NCBI GenBank assembly: GCA_043827405.1 | Contig: JBDRPD010000053.1 | Span: forward strand, 130,893-194,892 | Source: Elusimicrobiota bacterium | GTDB taxonomy: Bacteria; Elusimicrobiota; Elusimicrobia; UBA1565 | Direction of reading: 5' to 3' | Length of the DNA: 64,000 nucleotides | Shown: in pieces, positions 1-64,000 of the stretch | How positions within the stretch are numbered: the first letter of the stretch is position 1 | Layout: every line of letters begins with the position of its first letter | Notes under the pieces: model-generated | Database searches by the model: none | What the model was told of the DNA's origin: nothing | The model's input: only the letters and a program-made list of their open reading frames with translations | Made by a program: the position numbers and the translations under genes

Positions 1-2
1 GC

Positions 3-350
3 GGCGTCCAGACCATAGTCCGCCGGGCCGCCAAGCAGCGCGCCTTCGCGCGCAGCGAGAGAACTTTGCTGCTGGCGGAAAACACGGCGGCGGCGCTGGC
101 CTCGTACAAGAAGGAAAACGAAGGCGAAAGGGTTCTGCGCACCGTAATCGCACCGGACGGCAGGAAGGTTCGCTTCGTCAGCTCAGGGACGCGCTATCGC
201 GTATGGTACGAGGGCGACGCCGCGCCCGCCGTTGAATACGATCTCAGCAAAACCGACGGCGACGACATCGCCGCCTACAACGTCGAGCGCAACGGCCGCC
301 GCGGCGTCCACGTCAACGGCCGAGTTCTCTGGGAAGACGGAAAGTACTGA
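3..350 (+). CDS. hypothetical protein, 5'-truncated by window edge
   Basis: Frame is open from position 3 (GVQTIVRRAAKQ...) to TGA at 348-350; no recognisable motif. Confidence 0.6.
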   Translation, partial: GVQTIVRRAAKQRAFARSERTLLLAENTAAALASYKKENEGERVLRTVIAPDGRKVRFVSSGTRYRVWYEGDAAPAVEYDLSKTDGDDIAAYNVERNGRRGVHVNGRVLWEDGKY

Positions 351-362
351 CGGGGCAGGCGG

Positions 363-1418
363 CTAGGTAGCGGCCCGGAAGGAAAGGATGTCCCCCTCTT
401 CGACGATATACTCCTTGCCCTTAAGCATAAACTTCCCGGCTTCCTTGACCTGAGCCTCGCCGCCAAGCCCGATCAGGTCCTCGTACTTCATAACTTCCAC
501 CCGGATGAAGCCGCGTTCCAGATCCGAATGGATGGCGCGGGCAGCGCGCGGACCGTTTGAGCCCTGCGGCACCGTCCAGGCCCGAACCTCGTCCTCGCCG
601 ACCGTGAAGTAGGACATGAGCCCCATCGAGTCATAGATAACGCGCGTCAGCACGGCCACCGCCGGCTCCGCGATGCCCAGCCCCTCCAAAAACTCCTTCT
701 TCTCCGCCGCATCCTCGATCTCGGCGATCTCGCCCTCCAGCTTAACGTCGAAGACCGCGCATGCCACCCGGCCCGGATAGGCCTGCTCGATTTCGCCGCG
801 CAGCTGGGCCGCGTCCGTCCCCTGCGCCGCGTTGATCACCGCGATCACCGGCTTGTCGGTCAGGAACTGATAAGAGGAGAGCAGGCGCGCTTCGCTTTCG
901 CTAAGCTCAGCGCTGCGGATGGCGTTCCCGGCCTCCATCTCGCCGGCCAAGCGCTCAATAAGCTTCAGCTCGTTCTCCTTCTCCACGCTGCGTCGGGTTC
1001 TGAGCTCGTTTTTCAGGTTGGAGACGCGCTTATCCAGAAACAGCATGTCCGCGAACTGCAGCTCGGACATAAAGGTGTCCAGATCACGCGCCGCGTCCAC
1101 GGTGCCGGACGGATGAAAGACGGAGGGGTCGTCGAATGCGCGCACCACGCAGATCAGGCCGTCGAGGTCGCGCACGTCGCCGAGCCAGGCCGCCTTGCCC
1201 TGGGTCTTCTCGACATCGGGCAGCAGCAGCACGTCCATGCGGGCGTAGTTCGTCTTCTTGGGGTTATACATCTCATGCAGCCTGTCGACGCGCGGGTCCC
1301 GCACATGGAAATTGCTCGGCAGCCCCTTGGGCGGGACGGTCTGCACCGTCACCCCGGTCAACAGCTTAAACAGGGTCTTCTTTCCGGCCCCCAACAGTCC
1401 CAACATGCCAATCTGCAT
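363..1418 (-). CDS. ychF: YchF/Obg-family ATPase-like protein (C-terminal TGS/DUF933 domain), divergent nucleotide motifs
   Basis: DPRVDRL...YNPKK, YFTVGEDEVRAW, IHSDLERGFIRVEV and GKEYIVEEGDI are YchF hallmarks; P-loop reads GLLGAGKKT. Confidence 0.8.
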   Translation of the reverse strand: MQIGMLGLLGAGKKTLFKLLTGVTVQTVPPKGLPSNFHVRDPRVDRLHEMYNPKKTNYARMDVLLLPDVEKTQGKAAWLGDVRDLDGLICVVRAFDDPSVFHPSGTVDAARDLDTFMSELQFADMLFLDKRVSNLKNELRTRRSVEKENELKLIERLAGEMEAGNAIRSAELSESEARLLSSYQFLTDKPVIAVINAAQGTDAAQLRGEIEQAYPGRVACAVFDVKLEGEIAEIEDAAEKKEFLEGLGIAEPAVAVLTRVIYDSMGLMSYFTVGEDEVRAWTVPQGSNGPRAARAIHSDLERGFIRVEVMKYEDLIGLGGEAQVKEAGKFMLKGKEYIVEEGDILSFRAAT

Positions 1419-1513
1419 CCTAATTCTCCTTCGGTGTTGTTTCCGGCCCGGCTAGCATAGCCCTTATTCCGCGCGCCGCGCCAGCCCCGGGCTGAATTCG
1501 GAATACTTATCCT

Positions 1514-1596
1514 GGGTCATTAGCCTTTCTGAACCCGGGCCTCATGTCCGCGGCGAGTTGGGACTTTCGTATCTCACAGAACATCCCCAATGTCCG
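1514..1596. promoter_or_regulatory. array of GGGNC-N4-GNCCC-like sites with 23-bp period
   Basis: gggtcattagcctt (1514), gggcctcatgtccg (1537), gggactttcgtatc (1560), degenerate atccccaatgtccg (1583); lies upstream of the secreted EEP gene. Confidence 0.5.
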
Positions 1597-1612
1597 TATT
1601 CTACCTGGGCAT

Positions 1613-3193
1613 ATGGGACCGAACTGTAAAATTCGGCGCATACTGACCGCGGGGATTCTCGTATGCGCCGTCCTCTCCGCCGGGACCCATAGCCGGGCGC
1701 AAGTAGTAGGCCGGGCCGCGACTGCCGCCGGTTCTTCCGCCGGCGCGGCGAATGCCGCCGCCGCCGCGAGCATCTCGGCCGGCCGCAGCCAAATCGCTCC
1801 GCCCGGGCTCGCGCTTCCGACGCTTCCTTCTCTCGACTTAAGCGCGCCGAACTTCCGCGCCCCCGCGACGCTGGCGCCTATCGCGGCGAACCAGGCGGTC
1901 ACGGCGGTAAAGCCCGTCCTGCACACGATCACCCCGCACGAGCAGGGCAGAGTCGAGCGCCGGCATCGCCCACGCGCCAAGCAAGCAAAAACCAAGAAGA
2001 AAAAAAGCTCGCCCTCGAACCTCGAGCATCTGGGAGATTTCTGGAAAGGCATTGAGGACCAGCAGGCTCCCCGCGGCGGCCTGCTCAAGAAGTTCTGGGA
2101 TGGGGCGAGCATTAAAGGCTCGATCGCCCCGAAAATCGGCCGCGGCGTCGAGTCCATCGGCAGAGCGGTCGCCGCCTGGACCCCGCCGAAACTCAGCCCC
2201 GCGCCCGAACGTCTCGAGGATATCCGCGAGCTCAAGGTGGGGACCTACAACACGATGCACCTGCTGCAGCATCCCGGCCGCTACGTGTACGACAAGGCGA
2301 AGGGCCAGCTGGTCAAAGTTAAAGACGGCCCCTACAAGAACCAGGCGCATGTCCAGCAAACGGCGGAAGCGATCCTGGAGAGCGACCTCGATGTCGTAGT
2401 GCTCCAGGAAATCGAAAGCCTGGAGCATCTTGAAAAATTCAACAAGGAGTATTTGGACGACTCTTATGACGTATTCCACCTTGAAGGAAACGATCCCGTT
2501 GGGATCAATTCGGCCGTTCTAGTCAAGAAGGGGCTGCCGGTCGAAATCGAATACCGCTCGCACAAGGATGAGACCTGGTACAACCCGGTGCGCGGCAAGG
2601 AAAAACCGATCTTCACGCGCGACCTCCCGGCCATGATCGTCCGCCCCCGGGGCCAGGAACGCCCGCTCTTCGTGCTGCTCGCGGCGCATATGAAGTCCAA
2701 GCATTCGGCCAAGGACAGCCCCGAGCACACTCTCGATCCCGAAAACCGCAACCAGCGCAAAGTCCAGGCCGACCGCATGGCGGACATCATCCTGAAGCTG
2801 CAGCAGGAGTTCGGAGCGTCCGTCCCGGTCATGCTCACGGGGGATTTCAACGGCGAGCTGACGGAGGACGCCTTCGCCGACTTTTTCCGGCGCACCGGCA
2901 TGCTGGACAGCTTCGACCTGCTGGCGAATCCCCCGCCCCCCGGGGAGCGGGTCACGCATACGTTCCATCCTTTCGACGGCCCGACGCAGTATCACCAGCT
3001 CGACGCCCTGCTGGTCACCCCGGCCATTCAGGGCATCATCAAGAACGCCGCCGTCTACCGCTACCACGACCATAACGGCAAGGTCCGCCCGATCCCGAAG
3101 ACCTTTGAAGAACGTAAACGGAACCCCTCGGATCACTTCCCGGTCATCGTGACTCTGGACTTCCCGCCGATCCTCAAAGCCGCCCGCCGCTAG
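1613..3193 (+). CDS. secreted endonuclease/exonuclease/phosphatase (EEP) family protein
   Basis: Signal-like N-terminus and Ala/Pro-rich linker, then GTYN, VVLQEIE, HMKSK, LTGDFN, QLD and PSDHFPV motifs. Start chosen at ATG 1613; the ORF is open from 1544. Confidence 0.85.
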   Translation: MGPNCKIRRILTAGILVCAVLSAGTHSRAQVVGRAATAAGSSAGAANAAAAASISAGRSQIAPPGLALPTLPSLDLSAPNFRAPATLAPIAANQAVTAVKPVLHTITPHEQGRVERRHRPRAKQAKTKKKKSSPSNLEHLGDFWKGIEDQQAPRGGLLKKFWDGASIKGSIAPKIGRGVESIGRAVAAWTPPKLSPAPERLEDIRELKVGTYNTMHLLQHPGRYVYDKAKGQLVKVKDGPYKNQAHVQQTAEAILESDLDVVVLQEIESLEHLEKFNKEYLDDSYDVFHLEGNDPVGINSAVLVKKGLPVEIEYRSHKDETWYNPVRGKEKPIFTRDLPAMIVRPRGQERPLFVLLAAHMKSKHSAKDSPEHTLDPENRNQRKVQADRMADIILKLQQEFGASVPVMLTGDFNGELTEDAFADFFRRTGMLDSFDLLANPPPPGERVTHTFHPFDGPTQYHQLDALLVTPAIQGIIKNAAVYRYHDHNGKVRPIPKTFEERKRNPSDHFPVIVTLDFPPILKAARR

Positions 3194-3241
3194 CTCTCCG
3201 CTCGATCGTCAGCATCTATCATACGGATACCATCAATTTAT

Positions 3242-3270
3242 TGGACTAATAACATCCCAGCCGCTACAAT
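3242..3270 (+). promoter_or_regulatory. putative sigma70 promoter
   Basis: TGGACT-17 bp-TACAAT about 30 nt upstream of ATG 3301, with an AGGAG RBS. Confidence 0.5.
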
Positions 3271-3300
3271 AATGAAAATCCCGGCAGACAGGAGCGAAAC

Positions 3301-3678
3301 ATGGACCTCAAGAAATATTTCACCAGCACCAAAGGCCTCGGCGTACTGGCCACTTCCAACGACCAGGGCGTCGTCAACACGGCCGTCTATGCCCGGCCGC
3401 ATGTGATCGGTAAAAACAGGGTCGCCTTTATCATGACCCCGCGGCTGACGCATGAGAACCTGCAGTCGAACCCGCGCGCTTCCTACCTCTTCCACGAGGC
3501 GGGCTTCGAGCACGCCGGCAAGCGGCTGATGCTGACCATGGTGGGGGAATCGACCGACAGCCGCAAGATCGAGGCGCTGCGCCGCCGGACCACGCCGGCC
3601 ATCTGCAGCGGCAAAAAGGGCGACCGGCGCTACCTGGTCACCTTCCGCATCGACAAGGTGCTGCCGCTAACCAACTGA
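3301..3678 (+). CDS. pyridoxamine 5'-phosphate oxidase family FMN-binding protein
   Basis: GVLATS...G.VN.AVYARPHV...THENLQSNPRASYLF split-barrel pattern; AGGAG RBS. Confidence 0.8.
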   Translation: MDLKKYFTSTKGLGVLATSNDQGVVNTAVYARPHVIGKNRVAFIMTPRLTHENLQSNPRASYLFHEAGFEHAGKRLMLTMVGESTDSRKIEALRRRTTPAICSGKKGDRRYLVTFRIDKVLPLTN

Positions 3679-3699
3679 ATCTCCTCCGTACCCGTACAG

Positions 3700-3733
3700 C
3701 CTCGAGGCTCCGGTGTCGGCCGGAGCCTTGAGG
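3700..3733. terminator. 14-bp stem hairpin between convergent genes
   Basis: cctcgaggctccgg / ccggagccttgagg with one G-T pair and a 6-nt loop, between stops at 3678 and 3740. Confidence 0.55.
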
Positions 3734-3739
3734 TACTAT

Positions 3740-4183
3740 TTAGTCGCCGTAAAGGCGCTTCTCGGCCAGGGTCTTCAGGTGTTCAGCCAGCTTCTGATTG
3801 CGCTCCACCAGAGCCTTTAAGTCGTCCTCGACCAGGCGGAAGAGCAGGCTGTCCGCAACGGCTACCGCGCTCGCCACGCGCTTCTCGTCCCGGATCAAGG
3901 CTATCTCTCCGAAGAGCTCCCCGGGCCCGAGCGAACCCATCTCGGCGCCGGCCATCCCCAGCGACTGCCGGATGGCGACCTCGCCGGCACAGACGACATA
4001 GAGGTCCTTGGACATCTCGCCCTGCTGGATGACCGTCGCGTCTTGGGGATAAAGGAAGAGCCCGCTGCGGGGGAAAAGCTCCTTTACCTGCGCCGCCGAC
4101 AGGGACGGATAGAGCGCCTCCATGTCGAGCGCCTTGTGCAGCGTCTTCACCGCCTGCTCGTCAAGCTCCTTCGCTTCCGCCAT
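3740..4183 (-). CDS. cyclic nucleotide-binding domain protein
   Basis: IQQGE...LYVV..GEV...LGPGELFGEIALI....RVASAVA cNMP-binding signature; no HTH domain. Confidence 0.85.
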   Translation of the reverse strand: MAEAKELDEQAVKTLHKALDMEALYPSLSAAQVKELFPRSGLFLYPQDATVIQQGEMSKDLYVVCAGEVAIRQSLGMAGAEMGSLGPGELFGEIALIRDEKRVASAVAVADSLLFRLVEDDLKALVERNQKLAEHLKTLAEKRLYGD

Positions 4184-4212
4184 AAATCCCTCTCACGGTC
4201 TCCGACCGTTTC

Positions 4213-5271
4213 CTAAACACGAACCTTGAAGGTCTCGTCCTTCTTGATGCTCAGACAGAAGGCCCCCAGCAGCTGCGAGGCCTGTTCCAGATCACGCAGA
4301 TCGACCATCTCCACCGTGCTGTGCATATAGCGATTGGGGATGCTGACCAGCGCCGAAGGCACGCCGCCGTTCTTGGTCCAAATCGCCAGCGCGTCGGTGC
4401 CTCCGCCGAAGGTCTCGATCTGCAGCGGGATCTTCTTGCTCTTCGCCGTCTTGCGCAGGCGCTCGACCACCAGCGGGTGATTCTCGCGCCCGATCGACAC
4501 GGTCGGCCCGCCGCCGAGCTTCACCTCGCCGTGCTGCATGACATTAATGCCGGGGGTGTCCGTCGCATGGGTCACATCCACGGCCACCGCCGCATCCGGT
4601 TTGACATTAGCCACGGTCATGGCCGCGCCCGCCAGCCCGATCTCCTCCTGCACGCTCGAGCAGGCATAGATCGCGCATTTGGGTTTGCCGGCGGCGGCGA
4701 TGCGCAAAGCCTCGATCGCCGTCCAGATCCCGGCGCGATTATCGAAGCCCCGGGCCACCGCCGTCCGGCCGTTGATCATCTCGAAGTCGTCGACAAAGGT
4801 GATCGGATCGCCTACCGCCACCCGCTTCTGCGCGTCTTTTTTATTCTTGGCGCCGATATCGATATAGCACTCGTGCATCTTCGGCGCCTTGGCCTCGACG
4901 CCGCGCTCCTGCAAATGAATCGCCATAACGCCGAGCACGCCGCGAACGCAGCCCTTCTCGGCATGGATACTCACCCGCTTGCCGCGAATGGTGGCGGTAT
5001 CGACGCCGCCGATCTGCTGCACATAGACGAAGCCGTTGCCGTCGATATGCTTAATCATGAGACCGATCTCATCGGCATGGCCGTCCAGCATGATCCGCGG
5101 CCGGGCGCCGGGGTTGAGCACCGCCACCGCGTTGCCGTAGCTGTCGGTCATCACCTCGTCGGCGAAGCCGCGGGCATAGTCGCACCAGATCTTCTGCACC
5201 TTGGACTCGTAGCCGCTCGGCGACGGCGTCGTCAGCAATTCCTTCAGAAAGGCCAGGGACTCATTTCGCAT
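4213..5271 (-). CDS. M42 family metallo-aminopeptidase
   Basis: PSPSGYE, GHADEIG, FDNRAG, VQEEIG, VDVTHA, GTD and RYMHSTVE motifs. Confidence 0.92.
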   Translation of the reverse strand: MRNESLAFLKELLTTPSPSGYESKVQKIWCDYARGFADEVMTDSYGNAVAVLNPGARPRIMLDGHADEIGLMIKHIDGNGFVYVQQIGGVDTATIRGKRVSIHAEKGCVRGVLGVMAIHLQERGVEAKAPKMHECYIDIGAKNKKDAQKRVAVGDPITFVDDFEMINGRTAVARGFDNRAGIWTAIEALRIAAAGKPKCAIYACSSVQEEIGLAGAAMTVANVKPDAAVAVDVTHATDTPGINVMQHGEVKLGGGPTVSIGRENHPLVVERLRKTAKSKKIPLQIETFGGGTDALAIWTKNGGVPSALVSIPNRYMHSTVEMVDLRDLEQASQLLGAFCLSIKKDETFKVRV

Positions 5272-5450
5272 AGTTCAACTACCTCTTAGACCTGAATATA
5301 GATGGATACTACATCTCTCAACCACGGCCTGCAAGAAGCCGGGCCCTTTCGCTCAGGCGGCCCGTTCACTAAGTTGGTAAAATGGGGATTCGAATGGCAA
5401 GCACCCCAGAAGCAAGGCCGGCCTGCAAAAGCCGCGGGAGAACCGTCGCC

Positions 5451-6095
5451 ATGCGCCGATACTCCAAGCCCGAGATCTGGAGCGCGCGGCTGTCCGCCCT
5501 CGGTACGATCATGTCGGCGGCGGGTATCGCCTGGCTGCTGGCCGACGCCTTCGCGGCCGGCAGCCGCGTCCACATCGTCACCTTCATCGTCTACGGTGTC
5601 GGCCTGCTGAGCATGTTCACCGCCAGCGCCGTCTTTCACTACCATGCGGGCGAGGAGCGCCTGCTGTGGAAGCATATCGACTACGCGGCGATCGCCCTCA
5701 TGATCGCGGGCAACTTCACCCCCTTCTGTTCGTTGGCGCTCGACACCTTCTTCGCCTACTGCGTATTGTCGGTCGTCTGGGTGGTCGCCATCGCCGCCAT
5801 CACTTTACGCATCGCCCGGCCGGATCTCCCCAAGTGGAGCTTCATCACCGCCTATCTGATCATGGGCTGGCTCGGCATCCTGATCGCGCCGGCATTATGG
5901 GATGTCCTCGAATTAAAGGGCTCGTTTCTGACCTTGTTCGGCGGCGGGCTGTACACCTTCGGCACTATTGTCTTCAACCGCTATGAAGGCGACGTGGAAC
6001 CGCCGGGCTTCGGCTTCCATGAGCTCTGGCATATCTGCATCCTCGCGGGAGCCGGCGTGCATTTCTGGGTGGTCCGGCTCTACATGCTTCCCTAG
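5451..6095 (+). CDS. hemolysin III / PAQR family membrane protein
   Basis: About 7 hydrophobic segments; SAVFH, IDYAAI..MIAGNFTPF, YLIMGW and HELWH motifs. GGGAG RBS before ATG 5451; upstream alternative starts exist. Confidence 0.85.
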   Translation: MRRYSKPEIWSARLSALGTIMSAAGIAWLLADAFAAGSRVHIVTFIVYGVGLLSMFTASAVFHYHAGEERLLWKHIDYAAIALMIAGNFTPFCSLALDTFFAYCVLSVVWVVAIAAITLRIARPDLPKWSFITAYLIMGWLGILIAPALWDVLELKGSFLTLFGGGLYTFGTIVFNRYEGDVEPPGFGFHELWHICILAGAGVHFWVVRLYMLP

Positions 6096-6108
6096 CAGCC
6101 CTCCGGCG

Positions 6109-6837
6109 ATGGCAAACTCGATCCTCAATATCCCGGTCCCCAACCTGCTGCTCATCCTCATCCCGGTGGCGGTAGTGATCGGCATCTATTCGAGATGGTC
6201 CCTGGGAGCGGGCACGCCGGTTTACGCCGCCTGCCGCATGGTGCTGCAGCTGGTCCTGGTGGGCTACGCATTAACCTATGTCTTTGAGTCCAAACATCCG
6301 GCGATCGTCTACCTGGTGCTCTGCATGATGCTGACCGCCGCCAGCTGGATCGCCCTGCGGCCCCTGGCCGAACAGCGGCGAAAGCTCTACTGGAAAGCGG
6401 CCTTGGCGGTAGGCGCGGGCAGCCTGCCCATCCTGGCATTGGTAACCGGAGGCGTCCTGCGCCTCGATCCCTGGTTCGCCCCCCGCTATCTGATCCCGCT
6501 GGCCGGGATGATCTTCGCCAACTCCATGAACAGCCTGAGCCTGGCGGCCGAGCGTTTCGATTCGGAGCTCAAGGGCGGCGCCGATTACCAACGGGCGCGC
6601 AACGCGGCCTACCGCGCCTGCCTGCTGCCGCTGATGAATATGTTTTTCGCCATGGGACTGGTATCCCTGCCGGGAATGATGACGGGACAGATTCTGTCCG
6701 GGACCGATCCCCTAATCGCCATCCGCTACCAAATTCTGGTCATGTGCATGGTATTCGGCGCTTCGGGCATCACCGCGGCCGTCTACCTGACCCTGCTCAA
6801 GCCCGACGTCAGTGCGTCAGCCAGCGCTGAACGATAA
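6109..6837 (+). CDS. ABC transporter permease, UPF0014 (FetB/YbbM-like)
   Basis: RMVLQLVLVGYAL, YLIPLAGMIFANSMN and GLVSLPGMMTGQILSG.DPL.AIRYQI motifs. Confidence 0.9.
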   Translation: MANSILNIPVPNLLLILIPVAVVIGIYSRWSLGAGTPVYAACRMVLQLVLVGYALTYVFESKHPAIVYLVLCMMLTAASWIALRPLAEQRRKLYWKAALAVGAGSLPILALVTGGVLRLDPWFAPRYLIPLAGMIFANSMNSLSLAAERFDSELKGGADYQRARNAAYRACLLPLMNMFFAMGLVSLPGMMTGQILSGTDPLIAIRYQILVMCMVFGASGITAAVYLTLLKPDVSASASAER

Positions 6838-7372
6838 AGGCCAGCGGCAGCAGCGTCCCGGCGGCGAAAAACCACTTCCCCCGTCCCCAGAAGCCCTGCG
6901 GCCCTTTCAGGATCAGCAGACCCGTCACCGCCAGCCCCAGCAGCAGGAGCGCGAAGATGTCCGCGACTATAGTCCAGACGCCCTTTAAGTGGTTGAGATG
7001 CAAAGCGTTGGACTCAAACAGCAGCGGCCGCTGGTGAAACAGCTTTACAAACGCCCCGCCATCCACCGGATCGAGCACCGCCTCGCCTCCATGGCGCAAA
7101 AACAGCTTGAATTCCGTGGGGCTTAAGAGGTGGCGTCCCTGCACATCCTGGGGAGCGAATCCCAACTGCTTAACGGCCGCCGCTTCCATCGCGTCGAGAT
7201 CTCCCCGGGGCAGCGGCGCGGTTTTGACCGTATATTCCTCGATGCGAAAGTTGGGGTTCCAGTCGCCCATATGATTGACGGCCACCCCGCTCACGCAATA
7301 GAGCGATACCAATACCGTCAGGAAGTAGCCGACATCGCGGTGCAGGACGCGCGCGAGCTTCTGGACGTTCAT
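6809..7372 (-). CDS. PepSY-associated TM helix domain protein
   Basis: R.LHRDVGYF...SGVAVNH, LHLNH..GVWT.VADIFA pattern. Confidence 0.8.
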   Translation of the reverse strand: MNVQKLARVLHRDVGYFLTVLVSLYCVSGVAVNHMGDWNPNFRIEEYTVKTAPLPRGDLDAMEAAAVKQLGFAPQDVQGRHLLSPTEFKLFLRHGGEAVLDPVDGGAFVKLFHQRPLLFESNALHLNHLKGVWTIVADIFALLLLGLAVTGLLILKGPQGFWGRGKWFFAAGTLLPLAFIVQRWLTH

Positions 7373-7382
7373 CGCGGGAACT

Positions 7383-7871
7383 TCAGCGCGAATCGGTAAT
7401 GCGCGCTCCAATGCCGCGGAGCATTACGATAGTCTCGGCCTCGGTGACGCTTTTCGGATCGAAGGCCTTGCCCTGCTCTTCTGCGTGATGCTTCCTGCCG
7501 GCGATGGTCTGCTCCAGCGTAAGCTTCCGGCGAAATACCGTCCCTTCGCCGATCACGCTCTTGCCCTTGGCGCTCATGGGGAAGACGATGACGCCGTCCT
7601 CCACTTTAAACTTAACGGCTTGGGGACCGGTCTCCTCGCCGATATTTATCCAGCAGCCGCGGTTCTCACAGACATCGGTCACCATGCCTTTGACCTTAAC
7701 ACGCCGGCCATCAAGCTCGTCGAGCCGCTTATAGAACTCGGCGACGCTGATGGCTCCCTTATCATCGGTCTGCTCGCCGTAGGCGACCGTCTTCAGCTCG
7801 GGATCGGCCTTGGCGCAGGATGCGGCCAAAGCCAGAAATACGCAAAAAGGAATAAGGATATACCGGTTCAT
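7383..7871 (-). CDS. DUF4920-like lipoprotein (OB-fold-like)
   Basis: Lipobox LAASC; VKVKG.VTDVCENRGCWI...VKFKVEDG...P....GK....EG...HHAEEQG pattern; GGAGG RBS. Confidence 0.75.
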   Translation of the reverse strand: MNRYILIPFCVFLALAASCAKADPELKTVAYGEQTDDKGAISVAEFYKRLDELDGRRVKVKGMVTDVCENRGCWINIGEETGPQAVKFKVEDGVIVFPMSAKGKSVIGEGTVFRRKLTLEQTIAGRKHHAEEQGKAFDPKSVTEAETIVMLRGIGARITDSR

Positions 7872-7917
7872 CGCACCTCCCACCGGCCCACAACTTAGCA
7901 TTTCCCGGAGGCGGTGA

Positions 7918-8394
7918 TCAGCGCTCACGCCTGGCGAAGTGATGGCCGATGCGCGTGAGTCCGGCGGAACAGTCCTTGTTGTTGGGATCATTCTTGATGC
8001 AGAGCTTCCATTCGGCGGCAGCTTCCCGGTAGCGCATCTGCTGAAACAGCACGATCCCCGTGCTCCAGTGCCCCAGCGCCTTGCGGCGGTCGGCGTCGGG
8101 GGCCTCCCGCCGCGGCGCTTTAGCCGCGGGTACCGGATACTGCAGCCGCTTGAGTCCGTCGCGGCAGTCGGCGTTTTCGGGATCGAGCTCGAAGCAGGCC
8201 GCCCATTCCTTGGCCGCTTTCTCGTACCGCTTCGCCTGGTAATAGATGATCCCGTTATTCCAGTGCCGCAGCGCCTGCCGGCGGGCGGCATCCTCTTGCG
8301 ACAGCGGAGCGGCCGCCTTTTTCTTTGGGCAGGGATGCCCCCATGCCGCCGAGCAGGCGGACGCGAGCAGCATGGCGGCGAGGCAGCGGCTCAT
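7918..8394 (-). CDS. small secreted protein with two TPR-like repeats
   Basis: AL.HW..GI..(Y/F)Q..RY..AA.EW..C...DP.N.DC..GL.R occurs twice; start overlaps the upstream stop (ATGA). Confidence 0.75.
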   Translation of the reverse strand: MSRCLAAMLLASACSAAWGHPCPKKKAAAPLSQEDAARRQALRHWNNGIIYYQAKRYEKAAKEWAACFELDPENADCRDGLKRLQYPVPAAKAPRREAPDADRRKALGHWSTGIVLFQQMRYREAAAEWKLCIKNDPNNKDCSAGLTRIGHHFARRER

Positions 8395-10175
8395 GACGTC
8401 AGCGCGGGATCATGGGCGCCCGAGAGATACTTGAACCAGACATCGCCGTAGGAGCCGGTCGAGCCGTCGGCGCGCGTGAACTCGGCGCCGTCCCGGGAGC
8501 TCAAGCTGTTGCCGCGCCCATCGAAGTTGCTGACCCGCGTCGTCGCCTTATTGGACAGCGTGAGCGAGGCGATGCCCGCCTCCGCCAGCGTCACCGCCGG
8601 GGCGTTCAGGCTGCCGAGCTTGGCCCGCAGGCCGTAGCGCCGTCCCAGCGCCGCCAGCTCCTCCGCCCCGAGCCGGCCGGAGTCGAAAGCGGCTCGCGTG
8701 ATAACGCCCTCGTCCGCGGCGCGTTCCACCAGCACCGCCAGCGAGGCGAAGCCGTCGCGATAGCCCGCTTCCCCGCCGGCCGCCGTGAGATCGGTGAGGT
8801 CGCCGAAAAGCTCCTTGCCGTTTTCACCGGCGATCCCGTCGCCGTCGGCGTCGAAGACCAGGACCGCGTCCCCCGCGGCGATATCGCTCAGCAAATCGGG
8901 GCGGCCGTCGGCGTCCAGATCGAAGCGGACGTCCCGGGAGCTGGTGAGCACCCCGTCGCCGTCCAGGTCGAGCACCAGCGGCGAAAGCTCCTGGACTTCC
9001 TTGATCTTCATGGGCTTGGTGGAGCCGTCCGCCATGGTCAGCTCGACCAGGTCCCGGCCCAGCGGCCGCACGTTCTCGAGCCGCTCGATGCCTTTCTTCA
9101 GATCGGTGTACAAGCCGAAAACCATCGACTTGCTGCGCCGGCCGAAGCGGTCGTCCTTAAAACGCCGAAACGACAGCAGCGCGTCCGGATTCGAACCGCT
9201 GCTGCCTTCCGCAAAGAGCATATAGGTAGACAGGCGCGGCAGCGGCCGGCCCTCCTTGCGCTTCTCCCGCAGCAGGGACAAGCTCACGTCCGGCTGCGTC
9301 CAGATGGCACTGCGCGAGCCCCCCTGATTCGGCCGCATATGCTCCAGCCGCATCATCATCATGAAGGTCGTCCAATGATCAAACAAGGTGTCCCAGACCG
9401 GGCGCGGCGCGGACACCAGCACGGCGCGATTCGCGCCGCGCGGCATGCGCGAACCGGCCGGGAATACCGGCGGGGGACGGCGCATCGGCACCACGAAGCT
9501 CACGCTTGAGCCCCGCGGCTTGGCCGCCTGAACCGGCGCCTGCGGCTTCTCGTCAAATCCCAGGAGCCCGGAGAGCGCCCGGGTATGTCCGGTGGGAATC
9601 GGCACCGGCATAATGGTCACGGCTTCCGGCTTAATGAAGCCGATGACTTCGGTCAGGCCGGAGATACCGGAAACCGTGGCGCAAATACCCTCCCAGACGT
9701 CGCCGGCGAAACGCTTGAGCAAAGTCAGCTCCGGCAGCCGCGGCAGGGAGAGGGCGGGAGCGCGCAGCCCCGAGAGCTTCCGCTCGACCGCTCCTTTATA
9801 TATGGACCAGTTCCGCGCCGGACGGCTCAGATAAGCCGCGATGCGTCGGCCATAAACCTGCTTATAGACGGCCCAGTTCTGCGCCGGACGGCTCAAGTAT
9901 TCTGCGCCGGTGATCCTTCCGGCGGCCAGACGGCTCGCGGCCGCCCGGCCGAGGCCGGCGAGCATCGACTTCTCGCCCAGGCGATAGGCCTTGCCGGCTC
10001 CGAAGTCGCGGGCGCGCTGCGGCGGGAGATAGGGAACGGGATTGCCGGGCTGTAAAGCGGGGGGCCGAAGCAGGGAGGGAGGGAGGATGGGCGCCAACTG
10101 AGCCGCACCGATCTCGGTGGAAAGAAGCGCGAGAACGACAAAACCAGAGAAGAGCTTCTTTAACTCTCGGCGCAT
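8391..10175 (-). CDS. secreted protein with C-terminal DxDxDG Ca2+-binding module (as in RTX-associated proteins)
   Basis: SPLVLDLDGDG...FDLDADG...FDADGDG...ELFGD...DGFASLA...DVWF; signal peptide; internal YLSRPA.NW..YK repeat. Confidence 0.7.
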   Translation of the reverse strand: MRRELKKLFSGFVVLALLSTEIGAAQLAPILPPSLLRPPALQPGNPVPYLPPQRARDFGAGKAYRLGEKSMLAGLGRAAASRLAAGRITGAEYLSRPAQNWAVYKQVYGRRIAAYLSRPARNWSIYKGAVERKLSGLRAPALSLPRLPELTLLKRFAGDVWEGICATVSGISGLTEVIGFIKPEAVTIMPVPIPTGHTRALSGLLGFDEKPQAPVQAAKPRGSSVSFVVPMRRPPPVFPAGSRMPRGANRAVLVSAPRPVWDTLFDHWTTFMMMMRLEHMRPNQGGSRSAIWTQPDVSLSLLREKRKEGRPLPRLSTYMLFAEGSSGSNPDALLSFRRFKDDRFGRRSKSMVFGLYTDLKKGIERLENVRPLGRDLVELTMADGSTKPMKIKEVQELSPLVLDLDGDGVLTSSRDVRFDLDADGRPDLLSDIAAGDAVLVFDADGDGIAGENGKELFGDLTDLTAAGGEAGYRDGFASLAVLVERAADEGVITRAAFDSGRLGAEELAALGRRYGLRAKLGSLNAPAVTLAEAGIASLTLSNKATTRVSNFDGRGNSLSSRDGAEFTRADGSTGSYGDVWFKYLSGAHDPALTS

Positions 10176-10260
10176 CACTGCCTCGGCGTTGCGACGCTAT
10201 CAGTCTAGCCCCGGGGTGTTACAAAGCGATTGCGCCAAGGTAAATTTGTATTCTTGATTT

Positions 10261-11697
10261 ATGCCGAAATTTTCAGGATCGCGTCCGCCGGCGGTGGCGG
10301 GACGCTTCTACCCCGGCGATCCCGGCAAGCTCAGGACCGAAGTCGACGGCATGCTCGATGCCGCGCCGGACCCCGTCCCCGACGACAACGCGGTCGGCGG
10401 CGTCTCCCCGCATGCCGGCTACGCTTTTTCGGGCCGCCTCGCGGCGCGCGTCTGCAAAGCGCTCAAGCACAAGCGGCCCAAGACCATAGTGCTGCTCGGC
10501 ACGGCGCATCACGAGGAGGTCGGCGGCCTCGCCCTGCCGGATACCGCCTCCTTCGCGACCCCGCTGGGCGAGGTCCCGGTCGATACCGGGATGGCGGAGG
10601 CCCTGCTGGCCGCCCACCCGGAAGTCAAAATCTCCCCCGCCGCCCATGCGCGCGAGCATTCACTTGAGGTCCAGCTCCCCTTTCTCCAACGCGCCCATGA
10701 AGGCGCCCATATCCTGCCGCTGCTCACCGGAGTCAAAAACCGGGGCTCCGCGGAGGAGCTCGGCCGGGAGCTCGGCCGGCTCATTAAGGAAAGAGACGCT
10801 TTACTGATCGTAGCCACCGACCTTTCGCATTTCCCCTCCGATTCCGGAGCGCGGCGCAGCGACCTCGCCTTGCTGGCGGCGCTGGAAAAAATGGATGCGG
10901 ATTTCCTCTGGGACGCCGATCGCGCCCTAATGCGTCTGGACATCCCGCAGCTGCACTGCACCGCCTGCGGCCTCGGCGCCGCGGCCGTCGGAATCACGGC
11001 CTGCCTGGAGCTGGACGCCGGCGTCTGCGAGGTCCTGCAGTACGCCAATTCCTATGACATCTCCGGCGACGCCGAACGGGTCGTGGGCTACGGCGCCGCG
11101 CTGTTTAAGAAGGGCGCGCGGCCGGACGGCCCCTTCTTCGGCCTGGGCGAGCAGGAAAAGTCGGCGCTCCTCAAGCTGGCGCGCGCGGCCCTCGCTGAAT
11201 ACCTGCGCACGGGAAAAGAGCCGGCGCCGCGCGCTTTCGACCTGCCCCTGCTCAATCTGCCCGGGGCGGCTTTCGTAACCTGGACCGAACGTTCGGCCTC
11301 CGCCGAACGCGAGCTGCGCGGCTGCGTGGGAACGACCCTGCGCGACCGGACGATCGGCAACTGCGTCGCCCATTTCGCCGTCCGCAGCGCCGTCTCCGAC
11401 ACGCGCTTTACTCCCGTCGCCGCGGCGGACCTGCCCGCGCTGCATGCCGAGGTCTCGGTGCTCTCACCGTCCCGGCCATCCACCGCCGAGGCCGTCCGCC
11501 CCGGCCAGGGCGTGGTCTTCGAGCTCGGCCGCGCCCGCGGGCTGTTTCTGCCCCTGATGTGGGAGCGCTACCCGGACAAGGAAAAGTTCATGAACGTCCT
11601 CGCCGGCTCCAAGGCCGGCGCCCGGGAAGATGCCTGGAGAGATCCCGCGGCCAAGCTCTGGACCTTCGAAGCGGAGGCGTTCGGCGAAGAAGAATGA
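10261..11697 (+). CDS. amrB: AmmeMemoRadiSam protein B-protein A fusion (MEMO1 + AMMECR1 domains)
   Basis: RPPAVAGRFYP, PHAGY.FSG, EHSLEVQLPFLQ, DLSH and VVGY (Memo); AAFVT...LRGCVG...DTRF...EVSVLS (AMMECR1). Confidence 0.92.
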   Translation: MPKFSGSRPPAVAGRFYPGDPGKLRTEVDGMLDAAPDPVPDDNAVGGVSPHAGYAFSGRLAARVCKALKHKRPKTIVLLGTAHHEEVGGLALPDTASFATPLGEVPVDTGMAEALLAAHPEVKISPAAHAREHSLEVQLPFLQRAHEGAHILPLLTGVKNRGSAEELGRELGRLIKERDALLIVATDLSHFPSDSGARRSDLALLAALEKMDADFLWDADRALMRLDIPQLHCTACGLGAAAVGITACLELDAGVCEVLQYANSYDISGDAERVVGYGAALFKKGARPDGPFFGLGEQEKSALLKLARAALAEYLRTGKEPAPRAFDLPLLNLPGAAFVTWTERSASAERELRGCVGTTLRDRTIGNCVAHFAVRSAVSDTRFTPVAAADLPALHAEVSVLSPSRPSTAEAVRPGQGVVFELGRARGLFLPLMWERYPDKEKFMNVLAGSKAGAREDAWRDPAAKLWTFEAEAFGEEE

Positions 11698-12767
11698 CGG
11701 CCGACGCCTCTTTCCCGACCAAATACTGGCACCGTCTGCCCGACGACCGCGTGCAGTGCGACGTCTGCCCGCGCGCCTGCAAGCTGGCCGAGGGCCGGCA
11801 CGGCCTATGCTTCGTGCGCAAGCGCGAGCACGGCGCCGTGGTGCTGACCACTTACGGCCGCTCCAGCGGCTTCTGCATCGATCCCATCGAGAAGAAGCCG
11901 CTCAACCACTTCCTGCCCGGCACGCCGGTCCTCTCCTTCGGCACCGCCGGCTGCAACCTGGCCTGCCGCTTCTGCCAAAACTGGAATATCAGCAAGTCCC
12001 GCGAGCACGACACCCTCGCCGCACAGGCTTCTCCCGAACGCATCGCCCGCGCCGCCCAAGAGCACGGCTGTTCCGGCGTCGCCTTCACCTACAACGATCC
12101 GGTGATCTTCCTCGAATACGCCGTCGATACCGCCGCCGCCTGCCATAAGCTCGGCGTCCGCACGATCGCCGTCACCGCGGGCTACATCACGCCCCTGGCC
12201 CGCGGCGAATTCTACCGGAATATGGACGCGGCCAACGTGGACCTCAAGGCCTTCAGCGAGAGCTTCTACGCCAAGCACTGCTCCGGGCGGCTGGCCGATA
12301 TTCTGGACACTCTGGTCTACATCAAAAAAGAAACGAAGGTCTGGCTGGAGCTCACCACTCTCCTCATTCCGGGCCTCAACGACGACGCGCGGGAGATCGA
12401 CGCCATGACGCGCTGGATCGCCGCCGAGCTCGGCGCCGACGTGCCGCTCCACTTCACCGCTTTTCATCCCGACTGGAAGCTGACCGACCGGCCGCGCACC
12501 CCGCTCGCTACCCTTTCCCGCTCCCGCGACATCGGCAAAAAGAACGGGCTCCTCCACGTCTATACCGGCAACGTCAGCGACCCGGAGGGCGAGAGCACCT
12601 ACTGCGGCGGCTGCGGGAAACCGCTCATCGGCCGCGACCGCTACCGGCTCTCCGCATGGGAACTTGACGCGAACGGAAACTGCCGCAGCTGCGGCGAGCG
12701 GCTCGCCGGCGTCTTCGCCGGGCCGCCCGGAGACTGGGGCGCGCGGCGGCAACTTATTTCCCTATGA
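11694..12767 (+). CDS. amrS: AmmeMemoRadiSam system radical SAM enzyme
   Basis: N-terminal CDVCPRAC; DPIEKKPLNHFLPG; CNLACRFCQNW (CxxxCxxC); ATGA overlap with the upstream gene. Confidence 0.95.
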   Translation: MTADASFPTKYWHRLPDDRVQCDVCPRACKLAEGRHGLCFVRKREHGAVVLTTYGRSSGFCIDPIEKKPLNHFLPGTPVLSFGTAGCNLACRFCQNWNISKSREHDTLAAQASPERIARAAQEHGCSGVAFTYNDPVIFLEYAVDTAAACHKLGVRTIAVTAGYITPLARGEFYRNMDAANVDLKAFSESFYAKHCSGRLADILDTLVYIKKETKVWLELTTLLIPGLNDDAREIDAMTRWIAAELGADVPLHFTAFHPDWKLTDRPRTPLATLSRSRDIGKKNGLLHVYTGNVSDPEGESTYCGGCGKPLIGRDRYRLSAWELDANGNCRSCGERLAGVFAGPPGDWGARRQLISL

Positions 12768-13433
12768 GCGCATGAGCTCGCGCACGTAGCGATCGGCCTC
12801 GCGCGTCGGTTTGGGCACCCGCTGGCCGTCGCAAACGGCGCGCGTCAGGCGCATCGCGCTCTTCATGTCGATCAGATGCCCGGGCGAGACATAGACCGGA
12901 CGCCGGCATTCGCCGGCGCGGAAGGCCGTCCCGATCTGTTCCCCCTGGTGCAGGAGCGGCGCGGTCGAGCCAAAACCCGAAGCGGGAGTGCGATGGGTGC
13001 CGATCAGCACCGACTTGGCCACCCCGATCGTCGGGATGCCCAGCCACAGCCCCATATGGCAGGCCAGTCCGAAACCGCGCGGATGCGCGATGCCGTGGGC
13101 GTCGAAGAAGGCGGCATCCGGCTCGCTCTTGAGCTTGCGGAAGGCCGCCAGCAGGGCCGGCGCCTCGCGGAAGCTCAACAGGCCCGGCACGTACGGGAAG
13201 TTCATGTCGGAGACGGCCCACACGCGCTCGACTTCCTTGAGCGACGGCACCGCGTAGACGACGAGCCCCGCGGTGGCCCGCATGGTCGTTAAGTCATAGC
13301 CGCAGTCGGCCCCCACCGCCAGCTTCGCCGAGACCTTGTACGGCGTAAAAATGAGCTTCTCGCGCAGCTTCAGCTGCAGCTCTTTGGCCTTGGCGGGGGT
13401 GAGGTCCCAGTCGTGCAGCTCCCTGATCTTCAT
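12762..13433 (-). CDS. nfi: endonuclease V (deoxyribonuclease V)
   Basis: FPYVPGLLSFRE, DAHGIAHPRGFGLACHMG, PTIGVAKS, PVYVSPGH and P.PTR.AD motifs. Confidence 0.95.
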   Translation of the reverse strand: MKIRELHDWDLTPAKAKELQLKLREKLIFTPYKVSAKLAVGADCGYDLTTMRATAGLVVYAVPSLKEVERVWAVSDMNFPYVPGLLSFREAPALLAAFRKLKSEPDAAFFDAHGIAHPRGFGLACHMGLWLGIPTIGVAKSVLIGTHRTPASGFGSTAPLLHQGEQIGTAFRAGECRRPVYVSPGHLIDMKSAMRLTRAVCDGQRVPKPTREADRYVRELMRS

Positions 13434-13446
13434 ACGAAACCGCCTT

Positions 13447-14559
13447 TCATCCTTTAGAGAGCTTAGCCCGCGCGACGGGAATGCGCCAGGGGATTTCAGG
13501 ACCGATCTCGGGAGCGCCCGCGAAATGGTCCGGCTCGCGACGCCGGTCCTCATTGTAGATTCGTTGGAGCTCGTCCCAGCCCATAGCCCCGCCGCCTTCC
13601 GGCGCCCGCCCGGCCGCCGCAGACGCGCGCGCCAGACAGGCCGGAATTTTTTCGGCCAAGCGCAGAATCTCCCGTTCGACCTCCTCGGCGTACGGATGCG
13701 CGGCGGCCCGGCGGACATCCGCGGCGAAACGGCGGCCGTCCGCGGAGGGAAGCCAGTCCAGCACCTCCTTGAGATGGGCCTCGGCCGCGTCGAGGAGCCG
13801 GCGGCGCTCCGGCAGGTGCACGTCCCGCCACGACCGCAGCTCGTCGAGGACGCCCTTGAGCCGCTCCTGTTCGATCCCGTGCGCGAGCATCAGATGAGAG
13901 GCGAACCAGAACCAGTGGCGGTTCTTGCTCCGCACGTACTCCAGGCTCCCGCGGCGGCGCGCGAGCTCCGCGAGCCGCGCTTCGACCGATTTTCGCGGGG
14001 TTAGGGCCTCGCCGCGGCTCAGGCTCAGGCGCCGCTGTTCGGAATCCAGAAAAAGGATCACTTGGTGGTAGGCGTCCATGCCCGTCCCGAGGTCCGCGGC
14101 CGTTTCGCCCGCCGGCACGCCTCCGAGCTCGCAGGCGGCCGCCGCGCCCACGGCCAGCGAGTAGGCCTCATTCTCCTCCAGATGCAGGAACGTCTCGATC
14201 CCCCTGCTCCGGACTTCCCGCCCAAGCAGGACGTGGCCGTAGAGCTCATGGGCCAAAGTCTCGGCCACGATCGTTCCGGTCGACCGGATGAGCCCCTCGC
14301 TGAGAAGGATGCGCGCGGGGAGCGCCCCGCTGTCCGCCCGGCCCCAGCCTCCCTTATGGGCGACATCCGAGGAAAAGGAAACGAGATAGCCGAAGTCCCG
14401 GCGCGTCTCAAGACGCGCGGCGGTCGGGCTCTTCTTGAGCGCGGAGAGGGCCCTCTCGATAACGGCGCGCTCCTCCGGCCGCCCGCGGTCCGCGATCGTC
14501 GGCGGCTCCGCGGCGCGGCAGAGGAGGGCGAGAATCGAAAGCAGCGGGAGCAGGCTCAC
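13447..14559 (-). CDS. secreted hypothetical protein with zincin-like HExxGH motif
   Basis: Signal peptide; TLAHELYGH followed by EENEAY. Confidence 0.6.
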   Translation of the reverse strand: MSLLPLLSILALLCRAAEPPTIADRGRPEERAVIERALSALKKSPTAARLETRRDFGYLVSFSSDVAHKGGWGRADSGALPARILLSEGLIRSTGTIVAETLAHELYGHVLLGREVRSRGIETFLHLEENEAYSLAVGAAAACELGGVPAGETAADLGTGMDAYHQVILFLDSEQRRLSLSRGEALTPRKSVEARLAELARRRGSLEYVRSKNRHWFWFASHLMLAHGIEQERLKGVLDELRSWRDVHLPERRRLLDAAEAHLKEVLDWLPSADGRRFAADVRRAAAHPYAEEVEREILRLAEKIPACLARASAAAGRAPEGGGAMGWDELQRIYNEDRRREPDHFAGAPEIGPEIPWRIPVARAKLSKG

Positions 14560-14617
14560 CCCGTGATTTTAGCATGGGGGGACGCGGCAAGTCGGAGCCA
14601 GGCGCCATGGTCCGCAG

Positions 14618-17200
14618 CTAGAAACGGATAGCGAGCTCGGCGGGCGGCGCGCCGTGGAGGTAGTCCGCCTCCAGGCGATAGGCGCCGCCGGTTTCGACGA
14701 CGCTCCAGCCCTCGGTCAGGGCGCGTCCGTCGAGACGGACCTCCTTGGGACGCGCCGGCGAGATCACGACCGCCCTGCCCCGATGCCCGGCGAAGGCCTG
14801 AAGCCGGACCCGCAGGGTCCTGTCCTTGGGATCATAGACGCTCTCGAGCAGCCGCGATCCGGCGGCGGCCAAATAGGGCGTCCGCGGCACGCCGAGGACA
14901 AGCTCGATTGTCCGCGCCGGCGCCTGGGTCTCGGGCATGACCGCCGAGGGATAGGGCTTCCCGTCGAAAAGGATCTCCGCGAGGAGGGGGCCGCCGCCGC
15001 GGATCTCGACGTCGATGGACTTGCCGCCGACCGCCAGCTCGAAGCGGGCCTTTTCGCGTCCTTCCGCCGGCCGGGGCTCAAACGAGAAGTTCCACGCGTT
15101 CTCCCGCAGGCCGAGCAGGTCATGGACCGCGTAGAGGAACCAGCCGCCCGCCCACAGGAACTGCGGCTTGTGGATGAGGCCGTATTCGGCCGGGGCGCCC
15201 TTCTTGGCGATGCGGAACTCGTACATCGCCGCATGCCCGCGCGGGCTGGCGGCGGCTCCGTCGACGGTCATGATCTTTTTCAGGAAGCGAAAGGCCTCAT
15301 CCCGCCTGCCGGCCGCGCGCAGGGCCAAAGCGTACCAGGCGTTGCCGTGCGACCAGACTCCCCCGTTCATGTAGTAGTAGGGCTCGCCCGCCTCGCCCTC
15401 CTCGAACTTGAAAAAGTCCTTGAGGGTGTGGAAGTCCATGGGCACGGCGTTGTAGACGCCGATGTCCGGATCCACCATGGTCGCGGACGCGGTACGGGCC
15501 AAGGTCTCCGTCTTTTCCCGGTCGAGCAGGCCGAAGTGGGCCGCGAGCAAAGACCCCGTGTAGAGGTGCGGGTCCTTCTTCCCGCCCAGGTTATAGTTGA
15601 TGAGATAGCCCAGCTCGCCGTCCCACAGCTTCTCGCCGAGGCCGCGCTCAAGACGGCCGGCGAGCTCCGCGTAGCGCGAAAGCTCCTCAACGCCTTGCTC
15701 GAGCGCCGAGCAGACGTAGGAAAACTCGCGCAGCGAGCGCGCCGCCAGGATCGTCATATAGGCCCGGGGACCGAAGCTCCGGCCGATGTCCCACCAGTCC
15801 GGGCGCTCGGCCCCGATAACATCGTCCTTCATGTTCACGAGCATCTGCCGCACGCTGGTCTCGAGGTACGGATAGAGCTTGCGCAGGGTTTCCAGGTCGC
15901 CGCTGTGGCGCAGGTACCTGGCCGATACCAGGACGAACCAGAAGTGGTTCCAGTTCGTGGGCGAGGCGAACTCCGTCGCGTAGCGGCCGTCCTTCCAGTA
16001 GTAGGCATGGGGGATGACATGGTCCTCTTTCGCGCGGCTGACGATGAAGAGGAGGTCCCGCTTGGCGCGGGCCGGATCGAAGCTCACGGCCCCCATGTCC
16101 GTCATCAGGGCGTCATGCGTGAAGTGGAAGTTGTACTCCGCGGGGCAGGGCATGGGGACGATCTCGCCGTCGAGATAATGGGCGTTGGCCGCCAGCATGG
16201 CCCGCGCCCAGCGCACCGAGTGGTCGACGGCCGCGTCGCCGGTCTCGGCGCCGCCGGCGGACTTCTCGAGCACGCGCCGCTCGAACACCTCCGCCTCGCG
16301 CCGGTAATTCTTCCGCAGATAGCCGACCATTTCCCCGACCTCGCCGGCGCGCGCCGCGCCGATGAGTTGGACGACGGTCATCTTCTCTCCGGGCGCGAGC
16401 CGCTTGCGGTAGACGAAGGCGGCGGCGGGCCGGCCGGGAGCGGACTTCGGCAGGTCCGCCCGCGGCAGGCCGGCCTCGCGCTTTATCCACCAGCTCTCGT
16501 CCGTGCCGGGAGCGCCGAGCTTCCCGCCGTCGGTCGCGAACGCGGCGGGAGCTTCCCCCGCGTTGGCCGCGAACAGGCGCGCGTCCCCGGCTTCGCTGTC
16601 ATCAAAGTGGACGATAAGCGTCGCCCCCCCGTCCCGCGACTCGGTCCAGGCCTTATCCTTGAGGGTGAAGCTGTGGCTGGTCTTGACCGCAGCCTCGAGC
16701 TGGGTGAAGAGCTCGAAGGTCTCGGGGGCGCCGCCGGTATTCGTCAGCTCAATCGCCGCCGCCATGCCGGGCTTGTTCTCGAAGAACCGGTACGAGATCT
16801 CTATCGCCTTCCGATCATCGCGCTTATGAAAAACGACTGAGTACGGGGTCAGCCGGTGCGCGTACGGCTCGCCCCCGATCCATTCTTTCGGCCCGTCCCC
16901 GATTTTCAGGCCCAGGGCCAGGGCGCGGCTCGCGTCGTGCGCCCAGTAGTCGGGACGCATGTCGACGCTGTTGGCCACGGGGTAGTAGAAGCTCAGGCGC
17001 GTCGGCAGCGGGCTGCCGTTGTACATGACGACGCCCATATAGGGACCGCCCACCTCGATGAGGGCGGCGGCGGCTTTTTCGGCGTCCACCTCCCGCACCA
17101 GGCGCGCATAGGGCTCCTGGCAGCCGCCGGGTGAGGGCGACAGCAGATTGGCGCAGAGCGCGCCCGCCAGCAGACCGGTCCGCGTCCGTTGCATAAGCAT
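14618..17200 (-). CDS. secreted (alpha/alpha)6-barrel glycoside hydrolase-like protein
   Basis: YLRHSGDLETLRKLYPYL, PDWWD, LWDGELGY, YMNGGVWSHGNAWY and QFLWAGG resemble six-hairpin glycosidases (glycogen-debranching-like). Family not assignable by eye. Confidence 0.65.
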   Translation of the reverse strand: MLMQRTRTGLLAGALCANLLSPSPGGCQEPYARLVREVDAEKAAAALIEVGGPYMGVVMYNGSPLPTRLSFYYPVANSVDMRPDYWAHDASRALALGLKIGDGPKEWIGGEPYAHRLTPYSVVFHKRDDRKAIEISYRFFENKPGMAAAIELTNTGGAPETFELFTQLEAAVKTSHSFTLKDKAWTESRDGGATLIVHFDDSEAGDARLFAANAGEAPAAFATDGGKLGAPGTDESWWIKREAGLPRADLPKSAPGRPAAAFVYRKRLAPGEKMTVVQLIGAARAGEVGEMVGYLRKNYRREAEVFERRVLEKSAGGAETGDAAVDHSVRWARAMLAANAHYLDGEIVPMPCPAEYNFHFTHDALMTDMGAVSFDPARAKRDLLFIVSRAKEDHVIPHAYYWKDGRYATEFASPTNWNHFWFVLVSARYLRHSGDLETLRKLYPYLETSVRQMLVNMKDDVIGAERPDWWDIGRSFGPRAYMTILAARSLREFSYVCSALEQGVEELSRYAELAGRLERGLGEKLWDGELGYLINYNLGGKKDPHLYTGSLLAAHFGLLDREKTETLARTASATMVDPDIGVYNAVPMDFHTLKDFFKFEEGEAGEPYYYMNGGVWSHGNAWYALALRAAGRRDEAFRFLKKIMTVDGAAASPRGHAAMYEFRIAKKGAPAEYGLIHKPQFLWAGGWFLYAVHDLLGLRENAWNFSFEPRPAEGREKARFELAVGGKSIDVEIRGGGPLLAEILFDGKPYPSAVMPETQAPARTIELVLGVPRTPYLAAAGSRLLESVYDPKDRTLRVRLQAFAGHRGRAVVISPARPKEVRLDGRALTEGWSVVETGGAYRLEADYLHGAPPAELAIRF

Positions 17201-17262
17201 GCCCGTCTGATAAGATGTTAGCTCGCGCGGCGGGAACGCGCCAGGGGCGGGATGGAGCGAAC

Positions 17263-20200
17263 TTAGCCGTCGCCGCGGCGGACGCGCATGGTGCGCAGCG
17301 GCGCGCCGGCGAGGTCCTTGAGGACCCGGCGGCTGATGCCGCGATGGCTGATCTTGGCGTCCTTGAGCTCGACCAGCGCCCCCTCGACGATGTCCTCGAC
17401 GTTCCTGCCGTCGGCGCGCAGGGCAACCAAGGCCGCCAGGAGCGGCCGCAGGCTGGGGTTGTGGCCGCGCACTTCGACGTAAGCCCCCACGTAAATACTG
17501 CCGTCCTTGGTCCTCAGCGCCGCTCCCGCCGGGCTGTCCTTGGAGTAAGAACGGTTGGCGGCGCGGAAGGCCGCGTTGATCAGGTCGGCGCCGGCGCCGG
17601 AGGGCTTACGGATCATCGCCAAATTATTATCGCGCGCCGTCAGCAAAGAGCCGTCGTCGCCGTAGGGCATGGGGTAGAGCTCGGCCAGAGTCGCCGGCTT
17701 CTCCCGGCTTTCCACGATAATCTTCATGCTGCCGCGAGAGGCCAGCTCATTGAGAAAAGCCCGGCAATGCCCGCAGGGATTGGCCGTGACCGCGAGAGCC
17801 TTGAGCCCGGTCTCGCCATGCTCCAAAGCGTTGATGACCACCGCCTGCTCGGCGTGGATATTCACCTCGATGCCGCCGGCGTAGGATTCGATATTGCCGC
17901 CCAGGTAGACGGCGCCGCTCTCGCCCAAGCCCACGGCGCCCACCGAACGCCCGGATACCGACGGCATCGCCTTCTTGGCCGCGATGGGCCGCAAAGCGCT
18001 GATGAGCTCTTCCGGCGACACATCCAAAGCTTCCGTCAGCTCCGCCGCCTTCGCGGGGCTGAGATAAGAGGGATTGCCTTCCTCCTCAAGCCGCGCTGCC
18101 AGATCGGCCGTCAGGTAGGCCTCCGAGAGGATCAGCTTGTCGCGCGCCACCGATTGGCCGATCATGCCGGTGAACAGCTCGGCGAGCCCGGCATTCCTGC
18201 CATGCTCCGCCCAGTCCTCGGCGAGAAGCTCGGCGAAAGACTCGGCGAGGTTCGCCACCTCGTCCTTGCTCGTCATCTCGATGAAGTAGTCGGCGTGGTG
18301 GCGCAGGGGCATGATATGCTTCTTCTCGTTCTCCAGCACCCGCTCCCAGCCCTTGAGGTTGTCCTCGATGGAGCGGCCGCGCTCATACTTGTCGCGCTTG
18401 AGCCGGCGGGCGAGACGGGCGGCCGTCGGCGCCGACAGGAAGACGTTAAGGTTGGTATGTCCCACTCCGGCCTTGAGCAAGGTCTTGTGGGCGGCGAAGA
18501 TCGAATCGACGATGAGCACATCCTCCTTGCCCAGCTGCATATAGTCGCCGGTCTTGAATTCGGTGGTCATCTTTTCCATATTGCGGTAAGGCATTTCCAC
18601 CCGCCGGCCTTCGAGAAGCGCCTTGATATCGGCGGCGGCGCGGTCGAGATACAGCGCGTCCGGCCGGTCGAAATCGGGGCTGCCGTCGGCCAGCCGCGGC
18701 ACGTCGTTGGGATTCTTGAAATAGGAGTCCACCGGGAAGACCTTAATGCGCTCGCCCATGGTCTTGGCCAAACGCTTGGCCAAGGTGGATTTGCCGGCCG
18801 CCGTGGGCGCCTGCAGATAGATCAGGCTGCGGCCGGGGAGCGCCTCGGCCATGGTCACGAAATGATCCAGCCGCTGCTCCAGATCGCCGTCGGTGAACTT
18901 CGCATAATCGATGTCTTTAAAGATCCCGCTCACCGTCCGGCGCGCTTCCGGCAGATAGCGCGCCTTGCGGTACTTGATCAGCGCGCTCGCGGCGCGGGCG
19001 GCCAGCGGCGCGCCCGCCTTTTTGAGAAACGCGCCGACGCCTTCAACCGCGCGAATTCCGGGGCCGAGGACGGCATTGGTGGGGCCCGGGAAGTAGTACT
19101 GAGCGAGAACGGTCGAGGAGGCCGTGATAGCGACCACCGCATTAAGCACCCAGGACATGTCGCCGAGCATGACGGCGGCGTAAAGATGGAGGAGGCTGCC
19201 CAGCGCGACCAGCCCGGGCCATAGCGGGGAGAGCCCCTCAGGCCGGCGGCCGTCTTCCTTGTATAGGTGGTAGTAGCTCTTGATCTGCGGCCAGTTGATC
19301 AGCCAGCAGAGATAGAGCGCCGCGGTCAAAGCCAAAGACAGCCAGGAAGACAGCGGCATGAAGGCCTGCAGCGCGATAAAGGGCAGAGGCAGCAGCGCCG
19401 CCGCCATGGCCAGCCCGGTGGCGATAAGCACCTTCCTGCTGCGCTGGGCATTGTTGATCTGGCCGATAAGAAGGATGCTCTCAAGCACCCCCGCCAAGTT
19501 GGCGCCTATCCACCACGGGTTGGCGGCCTGGCCGATGGAAACGACCGAGAACATGACGGCGGCGGCGAACCAGATCAGCGGAGTGGCGACGGGCACGTCC
19601 ATCACGGCTTTGCGGCCCTCTTTAAAATTTTTATAAATCTGCGGAACGCCGATAACGCTCAGGACGATGCTGCCCGCCCCGGCGACCAGGCCGACATGCG
19701 CCGCCAGCGCCGGAAGGGCGGCGACGATTCCCGCGCCCGCCGCCAGCGCCGCGGCCCAGCGGACCGCCGGCTTCTGCCATAAGCGCGCCAGAGCCGAAGG
19801 CGCTTTGGCCTCGGCGGCGCTGAAATCCGCATTTTCTACCGCCGGCTTGTTCTGGTAATCATCAGCGGCTTGGCCTTGCGTCTTATGCAGGAGGACACGA
19901 GCGGCGCGGCCGCGGTGGAGCGCTCCGGCCTGGGCGGAAGTTTTGCTGCCGGCCGTGCCCTGCGTGGCGATCAGCTCGCTGCCGCGCAGCGCGGAGAAGA
20001 GCCTGTCCGCCGCCTCCTTCGAAACCTCGCCGCCGGCGGTCGCCTTAAATCCCTTGAGCTGGAGCGCCTTGCCGACGCGCCGGGTGATCGCCCGCAAGCC
20101 TTTGCCGCCGGCCTCATCTTTGGCCGCGACCGCGGCGGTCTCGGCGCTATTCTCGCCGGCGACGGTCCCGGTACGGACCAGCGGGATGACCCGGCCTGGG

Positions 20201-20523
20201 TGCCGGACATGGCCGGTCTCGACGGCAATCGTCCGCTGATGATCCGAGAGCGAAATGACCTTATTGCCGCCGCTAACCGCCGGCAGCGCGCCGACGTTCA
20301 CATTGGGCAGTACCGCGGAGAGCTTGTAGCCGTCGGCGGCGAAAACGGACGGATTGCTGAAATTGAGCGCCTGCACGACCGGGACCGGCGCGGCCTGGAC
20401 CGGCGAGGTCTTGACCTGCACCTGAGCCTGGACGACGACCCCGGCGATCGCCTCGCATGGCGCGCCGAAAAAGGTCCAGCCGAATTGCAGCAGGGCCAGG
20501 AGTCCGGCGAGCGACCGTTTCAT
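17263..20523 (-). CDS. multidomain fusion: PQ-loop/SWEET-like transporter + uridine kinase + homodimeric-type cytidine deaminase
   Basis: VPQIYKN and WPQIKSY PQ motifs within a multi-TM block; APTAAGKST, VDSYF, DFDRPDAL and RRLKRD..ERG (uridine kinase); HAEQ...PCGHCR plus a second HNPSL.PL half (Cdd). Alternative starts at 20529 and 20553. Confidence 0.88.
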   Translation of the reverse strand: MKRSLAGLLALLQFGWTFFGAPCEAIAGVVVQAQVQVKTSPVQAAPVPVVQALNFSNPSVFAADGYKLSAVLPNVNVGALPAVSGGNKVISLSDHQRTIAVETGHVRHPGRVIPLVRTGTVAGENSAETAAVAAKDEAGGKGLRAITRRVGKALQLKGFKATAGGEVSKEAADRLFSALRGSELIATQGTAGSKTSAQAGALHRGRAARVLLHKTQGQAADDYQNKPAVENADFSAAEAKAPSALARLWQKPAVRWAAALAAGAGIVAALPALAAHVGLVAGAGSIVLSVIGVPQIYKNFKEGRKAVMDVPVATPLIWFAAAVMFSVVSIGQAANPWWIGANLAGVLESILLIGQINNAQRSRKVLIATGLAMAAALLPLPFIALQAFMPLSSWLSLALTAALYLCWLINWPQIKSYYHLYKEDGRRPEGLSPLWPGLVALGSLLHLYAAVMLGDMSWVLNAVVAITASSTVLAQYYFPGPTNAVLGPGIRAVEGVGAFLKKAGAPLAARAASALIKYRKARYLPEARRTVSGIFKDIDYAKFTDGDLEQRLDHFVTMAEALPGRSLIYLQAPTAAGKSTLAKRLAKTMGERIKVFPVDSYFKNPNDVPRLADGSPDFDRPDALYLDRAAADIKALLEGRRVEMPYRNMEKMTTEFKTGDYMQLGKEDVLIVDSIFAAHKTLLKAGVGHTNLNVFLSAPTAARLARRLKRDKYERGRSIEDNLKGWERVLENEKKHIMPLRHHADYFIEMTSKDEVANLAESFAELLAEDWAEHGRNAGLAELFTGMIGQSVARDKLILSEAYLTADLAARLEEEGNPSYLSPAKAAELTEALDVSPEELISALRPIAAKKAMPSVSGRSVGAVGLGESGAVYLGGNIESYAGGIEVNIHAEQAVVINALEHGETGLKALAVTANPCGHCRAFLNELASRGSMKIIVESREKPATLAELYPMPYGDDGSLLTARDNNLAMIRKPSGAGADLINAAFRAANRSYSKDSPAGAALRTKDGSIYVGAYVEVRGHNPSLRPLLAALVALRADGRNVEDIVEGALVELKDAKISHRGISRRVLKDLAGAPLRTMRVRRGDG

Positions 20524-20565
20524 CCTCATCCTTATAAATATAGTGCGCTTCACGGCCGGCGGCAG

Positions 20566-20625
20566 GTGTCATCTGGGGCAGATTTCGCCGGCCAAACGCA
20601 CTACTTATTGCGGGCCCAAGGGCCT
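20566..20625. promoter_or_regulatory. GGGNC-N4-GNCCC-like sites with 23-bp period
   Basis: gggcccaagggcct (20612), degenerate cggccaaacgcact (20589) and gtgtcatctggggc (20566), upstream of the fusion gene. Confidence 0.4.
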
Positions 20626-22108
20626 ATTGGGCTCGATCGATGAGCCGGGGCAGCTCTTCTTCGAGGCGCGCGGAGGCTTCTTCGCGGTCGGCGCCGACGG
20701 CGATCACGTCGAACTTGCCGAAATCGAGCAGGCAGCCGACGTTGTAGAAGATATAGTGCCCCTGGCCGCTGCGCACGTCGTAAGCCGACGCGCCGAAGAT
20801 CTTGAGAAAATCAGCGAAGCGGATGCCTTTGAGACGGGAGTCCACATAGTCGCGGGCCCGGTAGCAGGGCAGCCGGCCCCGGCCGAAGACGCGCTCGCAC
20901 AAAGCCATCGGTATCGAGGTCCCGCCCCAGCGGCCGTTGCATTCGACGAACATCGGCTTGGCGCTCGGGATATCCTCGCCGCAGAGCAGGAAATCGAAGG
21001 AGCAGCGCCCGACATAGCCGAGCGCCTGCCATACCCGGGCGACCTCGCGGCTCATATCCGCCATTTTTCGCTGCAATTTCTCGGGCAGCGCCGAGGGCAT
21101 GCTGCCCTGAAAGACCCCGGCCTTGCCGGTCAAAATCTGCTCATAGACCCCATCCACGCGGGGCGGTCCTTCCTCGGCCGGCGGGACCCACAGCTGAGTG
21201 GAGGGCGACTGCAGCACATCGCTGCGCCATTGGGTGAGCAGAATCTCCACCCGCCCATCCCAGGCATGGTTCTTGGCGAACACCGCGATGCGCGAGGCGG
21301 TCTCATCGACCGTCCCGGCGCCCAGCTTCTTGGCGTTGAATACCTGATTGCCCATTCCGGAAGCATAGTTGGCGACCTTGAGCGCGACCGCAGGGAAGCG
21401 GCCGGCGAAGTCCTGCGCCGCGCGCGCCAGCGGCTGCAGATCATTGGAAGAAACCGTCCGGCATACCGATTCCGGACCGAGAACCACCGTGGCCGCCTGA
21501 GTGAGCAGGCCCTTGTGGTTGGCGGCATAGGTCGCGGGCGGAAACGGAGCCAGCACCCGCACTTTCGTCTTGACGCGCTCCCTGAGCTCGAGCGCCAGCT
21601 CCCAGACCGCGCGCGAACCCATATAGGGATGGACCAGCAGCCCTCCGTTCTCATCGGCAAGACGCACCAGTCCCCGCATGATCAGCGGATCTTTCAGGCA
21701 GGTTCCGGCGACGCACAGCGGATCGGCGCCGGGCACCGCGGCCCGCAGATAGGCCGGCTCGCCGATACCCAGCATATCCTTGTTGTACGACTCGTAGCCG
21801 TCGATCGGACGCTGCGTCGAGACGCAGACATCGCCGTCGCCGGCCCGGGTTCGGGAGCGGAGCTGATACCATTCGACGCCCTGCACCCCGTCGAGAAATG
21901 GGATGTCGCTGAAGTCCTCCAGCACCAGCGCCGGCAGCTTCCCGTTGCCGCCCCGCGCCTGCAGGCCGCGCCAGGGAGCGGGGTCCTCGCCGGCACGGGG
22001 ATGCTCGCGCAGCAGGGCCGCCGCGCGCTCAACGGCGCGCCGGCTTTCCTCGTCGTTTCTCTGGTTTTCTGCGCGCACAACCTGCAAAGAATAGCGCACT
22101 ATTTGCAT
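20624..22108 (-). CDS. ATP-grasp protein (preATP-grasp / PGM1-like peptide ligase family)
   Basis: HPYMG..AVWELA, ANHKG, LK....ASGMGN, SPSTQL, EQIL, GRCSFDFL and VECNGRWGGTS motifs. Confidence 0.75.
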   Translation of the reverse strand: MQIVRYSLQVVRAENQRNDEESRRAVERAAALLREHPRAGEDPAPWRGLQARGGNGKLPALVLEDFSDIPFLDGVQGVEWYQLRSRTRAGDGDVCVSTQRPIDGYESYNKDMLGIGEPAYLRAAVPGADPLCVAGTCLKDPLIMRGLVRLADENGGLLVHPYMGSRAVWELALELRERVKTKVRVLAPFPPATYAANHKGLLTQAATVVLGPESVCRTVSSNDLQPLARAAQDFAGRFPAVALKVANYASGMGNQVFNAKKLGAGTVDETASRIAVFAKNHAWDGRVEILLTQWRSDVLQSPSTQLWVPPAEEGPPRVDGVYEQILTGKAGVFQGSMPSALPEKLQRKMADMSREVARVWQALGYVGRCSFDFLLCGEDIPSAKPMFVECNGRWGGTSIPMALCERVFGRGRLPCYRARDYVDSRLKGIRFADFLKIFGASAYDVRSGQGHYIFYNVGCLLDFGKFDVIAVGADREEASARLEEELPRLIDRAQ

Positions 22109-22164
22109 ATGGCGCCAGGGTTTTTTGCTTGACTCATTTACTGAATGGCATAATACCTTCCGTC

Positions 22165-24795
22165 GTGAAGCGCCATCCATTAACCGGAAAATATTTCACC
22201 CCCGCCCTGGCGGTGCTGCTGCTCGCGGCCTGCGCCCGGACGGAAGGCCCCGGTCACGCTTATCAAAAAGCCGCCGCCCGGCAGCAGAAGTACTTCTACC
22301 TCGATCCGCTGACCCCGTTGTTCAGCCGGGAGCGCGGGCCGGACGGCTCCTGGTTTTTCACCGCGCGCCGCGCCATGAGCCCGCCGCACCCGCGTTTCTC
22401 CGCGCGCAAGCCCCCGGGCGTCAAAAGGGTCTTTGTTCTCGGCGGCTCGGTCGTCCAGCTCTTCGATGAAGAAGCGCTCAAGGCGGCGCTGGAAGCGGCC
22501 GGCCCCGGCGAGCGCTACGAGATCATCGACTGCGGCCTGAGCGCCTACGACAGCCGCCGCGACGCGCTCATCCTGCGCGAAGTCCTCAACTACCAGCCGG
22601 ACCTCATCGTGCTCATGAGCGGCGTCAACGAGGGTGAGCGCATCGGTCCCGCCGTCCCGCACCGCGGCCGGTGGCTGCTGCGCATGACCCTGCGCGGGCT
22701 GCTGCTGCGGCATCCCGTCCTGGCCTACCGGCTGGCGCGCTCCGCCGTCGAACCCACGCCGCCGCCCGCCCGCATCGCCGCCGACTTCGCAGCCAACGTA
22801 CGCTCCATGATACGGCGCGCCAAGGCGCGCAAGGTTCCTATCGTCCTCACCGCCCTGCCCTGGAACCTGCGCGATATGCCGCCGCGCGGCGCCCTCCCGC
22901 TCAAGGACCGGCGCTTCTTCGACGCCTGGCTCGCCTTCGAAGAAGAAGACTACGCTGCGGCGGAGAAGCTGTTCCGCCAAGCCCTGCCGGCCTTCGCCAA
23001 GGACCCGGCGCTGAGCAAAGAGCTTATCTTCGCCAAATACTATCTGGCGCGCGCGCTCGACAAGCGCGGCCGGCATGCCGCGGCCCGGGACGCCTATCAG
23101 GCGGCGCTGGAGCTCGCCGTCCCGCCTATGCCGGCGATCAATCGCGCGCTCAAGCGCCTGAGCGATGAGGAGGACGTCCCCCTCGCCGACCTCGCGGAGG
23201 CCTTTGCCCGCGTCAGCCCGCACGGCCTCACCGGCTCGGACCTGTTCGAAGACGACATGCACTGGGACCGCTTCCTCGATCCGCTCGTCGCCGAAGTCAT
23301 CGTCCGGGCCCTGCGCCCGGAGCGCCCATATCCGGATTTCATGCGCTACCGCGCGCTGGCCAAGAAAGCCGCCGCCCGCAACGAGAAAGCCTGGATCGTC
23401 TTCCGCTTCCGGGCCTGGGGAGCGGGCTTGGGCGGCGGCGGACTTTCGGAGCGGATCGTGGCGCTGATGGACGTGGTCCATGCCGCGCATCCCGAGCTCC
23501 TGGCGAATATTCTCGAGCTCAAGCAGTGGCTGCGCGGAAAGCTGGCGGGCAATATCTGGGACAGCGAGGCGGCCGCCAATCTGGACTCGTGGTGGCCGGT
23601 CATGCTCGGCCATATCGGTGAGTCCTATCTCCGGCGGGGGCAAAGCCTGCGCGCGCTGGGATATTTCGCCGAGGCCCTGCGTCTCAATCCGAAGCTGACC
23701 GCTGTTCGCCTGCGGCGCGCCGCGGCGCTGGCCCGCTCAGGTCGCAAAAAAGAGGCCGCGCTGGCGCTGGACCTGCTCGCCCGCGAGCACGGCGATATGC
23801 CGGAGATCGGCTACTACCGCGCCGCCCTGCCGGGCATCAAGACGCGCAAGGGAAAGCCCGCCGCCAAGCCGTCCGCAAAGATGCCCGCCTTGGCGCTCGA
23901 AGGCAGCCGTTTTCTCGGCGCCCACCAGCAGCTGATGGCCGACGCCTCCGGCGCCGCCCGGCAGGGCGACGACGCGCGGGCCCTCGACCTGCTCCAGCGG
24001 CTGGAAAAGATGGAGCCGGCCGCGGAGCTGCGCCTGGAGATGGCGCGTCTCTACCTGAACCTGCGCCAAGGCGACGCGGCACGGCATGCGGTCGACCGCG
24101 CGATGTCCTCTCCCCTGGATTACGAGCGGACCATCCGCGCCGCCCGCCTTTACGGAGACATGAAGGAACATGTGCGCGCCGCGGCCGCCTGGAAGCGGGC
24201 CGCCGAGTCGGCTCCCGCCGACGCCGAACCATGGTTCCAGCAGGCCCGTCATCTGGAAGAAGCGCGCGTCTTTATAGAGCTCCCGGCGGTGCTCGAACGA
24301 GCGGCGGTTCTGGCCAAGCAGCCGCAGCGCCGCCTGCGCGCCGCCGAAAAGCTCGCCGACCTGGGCAAGGAGGAGCTCGCTCTCAAGTTCGCCGATCAGG
24401 TGCGCGACGCGGCGCCCGAAGCCGATCTCCGCATGCGGGTCGGCTGGCTGTATCAGCGCCTGCGGAAATATCCGCGCTGCGTTTCCGTATTCTCCCGCCT
24501 CACCCGGAATCCCAAATTCGCCGCCGCGGCGCGGCGCGACAAGGGCGTCTGCGAGTACCTCAACGGCGCTCCCGAGCAAGCCGTCAAGGACCTCGAGGCC
24601 GCGCTCGCGCTCGAGCCCGAACTCCTGTCCGCCTACCTCAGCGCGGGCACTATTCTCGAATCGCTCAAGCGTCCGCAGGACGCTTTGGACCTCTATGAGC
24701 GGGGGCTTAAAATCCCGGCCAAGAAGGACCATGAGGAACTGCGCCGCAAGCTCACCGAAAGCCGCGACCGCGTACGAGGCGCGTCAATTCGCTAA
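22165..24795 (+). CDS. lipoprotein with SGNH/GDSL-like domain and TPR repeats
   Basis: Lipobox LLLAAC; RVFVLGGS, PDLIVLMSGVNE and FEDDMHW; multiple TPR-like helices. GTG start at 22165 is inferred. Confidence 0.75.
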   Translation: MKRHPLTGKYFTPALAVLLLAACARTEGPGHAYQKAAARQQKYFYLDPLTPLFSRERGPDGSWFFTARRAMSPPHPRFSARKPPGVKRVFVLGGSVVQLFDEEALKAALEAAGPGERYEIIDCGLSAYDSRRDALILREVLNYQPDLIVLMSGVNEGERIGPAVPHRGRWLLRMTLRGLLLRHPVLAYRLARSAVEPTPPPARIAADFAANVRSMIRRAKARKVPIVLTALPWNLRDMPPRGALPLKDRRFFDAWLAFEEEDYAAAEKLFRQALPAFAKDPALSKELIFAKYYLARALDKRGRHAAARDAYQAALELAVPPMPAINRALKRLSDEEDVPLADLAEAFARVSPHGLTGSDLFEDDMHWDRFLDPLVAEVIVRALRPERPYPDFMRYRALAKKAAARNEKAWIVFRFRAWGAGLGGGGLSERIVALMDVVHAAHPELLANILELKQWLRGKLAGNIWDSEAAANLDSWWPVMLGHIGESYLRRGQSLRALGYFAEALRLNPKLTAVRLRRAAALARSGRKKEAALALDLLAREHGDMPEIGYYRAALPGIKTRKGKPAAKPSAKMPALALEGSRFLGAHQQLMADASGAARQGDDARALDLLQRLEKMEPAAELRLEMARLYLNLRQGDAARHAVDRAMSSPLDYERTIRAARLYGDMKEHVRAAAAWKRAAESAPADAEPWFQQARHLEEARVFIELPAVLERAAVLAKQPQRRLRAAEKLADLGKEELALKFADQVRDAAPEADLRMRVGWLYQRLRKYPRCVSVFSRLTRNPKFAAAARRDKGVCEYLNGAPEQAVKDLEAALALEPELLSAYLSAGTILESLKRPQDALDLYERGLKIPAKKDHEELRRKLTESRDRVRGASIR

Positions 24796-24804
24796 AATAC
24801 CCGC

Positions 24805-25746
24805 ATGCGCATCCTGCTCACCGGCGGCACCGGCTTCATCGGCCGGCACGTGCTCCCCAAGCTCGGCGGCCATACAGTCCTGCTGCTGACGCGCAGCAAG
24901 GCGCGGGCGCCGGGCGGCGTCCAGGTCCTCGAGGGCGACCTCGCCGACCTCGCCGGCCTGCAGGGGCCGATCAAGGAATTCGCCCCCGAATGCTGCGTCC
25001 ACCTCGCCTGGGAGGGGCGGCCCGACTACTCGCAGGAGCAATGCAATAAAAACCGCATGCTCTCGACCCAGCTCTTCAACCTGCTGGTCGACGAAACCAA
25101 GTGCGCCCGCATCGTCGCCGCCGGCACCCGCAGCGAGTACGCCGCGCTGCGCGGCGCGCTCAAGGAGGACGACCCCGTCGACAGCCCCGGCGACCTGGCG
25201 CTGGCCAAGAAGCAGCTCTTCAACTGCGGCATGGCGCTGGCCAACACCTGCGACATCCAGTTCTACTGGCTGCGCCTGTTCTCGGTCTACGGGCCCGGCC
25301 AGCGCCCCGACTGCCTGCTCCCCACCCTCGCCATGCGTTTTCAGGAGGAGCGCATCCGCCGGCTCACCCCGACCACGAAGCACCACTTTGACGCCGACGT
25401 GAAGTACGAGGTCCTGACCCCGGCCAACGCCCACGACTTCATCCACGTCGACGACGCCGCCGCCGCGATCGCCGCGGCGGTGACGGCGAACGCCCCGAGC
25501 GGCGCCTACAACGTGGGGACCGGCTGCGCGGTCAAGGTCGCCAAGGTCTGCGGCCTGATGGAGAAGAAGCTGGCCGGCCGCCGCGACTATACCCGGACTC
25601 TCAAGAGCCGACCGCGCAAGAACTCGGAAGGCGCCTGGGCCGACCTGACCAAGACGCGGACGGCGCTGGGATGGGAACCCAAGTACGATATCGCCGTCGG
25701 CATCGACCGCTGCCTGCGCGCCGACCGCTTCGGCCAGACCATCTAG
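24805..25746 (+). CDS. NAD-dependent epimerase/dehydratase (extended SDR)
   Basis: ILLTGGTGFIG, VHLAW, LRLFSVYGPGQ, DFIHVDD, YNVGTG and LGWEPKY motifs. Confidence 0.88.
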   Translation: MRILLTGGTGFIGRHVLPKLGGHTVLLLTRSKARAPGGVQVLEGDLADLAGLQGPIKEFAPECCVHLAWEGRPDYSQEQCNKNRMLSTQLFNLLVDETKCARIVAAGTRSEYAALRGALKEDDPVDSPGDLALAKKQLFNCGMALANTCDIQFYWLRLFSVYGPGQRPDCLLPTLAMRFQEERIRRLTPTTKHHFDADVKYEVLTPANAHDFIHVDDAAAAIAAAVTANAPSGAYNVGTGCAVKVAKVCGLMEKKLAGRRDYTRTLKSRPRKNSEGAWADLTKTRTALGWEPKYDIAVGIDRCLRADRFGQTI

Positions 25747-26474
25747 CCGCCGCTAGGCTGATTTGCGTCTTTTTTGATTCTACCGAGCGAGCGCGCGGCT
25801 GCCGAGCGAACGTCCTGATTCTCGTCAGATAGGTGCTTCTTCAGCTCGGGGACAGCACTCGATGCCGCCGCCCCATAATATCCCAGGAGTCGGATGAGGC
25901 GCCGGCGCCCTCTTAAGCCGGATTTTTGCAACGCGGCAGTCACGACCGGCAGCGCTTCCTGCGCCGTCGGGCCGGGCCCCATACGGGTCAGGATAAACGA
26001 GCCGGATTCTTCGGGATCAGTCAGCATGTACGAAGCTCTCTCGCTCACCTCCGGCCAGTCGCTCTGCATGGCCTCCACGAGCCGCTCCACCGACCACGAG
26101 GGCTTGGGGGCCATGGAAATACCGTAGCCGAGCAGCAGGAGATATGAAGCGAATGCGGTTAAAATTGAATAGATAAAAAATCGTTTCGCCCGCGCCGATG
26201 CCGCCCAGCCCTTAGGATCTAAAAAAACAACAGGCAGTAGGAACAAGCCGTAGAACATGGCCAGCTCCAGGCACTCGCCCGGCCTGATCGAAGCGTCGTA
26301 AAAATAGAGCGTGCCGAGATACCATCCGGCGGGGAGCGCCAGGACTGCCGTCTTCATCCACAGACGCCGCGCATGGAGTTTCGCCAGGTGCAAAGCCGCG
26401 AGCCCCGCTATCCCCGCGAACACGAGGACCAGCGGCGGCAGCAGCATAAGCGGAAAATCATGAAACAGCGGCAT
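25743..26474 (-). CDS. membrane protein with C-terminal HEAT repeats
   Basis: About 4 TM segments, then AVPELKKHLSDENQDVRSAAARSLGRI. Confidence 0.7.
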   Translation of the reverse strand: MPLFHDFPLMLLPPLVLVFAGIAGLAALHLAKLHARRLWMKTAVLALPAGWYLGTLYFYDASIRPGECLELAMFYGLFLLPVVFLDPKGWAASARAKRFFIYSILTAFASYLLLLGYGISMAPKPSWSVERLVEAMQSDWPEVSERASYMLTDPEESGSFILTRMGPGPTAQEALPVVTAALQKSGLRGRRRLIRLLGYYGAAASSAVPELKKHLSDENQDVRSAAARSLGRIKKDANQPSGG

Positions 26475-26476
26475 GC

Positions 26477-26707
26477 CTATTCGACCATAGAGGTGCCGGG
26501 GTTAAACCAAATATCGGTGAAGACCCACGTCGCCGCGCTGACGATCAGCAGACAGAGCGGGATTACCCAGCACAGCCTGCCGGCGCGGTTAAGGAGCCCC
26601 CTTCCGCCCTCGCCGGAAGCGAGATAGAAGTACCCCCCCGTCGAGCATGCGCTGAGAAAGAAGAACAAAAAGTATGGGATAAGAGTAAAGACCGTATAAA
26701 TTCTCAT
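26477..26707 (-). CDS. small hypothetical membrane protein
   Basis: Two hydrophobic segments; ATGA overlap with the upstream gene. Confidence 0.55.
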   Translation of the reverse strand: MRIYTVFTLIPYFLFFFLSACSTGGYFYLASGEGGRGLLNRAGRLCWVIPLCLLIVSAATWVFTDIWFNPGTSMVE

Positions 26708-27381
26708 GCCCGCACCTTCCGGTCCATCCAAGAAATCGCCCGCTTAAGCGGCAGAAGCGCCAGCAGAGATGAGAGGACCAGCGCGCTAAACACAGGAAAC
26801 GGCTCATCGGGCGGCAGACACGCGCACTCGAGCATCTTCCCGAACGCGCTGCCGAATTTAAACGCCGGGAACACCATAACCGCGAGAACGATCCCCGGCC
26901 AGGCGTGCCGAAGTCCCCGCGCTTTCCGGCTCAGATAATACCCCCCAATGCTCAGGACCGGCAAGATGAGTCCCGCCGAGCGATAAAATCGCGTCAAGGA
27001 TTCCGGCTGCCCTTCAACAGATGTCATGGTGAGCAAAAGCGGCGAACCGATCTCGATAAACTGCGCGCCCCCCACATCCCTCACTATCATGATCGACAGG
27101 AACGAATACCACGCCAGCAAAGGGAGCAAGAACAGAGCGGACAGGCGCGACAGGACGAAATGGTGGTGCCGCGCCGCGGCATCATCATCGTGATAGGTAC
27201 GCAAAGAACGGTATCCGAACACCGCCAGCCAAATCCACTGCATGAAGCATAGAGACAGCGCATAGTATTCCGCATAAGGGATGTGCAGGAAGGAAAAAAC
27301 CATAAGCGCCAGCGTGACCAGGGCGAGGCCGACGGAATCCGCGGCGACATACAGCCGGCGTTCGATCAAGCCGCCGTTCAC
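26704..27381 (-). CDS. hypothetical multi-pass membrane protein
   Basis: About 6 hydrophobic segments; 4-bp overlaps with both neighbours. Confidence 0.65.
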   Translation of the reverse strand: MNGGLIERRLYVAADSVGLALVTLALMVFSFLHIPYAEYYALSLCFMQWIWLAVFGYRSLRTYHDDDAAARHHHFVLSRLSALFLLPLLAWYSFLSIMIVRDVGGAQFIEIGSPLLLTMTSVEGQPESLTRFYRSAGLILPVLSIGGYYLSRKARGLRHAWPGIVLAVMVFPAFKFGSAFGKMLECACLPPDEPFPVFSALVLSSLLALLPLKRAISWMDRKVRA

Positions 27382-27764
27382 ATCTTCACCAACGCGAAAT
27401 TAACGGCGGCAAGCAGCATCAAAAGCAGCGCCCATGAGGCGGCTAGCCGTCCGCTCAGCTTGATTTTCTGCTCGGATGCTTCTGGCGAAGCGCGAAGCCG
27501 CGCCGCGAGATAGGTAAACGGCAGCACGGCCAAGGCGGAGACTGCCGCCTCAAAAATTCCCGTCTTGAGTCCCGCCGCCAGGGTTGAAAAGTGGACGATA
27601 TCCGCCGCGCAATCAAGCAGCCGAGTCGAGCCGACGAGCGCCGCGAGGAAAACCGCGAAGTGCCAGCGGCTGCGAAGCCGTGGAGCCAGGCCCCAGGTCA
27701 AGACCGCGACGGACATGAACATGACTCCTACGGCGAGGATGCGCGACGGCGGGTACAAAGTCAT
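27378..27764 (-). CDS. hypothetical 4-TM membrane protein
   Basis: Hydrophobic throughout; 4-bp overlaps with both neighbours. Confidence 0.6.
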   Translation of the reverse strand: MTLYPPSRILAVGVMFMSVAVLTWGLAPRLRSRWHFAVFLAALVGSTRLLDCAADIVHFSTLAAGLKTGIFEAAVSALAVLPFTYLAARLRASPEASEQKIKLSGRLAASWALLLMLLAAVNFALVKM

Positions 27765-28282
27765 GGTCCTGCCTTTTTCTCCAGTTCTTTTAAGGCGTGC
27801 TCGACCGCGGAGTGCATATTCGGCGCCTTATCTTGCGTGAGCTTTCTTAGGTGAGGCAAGGCCTTTGGATCGCCCAGTTCGGCCAGGCCGTATACGGCTG
27901 CGACTCTGACATAATCGCTCTCGTCATTTAGAGAATCAATAAGAGTATCGAGATGTTTGGAATCCCGGGTATAACCTAAAGTCCTGGCAGCACATGCGCG
28001 CAGATCGGGACGGGGAGTCTGCAGCAGGTCCAGCAGCCCCTTGACCGCCTTTTCGCGGCTCGTCCGTGATGAGGTCTCATCCAATACCCATTCACTGGAG
28101 CCTTCCCGGATGCAAAGCTCGGCAGCCGCCTTTGCTTCCGGCTGGAGTTTCTTAAGGAGCTCGCGATCTTCCGATGAAAGCAGCATAAATTCTGTGACAA
28201 AAAATATGCCGATGAACCCAAGCGCCGCTAAAGTCCCCAGCCCCAGCAGGGTTCTAAACAGCGCTTTAATAACGTTTTTCAC
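27761..28282 (-). CDS. membrane-anchored HEAT (PBS-lyase-like) repeat protein
   Basis: N-terminal TM; LRACAARTLG, LIDSLNDESDYVRVAAVYGLAELGDPKALPHL. Confidence 0.8.
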   Translation of the reverse strand: MKNVIKALFRTLLGLGTLAALGFIGIFFVTEFMLLSSEDRELLKKLQPEAKAAAELCIREGSSEWVLDETSSRTSREKAVKGLLDLLQTPRPDLRACAARTLGYTRDSKHLDTLIDSLNDESDYVRVAAVYGLAELGDPKALPHLRKLTQDKAPNMHSAVEHALKELEKKAGP

Positions 28283-28429
28283 GCGATTATAACGATCACT
28301 GCTCCCTCAAATAGCTTACCTCTCGCGGCGCAATCGCGCCAGATGCGGCATCAACCATCAACCACCGCCCAGCCGCAAGTTTGATCCATATCCTTGCCTC
28401 TTCAAGATGGCATGTATTACCCTTCCTTA

Positions 28430-29350
28430 ATGCTGTCCGTATGGGGACGATCAGCCGTCATATCCCTACTGCTCTGCTCCTCAGCCGCCGCCGAGCCGTC
28501 GCGGCTGATCAGCCTGCAGGGCCGTCTCACCGACGCCGGCGGCACCGTCATCACCCTGCCGCAGCCGGTCGTCTTCTCTCTCTACACATCATCGACCGGC
28601 GGGGCCGCTTTCTGGAACGAGACCCAAAACGTCGCTCCGGACGCCGCCGGCCTCTATGAGGTCTACCTGGGAAGCGTCACCGCCATCCCGTCCTCGGTCG
28701 CTTTCAATCAGGATTACTGGCTGGGAATAAACGTCGCCGGCGACGGCGAGATGACGCCGCGGCTTATGTTTACGGTCTCACCCTATGCGATCTACGCCTC
28801 AAGCGCCTCGTATGTCCCGGACACCGGCATATCCGGCAGCACTTGGGACGGTCTCACCGGCGGCGGCATCACGGCGCTGCACTCGCATGCGGGACTCGTC
28901 AACGGGCCTCACGCCGATGACCACGCCGCGGGCGGGCTGGACTCGCTGGCTCCGCTGCAAGTCGATGTCGCGACCTTGACCGTGAGCCACAGCGTCTACC
29001 TGGCGACTTCGTCGGGACGGGTGGGCATCGGGACCAGCGATCCGCAGACCTTGCTGGATGCGGCGGGCTCGATCCTGATCGGAACGGGAGTCAGTAAAAG
29101 TACTTTCACCGCCACCGGGGCGGTCGCCATTGACGGCGACTTAACTGTCGCTGGTTCGGGCATCCTCTCCGATACGATGTTTTTCGGCCTGCCGAAGCTT
29201 CCGCATGTCATCAATCCAAACAGCCTGATAGTTCCGACCACGACGGGACTGCTGCTCTATGAGCCGAACCTTAAAGCCCTCTGCTACAGCAAGACGACGG
29301 CGGCAGGAGGCTGGTACCGGGGCGACAATCCAAGCCAACCATGTCAATGA
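28430..29350 (+). CDS. secreted fibre/adhesin-like protein, paralog 1
   Basis: Signal peptide; QGRLTD...FSLY...GGAAFW.ETQ...YWLGINV.GDGEMTPR...PYA N-domain; HxH/H..HA.GG motif; GRVGIGT repeat. Confidence 0.75.
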   Translation: MLSVWGRSAVISLLLCSSAAAEPSRLISLQGRLTDAGGTVITLPQPVVFSLYTSSTGGAAFWNETQNVAPDAAGLYEVYLGSVTAIPSSVAFNQDYWLGINVAGDGEMTPRLMFTVSPYAIYASSASYVPDTGISGSTWDGLTGGGITALHSHAGLVNGPHADDHAAGGLDSLAPLQVDVATLTVSHSVYLATSSGRVGIGTSDPQTLLDAAGSILIGTGVSKSTFTATGAVAIDGDLTVAGSGILSDTMFFGLPKLPHVINPNSLIVPTTTGLLLYEPNLKALCYSKTTAAGGWYRGDNPSQPCQ

Positions 29351-30288
29351 GGTCCAAGATAATACTGCTCTGGGGAGTCGCGGCTCTGCTCGCCTGCCCG
29401 GTGTCGGCAGAGCCGTCCCGGCTCATACGGTTTCAGGGCCGGCTGATGGATGCCGTCGGATCGCCCATAGTCCAGACGCAATCGGTACTGTTTTCATTTT
29501 ATTCCGCCCCCACAGGCGGCGGCGCGGCTTGGAGCGAAACCCAAACTGTAAGCCCCGATACGAGCGGCCGCTACGAAATACTGTTGGGGCAAGCGACTCC
29601 GTTTCCCGCAGCGCTTCCCTTCGACCAAGACTACTGGCTTGGTATTAATGTCGCCAATGACGGCGAGATGACGCCGCGGTTGAGACTGACGGTGGGGCCG
29701 TACGCCATCCATGCTTCCAGCGCCCGCTACGTTCCGGACTCCGGGATATCAGGGAGTACCTGGACGGCATTGACCGATGGGAGCGCTACGACCCTGCACG
29801 GCCATGCGGGCCCCGCTCTGGGCGCGCATGCCGCGGTGCACGCGGCGGGGGCCGCCGAAACCCTGACGCCCCATCAGGTGGACGTATCGAGCCTCGCCGC
29901 CGGCTATAGCGTTCTGCTCGCGACATCATCCGGGAGAGTCGGGATCGGGACCTCTGAACCCGCTCTCCTCCTCGATGTGGCGGGCGCGGCCCAATTCGGC
30001 AGCGGCGCGATAAAAAGCACTATTACATCGACGGGGGATTTGATCGTCGGCTCGACATTCACGAGCGGAGGCGATATATACCTCGGAGATTCGACCTCCG
30101 ACATCTTCATATTCAACGGCTATTTCCAGATTCCCGCGGCGGTAATCCCGGCGATTATGGTCACGCCGACAGGCACTGGGGAGCTTGTATACGGCTTAAT
30201 GCACAACTCCATTTGCGTCAGCACCGGGACGACCCCCTCGACTTGGGTAAGGGGAGACGATAACAGCACGCCATGCCCGCTCCCATGA
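29347..30288 (+). CDS. secreted fibre/adhesin-like protein, paralog 2
   Basis: Same domain order as paralog 1; ATGA overlap. Confidence 0.75.
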   Translation: MRSKIILLWGVAALLACPVSAEPSRLIRFQGRLMDAVGSPIVQTQSVLFSFYSAPTGGGAAWSETQTVSPDTSGRYEILLGQATPFPAALPFDQDYWLGINVANDGEMTPRLRLTVGPYAIHASSARYVPDSGISGSTWTALTDGSATTLHGHAGPALGAHAAVHAAGAAETLTPHQVDVSSLAAGYSVLLATSSGRVGIGTSEPALLLDVAGAAQFGSGAIKSTITSTGDLIVGSTFTSGGDIYLGDSTSDIFIFNGYFQIPAAVIPAIMVTPTGTGELVYGLMHNSICVSTGTTPSTWVRGDDNSTPCPLP

Positions 30289-31235
30289 ACATACCAAGGC
30301 TTACGCGTCTCTGTTTTTTCGCGGCGGCGGGGCTCGCTGTCAGCGTAATCGGGGCGGCGGAGCCCTCCCGGCTGCTTCCCTTGCAAGGGAAACTGATGGA
30401 CGGGAGCGGCAACGCCCTCACCGCTTCCCAGAGCATCTCTTTTAGCCTCTATACAACGGCATCCGGAGGTGCGGCTTTTTGGACCGAGACTCAGACCGTA
30501 GCGCCTGACGCGGACGGTCTCTATCAGGTGCGGCTTGGAACCGTGACGCCGTTCTCGCCCGCTTTGACCTTCGCCCAGGATTTTTGGCTCGGTGTTGACG
30601 CGGCAGGCGACGGCGAGATGACGCCGAGATTCCGTTTCACCTCTTTGCCTTATGTCCTCACCGCCTCAAGCGCCGACTACGCCGCCGACACCGGGCTTTA
30701 CGGCGCCGACTGGACCGACCTCACCGACGGCGGAACGACGGTATTGCACACGCATGTGGATTCGGTCCCCTCGCCGCATTCCGCCTCACACGCTTCCGGC
30801 GGCGGCGACACGCTGGCCGGCTATGAGGTGGAAACCGCGAGCTTCACCGCCGCTTATTCTGTACTGCTTGCCACCGCCTCCGGCCGGGTCGGAATCGGTA
30901 CGGATACGCCCAAAAACTTGGTCGAGGTCTACGGCGGCGCGCAGTTCGGCGCGGGAACGATCAAGAGCACCGCCGCGGCGAATGGAGACCTCAAGATCGG
31001 CGGCGATCTGATTGCAAACGATACGACAAGGCTCGGCGGCTTCGGCAACGACACCGTAACCATGATCGGACTGCCGCGCCTCCCGCATGTGCACAACCTA
31101 ACAACGCCTGATATTCAGGCCAAGCTCATTTACTACGTCCCCACGGCCGAAGTATGCATCAGCACATACTCGACTGCGACCTTCACTCGGAACTGGGCAA
31201 AACTAAGCGATTCCACTTCAGTCTGCGGCCAATGA
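30285..31235 (+). CDS. secreted fibre/adhesin-like protein, paralog 3
   Basis: Same domain order as paralogs 1 and 2; ATGA overlap. Confidence 0.75.
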   Translation: MNIPRLTRLCFFAAAGLAVSVIGAAEPSRLLPLQGKLMDGSGNALTASQSISFSLYTTASGGAAFWTETQTVAPDADGLYQVRLGTVTPFSPALTFAQDFWLGVDAAGDGEMTPRFRFTSLPYVLTASSADYAADTGLYGADWTDLTDGGTTVLHTHVDSVPSPHSASHASGGGDTLAGYEVETASFTAAYSVLLATASGRVGIGTDTPKNLVEVYGGAQFGAGTIKSTAAANGDLKIGGDLIANDTTRLGGFGNDTVTMIGLPRLPHVHNLTTPDIQAKLIYYVPTAEVCISTYSTATFTRNWAKLSDSTSVCGQ

Positions 31236-32176
31236 CAGCGCGAAAACTCCCATCCTGGCCCCTTTTCCTCCTCGCCGCCGCGGCGGCCGGCGCCGCGACT
31301 CTCGCCGGCACGAATTTCCAAACTCTCGCTACCTCGGCCGGCGGCGGAGAAAGCGCCGCCTCCACGAACTTCCAAACCGTCGCCACAATCGCCCAGCCGG
31401 CCGCCGGGTCCGCGCAAAGCGCGAACTTCAAGCTCGCCGGCGGCTTCACCGCGCAGGCCTACGCCCCGGCCGCCTTCGTGCCGCAGCAAACGACCTCGAT
31501 CAGCCCGGGCAATTCCTACACCATAACTCACTCCCTAAGCGGCCGGGCCGTGGAGATCGGCATTCCCCAGGGAGCCTTCGCGGAAGCGGTCGAATTGACC
31601 GTCCGGCTGCCGGCCAGCGTCCCGGCTCCCGGCGCGCGCATGACGCCGCTCGCCGGCGCGGTGAACCTGGAGCTCTCCCTTAACAAGGCGGTGCAGCCGC
31701 TCAAGGACCTGCGGATCACTTTGGCTTATTTCGACGCGGATGCCGGCGGCCTGACGGAAGCGAACTTCGTGCTCGCTCGCTATGACGCCGTGCGCGCGCT
31801 TTGGATCGCCCTCCCGACCCAGCGCGACGCCTCCGCCAACAGGATCAGCGCTCAAACGGACCATCTCTCCAAGTTCCAAATCCTGCAGGCAGGCGCCGCG
31901 CAGTCCATCTCCGAAGTCACGGTCGGCCCCAATCCCCTGCGGCCGAGCAGAAATCCGGAACAGCAGATGACATTCCGCAACCTGTCGGCGGACGCGCGGG
32001 TACGGATATACACCTATCTCGGCGAGCGGCTCCGTGAGCTGACGGTGGACGGCACCGGGATGGCGGTCTGGGACGGCCGCAATGAATCGGGACGGCGCGT
32101 GGCCAGCGGCGTCTACCTCGCGCTTATCCAGGGCGCCGGCGACAAACGGATCATCCGAGTGGCTATCGAACGATGA
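31232..32176 (+). CDS. secreted protein with C-terminal FlgD-Ig / T9SS type A sorting-like domain
   Basis: TDHLSKFQI module, then VGPNPLRP...VRIYTYLGERLREL...WDGRNESGRRVASGVYLALI. Confidence 0.8.
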   Translation: MTARKLPSWPLFLLAAAAAGAATLAGTNFQTLATSAGGGESAASTNFQTVATIAQPAAGSAQSANFKLAGGFTAQAYAPAAFVPQQTTSISPGNSYTITHSLSGRAVEIGIPQGAFAEAVELTVRLPASVPAPGARMTPLAGAVNLELSLNKAVQPLKDLRITLAYFDADAGGLTEANFVLARYDAVRALWIALPTQRDASANRISAQTDHLSKFQILQAGAAQSISEVTVGPNPLRPSRNPEQQMTFRNLSADARVRIYTYLGERLRELTVDGTGMAVWDGRNESGRRVASGVYLALIQGAGDKRIIRVAIER

Positions 32177-33195
32177 AGCCCGGAACGTTCGGCATCGCCG
32201 TTTTATTCTGCTGCACCTTCAGCGCGGCCTCTAACGCCGCGGCCGGCGGCGGCGGCAAGGGGACCGGCGCCGCGCAATTTCTAAAACTGGGAGTCGGCGC
32301 CCGTGCCGTGGGCATGGGCGAGGCCTACTCCGCGGCGGCCGATGAAGCGAGCGCCCTCTACTGGAATCCGGCGGGCCTCAACCGCATCAACGGCAACTCC
32401 GCCACCTTTATGCGCGCGGTCCTGCTGGGCGGCGTGGTTTACGATTATCTGGCATTCGGACGAAAAGCCGATGCGACAGGTGCCTGGGGAGCGAGCCTCC
32501 AGTATCTTTCGGCGGGAGGAATTTATGAGACCGACTCAACAGGATTTAATACCGGTTCGGAGTTCAACCCGAAGGACCTCGCATTCACCGCCGGGTATGC
32601 GCGCGGTACCCGGGGCTTCGACGCCGGGCTGTCCATCAAGTACATCCGCTCCGAGATCGTAAACACCGCCTGGACTTTGGCGGCTGATTTCGGCGTCCTG
32701 AGCCCGCCCCTGCTCAATAAAAAGCTCCGCCTGTCGCTGGCCGCGCAAAATATCGGCGGCCGGCTCAAGTTCGATCGTGAATCGGACGCCCTACCGGTGA
32801 ATGTCCGGCTTGGAAGCGCGTTGTCACTTACTCCGCGCTGGACCGCGGCCCTTGATCTGAATCTGCCCTATGATAATGCGCCCTTTGTGGGAGTCGGCGG
32901 CGAGTACCGCATCGACGCGGGTTCGGCCTGGAGCCTGGCGGCGCGCCTGGGCTACAATTCGCGCACCTTCGGGGACATCGAAGGCATCAACGGCTTTTCC
33001 TACGGTCTCGGCTGGGCGTTCGGCCGGCTCGAATTCGATTACGCGCTGCTCCCCTTCAGCGCCCTCGGCGCGACCCACCGGCTCAGCATGTCGACGCGGT
33101 GGGGCGGCGGGACGCAAAATGCGCGAACTCAGCCGCGAAAAATCCAGCAGCCGGCCGCGATGCCCGAACGCCCCATATTTATCGACGCCGATTAA
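32173..33195 (+). CDS. PorV/PorQ family outer-membrane beta-barrel protein
   Basis: AQFLKLGVGARAVGMGEAY.A.ADEASALYWNPAGL N-terminal signature; FDYALLPF..LGATHRLS C-terminus. Confidence 0.88.
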   Translation: MKPGTFGIAVLFCCTFSAASNAAAGGGGKGTGAAQFLKLGVGARAVGMGEAYSAAADEASALYWNPAGLNRINGNSATFMRAVLLGGVVYDYLAFGRKADATGAWGASLQYLSAGGIYETDSTGFNTGSEFNPKDLAFTAGYARGTRGFDAGLSIKYIRSEIVNTAWTLAADFGVLSPPLLNKKLRLSLAAQNIGGRLKFDRESDALPVNVRLGSALSLTPRWTAALDLNLPYDNAPFVGVGGEYRIDAGSAWSLAARLGYNSRTFGDIEGINGFSYGLGWAFGRLEFDYALLPFSALGATHRLSMSTRWGGGTQNARTQPRKIQQPAAMPERPIFIDAD

Positions 33196-33264
33196 GCTCC
33201 TGTTCGGCGAAGCATTTCCGATTATCCGTTGCAATCGGCCGCAACGGGACCTATACTCGTAGGG

Positions 33265-33897
33265 ATGAGGTATTTCTTCCTGACCGCCCTGCTGGGTCTG
33301 TTCGGCGCCGCCCAGGCCGAGCCCGACCTGTCTTTGCCCGCGCGGCCGGCCGGCCTGACTATCGAGGGCGACCCGAACGGCCCGGTCGATGACGAGCCCG
33401 CCGCGAGCGCGCAGGCCGGCGACATGAAAGGCGGTATCCCGGCCAGCGGCCCGGTAGCGAAGCCGATCCCACTGCCCCAGGAGCTCTACGACAAGGTCCA
33501 CCGTCACGTGCTCAAGCACTGCGAGCATGAACCGGCCAGCGGCCTGTGCTGCCTGGGCGGCACGGTACCCCTGCCGGATGATCACCGCAGCGTAAGCGGC
33601 TGCATGGGCATCCGCGATCTGACCGAGGAAGGGGATATCCATAAGGCGGTGCTGCGCCGGGAGATCATGAGCTTCTCCATCGGCCTGCGCGAGACGCCCG
33701 CCGAACATCCCGAAAGCGAGCAGGTGCTGTTCTTCCACATGTCCGGCGACGGCAAGCTGAACTTCGTGGAAAGCCAGACCTTCGTCCCCATGGCCGAGCC
33801 GAAGATCGAGATGCTGCCGCCGGATTCGGCCATGGTCGAGCGCTGGAAGGGCGCCGCGAAAGTTCTGCTGCTGGTCCTGCCGCAGAAGGAGATTTAA
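33265..33897 (+). CDS. secreted hypothetical protein
   Basis: Signal peptide MRYFFLTALLGLFGAAQA; host-like codon usage. Confidence 0.65.
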   Translation: MRYFFLTALLGLFGAAQAEPDLSLPARPAGLTIEGDPNGPVDDEPAASAQAGDMKGGIPASGPVAKPIPLPQELYDKVHRHVLKHCEHEPASGLCCLGGTVPLPDDHRSVSGCMGIRDLTEEGDIHKAVLRREIMSFSIGLRETPAEHPESEQVLFFHMSGDGKLNFVESQTFVPMAEPKIEMLPPDSAMVERWKGAAKVLLLVLPQKEI

Positions 33898-34724
33898 ATC
33901 CGCAGTTCGCCGCTGAGCACGGTGACGGCCGCGCCGGTCAGCAGCACCCGGCTTCCCTTATACCGCACCCGCAGCTCGCCGCCGCGCGCTGAAGCCTGGA
34001 AAGCGAAGAACTCCTTCTTCCGCAGATGCTTCGCCCAGTACGGCGCCAGCATCGAATGCGCCGAACCGGTGACCGGGTCCTCATTGATGCCGCACCAGGG
34101 ACAGAAGTAGCGCGAGATAAAGTCATAGGGCGCCGCGCCGCGCGCCGTCACGATCACGCCGCCGAAGGCGTCGGCGGAGACTTTCTTGAGCCGGTCAAAG
34201 CGGGGAGCCAATCCGCGCAGCTCGCTTTCGTCCTCGATGCGCAGCAGGAGGTTCTCGCCGTGCCGGCCGCGCACGCATTCCTTGATCTTCTTGAGGCCCA
34301 GCGCCGCGAGCAGAGCCGGCGGCGGCTTGAACTTCGCCGCCGGATGCTCGGGCAAATCGATCTCGATGCCCGCGCCGCGCCGCCGCGCCGTCAGCGTTCC
34401 GCTCTTGGTCGTAAACTCGAGCCGGTCGGCCTCCAGCCCCAGCTCATTAAAGAGCGCCGCCGAGGAAGCCAGGGTCGCATGCCCGCACAGCGGGACCTCG
34501 ACGGTCGGGGTGAACCAGCGCAGCCCGTAGCGCGGCGCGGCACCGTCGGCCAGCCGCCAGATAAAGGCCGTCTCGGAGAGGTTCATCTCCATGGCGATCT
34601 TATGCATCAAGGCGGCTTCCGGCTCAGCTTCGAACAGGCAGACCGCGGCGGGATTGCCGGTGAACGGCCCCACCGAGAAAGCGTCGATCTGCCAAAACGG
34701 TACGCTCTTCGGCATGCGTTCCAT
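33894..34724 (-). CDS. PhzF family isomerase
   Basis: QIDAF...FTGNPAAV, EMNLSETAF, RWFTPTVEVPLCGHATLA and EDPVTGSAH motifs. Confidence 0.93.
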   Translation of the reverse strand: MERMPKSVPFWQIDAFSVGPFTGNPAAVCLFEAEPEAALMHKIAMEMNLSETAFIWRLADGAAPRYGLRWFTPTVEVPLCGHATLASSAALFNELGLEADRLEFTTKSGTLTARRRGAGIEIDLPEHPAAKFKPPPALLAALGLKKIKECVRGRHGENLLLRIEDESELRGLAPRFDRLKKVSADAFGGVIVTARGAAPYDFISRYFCPWCGINEDPVTGSAHSMLAPYWAKHLRKKEFFAFQASARGGELRVRYKGSRVLLTGAAVTVLSGELRI

Positions 34725-34781
34725 TAAGCCTGCATCATATAAAACTTGACCGGCGGCTTCGGTGTTGCCTAAGCTGTCCAC

Positions 34782-35489
34782 ATGAGAGTCACCCGCAGAA
34801 ACGGTTTACTGCGCGCCGCCGCCGCCGTTCTGCTGGCGGCGCACCCCGTCGCCGCCGAAATTCTGCCGCCCTCCAGCGCCCATGTCCGCATCGAGAAGGC
34901 CGAGATCGAGGAGCTGGACTGCTCCCGCCGCCCCTTCCAGATGGAGAACACCAAAGCCGTCAGCGGCTACTTCCCTTATATGAGCGATCAGATCTCAGCC
35001 TCGGGCTGGCACCCGCACTCTATCGTCATGGGCGTGCTGGGCATGCTGCTGCTGGTCCCCATGACCGTGATCGCCGCGCCCACCGATCTCATCGCCGGAC
35101 CGTTTCGCCGGCGCTGCACCTTCAAGCTGAAGCTGACGGGTGCGGTCGTCGAATGGGCGGGCAAACCGGTATCCGGCGCCGCGGTGGGCTTTACCGCGTC
35201 CAACCTTCTGCGCCAAGGCATCCAGGGCCGGTCGCGCCCGACCTATGTCGTCTTCGACGCCGCGGCGGTCACTGCGGCGGACGGGAAATTCGAGATCGCG
35301 ACCGGATGCAGCGTGGGCCGCGACAAGGCGCTGGTCATGTTTTGGCAGATAAAGGACCGCAAGGCGGGACAGATGCGCCTGGAGAAGAAGGGCGGCAGCT
35401 TCCTGCTCAGCCAGCCCGACGCCGGCTTCGGCGTGGGCTCTTACGAGATGCAGGACCTCAACATCCTGCCTAAGAAGGCAGGCTCTTGA
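34782..35489 (+). CDS. hypothetical secreted/membrane protein
   Basis: Signal-like N-terminus and one internal hydrophobic segment. Confidence 0.6.
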   Translation: MRVTRRNGLLRAAAAVLLAAHPVAAEILPPSSAHVRIEKAEIEELDCSRRPFQMENTKAVSGYFPYMSDQISASGWHPHSIVMGVLGMLLLVPMTVIAAPTDLIAGPFRRRCTFKLKLTGAVVEWAGKPVSGAAVGFTASNLLRQGIQGRSRPTYVVFDAAAVTAADGKFEIATGCSVGRDKALVMFWQIKDRKAGQMRLEKKGGSFLLSQPDAGFGVGSYEMQDLNILPKKAGS

Positions 35490-36414
35490 TATAGGCCAGC
35501 AGCCGGCGCATCGGCACCGACGCGACGGCGACGCAGGTATCCGCTCCTCCGTAGTAAACCCGCACCTCTTTTTTCGCCTGGTCGTGCACCCAGCCGCAGG
35601 GAAACACCACTTGCCCCACATCGCCGCTCATCTCATAGGGCGCCGAGGGCGTCATGACCCAGTCGCGGCTGCGGCGAATAACCTTCCACGGCCGCTCCAA
35701 ATCCAGCAAGGCGAAACCAACCCGGTAGATGCTGCCCGAACAGTGACGGCGAACGCCGTGATACATCACCAGCCAGCCCTCCGGAGTTTCCAGCGGCTGG
35801 GGGCATAGGCCGATCTTGCCGGAATCCCACCAGGTGCCGGAGCGCGCCTTGATCAACGGATGCGAGCCGCCCCAATGCTTGAGGTCGGGCGAGAAGGACA
35901 GCCAGATATGCGCGTCCTGGCGGGGATCGACGATCGGCCGGTGCAGGATCGCCCAGCGGTTGCCGAAGCGCCGGGGAAACAGCGCCGCGTCCTTATCCGG
36001 AGGCCGCAGGATGGTCCCCTGCCGGCGAAACGTCTTTAAATCCCGGGTCATAGCCAGGGCGACATAGGTCTCATGATCCGAGACCGCCGTATAGGTCATC
36101 GCCCACTCCTTGCGCTCCGGCAGCCAGGTCAGGCGCGGATCCTCGACGCCGTAAATCTCCTCGGGCCGGCGCCGCGGATCGGAAGAAAAGGTCGGCGTCT
36201 TATCGATCTTCCAGCCGGTATAGCCGTTGCTGCTGCGCGCCGCCGTCAGATGCGATATCCCCGAACGGTCCTCCACGCGCACCAGCAGCACCGTATCTTT
36301 CCCGTCCATGGCCGCTGCGGGATTAAACACCGCATTCGCCAAATAGGGCCATTTTTTCGCCGTAAGGATCGGATTCTTCGCATGCCGCTTGAACAACTCA
36401 ATTTCTTTCTTCAT
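35470..36414 (-). CDS. glycoside hydrolase family 130 (beta-mannoside phosphorylase/hydrolase)
   Basis: NPIL, AVFNPAA, GVEDPRLT, DKDAALFPRR, ILHRP, GWLVMYHGV, VVFPCG and YYGGADT motifs. Confidence 0.92.
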   Translation of the reverse strand: MKKEIELFKRHAKNPILTAKKWPYLANAVFNPAAAMDGKDTVLLVRVEDRSGISHLTAARSSNGYTGWKIDKTPTFSSDPRRRPEEIYGVEDPRLTWLPERKEWAMTYTAVSDHETYVALAMTRDLKTFRRQGTILRPPDKDAALFPRRFGNRWAILHRPIVDPRQDAHIWLSFSPDLKHWGGSHPLIKARSGTWWDSGKIGLCPQPLETPEGWLVMYHGVRRHCSGSIYRVGFALLDLERPWKVIRRSRDWVMTPSAPYEMSGDVGQVVFPCGWVHDQAKKEVRVYYGGADTCVAVASVPMRRLLAYIKSLPS

Positions 36415-36422
36415 ATCCCTCT

Positions 36423-36492
36423 AGATAAGGTGCCAGGCAGGTTATCTAAAGTTCAGATAACCTGCCTGGCACCTTATCTGAACCTTATCTGA
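36423..36492. repeat. perfect 25-bp inverted repeat plus tandem 11-bp direct repeat (REP/REPIN-like or operator)
   Basis: agataaggtgccaggcaggttatct (36423-36447), 7-nt loop, agataacctgcctggcaccttatct (36455-36479); accttatctga occurs at 36471 and 36482. Confidence 0.85.
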
Positions 36493-36530
36493 AGTTAATG
36501 CGCGCGGGCTATTATACTATGATTGTTCCG

Positions 36531-38648
36531 ATGGCCGTGTTTAAGCCTCCGCCGTCCCCTTGGCGCATTCGCGAGACCGGCTGGAAACCGGCACAGCTCG
36601 GCTCGCAAGAGGCCCGCCTGTCGCTGGGCAACGGCTTCATGGGCAACCGGGCCGCGCTCGAAGAGCTGCCGGAAGGCTCGACTCCGGGCACCTTTTTCGC
36701 CGGCATATTCAACTCCGCGGGCGCTTTGGTGCCGGAGCTCGTCAACGCCCCCGACCCCTTCCGCCTGCGGCTCGCGCAAGCGGGCGAGAAGCTCGGCGTC
36801 GATACCATGGACGTGCTGGAGCACGAGCGCATCCTGGACCTGCGCCGCGCCCTGCTGCTGCGGCGCACCGTCCTGCGCTCCTGTCATGGCGGCCGCTTCC
36901 TTTACCGCTCGCTGCGCTTTATCAGCCGCTCCGCTCCCGGCATCGCCGTCATGCGCGTCGAGGTGACGCCGCTGGACCGCGCGGCCGAGCTCGATATCGC
37001 GCATGCGATCGACGCCTCCGTATCCAATGAGGGCACGGCGGCCGAAGGCCGCAAGCGGCACTTCACCATCGAGGAAGCCGGCGGCAAGGACGGACGCGAA
37101 AGCCTCTGCGTGCGGACTTTGGACCGCAAATACCGCATCGCCTATGCCGCCTCCATGCGCTGCGCGCCGCGGGTGAAGCTCGGGCGCGGCCGCACCCTGC
37201 GCCTGACCAAGTACTTCGCCTTCGCGACCGGCCGCGCGGAGCCGGCGGCGGCGCTGCGGCGGCGGGCGCTGGCCGCCCTGCGGCGCGCCGAGAGCCAGGG
37301 CTTCGACCGCCTGCTCAAGGAACATGCCCGGGCCTGGGACGGGCTGTGGCGCGACTCCGATATCGAGATCGGCGGCCCGCTGGATGTCCAGCAGGGCGTG
37401 CGCTTCAATATCTACCACCTGCTCATCTGCGCGGCGGACGCGGGCGAGCCGGCCGGGATCGGCGCCAAGGCCTTGGCCGGCGAGGGCTACAAGGGCCATG
37501 CCTTCTGGGACACCGAAATATTCACCCTGCCCTTTTATATCTATACCCAGCCCGCCATGGCGCGCCGGCTGCTGCTTTACCGCTGCCGGCGCCTCGACGC
37601 CGCCAGGAAGATCGCCGCCACCAACGGCTACCGGGGCGCGATGTTCCCCTGGGAATCCGCCGATACGGGCGAGGAAGTCACCCCCCCCTGGCACAAGACC
37701 GAAGACGGCCGGGTCATCCCCATCGAGACGGGCAGCCAGGAGCACCATATCACCGCCGACATCGCTTACGGCCTGTGCAGCTACTGCCGGGCCGCCGGGG
37801 ACGAGAAGCTCATGCGCGAGCATGGCCTTAAGCTGCTGATCGAAACCGCGCGCTTCTGGGCCAGCCGCGTCGAGGGCGGCGCCGGGGGCCGGCCCTACGA
37901 GATCACCGGCGTCATCGGCCCGGACGAGTTTCACGAGCAGGTGAGCAACAACGCCTACACCAACTGGCTGGCGCGCTGGAACCTGAGCGTCGCGGCGCGG
38001 CTGGCGGACGCCCCGCGCGGGGAAGCGGCCGCCTGGAAGCGCATCGCCGGCCGCCTCGCCAATACCTCGACGCATAACGGCGGCATCATCCCGCAATTCG
38101 ACGGCTTCGCCCGCAAGCGGCGCGTCCCGCCGCTCAAGCGCAGCGCCAACGGGATGCCGGTAATCGCCGGAAATCCCGGCATCCGCGATCTCGGCGGCTC
38201 CCAGTATATCAAGCAGGCCGACGTGCTCCTGCTGATGTATCTCTTTCCCGACGCCTTCGACCGCGCGCAGCTGCGCGCCAACTACGAATACTACGAAAGC
38301 CGGACTTTGCACCAAAGCTCGCTGAGCCCCTCGATCCACGCGATCATGGCCCTGCGCGCCGGCAAGCCGAAGCAGGCCTACCAGTACTTCCTCGCCTCGC
38401 TCTTCACCGACCTGCACGACGTGCACGGCAACTCGGCGCACGGCATGCATACCGCCTGCACCGGCGGCACCTGGCAGGCGCTGGTGCACGGCTTCGCGGG
38501 AGTCCAGGTCCGCGACGGCGCCATGGTCGTCGAGCCCCGCCTGCCGCGCGGCTGGAAGTCCATGCGCTTCACTTTGCGCCGGCGCGGCCGGCGCCTGCGC
38601 GTCGAGATCGACCGCCGGCGCGCCCGCATTATCGAACAAAAAGACTAG
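36531..38648 (+). CDS. glycoside hydrolase family 65 (kojibiose/maltose/trehalose phosphorylase-like)
   Basis: SLGNGFMG.R, IGAKAL.GEGYKGHAFWDTE, GAMFPWESA, HITADIA, VIGPDEFH, IKQADV and HQSSLS motifs. Confidence 0.95.
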   Translation: MAVFKPPPSPWRIRETGWKPAQLGSQEARLSLGNGFMGNRAALEELPEGSTPGTFFAGIFNSAGALVPELVNAPDPFRLRLAQAGEKLGVDTMDVLEHERILDLRRALLLRRTVLRSCHGGRFLYRSLRFISRSAPGIAVMRVEVTPLDRAAELDIAHAIDASVSNEGTAAEGRKRHFTIEEAGGKDGRESLCVRTLDRKYRIAYAASMRCAPRVKLGRGRTLRLTKYFAFATGRAEPAAALRRRALAALRRAESQGFDRLLKEHARAWDGLWRDSDIEIGGPLDVQQGVRFNIYHLLICAADAGEPAGIGAKALAGEGYKGHAFWDTEIFTLPFYIYTQPAMARRLLLYRCRRLDAARKIAATNGYRGAMFPWESADTGEEVTPPWHKTEDGRVIPIETGSQEHHITADIAYGLCSYCRAAGDEKLMREHGLKLLIETARFWASRVEGGAGGRPYEITGVIGPDEFHEQVSNNAYTNWLARWNLSVAARLADAPRGEAAAWKRIAGRLANTSTHNGGIIPQFDGFARKRRVPPLKRSANGMPVIAGNPGIRDLGGSQYIKQADVLLLMYLFPDAFDRAQLRANYEYYESRTLHQSSLSPSIHAIMALRAGKPKQAYQYFLASLFTDLHDVHGNSAHGMHTACTGGTWQALVHGFAGVQVRDGAMVVEPRLPRGWKSMRFTLRRRGRRLRVEIDRRRARIIEQKD

Positions 38649-38649
38649 C

Positions 38650-39864
38650 ATGCGCCGCCTCGGGCTTCTCGCCGCGCTTCTCTTCGCCGCCTGCGGCCGC
38701 GGCGCGCAGGACGGCACCGTGCTGCGCCTCTCCGGCTGGTCCTCCTCGCCGGAAGAGGCCAAGCTCATCGAGACCCAGATCGCCGAGTTCGAATCCCTGC
38801 ACCCCGGCCTGCGGGTCAAGTTCGAGCCGATCGTCGGCGACTATATGCAGAAGCTGCAGGTCCTCTTCGCCTCCCGCACCGAGCCCGACGTCTTCTACCT
38901 GGACTCCAAGGACATCGACCGCATGGCCTACTACGGGGTGCTGGAACCGCTCGACGCGCATCTCGCGGCCGCGGGCGACGACGGCGAAGATTTCTACGCC
39001 AACCTGCTCGCCTGCTTTCGCGGGCCGGACGGCAGGCTCTACGGCCTGCCCAAGGGCTTTTCCACCCTGGCGCTCTACTACAACAAGGACCTGCTCGCGC
39101 AAGCCGGCGTCCAGGAGCCCCCCCGGGACTGGGCCGCGCTGCTGCGCGCCGCCGCCGCTTTGCGCGCGCGCGGCCGCACCCCGCTCAGCCTGACCGCCGA
39201 CATGAAGACCATCCATCTCTTCACCGGCCTCTCCGGCGGCGCGGTGCTCAAAGACCTCAAGACCCTCGCCTTCCTCGAGCCGCCGGCGCGCGCCGGGATC
39301 GCGACTTTGCTGTCGCTGTTCACGGGCGCGCGCCCGCTCGCCCGCCTGCCGCAGGACTTCGGCAAGTCCTGGACCGGCGACGCTTTCGCCGTCGGCGACG
39401 CCGCCATGATCATCGAGGGGATGTGGGTCGCGCCCTACCTGCGGCTGCGCGCGCCCGAACTGCGCTACGGCTTCGCTCCCGTGCCGCCCATAACGCGGCG
39501 CTACAACCTGTTTTTCACCGTCGCCTATGTGGCCAGCGCCCGCTCCAGGCACAAGCCGGAAGCGGTGGCTTTGCTGCGCTACCTGACCGGCCGCCGGGGC
39601 CTGGCGCATGTCGCCGAGCTCGGGCTCGAGATCCCCTCGCGCCGGTCGGTCGCGGAAACGGACTTCCTCAAGCGCTTCCCCGAGCGCGCCCCTTTTATCG
39701 ACGCGGTCGCCTATTCCGTCCCCTTCAAGTACGGGATCGACAGCAACCGCCTGGTCGAGCATTTGGGGAAGGCCGTTGACGCGGCCCGTCTCGGGCAGAT
39801 GAGCGACGACGAAGCCCTGGCGCGGGCCGCGCGCCAGCTCAAGCGTTTCTACCGGACGCCATGA
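38650..39864 (+). CDS. sugar ABC transporter substrate-binding lipoprotein
   Basis: Lipobox LFAAC; PDVFY, DGRLYGLPK.FSTLALYYNKDL, PP.DW. Confidence 0.9.
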   Translation: MRRLGLLAALLFAACGRGAQDGTVLRLSGWSSSPEEAKLIETQIAEFESLHPGLRVKFEPIVGDYMQKLQVLFASRTEPDVFYLDSKDIDRMAYYGVLEPLDAHLAAAGDDGEDFYANLLACFRGPDGRLYGLPKGFSTLALYYNKDLLAQAGVQEPPRDWAALLRAAAALRARGRTPLSLTADMKTIHLFTGLSGGAVLKDLKTLAFLEPPARAGIATLLSLFTGARPLARLPQDFGKSWTGDAFAVGDAAMIIEGMWVAPYLRLRAPELRYGFAPVPPITRRYNLFFTVAYVASARSRHKPEAVALLRYLTGRRGLAHVAELGLEIPSRRSVAETDFLKRFPERAPFIDAVAYSVPFKYGIDSNRLVEHLGKAVDAARLGQMSDDEALARAARQLKRFYRTP

Positions 39865-40748
39865 TCAAGGACCGGGCCCGCACCGAACTCCTGGCCGCCT
39901 ATATCCTGCTGCTGCCCCTGATCATTTCCCTGGCGGTATTCCTGCTCGGGCCGCTGCTCTACGCCTTCTACATCAGCTTCCACGAGTTCTCCTTCATGGT
40001 CCCGGCGGACTCGAAGTTCGTCTTCTTCGACAACTACCACAACCTGTTCAAAGACGAGACCTTCCTCAAGGCGATGAAGAATACGGCGCTCTACTCGCTG
40101 GGCGTGGTGCCGGCCCAGATGCTGATCGCCTGCCTGCTCGCGGTCTGCGTCAACTCGAATATCGGCGGCAAGACCTTCTACCGCGTGGCCTTCTTCCTGC
40201 CGACGGTGACCTCCTCGGTCGCGGTCTCCTTCATGTTCATGTGGATCTACGCGAAAACGGGCATCCTCAATTACCTGCTTTCCTTCATCGGCCTGCCCGC
40301 CGTCGACTGGCTCAACACCGTCAGCTTCGCCCTGCCCGCCCTCATGGTCCTCGCGGTATGGACCACGGTCGGCAACTTCATGGTGATCTACCTGGCCGGC
40401 CTGCAGGAGATTCCCCGCTCGGTCTACGAGGCCGCCGATCTCGACGGCCTCAACCCCTGGCAGAAGCTGCGCCACATCACCTGGCCGCTGCTCAAGAACA
40501 CCACCTACTTCGTGCTCATCATGTCGACCATCGGCACCTTCCAGGTATTCGACACCTTCTACATCATCACCAAGGGCGAAGGCGGACCGCTGGATTCGAC
40601 GATGACGGTGGTGCTCTACCTGTTCAAGAGCGCCTTCAAAAACTTCGACATGGGCTATGCCTCGGCCATGGCCTTCCTGCTGTTTCTCGTCATCTTCACG
40701 CTCTCGGTCCTGCAGAAGGTCCTGTTCGGACGGGAGGAGGCCTCGTGA
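39861..40748 (+). CDS. sugar ABC transporter permease
   Basis: YLAGLQEIPRSVYEAADLDG EAA motif; MGYASAMA. Confidence 0.93.
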   Translation: MIKDRARTELLAAYILLLPLIISLAVFLLGPLLYAFYISFHEFSFMVPADSKFVFFDNYHNLFKDETFLKAMKNTALYSLGVVPAQMLIACLLAVCVNSNIGGKTFYRVAFFLPTVTSSVAVSFMFMWIYAKTGILNYLLSFIGLPAVDWLNTVSFALPALMVLAVWTTVGNFMVIYLAGLQEIPRSVYEAADLDGLNPWQKLRHITWPLLKNTTYFVLIMSTIGTFQVFDTFYIITKGEGGPLDSTMTVVLYLFKSAFKNFDMGYASAMAFLLFLVIFTLSVLQKVLFGREEAS

Positions 40749-41563
40749 AAGGCGGCCGCGGCGTCCGGCTCCTGCACCTGATCCTGCTCGGCTACGCGGC
40801 GCTGACTCTCGGCCCGTTCCTATGGTCGATGTCCGCCTCTTTCAAAACCGCCGACGCCGTCAGCGCCTGGCCGCCGACCTTGATCCCGCGCCCCTTCACT
40901 TTCGAGAACTACCGCTACATCCTCGAGAAGCTGCCCTTTCTCCGCTGGCTGGCCAACAGCCTCATCATCGCCGGCGCGGTGACCGCCGCCAATGTCCTGC
41001 TCAACGCCATGGCCGGCTATGCTCTGGCGCGCCTGCGCTTCCCGGGGCGCAAGGCTCTGTTCTGGATCATCATCGCCACCATGATGATCCCCGGCCAGGT
41101 GGTGATCATTCCGGTCTTCATCCTGATGTCCAAGCTCGGCTGGGTCGACACCTACTACGCGCTCACCGTCCCGTTTCTGACCAGCGCCTTCGGGGTGTTC
41201 ATGATGCGCCAGTTCTTCCTCAGCGTCCCCAAATCGCTGGAAGAGGCGGCGACCCTCGACGGCATGGGGCCCTTCCAGACTTTTTTCCGCGTCATCCTCC
41301 CGCTGGCCAAGCCGGCGATGGCGGCGCAGGCCATCTTCATGTTCCTCGGCAGCTGGAACAGCTTCATGTGGCCGGCGATGCTGCTGTCGACGCCGGCCAT
41401 GTACACCTTGCCGGTGGGGCTCAACTCTTTTCAGGGGCAGTACTACACCTTTTGGAATATCGTGATGGCGGGGACGATGTTCATCACCCTGCCGGTGATC
41501 GTGGTGTTCATCATTTTCCAGCGATACTTCATCCAGGGCATCTCGACGACGGGAATCAAGTAG
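40745..41563 (+). CDS. sugar ABC transporter permease
   Basis: RQFFLSVPKSLEEAATLDG EAA motif; GTG start overlapping the upstream TGA. Confidence 0.92.
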   Translation: MKGGRGVRLLHLILLGYAALTLGPFLWSMSASFKTADAVSAWPPTLIPRPFTFENYRYILEKLPFLRWLANSLIIAGAVTAANVLLNAMAGYALARLRFPGRKALFWIIIATMMIPGQVVIIPVFILMSKLGWVDTYYALTVPFLTSAFGVFMMRQFFLSVPKSLEEAATLDGMGPFQTFFRVILPLAKPAMAAQAIFMFLGSWNSFMWPAMLLSTPAMYTLPVGLNSFQGQYYTFWNIVMAGTMFITLPVIVVFIIFQRYFIQGISTTGIK

Positions 41564-41573
41564 CGGAGGCCTT

Positions 41574-42671
41574 ATGGCGGGCGTACGGTTTGCGACGGTA
41601 ACGAAAAAATACGACACGACGGTGGTCGACCGCATGGACCTCGAGGCGGCGGAAGGCGAGTTCGTGGTGCTCGTCGGCCCCTCGGGCTGCGGCAAGTCGA
41701 CGAGCCTGCGCATGCTGGCGGGCCTCGAGTCGGTGACCGCGGGCCGCATCCATATCGGGGACCGCGACGTCACCGCCATGCACCCCAAGGACCGCAACGT
41801 GGCCATGGTCTTTCAGGACTACGCCCTCTATCCCCATATGACGGTGCGCGAGAACATGTCGCTCGGGCTCAAGGTGCGCAAGCTCGAGCCCGCCGAAATC
41901 GAGCGGCGCGTCGCCGATGCGGTCCGCATCCTGCAGCTCGAGCCGTTTCTGGACAAGAAGCCGGGCCAGCTCTCGGGCGGCCAGCGCCAGCGTGTGGCCA
42001 TGGGCCGCGCCATCGTCAAAAGCCCGGACGTGTTCCTGTTCGATGAGCCGCTCTCCAACCTGGACGCCAAGCTGCGCTCCCAGCTGCGCGTCGAGATCTC
42101 CAAGCTCCACCGCCTGATGAAGAAAACCATATTCTACGTCACCCATGACCAGGTGGAGGCGATGACGCTGGGCGACAAGATCGCGGTCATGCACGGCGGG
42201 AAGATCCAGCAGATCGGCCCGCCCATGGAGCTCTACCGCCGGCCGGCCAACAAGTTCGTGGCGGGGTTCATCGGCTCGCCGCAGATGAACTTCTTCAACG
42301 CCGAGCTCCGGGAAGAGGGCGGCGAGCTCATGCTGCACAGCGCGCTGTTTTCCGCCGCGGTGCCGGGACCGGCGCGGGAGCGGCTCAAAGACGCGCCGCG
42401 CAAGGTCATCGCCGGCTGCCGCCCGCAGGACGTGCGCTATACGCCCAATCCCTCGCCCAACGAAGAGGCCGCGGCCGAGCAGGTGGAAGCCTATATCGTC
42501 GAACAGCGCGGCTCCGAGGCTTTCCTGCACTGTGTCCGGGGCGGCGAGAAGTTCATCGCCGTCTCGGCGCCCGACGATGCGCCCGCGCCCGGCAGCGTCA
42601 TCACCGCGCGCTTCAATTCAGCGCGGTTCCACTACTTCGATCCCGCGTCCGGAGCGAGTCTGCTCGCGTAA
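41574..42671 (+). CDS. sugar ABC transporter ATP-binding protein (MalK/UgpC family)
   Basis: GPSGCGKST, LSGGQRQR, FLFDEPLSNLDAKLR and YVTHDQVEAMT motifs. Confidence 0.95.
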   Translation: MAGVRFATVTKKYDTTVVDRMDLEAAEGEFVVLVGPSGCGKSTSLRMLAGLESVTAGRIHIGDRDVTAMHPKDRNVAMVFQDYALYPHMTVRENMSLGLKVRKLEPAEIERRVADAVRILQLEPFLDKKPGQLSGGQRQRVAMGRAIVKSPDVFLFDEPLSNLDAKLRSQLRVEISKLHRLMKKTIFYVTHDQVEAMTLGDKIAVMHGGKIQQIGPPMELYRRPANKFVAGFIGSPQMNFFNAELREEGGELMLHSALFSAAVPGPARERLKDAPRKVIAGCRPQDVRYTPNPSPNEEAAAEQVEAYIVEQRGSEAFLHCVRGGEKFIAVSAPDDAPAPGSVITARFNSARFHYFDPASGASLLA

Positions 42672-43233
42672 TCAGCTCGCGCAGGTTGACGCGGGCGCGG
42701 AACATCAGCACGCGGAAATAGCCCTCACTGATGTTGAGGGTCCGGCAGATGCTCTCCACCGGCTCGCGCTCCACTTCCTTAAGGTGAAACACGGCGCTCT
42801 GCAGCGGCGGCAGGGCGGCCAGCGCCTCCTCGATGCGCGCTCCCAGCTCCTTGGACGCCAGGACGTCCTCGGGACCGTCCGGCGGCCGCTTCCACATGCC
42901 GCCGTCGGAAAACTGGTTCTCGAAAGCCGCATCCGTGGTGTCGGCGGCGATCTCCCGCGACTTCTTGCGCCCATGCTCCAGCGCCTTCTTGTAGAGAATG
43001 CCGAACAGGAAGGTGCGGACCGTCGAGTTGCCCTTGAAGCGCTTGCGCGCCTCGAGGAAGGTGGTAAAAGTCTGCTGGACCAGCTCCTCGGCGTCGACCA
43101 TATTGCGCGCCAGGCCGAGCGCGCAGCGCAGCAGCACCGCGGTATGCTCGCGCACCAGCCCCGCCACGTCGCCGGCGGCGATGCGGTAATTTACGGCTCC
43201 AGACCATGTCGGCAAGGCGGTTCCCCGGCGCAT
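42613..43233 (-). CDS. ECF RNA polymerase sigma-70 factor
   Basis: Region 2 DAEELVQQTF...FKGNSTVRTFLFGIL; region 4 LPPLQSAVFHLKEVE...IC..LNISE...RVLMFRARVNLRE. The 3' end overlaps the convergent ATPase gene by 59 bp. Confidence 0.9.
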   Translation of the reverse strand: MRRGTALPTWSGAVNYRIAAGDVAGLVREHTAVLLRCALGLARNMVDAEELVQQTFTTFLEARKRFKGNSTVRTFLFGILYKKALEHGRKKSREIAADTTDAAFENQFSDGGMWKRPPDGPEDVLASKELGARIEEALAALPPLQSAVFHLKEVEREPVESICRTLNISEGYFRVLMFRARVNLRELITRADSLRTRDRSSGTALN

Positions 43234-43367
43234 ATATTCCTCTTCCCCAAGAGAATAGCGCCCCGGCCTCACCATGAGCTTAACGCGGCCTCAAATCGAA
43301 CATAACTGCCATATAGTCCTTGTCCGCGGCATGGGCAATTGGCTAAAACAGTCCTATTCCAAGGGTT

Positions 43368-46070
43368 ATGCTCATGAAAATCAATTCACTCCGCCGTCTG
43401 CTGCTTCCCGTCGCCTGCATCCTGCTCGCCGCCTGCGCCGGACCGCGCTATTCCGGCCAGTTCCGGCAAGCCCGCGACCTCTACCGTTCGGGCGATGCCG
43501 AGCGGGCGGAGAAAGCATTCGCTTTGGCCGTCGCCATGGCGGAGCGCAAGGAGGATACGGAAACCCTGGCCCAGACCTTCAGCGAGCTGGGCTGGATGCA
43601 AGCCGAGCTCGGACGCTATCCCGAAGCGGTCCGTCTCATGCGCCGGGCCATCGAGGTCAGCCGCGGGCCCAATTACAACGCCTCTATCCACTACGCGCGT
43701 CTGGGCGCCCTGCAGGCGCGCATGGGCTTCTATGACGCCGGCCTCATCTCGGCGCGCCTGGCGCTCGACGTCGTCGTCAAGCGCCGGCGGGAGCTGAGCC
43801 GGAAGCTGGAGGGAGCCGGCCGCCTGGAAGTGCTCGATCAGGCCATGAAGCATCCCGGCCTGCCGCCGGATGTCCCGATGATCAAGGGCGTCACCGCGGC
43901 CGAGGGCGCCGAAGCCACCATCCATTACCTGCGCGGCGACTACGCCAAGGCCGTGGAGATCGGTGAGCGGGCGATGCGGCACTTCGCCGACATTTCCGGC
44001 CTTATCAAGATGGCGAACTCGGAAGAGAAGCGCAGCTATAACGAGGGCTACGGCCTCACCATGCTGGCGGTGGGAGATTCGCTGCTGCGGCTGGGAAAAA
44101 TCGAAGACGGCCGCGACCTGCTCTATGCGGCGCGCGGGCGTTTTGCCAAGGCCAAGTACCTCTTCGGCGACCTGATCGCGGAGGGCCTGATCGCCTATTC
44201 CCATATCCTGCAGGGCGACTACGCGGAAGGCTCGCGGCTGGCGCAGCCGGCATTCGACCGCATCACCCAATCCCGGATCGACGAGATCATCTGGCGCATG
44301 CGCTTCGAGTTCGCGCAGGCGCTCACGCTCGAAGCGGATCGCGTCGCCGGCCGCTTCGACGAGCTGGAACGCGCGACCGACAATTACAGGATCCGCGAGC
44401 TGCGCGGCTCGCTCAAGGAGCAAAAGACGCTCAAAGGCCTCCCGCTCATCGGCCTGCTCGCCAAAGACCAGGCCGTCCGCATGAACCAGGTCATGGAGGA
44501 GCTGGACACGCTCTCCGAAGACCGGGCCGCCGCGGCGGCCAAGGGGCGCGAGCTGGTCCAGATTCTCAAGACCGTGGCCTACGAGAGCGCTTTGGTCTCC
44601 ATCAAGAGCGTCGAATCCCTGCGCGGCCAGCTGGAAACCGACCTCAACAAGCGGATGTTCCTCGGCGACAAGCGGCGGATCTATGAGCTGGCCATCCTCC
44701 TGGCTTTCGAGCTGAAGACGCCCGCCGAGGCCCTCGAGCTGTGCGAGCGCGCCCGCTCCCGCGGGCTGGTGGACCTCTTCGCCGGCCAGGCGCTGGCCGG
44801 CGAATCCGCCGACCTGGCGGAGGAAGCGGAAGTCCGCCATGCGCTGCAGTCCGACTATCTCCGCGCGACCCGCATCCGCGACGGCCTCATCCGGCGCGGG
44901 ATTCAGCTGGACACGTCCGAGGCCAGAAAGACCTTGGCGCCCGTCAACGGCAATATCGAAGACAAAGAGACCCGCTACCGCGACATCCTCGCCAAGCTGC
45001 GGCGCAAGATTCCCGAGACCCTGTCTTTGATCAGCCCGCAGCATCTGGCCTGGGACGAGCTCGCCGCCGCCGTACCCGCCGGCACGGACCTCCTTTACTA
45101 CTACGCCGCCAAGGACCGGCTCATCGTCTGGACTTTGGGCCAGGACGGCCTCAAAGCGGAGACCGCGGATATCAAACGCGCGGACCTCTCCGCCCTGGTA
45201 CAGGACTACCGCGAAGCCGTACTGGGCCGGCGGCGCGACGACGAAATGCGCCTGGCCAAGAAGCTCTACGACATCCTTATTCGTCCCTATGCCCACGCGG
45301 GCAGCGGCGACCTGCTCGTCATCCCGCACGACAGCCTGCACTATCTGCCCTTCGCCGCGCTGTCGGACGGCAGCCGGCGCCTGGTCGACGCGCGGTCCTT
45401 GAGCTACGGCGGCAGCCTGACCACTTTGCTGCATCTGCGCGGCCGCAAGAACTCGGAGTCCGCCAAGGCGGTGCTGGTCGGCAATCCCAAGATCGGCGAG
45501 GGAACGCATGATCTGCCCCATGCCCAAATCGAAACCACGGAGATCGCCAAGCTCTATCCCGAACATGTTTTGCTGCAGCGCGATAAGGCGGGCCGCCGGG
45601 AAGTTCTGGCGCATGCGGACGCCGGCATCTTCCACTTCGCCACCCACGGCGAATACGATCCGTCCGAGCCTTTGCTCTCCGGCCTGCTGCTGGCCGGGCC
45701 GACGCCGGCCCAGGGCATGTGGACCGCCGCCGACATCCTGCGCGCGCCGCTGCCCGCGCGCCTGACCGTGCTCAGCGCCTGCAAGACCGCGCTCGGCTAC
45801 CTGGCGGCCGGCGACGAGATCATCGGCCTCAACCGCTCGCTCTTTCACGCCGGCGTGGGCGCCGTGGTCTCCAGCCTGTGGAGCGTGGAGGATAAAAGCA
45901 CCTCCCTGCTGATGACCGCGCTGCACGAGCATCTGCGCGGCGGCGCGCCCGCGCACCGCGCCTTGAGCCTGGCCCAGCGCACCCTGCGCAAGCGCGAGGA
46001 GTACAGCGACCCCTTCTTCTGGGCCGCCTTCGGCGCCTACGGCGGCACGGCGCCGCCGAACACGGAGTAG
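43368..46070 (+). CDS. TPR + CHAT (caspase-like) domain lipoprotein
   Basis: Lipobox LLAAC; TPRs; ERARSR.L.D; IPHDSLHYLPFAAL; HFATHG (catalytic His); LSACKT (catalytic Cys); SLWSVED; PFFWAAF. Confidence 0.93.
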   Translation: MLMKINSLRRLLLPVACILLAACAGPRYSGQFRQARDLYRSGDAERAEKAFALAVAMAERKEDTETLAQTFSELGWMQAELGRYPEAVRLMRRAIEVSRGPNYNASIHYARLGALQARMGFYDAGLISARLALDVVVKRRRELSRKLEGAGRLEVLDQAMKHPGLPPDVPMIKGVTAAEGAEATIHYLRGDYAKAVEIGERAMRHFADISGLIKMANSEEKRSYNEGYGLTMLAVGDSLLRLGKIEDGRDLLYAARGRFAKAKYLFGDLIAEGLIAYSHILQGDYAEGSRLAQPAFDRITQSRIDEIIWRMRFEFAQALTLEADRVAGRFDELERATDNYRIRELRGSLKEQKTLKGLPLIGLLAKDQAVRMNQVMEELDTLSEDRAAAAAKGRELVQILKTVAYESALVSIKSVESLRGQLETDLNKRMFLGDKRRIYELAILLAFELKTPAEALELCERARSRGLVDLFAGQALAGESADLAEEAEVRHALQSDYLRATRIRDGLIRRGIQLDTSEARKTLAPVNGNIEDKETRYRDILAKLRRKIPETLSLISPQHLAWDELAAAVPAGTDLLYYYAAKDRLIVWTLGQDGLKAETADIKRADLSALVQDYREAVLGRRRDDEMRLAKKLYDILIRPYAHAGSGDLLVIPHDSLHYLPFAALSDGSRRLVDARSLSYGGSLTTLLHLRGRKNSESAKAVLVGNPKIGEGTHDLPHAQIETTEIAKLYPEHVLLQRDKAGRREVLAHADAGIFHFATHGEYDPSEPLLSGLLLAGPTPAQGMWTAADILRAPLPARLTVLSACKTALGYLAAGDEIIGLNRSLFHAGVGAVVSSLWSVEDKSTSLLMTALHEHLRGGAPAHRALSLAQRTLRKREEYSDPFFWAAFGAYGGTAPPNTE

Positions 46071-46074
46071 CTCC

Positions 46075-47592
46075 ATGCGCGCGGTTCCGCTGCTGCTGCT
46101 CCTCCTCTGCCCGCCGCTGTTCGCGGCGGCGCCGCAGAGCGGCGTTCTGGACGGCAGCTTCGCCCCCCAGGCAGCCCGCATCAAGCTCGCCATCAACACG
46201 GAACGAAAGCGTCTGACCCCGCTCCTCCACGAGCTGACGGCGCTCAGCGCGACCTACGCGGCCCTCGACGATCCCGCGACGGCCGCCGGCAAGCGCGAGG
46301 AGCTGCGCCGGACGATCAATAACGGCCTGGGGGTGATCGAGAAGGAAGGCCAGGCGTTTGACGATATGCGGGGGCGCTACAATCTCCAGCAGACCATGCT
46401 CATGCTCGGCAAGTTGTCGCGGCGCGAGTCCGAGGATTCGATCAAAGAGAACTTCAACGTTATCTTCGACAATGTCCAGCTGCGCGAGATAATGGCCAAG
46501 GATTTCAAAGATGAAATCCGGGACACGCTCAATTCCGACGAAGACGCCTACAAGCTGGCCGTCAAGCGATTCGCCGCCGCGCGCCGGCGCAAGCTGTATG
46601 CCGGCGGCGGAGCCGCCGCCGCCGTCCTGCTGGCGGCCGGCCTGTTCTTCTTCCTGCGGCGCCGGGATGACGAGGAGGAACCGCAGCCGCCGGCCCCGCT
46701 GCCCCCTCCGGCGGCCGCACCGGCGCCTCAGCCCGCCGGCGTCCCGCAGCTCAAGCCGCCCCCCTCGCCCGAGGACGTGACCGGCAGCGTGCTGGAAGGG
46801 CGCTACCGCGTCGAGCAGCTTCTGCGCATCGGCACCCTGGGGCCGGTTTACCGCGCGATCGATTCCTTCGACCATAGGCCGCTCATCCTCAAAACCGTCA
46901 CCGAGGATTTTCACCGCACGACGCAGGATGTGGAGCGCTTCTTTGCCCGCGCCAAGGAGTACGGCGCCCTGCGCCATCCCGCCCTGGCCGAGGTGCGGGC
47001 GGTGTTTCGCATCGACAACCGCATCTATATCGCCGCCGAGCAGGTCGCCGGCACGGCCCTGTCCGCCCTGCTCCGGCCCGGCAGCGCCGCCGAGCTGCGC
47101 TCGGTCAAGCTGATCGCCGGCCAGCTGAGCGAGCTGCTCGAGGCGGCGCATACCCGCAATTTCATCCACGGCGCCGTCGCGCCGTCCAATATCATCCTGC
47201 AGGCGGACGGCAGCGTCAAAGTCCTGGACCTGGGAATCTGCGGCGACGCCCGCCGGCGCGCCGCCAAGCTCGCGCTCTCGCGCGAGGTCGGCGACCCCGC
47301 CTACCTCGCTCCCGAGCAGGAGCTCGGCTCCGAATTCAAGCAGTCCGATATCTACTCTTTAGGCGTCCTCTGCTATGCCCTGCTGACCGGCCGGCCGCCT
47401 TATCCCGGGCCGAACTTCCTGGCGCAGAAGCGCGAGCGGAAGTACGCGCCGGCCAGCGGCCTTTCCGCCAAGGTCCCGGTCGAGATCGATCCCATCCTGC
47501 GCCGCGCGCTTAGCCCCGAGCCGCAGCAGCGCTTCCAGTCGGGCGCCGACTTCTTCAGCGCTCTTGATTCCGTCCCCGAAAAAGCGGACTGA
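46075..47592 (+). CDS. membrane-anchored Ser/Thr kinase-like protein (probable pseudokinase)
   Basis: Signal peptide, helical ectodomain, TM and Pro-rich linker; kinase fold with IHGAVAPSN, VKVLDLG, YLAPEQ and SDIYSLG. Confidence 0.85.
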   Translation: MRAVPLLLLLLCPPLFAAAPQSGVLDGSFAPQAARIKLAINTERKRLTPLLHELTALSATYAALDDPATAAGKREELRRTINNGLGVIEKEGQAFDDMRGRYNLQQTMLMLGKLSRRESEDSIKENFNVIFDNVQLREIMAKDFKDEIRDTLNSDEDAYKLAVKRFAAARRRKLYAGGGAAAAVLLAAGLFFFLRRRDDEEEPQPPAPLPPPAAAPAPQPAGVPQLKPPPSPEDVTGSVLEGRYRVEQLLRIGTLGPVYRAIDSFDHRPLILKTVTEDFHRTTQDVERFFARAKEYGALRHPALAEVRAVFRIDNRIYIAAEQVAGTALSALLRPGSAAELRSVKLIAGQLSELLEAAHTRNFIHGAVAPSNIILQADGSVKVLDLGICGDARRRAAKLALSREVGDPAYLAPEQELGSEFKQSDIYSLGVLCYALLTGRPPYPGPNFLAQKRERKYAPASGLSAKVPVEIDPILRRALSPEPQQRFQSGADFFSALDSVPEKAD

Positions 47593-47610
47593 CTATGCTA
47601 AAATGAACGC

Positions 47611-47632
47611 CCCCGTCGTCTGACGGGGTTTT
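47611..47632 (+). terminator. possible intrinsic terminator or leader hairpin
   Basis: ccccgtc-gtct-gacgggg followed by tttt, just after the kinase stop. Confidence 0.4.
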
Positions 47633-47653
47633 CACTTTATTTGGAGGACAGGA

Positions 47654-49312
47654 ATGGGCGCCACAAAAACCGCAGGCTTGGATAAAGAAACACGGGACAT
47701 GGTCCTTGAGACCCTGCGCGAGTACGCGCAGAAGAAGATCCCCTTCAAGCTCCTGCACGAGCATGACCAGGAGAACAAGTTTCCCGCCCAAATCCTCAAA
47801 GAGCTCTATGATCCGGAACAGATAGGGATCAACCTCCTCATGATCCCCGAGGAGTACGGCGGCCTGGGCGGCAGCACCTACGACATCTACCGCGCCTGCG
47901 AGGTCCTGGCCCGCATCGACCTCGGCATCGCCACCTCCGTCTTCGCCACCTTCCTCGGCTCCGACCCCATCTATGTCGGCGGCACCCCGGAGCAGAAGAA
48001 GAAGTGGATCTCCAAGATCGCCGACGAGCGCCTGCTGGTGGCCTACGGCGCCACCGAAGCCGAGGCCGGCAGCGACCTGATGCTGCTCAAGACCAAGGCC
48101 GAGCCGGTCGAAAAGGACGGCAAAGTCGCCGGCTACAAGATCAACGGCAGCAAGCAGTGGATATCCAACGGCGGCGTCGCCGGCCTCTACACCGTGCTGG
48201 CCAAGACCCCCGGCGGACCTTCCTGGTTTGTCGTCGAGGCGGGCACCGAGGGCTTCATCCGCGACCGCGACGAGGACAAGCACGGCATCCGCCTGAGCAA
48301 TACCACGCCGCTGACCTTCCGCGACATGTACGTCCCGGTCGAGAACCTGCTGGGCGGCGTCGAAGGCCAAGGCCTGCTGCAGGCGCAGGCCGTCTTCGGC
48401 TATACCCGGGTCATGGTCGCCGCTTTCGGCCTCGGCGCCGGCTGGGAAGCGCTGGAGACCGCCATCAAGTACAGCCAAACGCGCGTGCAGGCCGGCGCGC
48501 CGCTGTCGACCAAGCAGGGCTATACCCACAAGCTGATCGTGCCCTATGCCGTCCGTCTGGAAGCCGCGCGCGCCTATATCGAAGAAACCGCGCACCGCCT
48601 CGACAACGGCGAAGAGGGCCTGCAGACCGAAGGCGCCATCGCCAAGTATCTGGCCACCGAGACCGGCAACGCCGCGGCCGAAAACGCCATCCAGGCCATG
48701 GGCGGCTACGGCTACTCGCGCGAGTTCCCGGTGGAGAAGATCAAGCGCGACGTCAAGATCACCTGCATCTACGAAGGCACTTCCGAGATCATGGAGATGA
48801 CCATATTCCGCGGCCGCTGGCAGGAGCATATGAAGTCGCGCGGCCGCTACTATACCGACCTCGCCGGCGAGCTCGACGCCGTCCACCAGAAGTGCGCGGA
48901 CGTGGGCGCCAATACCGCCGCCTGCGGCCTGCGCAACCTCTCGGTGGTGCTCGAGCAGTGCCGCCTGGCCAAGCTGACGCGCAACCAGTACCTGACCTTC
49001 AAGCTGGGCGAGCTTATGTGCTACGCGGAAACGGCGCTGGCCTTCTGCCGCGCGGCCTCCGCCGACCAGCTCCCCGAATCGGTGCTCTTCGACGTCCCGG
49101 CCTGGCGCGCCATGTGCCGGCTGCACGCGCGCGAGACCGCCGCCAAGATCACCCATGAAGGCCTGCGGCTGCTGATCGGCTCCGGCGCCGGCGAAGCCGC
49201 GCAGGCGCTCAGCCAGTCGGTCGAGTTCGCCTGCGCCGGCGCGGGCCAGGCGGGCATGATCGCCGACATGGACTTCGTGGCCGCCAAGCTCAACGAAGTC
49301 CACAAGGCCTGA
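47654..49312 (+). CDS. acyl-CoA dehydrogenase
   Basis: IPEEYGGLG, ATEAEAGSD, INGSKQWISN, AIQAMGGYGYSREFPVE and IYEGTSEI motifs; GGAGG RBS. Confidence 0.95.
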   Translation: MGATKTAGLDKETRDMVLETLREYAQKKIPFKLLHEHDQENKFPAQILKELYDPEQIGINLLMIPEEYGGLGGSTYDIYRACEVLARIDLGIATSVFATFLGSDPIYVGGTPEQKKKWISKIADERLLVAYGATEAEAGSDLMLLKTKAEPVEKDGKVAGYKINGSKQWISNGGVAGLYTVLAKTPGGPSWFVVEAGTEGFIRDRDEDKHGIRLSNTTPLTFRDMYVPVENLLGGVEGQGLLQAQAVFGYTRVMVAAFGLGAGWEALETAIKYSQTRVQAGAPLSTKQGYTHKLIVPYAVRLEAARAYIEETAHRLDNGEEGLQTEGAIAKYLATETGNAAAENAIQAMGGYGYSREFPVEKIKRDVKITCIYEGTSEIMEMTIFRGRWQEHMKSRGRYYTDLAGELDAVHQKCADVGANTAACGLRNLSVVLEQCRLAKLTRNQYLTFKLGELMCYAETALAFCRAASADQLPESVLFDVPAWRAMCRLHARETAAKITHEGLRLLIGSGAGEAAQALSQSVEFACAGAGQAGMIADMDFVAAKLNEVHKA

Positions 49313-49365
49313 CTGCCTTTAGGGAATACGCGATAAAAACCCACGGAGCAGGCCGCCAACAATCC

Positions 49366-49402
49366 GGGCCCTTGGTCCCCTTTCGGCGGGGCCCAATGCT
49401 CC
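49366..49402. promoter_or_regulatory. two GGGNC-N4-GNCCC sites 23 bp apart
   Basis: gggcccttggtccc (49366) and gggcccaatgctcc (49389), upstream of the secreted Cys-rich gene. Confidence 0.5.
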
Positions 49403-49446
49403 TACTCCTTTCATAGGCCTCGTTCATATACTATCGGCGTCGTTCC

Positions 49447-50058
49447 ATGGAGGTGGAAAAGATGATCGATAAGGTCCCCCTGCCGGCAACCGTCGGCGCG
49501 CTTCTTCTAGCCGCAGCCCGCTTCGCTTTCGCCGCGCCGCCCGCCGCAAATTTCGACCAAGGCGTGGACGTAAAAGAAGTCATTGCCTGCGCCCGTGAAG
49601 AGGTCCGGTTCTCCCGCCTGAGCGAACTGCTCGGCCGCGCCGGCGCCGTCGATGAAAAGAAGCAGCCGCCGGCCTATGCCGCGACCGGCATGTGGAACCG
49701 CTGCCAGATGATGGGTCTCGAAAACAATCAATGCGTCTATATGTGCCGCGACGGCCGCAAGATTCTCATGCCGCTTCCGCCCGGCCTCGAGCGCATGGGC
49801 AGCCGCGCCTGCCTGCAGTACATGGACGCCCCGCCGCTGCCTCCCGCGGAAAAGCCGAAGAAGGGCATAAAGGCCTTAACCGCCGGCGACGGCGAACAGG
49901 CCGCGGCCTGCGAGCAAAAATGCGACAGCGGCTACCGCGCCCGTATCGACCTCTGCTATCAGCTGCATGACAACCCGGTCGGCCTCAGGCCCTGCCTGCA
50001 GGACACCTACCTGGGCTACGCGGTCTGCATGCGTTCCTGCAAGGAGCCGGGAAGCTAG
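49447..50058 (+). CDS. secreted Cys-rich hypothetical protein
   Basis: Signal-like segment; Cys clusters (CEQKC, C...C...CMRSC). Start could be 49447 or 49462. Confidence 0.65.
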   Translation: MEVEKMIDKVPLPATVGALLLAAARFAFAAPPAANFDQGVDVKEVIACAREEVRFSRLSELLGRAGAVDEKKQPPAYAATGMWNRCQMMGLENNQCVYMCRDGRKILMPLPPGLERMGSRACLQYMDAPPLPPAEKPKKGIKALTAGDGEQAAACEQKCDSGYRARIDLCYQLHDNPVGLRPCLQDTYLGYAVCMRSCKEPGS

Positions 50059-50570
50059 CGGCCGAAATCCAGGAAATCGTGCAGGGCGTCGACGACCGCG
50101 TCGATCTCTTCCTGCACCGAGGTATAGATTCCGCTTTCTATTTCCTTGCCGTCTTCCAGCTGGTAGAAGAAGCCATGGCCGGTTGAAGCCAGGCGGTGCG
50201 AGGGCCCCGGCGAGCCGGAAGTCCGCATAAATACCTTCTTCTGCGTGCACACCGCGACGATCGAGCTCAGCGGCACGCGCTCGATCTCCAGCTTGGTGTT
50301 CATCTGCGCCGGGTACTCGACGGTCAAGGTATTGGTCCCTTTATCGAGGATATGGGTCAGTTGCTTGCGCATGAAGATCGCGGCGAACAGGCCGAATAGA
50401 AAGAAAAATCCCGAGAGCAGCAGCGCCGGCAGGATCAGGGGCTTGTCGTCGGTCAGCATGACGCAGAGCCCGGCGCCGCCCAGCACGATCACCAGATAGC
50501 CCCAATGCCGGGTGTCCAGGCCGCGCTCGCCGATCACCAGCCGGGCTTCGCTGCGCTCCAGGACCTTCAT
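50055..50570 (-). CDS. hypothetical membrane protein (2 TM plus soluble domain)
   Basis: MKVLERSEARL start; two TM segments followed by a beta-rich domain. Confidence 0.65.
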   Translation of the reverse strand: MKVLERSEARLVIGERGLDTRHWGYLVIVLGGAGLCVMLTDDKPLILPALLLSGFFFLFGLFAAIFMRKQLTHILDKGTNTLTVEYPAQMNTKLEIERVPLSSIVAVCTQKKVFMRTSGSPGPSHRLASTGHGFFYQLEDGKEIESGIYTSVQEEIDAVVDALHDFLDFGR

Positions 50571-50676
50571 GACGATATTATAGCTGCTCAGCTGCGCGCC
50601 GCACCCACTCCGCGGGCGATCGTATACCCAGTGCGTACACAATCTTCTTGCCGCATCCTGATCGCCGGAAGGATGG

Positions 50677-50924
50677 TTCCCTGAGGGCTTATCCGGGGAT
50701 GAGCGGAGTTCTCGTGGCATTCGTGCTCCGGCCAAATTGTGACGGCAGTGCCGGCGCATTCCTCAAGGGAAAAGATGCTTGAAAAATAAGCCTTTTCAAC
50801 TACGCCCAGGCGCAGTTGAAAAGACCGAAAAACACGACGCTTATTTTTGGCAGAGTGTTCCTGCAACGCGATTCCTGCTGCTTTCAGCTTCGCAAGCGAA
50901 ACTGAAAGCAGCACGCGAATCGCG
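50677..50924. other. multi-stem structured intergenic element (candidate ncRNA or MITE)
   Basis: Long hairpin 50867-50924; nested stems 50782-50791/50839-50848 and 50792-50801/50814-50823; bulged pairing 50677-50686/50761-50771. Confidence 0.5.
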
Positions 50925-50970
50925 CTAAATATTGCCCACCCCTGCGCATAGGTCTGGCGCGGACAAAAGC

Positions 50971-51717
50971 TTAATGGTATTCGATGTGCCAGCCGTCGGG
51001 GGAGTACTCTTTCACGTCATGGGGCACGAAGTGATGCTCGATATGCCAGCCGTCGGGCGAATAGACCTCGTAATGGCCGCGGCGCGGCGGGTCTTCCACG
51101 TGGTAGCCGTCATAGGATTCCGGCTCATTGGAGCCGCAGGGATCCTTGGGCGTGGACCAGTGCATATAGGTCGTGCGGAACCACTCCTGGATGCGGATCG
51201 CTTCGCCCTCGTAGGCGTCCATGTCGCCGTCGCGGGTGGCGCCCCGGTACTTCACCTGCACGAAGTGCACGTACTCATGCGCCAGCGAATCTTCGGCGGT
51301 GCGGCCCTTCTTATAAAACAGCGCGTCGTCCTTTAAGAAGATGATGTTCATGTTGTCCAGGTAGACGTTGTGAAAGATCTCGGGGCGCTGGCCGTAGTTC
51401 TTTTCCATCGCGTCCTGAAACACCGTCATCTCCGTCTGCCTCTCCAGATAAACTTCCGGCGGCGCTACATCGGGCTTGAGCGTGACGCCCATTTTCCCGG
51501 CCACGGTCTTGAGCATGCAGGCCTTGTCGACCGCCAGCGGCCAGTAGTCCACGGGCTCCGCCTGGGCCGGATTATAATGCTTGTAAAGCTCAATCTCGGC
51601 CTGACGTTTGGCCTCTTCGAGATCGACGCCCATAAAGCTCTTGAGATCGTCGAAGGCCGCGGCGGGCCGGACGGCGGCGATGAGGAATAAAAACGAGAAA
51701 AGCGCTTTGTTATTCAT
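50971..51717 (-). CDS. secreted HEXXH metallopeptidase-like protein with His-rich C-terminal repeats
   Basis: Signal peptide; LAHEYVHFVQ...YEGEA; YSPDGWHIE occurs twice. Confidence 0.7.
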   Translation of the reverse strand: MNNKALFSFLFLIAAVRPAAAFDDLKSFMGVDLEEAKRQAEIELYKHYNPAQAEPVDYWPLAVDKACMLKTVAGKMGVTLKPDVAPPEVYLERQTEMTVFQDAMEKNYGQRPEIFHNVYLDNMNIIFLKDDALFYKKGRTAEDSLAHEYVHFVQVKYRGATRDGDMDAYEGEAIRIQEWFRTTYMHWSTPKDPCGSNEPESYDGYHVEDPPRRGHYEVYSPDGWHIEHHFVPHDVKEYSPDGWHIEYH

Positions 51718-51797
51718 GGTGATATCAGGATATCACCGGCGCCGCTTCAGCGCCTGAGGCGATCAGGCAAATTTGCCTAGGCCAAGAGACCCAGCAG

Positions 51798-52781
51798 CTA
51801 GGACTCCAACTCCCGGAGCTTGCGGTAGGCCTCATGAATGCGGCCCACCATCTCGCGCTCGGCATTGATCGGCTTGCGCTTGCTCACCGGATGCACGCAA
51901 TAGGCGCGGTCGACCCAGGCCCATTTGACGAGATCTCCCAAGTCCTTGCCCAGCCGGATCTCATCGACCTTCAGAGGAAAGGTCTTGGCCGCCATATCCC
52001 AGGCCAGGCCGCCGCGCGCCTCATAGAGCCGGCGCACCTCGCCTTCCAGCGCCTCGCCGTAGAACTTGCCGGCCTCGCGGTAGGCGTCGTACTGCTCCAG
52101 AAAGGCCCCGCGGCGCACCACGTCGGACCCGAAGAAGATATCGCGGATCGGCATGCGCTCGGCGCGCAGGCGGCTGATGAAGGGATCCATGCAGAACTCC
52201 TTCCAGATATCGTCCCACAGCCGCCCCTCATGCCAGCCCTTCTTGCGCACCATCCACAGCGCCCATAGGCCATGCTCGGCCTCGGCGACATTGAGCTTGA
52301 GGTTATGCGTCTTGATCAGGCCGAGCAGGTCGTCGCGGAAAGTCAGGAAGGACTCCTTGGCGCCCTGGCCGTGAATGGGGAAGAAGTCGCCGTGCGCGAA
52401 GCCCTTGAAGATCGGGTAGCGCTTGGGATTGACCAGCCGCAGCAGCAAAGAGACCCGGCCGATTTCCCCCAGCCGCTTCATCAGCTTGCGGATCAGCTTG
52501 TCTTCGACGTCGACGCCCTTCGTTTTATCCGGCACGAGATCGATGCGCTTCTCGCGCAGGCCTTTGAGCATGGCGGCGGTGAAGCCGAATTTGCGCGGAT
52601 CCCAAAAGTGCGAGCGCTTGACCAGCAGATCGACATGCCGGCTCTCCAGGTCCTTGGTGCTGCGCAGGCCCTTGAAGGCGTCGGCCACCGCCTGGAAGCT
52701 GGGCGACTTGATTCCTTTTTCGCGGTACAGCCGCGCCGCCACCGCGGGGAACTGGGCATAGGCTTTCTCTAAATATTTCAT
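51798..52781 (-). CDS. hypothetical protein with putative C-terminal HEPN-like (RX4H) domain
   Basis: EAGKFYGEALEGEVRRL helix, then DRAYCVHP; N-terminal SLLLRLVNPKRYPIF...VAEAEHGLW. Confidence 0.55.
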   Translation of the reverse strand: MKYLEKAYAQFPAVAARLYREKGIKSPSFQAVADAFKGLRSTKDLESRHVDLLVKRSHFWDPRKFGFTAAMLKGLREKRIDLVPDKTKGVDVEDKLIRKLMKRLGEIGRVSLLLRLVNPKRYPIFKGFAHGDFFPIHGQGAKESFLTFRDDLLGLIKTHNLKLNVAEAEHGLWALWMVRKKGWHEGRLWDDIWKEFCMDPFISRLRAERMPIRDIFFGSDVVRRGAFLEQYDAYREAGKFYGEALEGEVRRLYEARGGLAWDMAAKTFPLKVDEIRLGKDLGDLVKWAWVDRAYCVHPVSKRKPINAEREMVGRIHEAYRKLRELES

Positions 52782-52823
52782 AGTCCCTTACGTTAGCAAA
52801 ATCACGCCTCCCGCACCTTGGAC

Positions 52824-53384
52824 TTATCTTGCGACTTTATGCACAAAATCCGGTGTAATCAGCGTACGCTCGTCACAGACATTGAACAGATCTTTATGCG
52901 GTGGATTCTTGGCGCCTCCATGATATAGATGCACCAGTACGCCGCAGTCCTTCGCCAATTCGACCGCCGGCAGAAAATCACTGTCTCCCGTTATCAGAAT
53001 CGCACCGGCAATTTGTCCCTTTGCCGCGAGGCTGACGAGATCGACGCCCAACATTAGATCAGCACGTTTTTGTTGGAAGAATTTGTGTCCGCATGAAGCG
53101 CATGAACGTCTGGCCAGCCTCCCGAGCCTGATGGAAAACCGAGGTAGTCGTTCAAGCGAGGAATAAAACCGGTCGAAGCTTGTTTTCCGTCGAACCTCCT
53201 CAATAGTCGGAGGATCGCTCTGATAGGGCGGGCAGTTGTAATAATACGTTCTAAGCAGAGGCTGCGAACCAGCCAGTTCCTGTGCCAGCTTCCCGAAGTG
53301 GACATTGGCGCCGGGAAACTCTTTGCGGAGCGTTTGCTCCAGATAGCCCGCATCCAGAAAGATGGCGATCCGTTCAGCCGCCAC
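52824..53384 (-). CDS. NYN (LabA/DUF88, PIN-like) domain ribonuclease with CxxC insert
   Basis: IAIFLDAGYL, RTYYY, QQKRADLMLGVDL, ITGDSDFLPAV and LFNVCD; CASC insert; GTG start 53384 with GGCGGT RBS. Confidence 0.9.
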   Translation of the reverse strand: MAAERIAIFLDAGYLEQTLRKEFPGANVHFGKLAQELAGSQPLLRTYYYNCPPYQSDPPTIEEVRRKTSFDRFYSSLERLPRFSIRLGRLARRSCASCGHKFFQQKRADLMLGVDLVSLAAKGQIAGAILITGDSDFLPAVELAKDCGVLVHLYHGGAKNPPHKDLFNVCDERTLITPDFVHKVAR

Positions 53385-53396
53385 AATTACCGCCAC

Positions 53397-53424
53397 AAAA
53401 AAAGGGCCCGCTGCGGGCGGGCCC
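53397..53424 (-). terminator. intrinsic terminator immediately upstream of the NYN gene
   Basis: Minus strand GGGCCCGC-ccgca-GCGGGCCC-TTTTTTT. Confidence 0.8.
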
Positions 53425-53480
53425 AAATGCTAACCCGACGTCCTGATTCCCATTCGGGAGAACGCCGGGGAGTATGCTAA
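53397..53480 (-). ncRNA. candidate ~80-nt small RNA (putative antitoxin or leader)
   Basis: Lies between promoter and terminator; 11-bp stem CCCGGCGTTCT/AGGACGTCGGG with inner CCC-GAAT-GGG, flanked by TTAGCAT direct repeats. Confidence 0.55.
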
Positions 53481-53484
53481 TAGG

Positions 53485-53513
53485 AGTGTAGCACGAGCTC
53501 GGGATCCAGTCAA
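53485..53513 (-). promoter_or_regulatory. near-consensus sigma70 promoter
   Basis: Minus strand TTGACT-17 bp-TACACT with extended -10 TG. Confidence 0.75.
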
Positions 53514-53591
53514 TATGGCGATGATCCATCTCTCGCTGCACACCAGCAGGTACGAGCGGCGGCGAAAAAAGTTCCCGGCCGTAAAGCGGGA

Positions 53592-54401
53592 CTAGGACTG
53601 ACAGCGCCGGCACCAGTAGGTCGAGCGGCCGGCATGCGTCATTTTGCGGATCAATTCGCCGCAGGCGCGGCAGGCCTCGCCCGCGCGGTCATACACCCTT
53701 AGCCGGCAACTGAAGTAGCCCTCGCTTCCCCCCGCCTGGCGGAAATCGCTGATGGTGGTGCCGCCGGCGGCGATGGCTTCTTTGAGTATCTTTTGGATGG
53801 CGCGGGCGAGCTTATCCAACCGGTCTTTGCTGATGCGCGAGCAGCGCCTGCCCGGCGCGATGCCGGCGCGGTGCAGCGCCTCGGAAGCGTAGATATTGCC
53901 GACCCCCACCACGACCTTCTGATCCATGATCAGCGCCTTGATGCCGGTCCGGCGCTTCTTCGCGGCGGCATGGAGATAGGCCCCGGCGAAATCTTCCAGC
54001 GGCTCGCGGCCGAGGTTCTTGAGCCAGCTGTTTTTGGCTTCCTGCTTCAAGGGACAGTCGAGAAAAAGCCCGAAGCGCCGCGGATCGCGAAATATCAGCG
54101 CCCGGCCGTCCCTCAAGCGCAGGGTTATATGATCATGCTTGTCATCAGGCTCGCCGAGGCGCCAGGTGCCGGTCATCCCGAGGTGGTTTATAAGCGTCAG
54201 CCGCGGGGTATCTATAAGCAGGTACTTGCCCCGGCGGCGCACCGCCATAATGCGCTGACCCTTGAGCCGCCGCTTGAGACCGGCCGGTATGGGACGGCGC
54301 AGCTTCCTGCCGCTGAGCTCCAGCGCGGCGATGACGGGCTTGTTTTTGAGCAGGCGCGCGAGCCCGGCGCGCACGGTTTCGACTTCGGGGAGTTCCGGCA
54401 T
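53592..54401 (-). CDS. mutM: formamidopyrimidine-DNA glycosylase
   Basis: MPELPEVETV, RRGKYLL, HLGMTG, DPRRFG, GVGNIYASE and C-terminal CRAC...CRRCQ zinc finger. Confidence 0.97.
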   Translation of the reverse strand: MPELPEVETVRAGLARLLKNKPVIAALELSGRKLRRPIPAGLKRRLKGQRIMAVRRRGKYLLIDTPRLTLINHLGMTGTWRLGEPDDKHDHITLRLRDGRALIFRDPRRFGLFLDCPLKQEAKNSWLKNLGREPLEDFAGAYLHAAAKKRRTGIKALIMDQKVVVGVGNIYASEALHRAGIAPGRRCSRISKDRLDKLARAIQKILKEAIAAGGTTISDFRQAGGSEGYFSCRLRVYDRAGEACRACGELIRKMTHAGRSTYWCRRCQS

Positions 54402-54403
54402 GC

Positions 54404-55003
54404 CTACTGCGTGCCGTAAACGCTGATCAGGTAGCGGTAGAACTTCTTGGCCTGCTCTTCTTGATCGAAACTGAATACGTCCAGCCGCTCGCCGTCCCGG
54501 GTCAAAAGCGACAGGGGATAGGAGATGGTGGTGCTGCCCTTGAAGGTGGCTTTGAACTTGGCCTGGTCGAAGCGCTTCATCTCCTCCCGGGGAACCGCAT
54601 AGGACGTCGCCAGCGGCATATAGAGCGGTCCGCGCTTGACCTCCAGCCGGTCGCGGCGCAGCAGCACGGCGGTGCGGTTGAACAGGCAGGCGGCCAATGG
54701 GTAGAGCATGAAGACGAGAAAGCCGAGCAGCCAGCAGTTCCAGCGCTCGGTCTCCAAATACATATTATGCGCTCCGAAGCCGACCATGACCATGACCCCG
54801 ATACATCCCCAGGCCCCCCAGCGGTTCTCGCCGTGATACCAGGAGCGGTCGATGAGGTAATACTCGCCGCGCTTGTCGGGCCGGAAGCCGTCGACGCCCT
54901 CGGGCGGAGCGGAGTCCGCGGCCGCGGTATTGTAGCGGCCGCAGCCGGCGCAGAAGTCCTCGCTATTAGCGGGCTCGCCGCAGGCAAAGCAGGTGTTGTT
55001 CAT
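54404..55003 (-). CDS. hypothetical membrane protein with N-terminal zinc ribbon
   Basis: CFACG...FCAGCG followed by two TM segments. Confidence 0.65.
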   Translation of the reverse strand: MNNTCFACGEPANSEDFCAGCGRYNTAAADSAPPEGVDGFRPDKRGEYYLIDRSWYHGENRWGAWGCIGVMVMVGFGAHNMYLETERWNCWLLGFLVFMLYPLAACLFNRTAVLLRRDRLEVKRGPLYMPLATSYAVPREEMKRFDQAKFKATFKGSTTISYPLSLLTRDGERLDVFSFDQEEQAKKFYRYLISVYGTQ

Positions 55004-55008
55004 ATCGG

Positions 55009-56496
55009 TCAAGGCAGCTCCCGAATCCGCACGGTCTCCTTGAGGTAATCGCGGATAAGCTCGATCTTCTCACCGCTTGCGGGATTTTCAAACAAACGCG
55101 ATTCGCGGAGCACGCTCTCCTTCATCGGCCCCGCGGGCATAAGCAGCTCGCCCAAAGCCGGCTCGCGCTTTTTCCCCTCGGAGGTAACGATCTCGGGGCG
55201 ATGGTAGCGGCTCATGCGCATGGCGCGAAGCGACGCGGGATGAGACGCCGCGTCTAAAACCGCGAGCAAAGTCTCGATGGTGGCCTCTCCTCCGGAATTC
55301 ATATTCCGGCGCGGCAAACCCTCTTTAAGAGAAATGCCGTCATAACCGCGGCCGGTGGCCGGATCATACATCGGTTCACCGGTGGAATTATTCCCGTAGA
55401 ACCAGGAGGCCAGCAGGCCCGCCAATGTATGGTAGCGTTCCTCGCCCGTGGCCAGGCCCAGCGCATGCAGGTCCATGACCGCGCAGCTCTGGGCATAGGG
55501 GATGCGCTCGAAAGCGCGGCTCTCGCCGCCCCATGCGATTTTGTACGGAATCTGTACCACCGCCAGATGGGAGAGCCATTGCTCCGCCTCCTGGACGGCC
55601 GACTCAATAAAATCCTTGCGCCCGACGACCTTCCCGGCATAGGCCAGGGCATGAACCTGCCGGTTTCCCCAGCCATGCCAAAGCTCGGGCTCCTGAGCCC
55701 AGGACATATGGGCGCCGAAAGGCGGATGATTGAAGTCCCCGTACTGGAAAGCGGCCAAACCCTCGCCCAGGGCCATGATCAGCTCGCGGGTCTTGGGACT
55801 CGGAGCGGCCTCATGGTAGCGGGTGATGCCGAGCAGAACCACGGCGGTAAGCCCGCCGGAATCCCCGATCAGCCATAATGGGACCCGGACCGCGCGGCCG
55901 GCGAGCTTGGCCTCGCGATACTGGCCCCGCTTCTTAAGGAAGGGCTCCAGGCGCGGCAGGGTCTTGTCGAGCGCGGCGCCCAGCCGGCGCGCCAGCGCCG
56001 GATCACGCTCCTGAAAGACCGCGAAGGCCGAGCCCAAAGCCCATATGGCCCGGCCCATCCACCAGTCCACGCTTTTACGCGAGGTGCGGCCCTTCTTGTT
56101 GACGCTCAGGTCCGCATAGACGAAATTGTAGAAGGTCCCGTCTTTCTCCTGCATGCGCAGCAGGAACTCCAAATAGGGTTTGACCCGCTCCAGGATCGCG
56201 ACGTCTCCGGTGATGCGGTAATAGCGCAGCAGCAGGACCGCGGCCCGGGCGACATCGTCGACGCAGGCGACCCCTTCAAGCTCCTTGCCCTTGTTCCCGG
56301 CCCCCTTGGCGAATACATGCCGGTACTCGCCCGTCTTGATATCCCGCTCCGCATACACCGCGACCAAACCCAGGCCGTCCTGCACCTTGGTAAGCCACTC
56401 CAGATGGCCGAGATTGATTTCCTCGCGCGCGAACTGCGCCGCGCAGGGAAAGGCCGTGCATGCGCAGAGAACAACGCTTAAAAGAGTCTTCTTCAT
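55009..56496 (-). CDS. secreted (alpha/alpha)-barrel protein, putative glycoside-active enzyme
   Basis: Signal peptide; ACVDDVARAA, Q.KDGTFYNF, WW.GRAIWALG, WFYGNN, YDP.TG.GYDG and N.NSGGEATIE; divergent from a sugar ABC operon. Confidence 0.65.
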   Translation of the reverse strand: MKKTLLSVVLCACTAFPCAAQFAREEINLGHLEWLTKVQDGLGLVAVYAERDIKTGEYRHVFAKGAGNKGKELEGVACVDDVARAAVLLLRYYRITGDVAILERVKPYLEFLLRMQEKDGTFYNFVYADLSVNKKGRTSRKSVDWWMGRAIWALGSAFAVFQERDPALARRLGAALDKTLPRLEPFLKKRGQYREAKLAGRAVRVPLWLIGDSGGLTAVVLLGITRYHEAAPSPKTRELIMALGEGLAAFQYGDFNHPPFGAHMSWAQEPELWHGWGNRQVHALAYAGKVVGRKDFIESAVQEAEQWLSHLAVVQIPYKIAWGGESRAFERIPYAQSCAVMDLHALGLATGEERYHTLAGLLASWFYGNNSTGEPMYDPATGRGYDGISLKEGLPRRNMNSGGEATIETLLAVLDAASHPASLRAMRMSRYHRPEIVTSEGKKREPALGELLMPAGPMKESVLRESRLFENPASGEKIELIRDYLKETVRIRELP

Positions 56497-56536
56497 CTCC
56501 CTGCAAATTGTATGCTTTTTCGACAGAGAGTCTTTC

Positions 56537-57796
56537 ATGCGGCACACGCTTTCCCTCACTCTCTTTATGTTCTTCGGCGTTTCCTCCGCCGCGGCCGTGG
56601 AGCTGACGTATTGGCCTTCCTCCAACCCCGAGGAAATCAAGATCGCCAAGACCTTGGTGGAAGAATTCAATCGTCTCCATCCGGACATTACGGTCCGCAT
56701 GCAGCCGCTTCCGGCGACCCAGTCCAGCGAGGAGGTGCTCCTGTCGGCGATCGTCTCCGGGACCACTCCCGACGTCTGCTCCAATATCCTGCCCGCCATC
56801 ATGGGGCGGCTGACGAAAGCCGGAGCCGTCGTCGCTCTCGACCGCTTCGCGGACGGGGAGCGGGTCATCACGCGGCGCAGCGGCGCGCAAGGGGCCGGGA
56901 TGTTTCGCTCCCCGGACGGACGGCTCTATCAGATTCCGTGGAAGGTCAATCCGGTCATGCTCATCTACAATACGGAGCTGTTCGCGCAGCTGGGGCTCGC
57001 GCCGCCCAGGACCTACGGCGAGTTCATGCGGGTCGCCGAGGCTCTCACCCGGGACGCGGACGGCAACGGCCGAATCGACCGCTGGGCCATGACCGTTTCC
57101 ATCAAGACCGTCTGGTGGCAGAGATTCTTCGATTTCTACACCTTCTACGTGGCGGCCACGCAAGGCAAGACCTTGCTCAAGAACGGCAAGGCGGTCTTCA
57201 ACAACGCCGGCGGCGCGGCGGCCATGGGCTTTTTCCGCGAGGGCTTCCGGCGCGGGGTCTTTCCCATGACAGGCTTCTCGGGGGACCTGTTCGTCGACGG
57301 AACAGTGGGCATGAACGTGGCCGGCCCGTGGATACTCAAGTACTATGAGCGGCGCAAGCCGGATTTGAAATTCGGGGTCTCCCCGATCCCCGTTCCCGAC
57401 GGCCAGGCTGGCCCCGTCCACACCTACGGCGATCCGAAAAATATCGTCATCTTCAGCGCCACCCGGCACCCGGAAGAGTCCTGGGAGTTCGCGAAGTTCC
57501 TCATCAGCGAGCGGGCCGACCGCATGCTCATCGAGGTCACCAACCAGATTCCCCTGCGCCGGGGCTTGGCCGAGGACCCGGCCCTGGAGAGCCTGTTTAA
57601 AGGCCAGCCGCTGCTGCGGGCGTTCGCCCTCCAGGCGGAGCGGACCGCGCCGATGGACGAGTCCCCGCATCTGGTGCAGATTCTGGACATCCTCTCCACC
57701 CAGTTTGAGGCCGCCGCCGTCTACCGAATCATTTCCCCCGAGAAGTCCCTCGATCTCGCCGCCCAGGAGATCCAGGATATCTATGACTACTGGTAA
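56537..57796 (+). CDS. sugar ABC transporter substrate-binding protein
   Basis: Signal peptide; EEFNRLHPDITV, PDV, DGRLYQIPW..NP.MLIYN.ELF, PPRTY.EF. Confidence 0.9.
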   Translation: MRHTLSLTLFMFFGVSSAAAVELTYWPSSNPEEIKIAKTLVEEFNRLHPDITVRMQPLPATQSSEEVLLSAIVSGTTPDVCSNILPAIMGRLTKAGAVVALDRFADGERVITRRSGAQGAGMFRSPDGRLYQIPWKVNPVMLIYNTELFAQLGLAPPRTYGEFMRVAEALTRDADGNGRIDRWAMTVSIKTVWWQRFFDFYTFYVAATQGKTLLKNGKAVFNNAGGAAAMGFFREGFRRGVFPMTGFSGDLFVDGTVGMNVAGPWILKYYERRKPDLKFGVSPIPVPDGQAGPVHTYGDPKNIVIFSATRHPEESWEFAKFLISERADRMLIEVTNQIPLRRGLAEDPALESLFKGQPLLRAFALQAERTAPMDESPHLVQILDILSTQFEAAAVYRIISPEKSLDLAAQEIQDIYDYW

Positions 57797-58664
57797 ACAG
57801 CGGGCAAGCGGACGCATCGGACAGCTCTTCGTCGCCCCGTACCTGGTCCATCTCCTGATTTTCTTCGTCTATCCCTTTCTCTTCGCCTTCTACCTGCTCT
57901 TCCACCGCTGGGACCTCGTGACGGCTCCCGAGTTCGTAGGACTGCGCAACTTCGTCTTCCTGTTTCATGACGGCGCCTTCTGGCGGTCTTTGCTTAATAC
58001 CTTGGTGTTTTTGTCCATCCACATACCGCTGCAGATCGCCTGCTCGCTCCTCATCGCCCTGATCCTGGCCGAGAAAATCTTCGGCCGGACTTTTTTCCGC
58101 GCCGCGTTCTTTCTGCCGGTCATCATATCGGGCGCGGTCGTGACCATACTGTGGCAGAAGCTCTATGCCACCGACACCGGGATCTTCAATCAGCTCATCA
58201 CCGCGGCCGGCTTCGCGGCCGTCCCCTGGCTGACGAGCGCCAAGCTCGCCATGCCGGCGATCGCGGTCATGGCGACGTGGAAGAATATGGGCTTCTACAT
58301 CGTGCTGTTTCTGGCCGGGGTGCTTAATATCCCGGCCCATCTCTACGAGGCCTCCAGGATCGAGGGGGCCACCCGCTGGCAGGACTTCCGCTATATCACC
58401 TTGCCCCTGCTGCGCCCGACCATGCTGCTGGTCGTCGTCTTGTCGACGTTCGGGGGCTTTAGCCTGTTCATCGAGCCCTATGTGATGACCGGCGGCGGGC
58501 CGCTGAACTCGACCATGTCGGTGCTGCTCTACATGTACAAGCATGCCTTCCTCTTTCAGCATATGGGCTATGCGGCCACCATCGGCTTCGCGCTGGCGCT
58601 CGTCGCCCTGGCGGTGGTGCTCGTCCAGAAGCGGTACCTGGATACGGAGACCCAAGCGGGATGA
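57783..58664 (+). CDS. sugar ABC transporter permease
   Basis: FLAGVLNIPAHLYEASRIEGA EAA motif; MGYAATIG. Confidence 0.92.
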   Translation: MTTGKQRASGRIGQLFVAPYLVHLLIFFVYPFLFAFYLLFHRWDLVTAPEFVGLRNFVFLFHDGAFWRSLLNTLVFLSIHIPLQIACSLLIALILAEKIFGRTFFRAAFFLPVIISGAVVTILWQKLYATDTGIFNQLITAAGFAAVPWLTSAKLAMPAIAVMATWKNMGFYIVLFLAGVLNIPAHLYEASRIEGATRWQDFRYITLPLLRPTMLLVVVLSTFGGFSLFIEPYVMTGGGPLNSTMSVLLYMYKHAFLFQHMGYAATIGFALALVALAVVLVQKRYLDTETQAG

Positions 58665-59470
58665 AGAAGCTCCTGTTCTATCTCGTGCTCACCGCCGCCG
58701 CCGTAAGCTTTATCTATCCCTTCCTGTGGATGGCCTCGGTATCGTTAAAGCCCGCGAGCGAAGCCGCTTCCTTGAATCTGTTTTCCATGAACTTCACACT
58801 GCGCCACTACGCCGCGGTCTTCGAGAAGATCCCCATCGGCCGGGCATTGTTCAACAGCTTCGTGGTCGCCGCGACGACAACCGCCTCCATGATATTTTTC
58901 TGCTCGCTGGCCGGCTACGGCCTCGCCAAGCTGCGCTTTCTAGGCCGCGAGGCGGTCTTCATGGTGGTGCTCTTGACCATGATGATCCCGGGACAGCTCC
59001 TGCTCATCCCGCTGTTCACCTTGATCGTGAAGCTGGGCTGGACCGACACCTATATGGGCCTCATCGCGCCCACCATGATCGGCGGCATGGGCATCCTTAT
59101 TTTCCGCCAGACCTTCATGGGCATCCCCGACGAGCTGCTTGAAGCGGCCCGCATGGAGGGCGCGAGCGAGCTGCAGATCCTCATGAAGATCTTCTGGCCG
59201 CTGTCTAAACCGGCCATGATCACGGTGGGGATCATCACCTTCATGGGCTCCTGGAACGAGGTGCTGTGGCCGATGATGGTCGTGCGCAAGGCCTCCATGA
59301 TGACCATGCCGCAGATGGTCACCATGTTCTCGGTCGGGGGACAGGCCGGCGGCGAGCTGGGCGTGGAGCTGGCGGCGTCCATGGTGCTGGTTTTGCCCGT
59401 CGTTCTCGCCTACATTTTCTTTCAAAAATACTTCATTGAGGGCATCGCGACCTCCGGGATAAAGGGTTAG
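58661..59470 (+). CDS. sugar ABC transporter permease
   Basis: RQTFMGIPDELLEAARMEGA EAA motif. Confidence 0.92.
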   Translation: MKKLLFYLVLTAAAVSFIYPFLWMASVSLKPASEAASLNLFSMNFTLRHYAAVFEKIPIGRALFNSFVVAATTTASMIFFCSLAGYGLAKLRFLGREAVFMVVLLTMMIPGQLLLIPLFTLIVKLGWTDTYMGLIAPTMIGGMGILIFRQTFMGIPDELLEAARMEGASELQILMKIFWPLSKPAMITVGIITFMGSWNEVLWPMMVVRKASMMTMPQMVTMFSVGGQAGGELGVELAASMVLVLPVVLAYIFFQKYFIEGIATSGIKG

Positions 59471-59474
59471 AGAT

Positions 59475-60539
59475 ATGGCCACGGTTCAATTCGAGAAAAT
59501 CGTCAAACATTATCCGGGAAACGCCGAGCCCACGGTCCGGCCGCTGGATCTCTCGATCGCGGACGGCGAGTTCATCGTGCTGGTCGGCCCGTCGGGCTGC
59601 GGCAAATCCACTTTGCTGCGGATGATCGCCGGCCTGACCGACGCCAGCGACGGCCGCATGCGGATAGACGATACCGATATCACCCGCCTTCCGCCCAAGG
59701 ACCGCGACATCGCCATGGTCTTTCAAAATTACGCCCTCTTTCCGCATATGAACGTGCACGAGAATATCTCCTTCGGCCTGCGCATCCGCAAGATGGACAA
59801 AGCCGAGATCGCCCGCCGCGTGGACACGGCGGTCGAGATCCTGGGCCTGGAGAAGTTCCTCGACCAGAAGCCCGGCCAGCTCTCGGGCGGCCAGCGCCAG
59901 CGCGTGGCGGTCGGCCGGGCCATCGTCCGGCGGCCCAAGGTCTTTCTCTTCGACGAGCCGCTGTCGAATCTCGACGCCAAGCTGCGCACCCAGATGCGCG
60001 CCGAGATCTCGCGGCTGCACCGCAAGCTCAAGGTCACGACAATCTATGTGACCCACGACCAGGCCGAGGCCATGACCATGGCCGACCGCATCGTGGTGCT
60101 GCATAACGGGATCGTGCAGCAATGCGGCCGCCCCCTGGAAGTCTATGCCAAGCCCGCCAATACCTTTGTCGCGGGCTTTATCGGCAGCCCGGCGATGAAT
60201 CTTTTTGACGCGCGCCTGGAGGACGGGAAGCTTAAAGCCGGCGAGCTGTCCATCCCGGCGCCCAAGGGAACGGCCGGGAAGCTGGGCATCCGGCCCGAAG
60301 ATATCTGCCTCGCCGAGCGCAAAGAGGACGGCGTCCGATACAGCGCGGCATTCGACTGCGAGGTGGAATTGGCCGAGTCCCTGGGCAACGAGATCTGCCT
60401 GCATTGCCGCGGCGCCGGCCTGAGCTTCCAATCCACCCAGAAGATCAATTTCGAGATCCGCACCGGAGAGACCATCCGCATGGTTTTCGCTTTAGACAAG
60501 TTTCACGCCTTTGACGCCGACGGCCGAGCTATTAGGTAA
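59475..60539 (+). CDS. sugar ABC transporter ATP-binding protein (MalK/UgpC family)
   Basis: GPSGCGKST, LSGGQRQR, DEPLSNLDAKLR and YVTHDQAEAMT motifs. Confidence 0.95.
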   Translation: MATVQFEKIVKHYPGNAEPTVRPLDLSIADGEFIVLVGPSGCGKSTLLRMIAGLTDASDGRMRIDDTDITRLPPKDRDIAMVFQNYALFPHMNVHENISFGLRIRKMDKAEIARRVDTAVEILGLEKFLDQKPGQLSGGQRQRVAVGRAIVRRPKVFLFDEPLSNLDAKLRTQMRAEISRLHRKLKVTTIYVTHDQAEAMTMADRIVVLHNGIVQQCGRPLEVYAKPANTFVAGFIGSPAMNLFDARLEDGKLKAGELSIPAPKGTAGKLGIRPEDICLAERKEDGVRYSAAFDCEVELAESLGNEICLHCRGAGLSFQSTQKINFEIRTGETIRMVFALDKFHAFDADGRAIR

Positions 60540-60754
60540 GGGCTTCACGCCGCCTTCCCCGTCGAGACCCCTGGCGCAATCGGGGAATCCGGCTATACTA
60601 ATGATGCTGGGCGTTTGCCCGGCATTCTGTTTGCCCAGACTTCTGCGCCTCACATAAGCCGCACCCACCAGACTTCACGCCGAGCCCTAAAACAAGCCGT
60701 TGCCGCACCCAAGTATTGATTTTCGCGGTCCGCGCGACCGCTGTGGAATTTTTT

Positions 60755-61147
60755 ATGTCACATGAATATCAACGAAGCGGCATCCGCCCCGTCCGCATCG
60801 CGGTAGTCGACGACTCCCAGGACGCGGCGGAGCTCTTCACCTTCTGCCTGCGCAATAAAGGCTATCAGACCGCCCGCGCTTTCGACGGCCGGTCGGGCCT
60901 GGCCCTGCTGTCGACTTTAATTCCGGACGTGGCGCTCATCAACTATATGATGCCGTTCATGTTCGGCACCGATATGCTAATGGAGCTCCGCGCCGATCCG
61001 CGAACGGCGGGCATGAAGGTCATAATCAACAGCGCCTCTCCGCGGGCGGAGCGCCTGGCCATGGAAGCCGGCGCCGACGCCTTTCTGCATGTGCCTTTCG
61101 ATATGCGGAGACTGATCGATACCGTTAATCACATGCTGGGGAGGTAA
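60755..61147 (+). CDS. single-domain response regulator (atypical receiver)
   Basis: IAVVDDS...PDVALINYMMP...VIINSA...AGADAFLHVPF receiver fold. Confidence 0.8.
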   Translation: MSHEYQRSGIRPVRIAVVDDSQDAAELFTFCLRNKGYQTARAFDGRSGLALLSTLIPDVALINYMMPFMFGTDMLMELRADPRTAGMKVIINSASPRAERLAMEAGADAFLHVPFDMRRLIDTVNHMLGR

Positions 61148-61150
61148 TGA

Positions 61151-61921
61151 ATGGAGTCATATGGCGACTTTATTTCCAGGTGGCTGAAAGAAACGGAAAC
61201 CCAGCGCGCCAAGTGGACCGAAGAGGAAAAGTGGAGGGATTGGGATCACGCGGTGTACGAGTGGCGCCACAAGCAGAAACAGGTGAGACTCGCGATACGA
61301 AACGCGCATGAGCGGGAATTCCAGGAAGCCAAAGACAAGCGGCGGAAAGAAATGCGCCAAGGCGGCTCAATTATTAACGGTATCGGCATTTGGCGGTATC
61401 ATCGGCAGGAAGAGCTACCCGTAATTACCGAACCTCGCGAACCCGCATGCGCGCCCGGCTCGGCCCTTAAGGTGTCGGAGCCCCGCCGTGTCGAAGGCGG
61501 CTGGGTTGTGGTCGTCCGATTACTGCAGAAAAGCTGGATGCCGAGCGGCGGCGTCATGGAATTCACCATTCGCGTCCGCGAGAGCTTTTACCAGGAAATG
61601 ACAAACGGCCGGTCCTCGGTCAAGGAGCTCGTGCGCGAATCCCTGCTCTTTCTCTTTGACCGCATGCGTCCCTACCTGATGCTGCGCCGCTTTGATCTGT
61701 CTCTTATCGGCGCCTATCAGGATGATTACCGGCACATTGTCGGCTGGGAGCTGAAGAATCCAGAAGCCAATACGCGGCGCCTGCACTTGCCCGAGGTGTT
61801 GGCGCCCTGGCGGCCCGAGAGGCCGAAAGGCTGGATACCGCAGTGCTATATGAGTGACCCGGAGAAGAAGGCTCAGTATATCCGGGAGACGGCGGCGATG
61901 GAAGGGAAAAAAGAGGAATAA
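61151..61921 (+). CDS. hypothetical protein
   Basis: GGAGG RBS; charged N-terminus; the segment FYQEMTNG...ELVRES..FL......L.RFDLS.I..Y resembles a small conserved hypothetical family as I recall it. Confidence 0.6.
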   Translation: MESYGDFISRWLKETETQRAKWTEEEKWRDWDHAVYEWRHKQKQVRLAIRNAHEREFQEAKDKRRKEMRQGGSIINGIGIWRYHRQEELPVITEPREPACAPGSALKVSEPRRVEGGWVVVVRLLQKSWMPSGGVMEFTIRVRESFYQEMTNGRSSVKELVRESLLFLFDRMRPYLMLRRFDLSLIGAYQDDYRHIVGWELKNPEANTRRLHLPEVLAPWRPERPKGWIPQCYMSDPEKKAQYIRETAAMEGKKEE

Positions 61922-61969
61922 CAGACAAAAGGTGGCATAATAACTAATCCGCCCGACAAACACCGACAT

Positions 61970-62743
61970 ATGATAGGCGCAATAGCAGGCGATATTATTG
62001 GCTCAGTTTTCGAGTTCAACAACACTAAAAGAACGGACTTCCCTCTTTTTTCCGAGCGTTCAAAATTTACAGATGATTCGGTTCTGACCTGCGCCGTCGC
62101 GGACAGTATCCTTCACAAAAGCGATTACGCTGGACCCATAAGAAAGTACGCGGAAAAATACCCCAATTCCGGCTACGGCGGGATGTTCATAAAATGGCTC
62201 ATCCTTAAGAAAAAAGAGCCATACAACAGCTACGGAAACGGATCCGCTATGCGCGTCAGCCCGGTGGGCTTCGCCTTTGACTCAGAAGAGCAGGTGCTTG
62301 AAGAGGCGCGAAAAACCGCCATCGTCACCCACAATCACCCCGAGGGGATCAAAGGCGCCCAAGCGACGGCGCTGGCCGTTTATCTGGCCCGAACGACAAA
62401 AGACAAGGATACTATCCGGCGGCGTATCGAGAAGGACTTTTCCTATGATCTCGGTCGAACAATCGAAGACATACGTCCAGGGTACAAGTTCGACGTTACC
62501 TGCCAGGGCTCTGTGCCTGAAGCCATTATCGCCTTTTTGGAATCGAAGGATTTCGAGGACGCCATTCGGAAGGCGGTGTCACTCGGAGGCGATTCCGACA
62601 CCATCGCCTGTATAACTGGCGGGATTGCTCAAGCCTTCTACAAGAAGATTCCTGCGGAAATTCAGCGTGAGGTCTGGTCCCGCCTACCAGAAGACCTGTC
62701 TGAGATACTCGCGCGGTTCAACGCGAAACATCTCAGTACTTAA
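61970..62743 (+). CDS. ADP-ribosylglycohydrolase (DraG/ARH family)
   Basis: GAIAGDIIGS, FTDDS, SYGNGSAMRVSP, THNHPEG and GGDSDTIACITG motifs. Confidence 0.93.
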   Translation: MIGAIAGDIIGSVFEFNNTKRTDFPLFSERSKFTDDSVLTCAVADSILHKSDYAGPIRKYAEKYPNSGYGGMFIKWLILKKKEPYNSYGNGSAMRVSPVGFAFDSEEQVLEEARKTAIVTHNHPEGIKGAQATALAVYLARTTKDKDTIRRRIEKDFSYDLGRTIEDIRPGYKFDVTCQGSVPEAIIAFLESKDFEDAIRKAVSLGGDSDTIACITGGIAQAFYKKIPAEIQREVWSRLPEDLSEILARFNAKHLST

Positions 62744-63222
62744 TACGCTTAGAACACGAACGATCTCTCGACGAAGGGCTGGATTCCGTAGTACTTCATG
62801 AATGGTCCAAAAAAGAAGGCTCAGTGTCTTAAGGAAATGGCGGCGTTGGAGGGGACGAAAGATAAGTAGGCAGGACGATGCGACGGCTTTCACCCGTGTG
62901 GAGGACCGCAGTTAATCTTTAATTCCTCGAAATCGCCGTTAGCGAGCGCCCAGCCGGTCGTATGGCTGGGTGCAACGACTGGCCCTAGGGCCAGTCGATC
63001 TGTTTGGCAAGGCCAGCCAACTGTCCCCGCGGTGGACGCTACGTGGGGCACTGTCCGTGGGAGACCGATGAGGGGTTTAGAGCATCCCCGCCAACGACCC
63101 CTAATTTACTCTTACAACTTCGCTTTTTCTCTTCTCTTTTCATGATTAATCCTCTTTTTATTCCCCGAACTCGACAGGGGTTGATGTTGCTGCATATTGG
63201 CTGACATAGGCGAAAACCCGGT

Positions 63223-63277
63223 ACAAAACGTTAGACAACAAAACGGGTGTCCCCGACGTTAGACAAAATGTCTAACG
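63223..63277. repeat. putative integrase arm-type binding sites (att-proximal repeats)
   Basis: acgttagacaa direct repeat (63228, 63256); inverted cgttagaca/tgtctaacg (63257-63277); acaaaacg occurs at 63223 and 63238; lies just past the integrase stop. Confidence 0.55.
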
Positions 63278-63291
63278 CCGGGGCCCCCACC

Positions 63292-64000
63292 TCAGTTCTG
63301 CACCTCCTCTGGATCATCATCCAGCGAAGGCAACTTCTCAACTACATCCTTTAGATCTGACGGCATCAGATGCGTGTAGATCTGCGTCGTCACGATCGAA
63401 CTATGTCCCATGAGTTTCGCGATGCGGGCGGTATCGACTCCCGCAATCGCCAACCAGGAAGCGAAGGTATGCCGCAACGCATGCAAGCTCCCACGCTTAA
63501 TCCCGGCGTTGCGAAGGATCCGGGTGAACGCCGAGGAGAATGCGCCGAAGGGCTTATCCCACGGCAACACCTTCTCTCCACGCCCACATGCAGCTCGCCA
63601 AGCCTTGAGATGCTTCCGAAGCGCCTTACACATCGGAATCTCCCTAGGCTCCCGATCCTTGGGTGACCATCCATCCCTCGGAACGACCTTCAGCATACCG
63701 CTCACGAAGTCCACATCTTCCCATCTGAGGCTCAACAACTCGCCACGCCTCAAGCCGGCATACACTCCGATAAGTACCACGGTCCTCCAGAACCCATCGA
63801 GTCCCTTCAGCAGGTCCGCAACAACCTTCTTCTGGAAGAAGAAAGGATGCCGCTTCTCACGCTTGAGCCGTCTCACGCTCGCCAGTTGGTCCAACGTAGG
63901 CGCAGAATACTCCCACACCCTCGCCTTCCGTAGCGCTGACTTGAGGATGGAGATGTCCTTATTCACCGTATTCGGACCAATCCCCGCGTCGCGCCGGAGT
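63292..64000 (-). CDS. tyrosine recombinase/integrase, 5'-truncated by window edge
   Basis: GLRRGE (R), SPKDR (K), HALRH (HxxR), MGHSS (H) and TQIYTH (Y); frame stays open to the window edge (...GPNTVNKDIS...). Confidence 0.92.
   Translation of the reverse strand, partial: LRRDAGIGPNTVNKDISILKSALRKARVWEYSAPTLDQLASVRRLKREKRHPFFFQKKVVADLLKGLDGFWRTVVLIGVYAGLRRGELLSLRWEDVDFVSGMLKVVPRDGWSPKDREPREIPMCKALRKHLKAWRAACGRGEKVLPWDKPFGAFSSAFTRILRNAGIKRGSLHALRHTFASWLAIAGVDTARIAKLMGHSSIVTTQIYTHLMPSDLKDVVEKLPSLDDDPEEVQN

What the first reader, a model, noticed from the sequence alone, without database searches (positions are those of the whole stretch)
17263..20523. One polypeptide combining a PQ-loop/SWEET-like transporter, uridine kinase and cytidine deaminase
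Seen: a single ~1090-aa ORF. It has a signal-like low-complexity N-terminus; a membrane block (~19090-19760) with two PQ motifs (VPQIYKN, WPQIKSY) in a 3+1+3 helix layout plus one extra helix; a uridine kinase domain (~18230-18840); and a two-lobed E. coli-type Cdd (~17263-18070; HAEQ, PCGHCR). Established: Cdd converts cytidine to uridine and Udk converts uridine to UMP; most bacteria encode 3-TM SemiSWEETs rather than the duplicated 7-TM form; the SWEET C-terminus is cytoplasmic; PnuC transporters are coupled to a kinase for metabolic trapping. Inference: a single-gene import, deaminate, phosphorylate pyrimidine salvage unit, which implies a nucleoside substrate for a PQ-loop transporter. 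I do not know of a described equivalent.
Basis: partly seen in the sequence, partly recalled or inferred. Interest (0 to 1): 0.82.

Follow-up and report, generated by a model that had tools for sequence, protein, structure and literature searches.

The report
Nucleoside carrier fused to salvage enzymes
One gene of an uncultured groundwater bacterium joins a SWEET-type membrane carrier to a nucleoside kinase and a cytidine deaminase behind an export-type tag, which points to an untested way of moving and converting nucleosides, possibly in the membrane of another cell rather than its own.

Summary
The fusion is real: one 1086-aa ORF (ATG 20523, minus strand). A second groundwater study bridges the kinase-deaminase junction; two distant proteins share the architecture. 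The membrane block has the SWEET/PQ-loop fold plus one N-terminal helix. It was found in 23 of 41 related genomes, all in one order. Its partners are mostly nucleic-acid or nucleoside enzymes: kinase, NMP kinase, two unrelated deaminase types, HAD phosphatase, exonuclease. This supports a nucleoside cargo. First, the kinase lacks the His needed for uridine, and the deaminase pocket has basic residues where others are aromatic, although both catalytic sets are intact. Second, the signal-like leader marks a class of 59 nearly cysteine-free proteins in this genome, many carrying cytoplasmic enzymes, while the genome already has leaderless NupC, Udk, Cdd and Upp. Best reading (0.45): an exported carrier-enzyme cassette working in a membrane outside the producer's cytoplasm; own-cell import-and-trap is close (0.35). 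Nothing was assayed. The scan noted this fusion and leader class before on other DNA.

The parts
17263..20523 (-). Whole gene, 1086 aa from ATG 20523 (an in-frame GTG at 20553 would add 10 aa)
20440..20523 (-). Signal-peptide-like N-terminus (aa 1-28: basic n-region, hydrophobic core, small-residue cleavage-like end)
   Evidence: sequence; similar N-termini in 16 listed family members; no SignalP available, judged by eye and by a simple filter
19789..20439 (-). Ala/Pro/Ser/Val-rich low-complexity leader (aa 29-245) with one conserved short helix near aa 163-181; member of a 59-gene leader class of this genome
   Evidence: coil in the low-confidence full-length model
19720..19770 (-). Extra N-terminal membrane helix TM0 (aa 252-268), basic flank on its N-terminal side
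19093..19716 (-). 7-helix SWEET/PQ-loop carrier (aa 270-477); PQ motifs at 19639-19644 and 19285-19290; conserved polar/aromatic residues W318, W338, N342, S443, H446, W458, N461
18133..18849 (-). Uridine-cytidine-kinase-fold P-loop kinase (aa 559-797) with Walker A, D599, D619, D673 and the R706/R707/R710/D711/R715/G716 motif intact; base-pocket positions divergent (M652)
17263..18108 (-). Two-lobed homodimer-type cytidine deaminase (aa 806-1086); H890, E892, C917, C920, N877, E879 intact; R859 and R1019-G-H1021 replace the usual aromatic / AAF pocket residues

Best explanation
An export-tagged nucleoside carrier-enzyme cassette. Shown by computation: a SWEET/PQ-loop-fold carrier of eight helices with the leader, the kinase and the deaminase all on the face that carries the basic PQ loops. 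Inferred from established families: the carrier is a passive facilitator, the kinase phosphorylates a ribonucleoside with ATP, and the zinc deaminase turns a cytosine compound into the uracil compound, so cargo is converted at the pore. Inferred from fusion partners: the cargo is a pyrimidine ribonucleoside; cytidine is likelier than uridine as kinase substrate, so the order may be cytidine to CMP, then deamination. Inferred from the leader class: the signal peptide sends that whole face out of the producer's cytoplasm, so the protein works in a membrane that bounds another ATP-containing space, most simply a host or prey cell. The default direction is uptake into that space with trapping as nucleotide; direction is not established.
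For: Fold: top Foldseek hits are all cystinosin, SWEET and KDEL receptor; VIA Z 14.3-16.1 over 175-208 residues (rmsd 3.5-5.0), next entry Z 7.6. Partners in 52 representative hits: kinase only 15, kinase+homodimer-type Cdd 3, kinase+Cys-type Cdd 1, NMP kinase 1, HAD 9, exonuclease+HAD 2, exonuclease 1, carrier only or fragment 19, no match 1; carrier-kinase-NMP kinase in P0004-6. The HAD has a weak ISN1 5'-nucleotidase match (E 4e-5 and 1.6e-3, under cut-off). Two unrelated deaminase clades occupy the same slot, and cores bearing the homodimer type are not one clade (AU p 1.1e-5; 22 of 32 rows used). In two genomes of one genus the gene is followed by canonical udk and adenosine deaminase. 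Sidedness: mean K+R 1.9, 3.7, 2.6, 3.6 on the N-flank and PQ-side loops against 0.0, 0.2, 0.1, 0.7 on the others, 23 rows. Export class: 59 of 2681 predicted genes; cysteine 0.038% against 1.16% in genes without a signal-like start; 9 of the 15 cysteines in 33 family proteins are zinc ligands; cargo includes PPK2, glycogen synthase, two Clp ATPases, LonB, MoxR, RNB, ATP-grasp and five MFS; a leader+kinase without any membrane block (L016) and a leader+Cdd (L013) exist. Redundancy: leaderless NupC, Udk with the His, tetrameric Cdd, Upp and PyrF in this genome; NupC in all 23 genomes that carry the family. Three secretin and three PilC/GspF loci.
Against: No host or prey is known and no export was observed. 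I know no precedent (recall) for an 8-helix membrane protein passing whole through Sec. The helices of leader-class membrane proteins are only slightly less hydrophobic than others (median peak 2.23 vs 2.40, p 0.0015; top-5 mean 2.02 vs 2.12, p 0.054; 17 vs 206 proteins). Leaderless paralogues were found for only 9 of 16 cargo queries, so 'second copy' is not general. Many class members are ordinary exported hydrolases, and 23 of 52 scanned had no Pfam hit at 1e-6. The benefit of trapping nucleosides in another cell is unclear. Some fused partners are not nucleoside enzymes (CTP_transf_1 tail in P0018, serine-hydrolase tail in P0048, unassigned tails in P0035 and P0046). Only 2 of 16 neighbourhoods scanned showed salvage genes (62 of 133 candidate ORFs scanned). 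Signal peptides were judged without SignalP.
Confidence: 0.45

Rival explanations
1. Own-cell import-and-trap unit: the protein sits N-in/C-in in the producer's inner membrane, the leader is uncleaved or ignored, nucleoside enters by facilitated diffusion and is held by phosphorylation, as with Pnu carriers and their kinases.
For: Positive-inside pattern gives N-in/C-in with the enzymes cytoplasmic; forward kinase chemistry fits uptake; PnuT works by facilitated diffusion plus trapping, and pnu genes often lie beside kinases (PMC5749112, passages); neighbouring udk and adenosine deaminase in one genus.
Against: Leaves the conserved signal-like N-terminus, the 30-fold cysteine depletion and the soluble leader+kinase L016 unexplained; all 23 carrier-bearing genomes also hold NupC; this genome has its own Udk, Cdd and Upp.
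Confidence: 0.35
2. The cargo is not cytidine/uridine: the kinase and deaminase have shifted to another riboside (modified nucleoside, nicotinamide riboside), or the carrier moves a sugar and the enzymes are strung on the same export tag without functional coupling.
For: Kinase base-pocket positions differ from UCK: Tyr88 position His in 11 of 15 rows, Tyr93/His117 position never His, Arg152 position Arg only in the query; both udk models score under half their cut-off; nicotinamide riboside kinase is a weaker match (E 2e-8 vs 3.5e-24); the carrier keeps a SemiSWEET-like Trp(TM2)/Asn(TM3) pair (W318, N342; cf. W50/N66 in PMC4309421, passages); this lineage concatenates many domains behind the leader.
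Against: A cytidine-deaminase-fold domain was attached at least twice from unrelated clades; five of the seven partner types that could be named act on nucleic acids, nucleotides or nucleosides; the best solved kinase match is T. thermophilus UCK.
Confidence: 0.17
3. Assembly chimera or read-through of separate genes.
For: Each three-part protein was seen on one contig only; the carrier-kinase linker (18912-18958) is not bridged in the second study.
Against: A run of another study has a 995-base contig over 17917-18911 with 29 differences and no gap, across the kinase-deaminase junction; P0029 and P0030 (46% and 43% identical) have the same architecture; the carrier-kinase junction is intact in many genomes.
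Confidence: 0.02

Closest known systems
SWEET / PQ-loop / cystinosin / KDEL-receptor fold carriers (PDB 5ctg, 5xpd, 7zk1, 8dyp, 8apy) and SemiSWEETs (4qnc)
   Same: 3+1+3 fold, two PQ motifs, Trp(TM2)/Asn(TM3) pair in repeat 1, Asn in TM7
   Different: Extra N-terminal helix; His446 rather than Trp in TM6; 7-17% identity; fused enzymes; export-type leader; no nucleoside cargo found described for this fold in searches
Pnu carriers with trapping kinases (PnuC-NadR, PnuT-thiamine kinase)
   Same: Facilitator plus kinase logic; 7-TM core with an optional extra N-terminal helix (PMC5749112, passages)
   Different: No Pnu structure among the listed fold matches; PQ motifs present; kinase is of the UCK fold and covalently fused, whereas the passages read describe co-located genes
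Uridine-cytidine kinases (T. thermophilus 3asy/3w8r, human UCK2)
   Same: Walker A, catalytic and ribose-binding Asp, Arg motif invariant across family and canonical Udk
   Different: His/Gln uridine determinant absent; Glu of the EG motif is Asp-Ser; extra C-terminal helices; below NCBIfam cut-offs
Homodimeric cytidine deaminase (E. coli 1af2, Klebsiella 6k63)
   Same: Two lobes, His-Cys-Cys zinc site, catalytic Glu, N-x-E ribose motif; PRK09027 passed
   Different: Conserved aromatic replaced by Arg/Lys in 3 of 3 fused copies against Phe/Tyr in 30 of 30 other rows; ENAAF loop changed to EVRGH; APYS motif lost
Giant signal-bearing multi-enzyme proteins of Omnitrophota (bioRxiv 10.1101/2023.11.21.568195, passages)
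   Same: Normally cytoplasmic enzymes predicted on the outside; predation proposed; Elusimicrobiota named as also rich in very large genes
   Different: Those are thousands to tens of thousands of residues with wall-degrading domains; the authors allow a mispredicted topology; no PQ-loop or nucleoside module in the passages seen

Membership tests
SWEET/PQ-loop superfamily | Two 3-helix repeats joined by a linker helix (3+1+3) | tested here: met
   AF2 model pLDDT 91; Foldseek and VIA top hits
SWEET/PQ-loop superfamily | Pro-Gln motif in the first helix of each repeat | tested here: met
   P294, P412, Q413 in 23 of 23 rows; Q295 in 21 of 23
SWEET/SemiSWEET sugar carriers | Trp/Asn pocket pair in both repeats | tested here: inconclusive
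   Repeat 1 has W318/N342 (23 of 23); repeat 2 has H446 (21 of 23) and N461 (21 of 23); equivalence judged from helix position, not from superposed coordinates
SWEET/PQ-loop superfamily | Solute transport | not testable with these tools
   needs an uptake assay
Pnu family | PnuC fold / sequence family | tested here: inconclusive
   No Pnu Pfam hit; not among the listed fold matches, which does not exclude it; PQ-loop matches are clearly best
Uridine-cytidine kinase (Udk) | P-loop, catalytic Asp, ribose Asp, Arg motif | tested here: met
   G577, K578, D599, D619, R706, R707, R710, D711, R715, G716 shared with two canonical Udk rows; roles of the human equivalents are recalled
Uridine-cytidine kinase (Udk) | His or Gln at ttCK 93 / hsUCK2 117 for uridine use | tested here: not met
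   Met652 in the query; His 0 of 15, Gln 1 of 15 family rows; rule from PMC5614712; a 3-residue insertion makes the hairpin alignment uncertain
Uridine-cytidine kinase (Udk) | NCBIfam equivalog cut-off | tested here: not met
   89 vs 180 and 85 vs 220 bits
Homodimeric cytidine deaminase (Cdd) | His-x-Glu and Pro-Cys-x-x-Cys zinc/catalytic motifs, N-x-E ribose motif, second lobe | tested here: met
   H890, E892, C917, C920, N877, E879; PRK09027 187 vs 153 bits
Homodimeric cytidine deaminase (Cdd) | Conserved aromatic before the first strand and ENAAF/Y loop of the nucleoside pocket | tested here: not met
   R859 and EVRGH; TIGR01355 177 vs 275 bits; pocket roles from PMC9897663 passages on a tetrameric enzyme; mapping to the dimer's second lobe is recalled
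Sec-exported protein | Cleavable signal peptide and translocation of the mature chain | tested here: inconclusive
   n/h/c pattern by simple filter and by eye; cysteine depletion; conflicts with the N-in topology; no SignalP or proteomics
Anti-phage kinase-deaminase systems (AvcD-like; recalled) | Match to defence-system profiles | tested here: not met
   0 PADLOC families for P0002, P0029, P0030, P0031

The most novel reading that the evidence does not exclude
These Elusimicrobiota secrete whole transporter-enzyme cassettes into the inner membrane of another cell and use them to drain its RNA and nucleotide pools. Exonuclease-HAD-carrier forms would cut RNA to nucleosides and let them out. 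In the present form the kinase, unable to take uridine, could run from CMP to cytidine, the deaminase would make the step irreversible, and uridine would leave through the carrier to be taken up by the producer's own NupC. HAD and kinase, never on one chain in 52 representatives, would be two solutions for the same step. A leader + amylase + PQ-like carrier in the same genome would do the same for glycogen. The reverse kinase step is uphill (recalled thermodynamics) and is the weakest link.
Probability: 0.15. Interest if true: 0.95.

Novelty: new variant of a known kind. Interest (0 to 1): 0.73.

Why it matters
It gives a directly testable candidate for a nucleoside cargo of the SWEET/PQ-loop fold and for a carrier hard-wired to its trapping kinase; neither turned up in searches. 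It is also a good probe for a larger open question: where the export-tagged, cysteine-free cytoplasmic enzymes and transporters of this uncultured order work. Because the carrier fixes a sidedness, a topology experiment on this one protein tells own-cell salvage from delivery into another cell.

Tried and rejected
Sequence search of the membrane profile against solved structures found no carrier; only fold searches did. The full-length AlphaFold model from 3 sequences was poor (pLDDT 45, pTM 0.29) and was not used for domain packing. Leader profiles built from this family alone found almost no other gene; the class appeared only with a composition filter and an iterated profile. My gene calling is home-made (2681 genes, 77% of the genome), so 59 is approximate. 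No RNA holder was listed. Runs X3-X7 hold small shares and were not used; X1 may be the source of the DNA. No promoter and no minus-strand terminator match. No NupG-type carrier found in this 98% complete genome. The careful tree did not finish; quick trees were used. One clade for all six deaminase-bearing cores was not rejected (AU p 0.072), so independent gain rests on the two unrelated deaminase types, not on the core tree. The insertion scale was typed from recall and not used. ESM Atlas hits (0.83-0.85, PQ-loop/MtN3 clusters) are leads only. Paper searches showed no description of this fusion in their listings; one search was empty. The library lacks most subscription papers, and I read no supplements; the domain tables of the giant-gene preprint could list such fusions and are closed. 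PF28566 could not be named. Complex prediction was not run: a Cdd dimer would pass by likeness to solved structures.
Full report
Observation. The minus strand holds one frame from 20553 to 17263; ATG 20523 gives the 1086-aa record P0002, whose numbering I use. Pfam and NCBIfam place a PQ-loop repeat, a PRK/uridine-kinase domain and both lobes of a homodimer-type cytidine deaminase in this order. Only the PRK09027 deaminase model passes its NCBIfam cut-off. Of four runs laid, X1 covers the stretch in one contig but may be its source; X2, another study, gives gap-free contigs at about 97-98% identity over 17287-17945, 17917-18911 and 18959-20268, which bridges the kinase-deaminase junction but not the carrier-kinase linker. 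P0029 and P0030 have the same three parts at 46% and 43% identity. An artefact is very unlikely.

Range. The carrier profile matched 23 of 41 related genomes and 14 of 301 drawn across the phylum, all 14 in the window's own order. Of 24 loci from the species collection, 22 are labelled Elusimicrobia/Elusimicrobiota and 2 'bacterium'. The window's organism is therefore inferred to be an Elusimicrobiota; the two main holders are groundwater metagenomes.

Carrier. AlphaFold on 23 rows gave pLDDT 91, with a helix at aa 252-268 followed by seven more. Foldseek's best hits are cystinosin, AtSWEET13, OsSWEET2b and the KDEL receptor; VIA-align gives Z 14.3-16.1 for these and 7.6 for the next entry. 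Both PQ prolines, W318, W338, N342 and W458 are invariant; H446 and N461 stand in 21 of 23. In SemiSWEET, Trp50 and Asn66 line the pocket and SWEETs are passive facilitators (PMC4309421, passages). Bacterial 7-TM SWEETs are known (PMC5742349, passages), so the duplication alone is not new. Basic residues mark the flank before the extra helix and the three PQ-side loops, and are nearly absent from the other four loops. By the positive-inside rule (established knowledge, recalled) the leader, the kinase and the deaminase lie on one face.

Partners. Among 52 representatives: carrier-kinase 15 (two partial; two with other tails), plus homodimer-type Cdd 3, plus a Cys-liganded two-lobed Cdd 1, carrier-NMP kinase 1, HAD-carrier 9, exonuclease-HAD-carrier 2, exonuclease-carrier 1, carrier alone or fragments 19, unmatched 1. 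P0004-6 and L029 are carrier-kinase-NMP kinase; L027 and L028 carry the Cys-type deaminase. HAD and kinase never share a chain. The two deaminase types are far apart. P0029's core nests among Cys-type carriers, away from P0002 and P0030; one clade for the three is rejected (AU p 1.1e-5; 22 of the 32 rows). So a deaminase was put in this slot at least twice. Against pure nucleoside logic: CTP_transf_1 and serine-hydrolase tails occur once each. Neighbourhoods vary; only L026 and L032 (one genus) show udk and adenosine deaminase directly downstream.

Kinase. The best solved match is T. thermophilus UCK (E 3.5e-24). Walker A, D599, D619 and the Arg motif are shared with canonical Udk, so it looks active on a riboside. 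Base-pocket positions differ. In ttCK only His or Gln at residue 93 allows uridine; Y93M keeps cytidine activity (PMC5614712; abstract, methods and results through section 3.1 read). The query has Met652; the genome's own Udk has His. The hairpin carries an insertion, so this is suggestive, not firm.

Deaminase. Zinc ligands, catalytic Glu and the N-x-E motif are intact. The aromatic before the first strand is Arg/Lys in the three fused homodimer-type copies and Phe/Tyr in the other 30 rows (24 of the 45 hits were included); ENAAF becomes EVRGH. In a tetrameric CDA the matching Tyr24, Ala46 and Tyr48 contact the substrate, and some pocket mutants gain very weak CMP activity (PMC9897663, passages). 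Inference: the pocket may take a 5'-phosphate, which would fit a cytidine-preferring kinase acting first. Loss of activity is also possible.

Leader. The N-terminus looks like a Sec signal followed by about 215 low-complexity residues. An iterated profile finds 59 such starts among 2681 predicted genes. Of 52 scanned, 29 had Pfam hits: ten with ATP-dependent or typically cytoplasmic domains, eight with inner-membrane transporter or channel domains (two proteins are in both sets), the rest mostly hydrolases. Following a lead from an earlier scan note I counted cysteines: 0.038% in the class against 0.65% and 1.16% in the two other sets; in 33 family proteins 9 of 15 cysteines are zinc ligands. 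Cysteine loss suggests passage through an oxidising space (recalled analogy). L016 is leader plus kinase with no membrane block; L013 is leader plus Cdd and is sister to the fused deaminases. The genome has leaderless NupC, Udk, tetrameric Cdd, Upp and PyrF; NupC is in 39 of 41 genomes, including all 23 with the family. Three secretins, three PilC/GspF loci and two weak TLC/NTT-like matches exist. Limits: helix hydrophobicity differs little; 7 of 16 cargo queries had no leaderless paralogue; no host is known.

Mechanism. A cleaved signal would put the leader outside, and with eight helices the kinase and deaminase too; the charge pattern says this face is cytoplasm-like, and the kinase needs ATP. 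The two fit if the face lies in another cell's cytoplasm or a similar space. I give this 0.45, own-membrane import-and-trap 0.35, another cargo or no coupling 0.17, artefact 0.02. A nucleoside carrier coupled to nucleoside enzymes, wherever it sits, is thus about 0.8. Shown: sequence, fold, family, sidedness pattern, class statistics. Inferred: cargo, activities, direction, site.

Comparison. It works like Pnu-plus-kinase trapping (PMC5749112, passages) but belongs to the SWEET/PQ-loop fold. It should not be filed as a standard Udk, and is a divergent Cdd. The Omnitrophota giant-protein preprint (passages) notes the same puzzle of cytoplasmic enzymes predicted outside. Searches listed no paper on this fusion. 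Earlier scan notes report it in other genomes and report the leader class; these are unchecked notes, not support.

Verdict. Real, lineage-specific, apparently undescribed; a new variant of carrier-kinase coupling, with a more radical reading open. Interest 0.73.

Noticed in passing
L033:56-3844 (G000:C1:48955-52743): Leader + alpha-amylase domain + a second PQ-like membrane domain (weak match to the carrier profile, Pfam PQ-loop E 8e-4; relatives in cyanobacteria carry PF28566). It resembles the plant maltose exporter MEX1 by my recall only; a sugar counterpart of the same design.
   Followed up: partly
L016:5309-6811 and L013:6212-7636: Leader + kinase with no membrane block, and leader + homodimer-type Cdd alone: soluble salvage enzymes behind the signal-like leader.
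   Followed up: partly
L026:3-3457 and L032:2-4512: Carrier-kinase gene followed by a canonical udk (in L032 with Tyr at the uridine-determining position, as in the cytidine-only ttCK) and an adenosine deaminase.
   Followed up: partly
L025:5041-7311: Carrier-kinase gene of G022 is frameshifted inside the kinase, with a short stretch missing; pseudogene or assembly error.
   Followed up: no
P0041, P0045, P0048, P0018, P0035, P0046: Further architectures: DEDDh exonuclease +/- HAD before the carrier; CTP_transf_1, serine-hydrolase (PF00144) and unassigned tails after it.
   Followed up: partly
P0062, P0063: Close homodimer-type Cdd relatives with long low-complexity N-terminal extensions but no signal-like start; origin not examined.
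   Followed up: no
L097, L098 (G000:C39 near 18900-19500; C50 near 212700): Two weak TLC/NTT nucleotide-translocase-like matches.
   Followed up: no
window 14618-17200 (-) and 20624-22180 (-): Co-oriented neighbours: a signal-bearing MGH1/GH94-like glycoside hydrolase 63 nt downstream and a pre-ATP-grasp/BesA-like gene upstream; no such neighbour appeared in the other loci scanned.
   Followed up: partly
window 10261-13718: Memo-AMMECR1 fusion, radical SAM gene and endonuclease V side by side.
   Followed up: no
window 8391-10178 (-): 595-aa signal-bearing ORF with a Pro/Arg-rich N-half and repeated DxDGDG-like motifs, no Pfam hit.
   Followed up: no

Follow-up and report, generated by a model that had tools for sequence, protein, structure and literature searches.

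A conserved hairpin RNA precedes a NYN ribonuclease gene in a candidate type III toxin-antitoxin cassette

To our knowledge, only a few toxin folds have RNA antitoxins, namely ToxN-like proteins, the HEPN protein AbiF and the AvcD deaminase (AvcID). A locus in an Elusimicrobiota bacterium raises the question of whether a NYN ribonuclease may also be controlled by a small RNA encoded just upstream of it. We analyzed this locus within the window, that is, the whole 64,000-nt stretch of DNA under study, together with its homologs in genomes, metagenomes and viruses. As read from its sequence, the locus forms a self-contained unit. On the minus strand, mutM is followed by a promoter, the conserved RNA hairpin, a terminator and the gene for the NYN RNase. 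Its features are as follows.

53485–53513, minus strand: sigma-70-type promoter, TTGACT-17-TACACT with a TG extension (-35 box at 53513–53508, extended -10 box at 53490–53485).
Near 53478, minus strand: predicted transcription start, placed from the promoter spacing.
53474–53475, minus strand: first AU, four bases 5' of the stem, a predicted recognition or cleavage site; it is invariant in alignment A2, whose units were selected on AU.
53434–53469, minus strand: hairpin with a conserved 10-bp basal stem (53469–53460 with 53443–53434) and a variable apical part.
53427–53428, minus strand: second AU, 5 nt past the stem, the position at which the next unit begins in tandem loci; a predicted second cut.
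53397–53424, minus strand: intrinsic terminator, with an 8-bp GC stem (53424–53404) and U7 at 53403–53397.
53397–53478, minus strand: predicted small RNA of ~82 nt, a candidate antitoxin precursor.
53389–53394, minus strand: putative weak Shine-Dalgarno-like hexamer, read off the sequence.
52824–53384, minus strand: NYN RNase gene (PF01936, LabA/DUF88-like), GTG start at 53384, 186 aa.

The promoter and the terminator with U7 were confirmed where the original prediction had placed them, with the NYN start codon 12 nt beyond the terminator. Two promoter-like sites were found in 2.5 kb of the window, compared with 0.6 in shuffled sequences. The predicted 11-bp stem-loop was also in place, now described as 10 outer pairs (11 possible), a 4-nt bulge and an inner 4-bp stem, and the fold of 53480–53397 reached -41.6 kcal/mol (z -3.6). 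The AU-to-AU unit measures 47 nt in the window and 35–71 nt in homologs (median 39 nt). The window carries a single unit plus a stub and no full tandem array. Both predicted TTAGCAT copies are present (53480–53474 and 53433–53427, minus strand). We rejected UUAGCAU as a family motif, and with it the suggested processing motif: across homologs only its AU is conserved, and some 7-mer repeat arises in 16% of shuffled 84-mers, so that a 7-mer repeat alone is weak. Outside the cassette, a hairpin followed by T6 lies directly past the mutM stop (53565–53591, minus strand); it was noticed by eye and missed by terminator prediction, and it probably insulates the cassette from mutM. The two genes 3' of NYN (51798–52781 and 50971–51717, both on the minus strand) matched nothing in Pfam or PADLOC.

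We then characterized the NYN protein. Against Pfam, the window protein matched NYN only (E 5e-14), and its predicted structure (pLDDT 94.7) found its best Foldseek matches in VPA0982 (2qip) and the NYN domain of MARF1, which agrees with the earlier claim of a toxin fold outside ToxIN, CptIN and TenpIN. A PDB sequence search with the same protein gave no match below E 0.1. The acidic motifs had been called intact, and in an alignment of 59 homologs D11, D109, D115 and D136 were indeed invariant and D134 nearly so. The fold and the conserved acidic cluster together fit NYN (PF01936) RNases, and RNase activity is predicted. The subfamily is further marked by an insert at residues 51–66 and an extended β-hairpin at residues 89–106 that bears a CxxC. 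This CxxC (53070–53120, minus strand) occurs in eight proteins, which make up the window's clade (L001, L002, L081–L085); seven of the eight have a long RNA apical part of 15–29 nt, compared with mostly 4–12 nt elsewhere. An association between RNA variants and protein columns comes from a single clade, and we set it aside.

The 59-homolog alignment was used to fetch the best 80 genome loci, the best 80 metagenome loci and 19 viral loci. Most loci shared a common upstream pattern, in which AU, three free bases and C lead into a 10-bp stem with a variable apex, followed by another AU. A covariance model, R1, was built from 89 units and applied with a match threshold of 21.9 bits. Among the best 80 genome and the best 80 metagenome loci, 67 and 66, respectively, had an R1 match no more than 260 nt upstream of NYN, and 1 Mb of flanking DNA on that strand gave no other match. 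The RNA was thus present in 133 of the 160 best-matching NYN loci, from many phyla, so the conserved, covarying structure that the original prediction had expected upstream of homologs was found. Outside the training set R1 matched 51 of 78 loci, some of which are near-copies of training loci. The 27 misses among the best 160 comprised four loci without upstream DNA, nine with a divergent unit recognizable by eye, three with another structure and 11 with nothing.

Covariation counts on alignment A2 are biased, as its units were picked for pairing, and pairing-blind anchoring provides the fair test. Enough upstream DNA was available for 157 sequences; these gave 138 non-redundant sequences, of which 118 could be anchored. 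The variable pairs 13-44, 14-43 and 15-42 were paired in 90, 90 and 92% of loci, compared with shuffled means of 68, 67 and 60% (maxima 75–80%), and pair 16-41 did not rise above the shuffles in these 118 loci. Compensatory swaps (U-A/C-G, G-C/A-U and G-C/C-G) occurred across several phyla, with kinship inflating the column statistics. The basal stem is fixed in sequence as well as in structure, as would be expected of a protein site. The second AU, which was never used in anchoring, fell 5 or 6 nt past the stem in 88 of 118 loci (other offsets, 1–8 each), and a shared base at -2 of the AU sites stood at 0.60 vs. 0.35. Tandem two-unit arrays with a period of 35–39 nt were present in nine of 138 loci by a strict rule, and in more by eye, the second unit beginning at this second AU. 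Single-unit loci consist of one unit plus a stub, as would be expected if the enzyme cuts both ends. The apex varied from 4 to 41 nt, mostly as a 4-nt loop (terminal loop of 4 nt in 64 of 99), with no variable guide segment.

The Rfam search that the original prediction had called for was run and matched no family. The window element reached no family at gathering score (best E 0.1, with anti-hemB, isrD and P9 sub-threshold), 20 + 20 related loci yielded none apart from tRNA, tmRNA-like and group II intron matches, and the abiF motif RF03085 did not match the RNA. Two further structures were considered. A pseudoknot was rejected (loop-tail helix 0.21 vs. 0.22 shuffled), and an AU/AU closing helix found no support, one inner position being paired above shuffles (0.64 vs. 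0.49). By eye, the last unit runs directly into a U-tract and seemingly doubles as the terminator in nine loci (L025, L102, L113, L129, L128, L154, L061, L090 and L320).

A promoter lay within 70 nt of AU in 76 of 118 loci, compared with a shuffled mean of 5.9, and in 63 of these 76 the -10 box was 9–12 nt 5' of AU, so that transcription would begin just before AU. A terminator-like hairpin followed the unit in 93 of 118 loci and was predicted to be stable (mean pair probability 0.94). Across the 118 loci we found no conserved alternative fold that disrupts the terminator. Units paired with the terminator of their own locus no better than with that of another (-10.83 vs. -10.84 kcal/mol), and since the terminator also stays formed, there appears to be no antiterminator. 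These results argue against a simple attenuator, the fallback named in the original prediction; a switch worked by a protein is still conceivable.

We next asked how closely the RNA is tied to NYN. In the window's own genome there was one strong R1 match, and the NYN gene is single. In 150 other genomes of the host phylum, R1 gave nine matches (best 26.6 bits), none of which preceded NYN on inspection; the cassette NYN occurred in one of 301 genomes of the phylum. Scans of 5, 151 and 151 genomes yielded seven matches of at least 30 bits outside the centre loci. Six preceded NYN (three of them already-known loci) and the seventh was an orphan promoter-unit-terminator; one of six weaker matches preceded NYN. 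At L319:1460-1590, a complete promoter, unit and terminator stand without NYN in a genome (G181) that has a full cassette on another contig (L322).

No recognizable RNA was found in 11 of the 160 best-matching loci. Eight of these 11 NYNs retain the DxD/GDSD residues unchanged, two carry D136N and one S135A, and in five of the RNA-less genomes R1 matched nowhere else. An enzyme with intact residues can thus be kept without the RNA. RNA-less NYNs are altered at otherwise fixed residues (Y54, Q55, R66, R93, H163, S135 and D136), which may weaken them. In a quick tree, RNA-less loci fell in five places (counting L161), three of them nested among RNA-bearing relatives, and this nesting reads as secondary loss; change counts on the tree cover grouped rows only and were set aside.

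The RNA-less homologs with intact acidic residues bear on an alternative in which a non-lethal accessory NYN binds or cuts its own leader hairpin and so limits its own synthesis, the terminator setting a low basal level and the RNA having no inhibitory action in trans. They fit it, as do the lack of a defence context and HEC-09, the one NYN defence candidate with a published test, which gave no protection according to the accessible part of that report. We nevertheless consider such autoregulation unlikely: the unit lies 5' of a terminator predicted to be stable, so that most copies would be free RNA, and tandem units, the L319 promoter-unit-terminator without NYN in a genome with NYN elsewhere, and the lone phage copies described below also speak against it.

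The cassette appears to be sporadic, foreign-looking and horizontally spread. As the original prediction had noted by eye, the NYN gene is less GC-rich than its neighbors (0.53 vs. 0.65 and 0.63), and its GC3 is 0.55 vs. 0.81 and 0.86. The gene at 51798–52781 (minus strand) has a host-like GC3 of 0.86. Among 201 Caulobacteraceae genomes, two close NYNs came with the RNA and four distant NYNs without, and Caulobacter vibrioides OR37 (L019), a cultured non-pathogen, carries the cassette. The Caulobacter gap between zapA and 6S RNA (L019:4783-5711, L583–L597) is an insertion hot spot. Some species have nothing in this slot, four of 15 fetched have a ParDE pair there and OR37 has the NYN cassette; other contents include peptidases and a MarR-aminotransferase pair. 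Among the 119 nearest ORFs of RNA-bearing genome loci we found no recurring partner and no recurring protein antitoxin gene, and the neighbors were unrelated housekeeping genes. Defence islands were not seen: PADLOC at 1e-8 matched six of the 119 nearest neighbors, mostly generic ATPase, kinase, HD and methyltransferase-like domains. The mutM neighborhoods of eight relatives were not syntenic, and among them we found no empty site for the window. Plasmid and phage records held only distant NYNs (25–38% identity) among the matches listed.

Pattern scans of viral contigs returned 37, 120 (of about 140), 37 and 5 matches, the set of five being read by eye only, with no scores. Most of these are chance matches, as AU was not enriched among 102 stem-only matches. 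When only columns outside the pattern were scored, eight of 122 distinct AU-bearing matches reached at least 6, compared with 0 of 94 in a null drawn from one pattern variant (Fisher p 0.009). Of the eight good copies, one belongs to a NYN cassette and two are related to each other, so that the unit occurs without NYN in about six lineages. The phage copies scored 31–40 bits with R1, and ORF inspection revealed no NYN in the fetched flanks. Some are neighbors of tRNA genes (L379, L396 and L354), some lie close to genes for terminase or replication, and others form an optional part of small-RNA arrays. With modest statistics, this suggests that the lone phage units are decoys; a role as a processing signal is possible.

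The arrays themselves (L383:1170-1545, L366, L389, L391, L394, L408, L432, L491 and L499) are series of RNA modules joined by short A-rich linkers. Besides hairpins and the NYN unit, the modules include two tRNA-like units with a CCA end and a putative pseudoknot, seen by eye, which is present once or twice and has a compensatory variant. Related phages differ by gain or loss of individual modules, and the arrays often lie between the genes for the head-tail adaptor and the scaffold/protease. A viral two-unit cassette (L434:1227-1534) has its NYN frame broken by group II intron-like sequence. Distant prophage NYNs (24–32% identity; L163–L172, L170, L174 and L177–L179) likewise follow a promoter, a structured RNA and a U-tract, but the RNA is a different one. 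This RNA lies ~110 nt upstream of the NYN match (L163–L172), forms nested stems round an AU-rich loop, shows compensatory changes in three of 13 pairs in seven sequences and matches neither R1 nor Rfam. It may form, with its NYN, a second RNA-NYN family.

The tRNA surroundings, with a unit abutting a tRNA gene in L379 and heading a tRNA cluster in L396, would suit a model in which NYN and the RNA, as its substrate or cofactor, form a ribonucleoprotein that serves processing or housekeeping, the phage copies being processing or end-protection signals in tRNA and small-RNA arrays. Bacterial NYN genes have been linked to tRNA/rRNA processing by neighborhood (in the accessible part of PMC5499597), and available excerpts on the CRISPR-linked NYN of B. 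fragilis describe it as processing crRNA and cutting without a consensus motif, with relaxed specificity. Such a housekeeping role is nevertheless very unlikely, given a cassette that is sporadic and foreign-looking, with no conserved neighbor or target, and an RNA that has mostly a 4-nt loop at its apex in place of a variable guide segment. That the element is a generic switchable terminator leader or riboswitch, used by many unrelated genes and found here by chance, is hardly tenable and already largely refuted: attenuators share the promoter-hairpin-terminator layout, but strong R1 matches are almost confined to NYN and unit-terminator complementarity is no better than in the swapped controls.

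The type III-like reading, according to which the nuclease would be bound and held inactive by the RNA, accounts best for the data, as the RNA is conserved, covarying, tied to a NYN subfamily, found in tandem and without an antiterminator. Against it count the 11 RNA-less loci, most with intact acidic residues, the missing link to defence islands, the inactive HEC-09, the B. fragilis NYN that cuts without a consensus motif, and the small share of loci with tandem repeats. As in type III systems, promoter, RNA, Rho-independent terminator and toxin-candidate gene form one unit, and the conserved structured RNA is specific to the NYN gene. The layout, the covarying stem, the two AU sites, the tandem units, the tie to the NYN subfamily, the sporadic spread and the phage copies all emerge from the comparison of sequences. 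The locus probably works as a type III toxin-antitoxin module.

We propose the following mechanism. Most transcripts would end at the terminator, providing the ~80-nt RNA in excess, and rare read-through would give NYN. Recognition by the enzyme would involve the basal stem together with the AU-nnn-C tail, and cleavage, probably at both AU sites, would free a 35–47-nt unit that would remain bound and block the enzyme. We regard these steps, taken jointly, as likely. Further, a failure of host transcription, for example during phage infection, would let the RNA decay, the freed RNase would then arrest the cell, and some phages would make the unit as a decoy; defence and decoy together are quite possible, and we put them forward with less assurance. 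More tentative still is a general picture of a widespread anti-phage type III family, in which a NYN RNase is paired with a self-processed, AU-bounded hairpin antitoxin, phage decoys are stored alongside tRNA-like, pseudoknot and hairpin RNAs in modular arrays, and distant prophage NYNs with other RNAs extend the family to a whole class.

If the type III reading is true, a NYN/PIN-like toxin with its own hairpin RNA adds a further fold to those controlled by RNA antitoxins, and provides a small RNA-controlled RNase of about 190 aa. Part of the LabA/DUF88 (COG1432) group would also gain a function; this group is large and unexplained, with E below 1e-30 for 365 clusters (50% identity), and its NYN proteins are listed as of unknown function in the accessible part of PMC5499597. 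If the phage copies are decoys, phage RNA arrays would represent a catalogue of antitoxin mimics, pointing to further RNA-based defences.

Finally, we compared the cassette with known systems. Among titles and abstract openings of mainly open-access papers, we found no NYN toxin with an RNA antitoxin, and the available main text of Weinberg 2017 (PMC5737381) contains no NYN, LabA or DUF88. Stand-alone NYN/LabA-like proteins (COG1432; VPA0982 2qip, the MARF1 NYN, HEC-09 and the B. fragilis CRISPR NYN) have the same fold and acidic site; the portions of the reports available to us mention no dedicated upstream RNA for them, and the subfamily described here has the insert at 51–66 and the extended β-hairpin. 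The original prediction pointed to ToxIN, CptIN and TenpIN. Its type III-like reading stands as the best, and the specific likeness does not. The cassette shares with these systems a promoter, RNA, terminator and ~190-aa RNase, horizontal spread, a unit of about 36–39 nt and a partial additional repeat in which the boundary motif recurs (as given in the accessible text of PMC3401426 and PMC12283969), but it has no MazF/Kid-like toxin, its RNA is a hairpin and not a pseudoknot, and it mostly consists of one unit plus a stub without an array. Phage PhiTE carries the antitoxin-like RNA pseudo-ToxI without a toxin (PMC3475682, in the part accessible); in contrast, the phage copies here occur singly, within tRNA clusters or arrays of mixed RNAs, with a putative decoy role. 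The closest system is AbiF/AbiFr (RCd22), which likewise combines a promoter, a short hairpin motif of 33–35 nt in one or two copies, a Rho-independent terminator and an RNase gene. There the RNase is reached by read-through, and the RNA binds and neutralizes it, according to the accessible sections of PMC12373285 and PMC12737573. The AbiF toxin is a HEPN protein (Abi_2/AbiF), whereas the candidate toxin here is NYN/PIN-like and its RNA does not match RF03085; AU sites flank each unit here, whereas RCd22 is described as uncut between motifs in the available text of PMC12373285. The cassette would thus probably represent a new type III family, nearest to AbiF/AbiFr and distinct from ToxIN, CptIN and TenpIN. 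Overall, the RNA-NYN cassette is real, conserved and uncatalogued, and it is likely to be of the type III kind with a new toxin fold.
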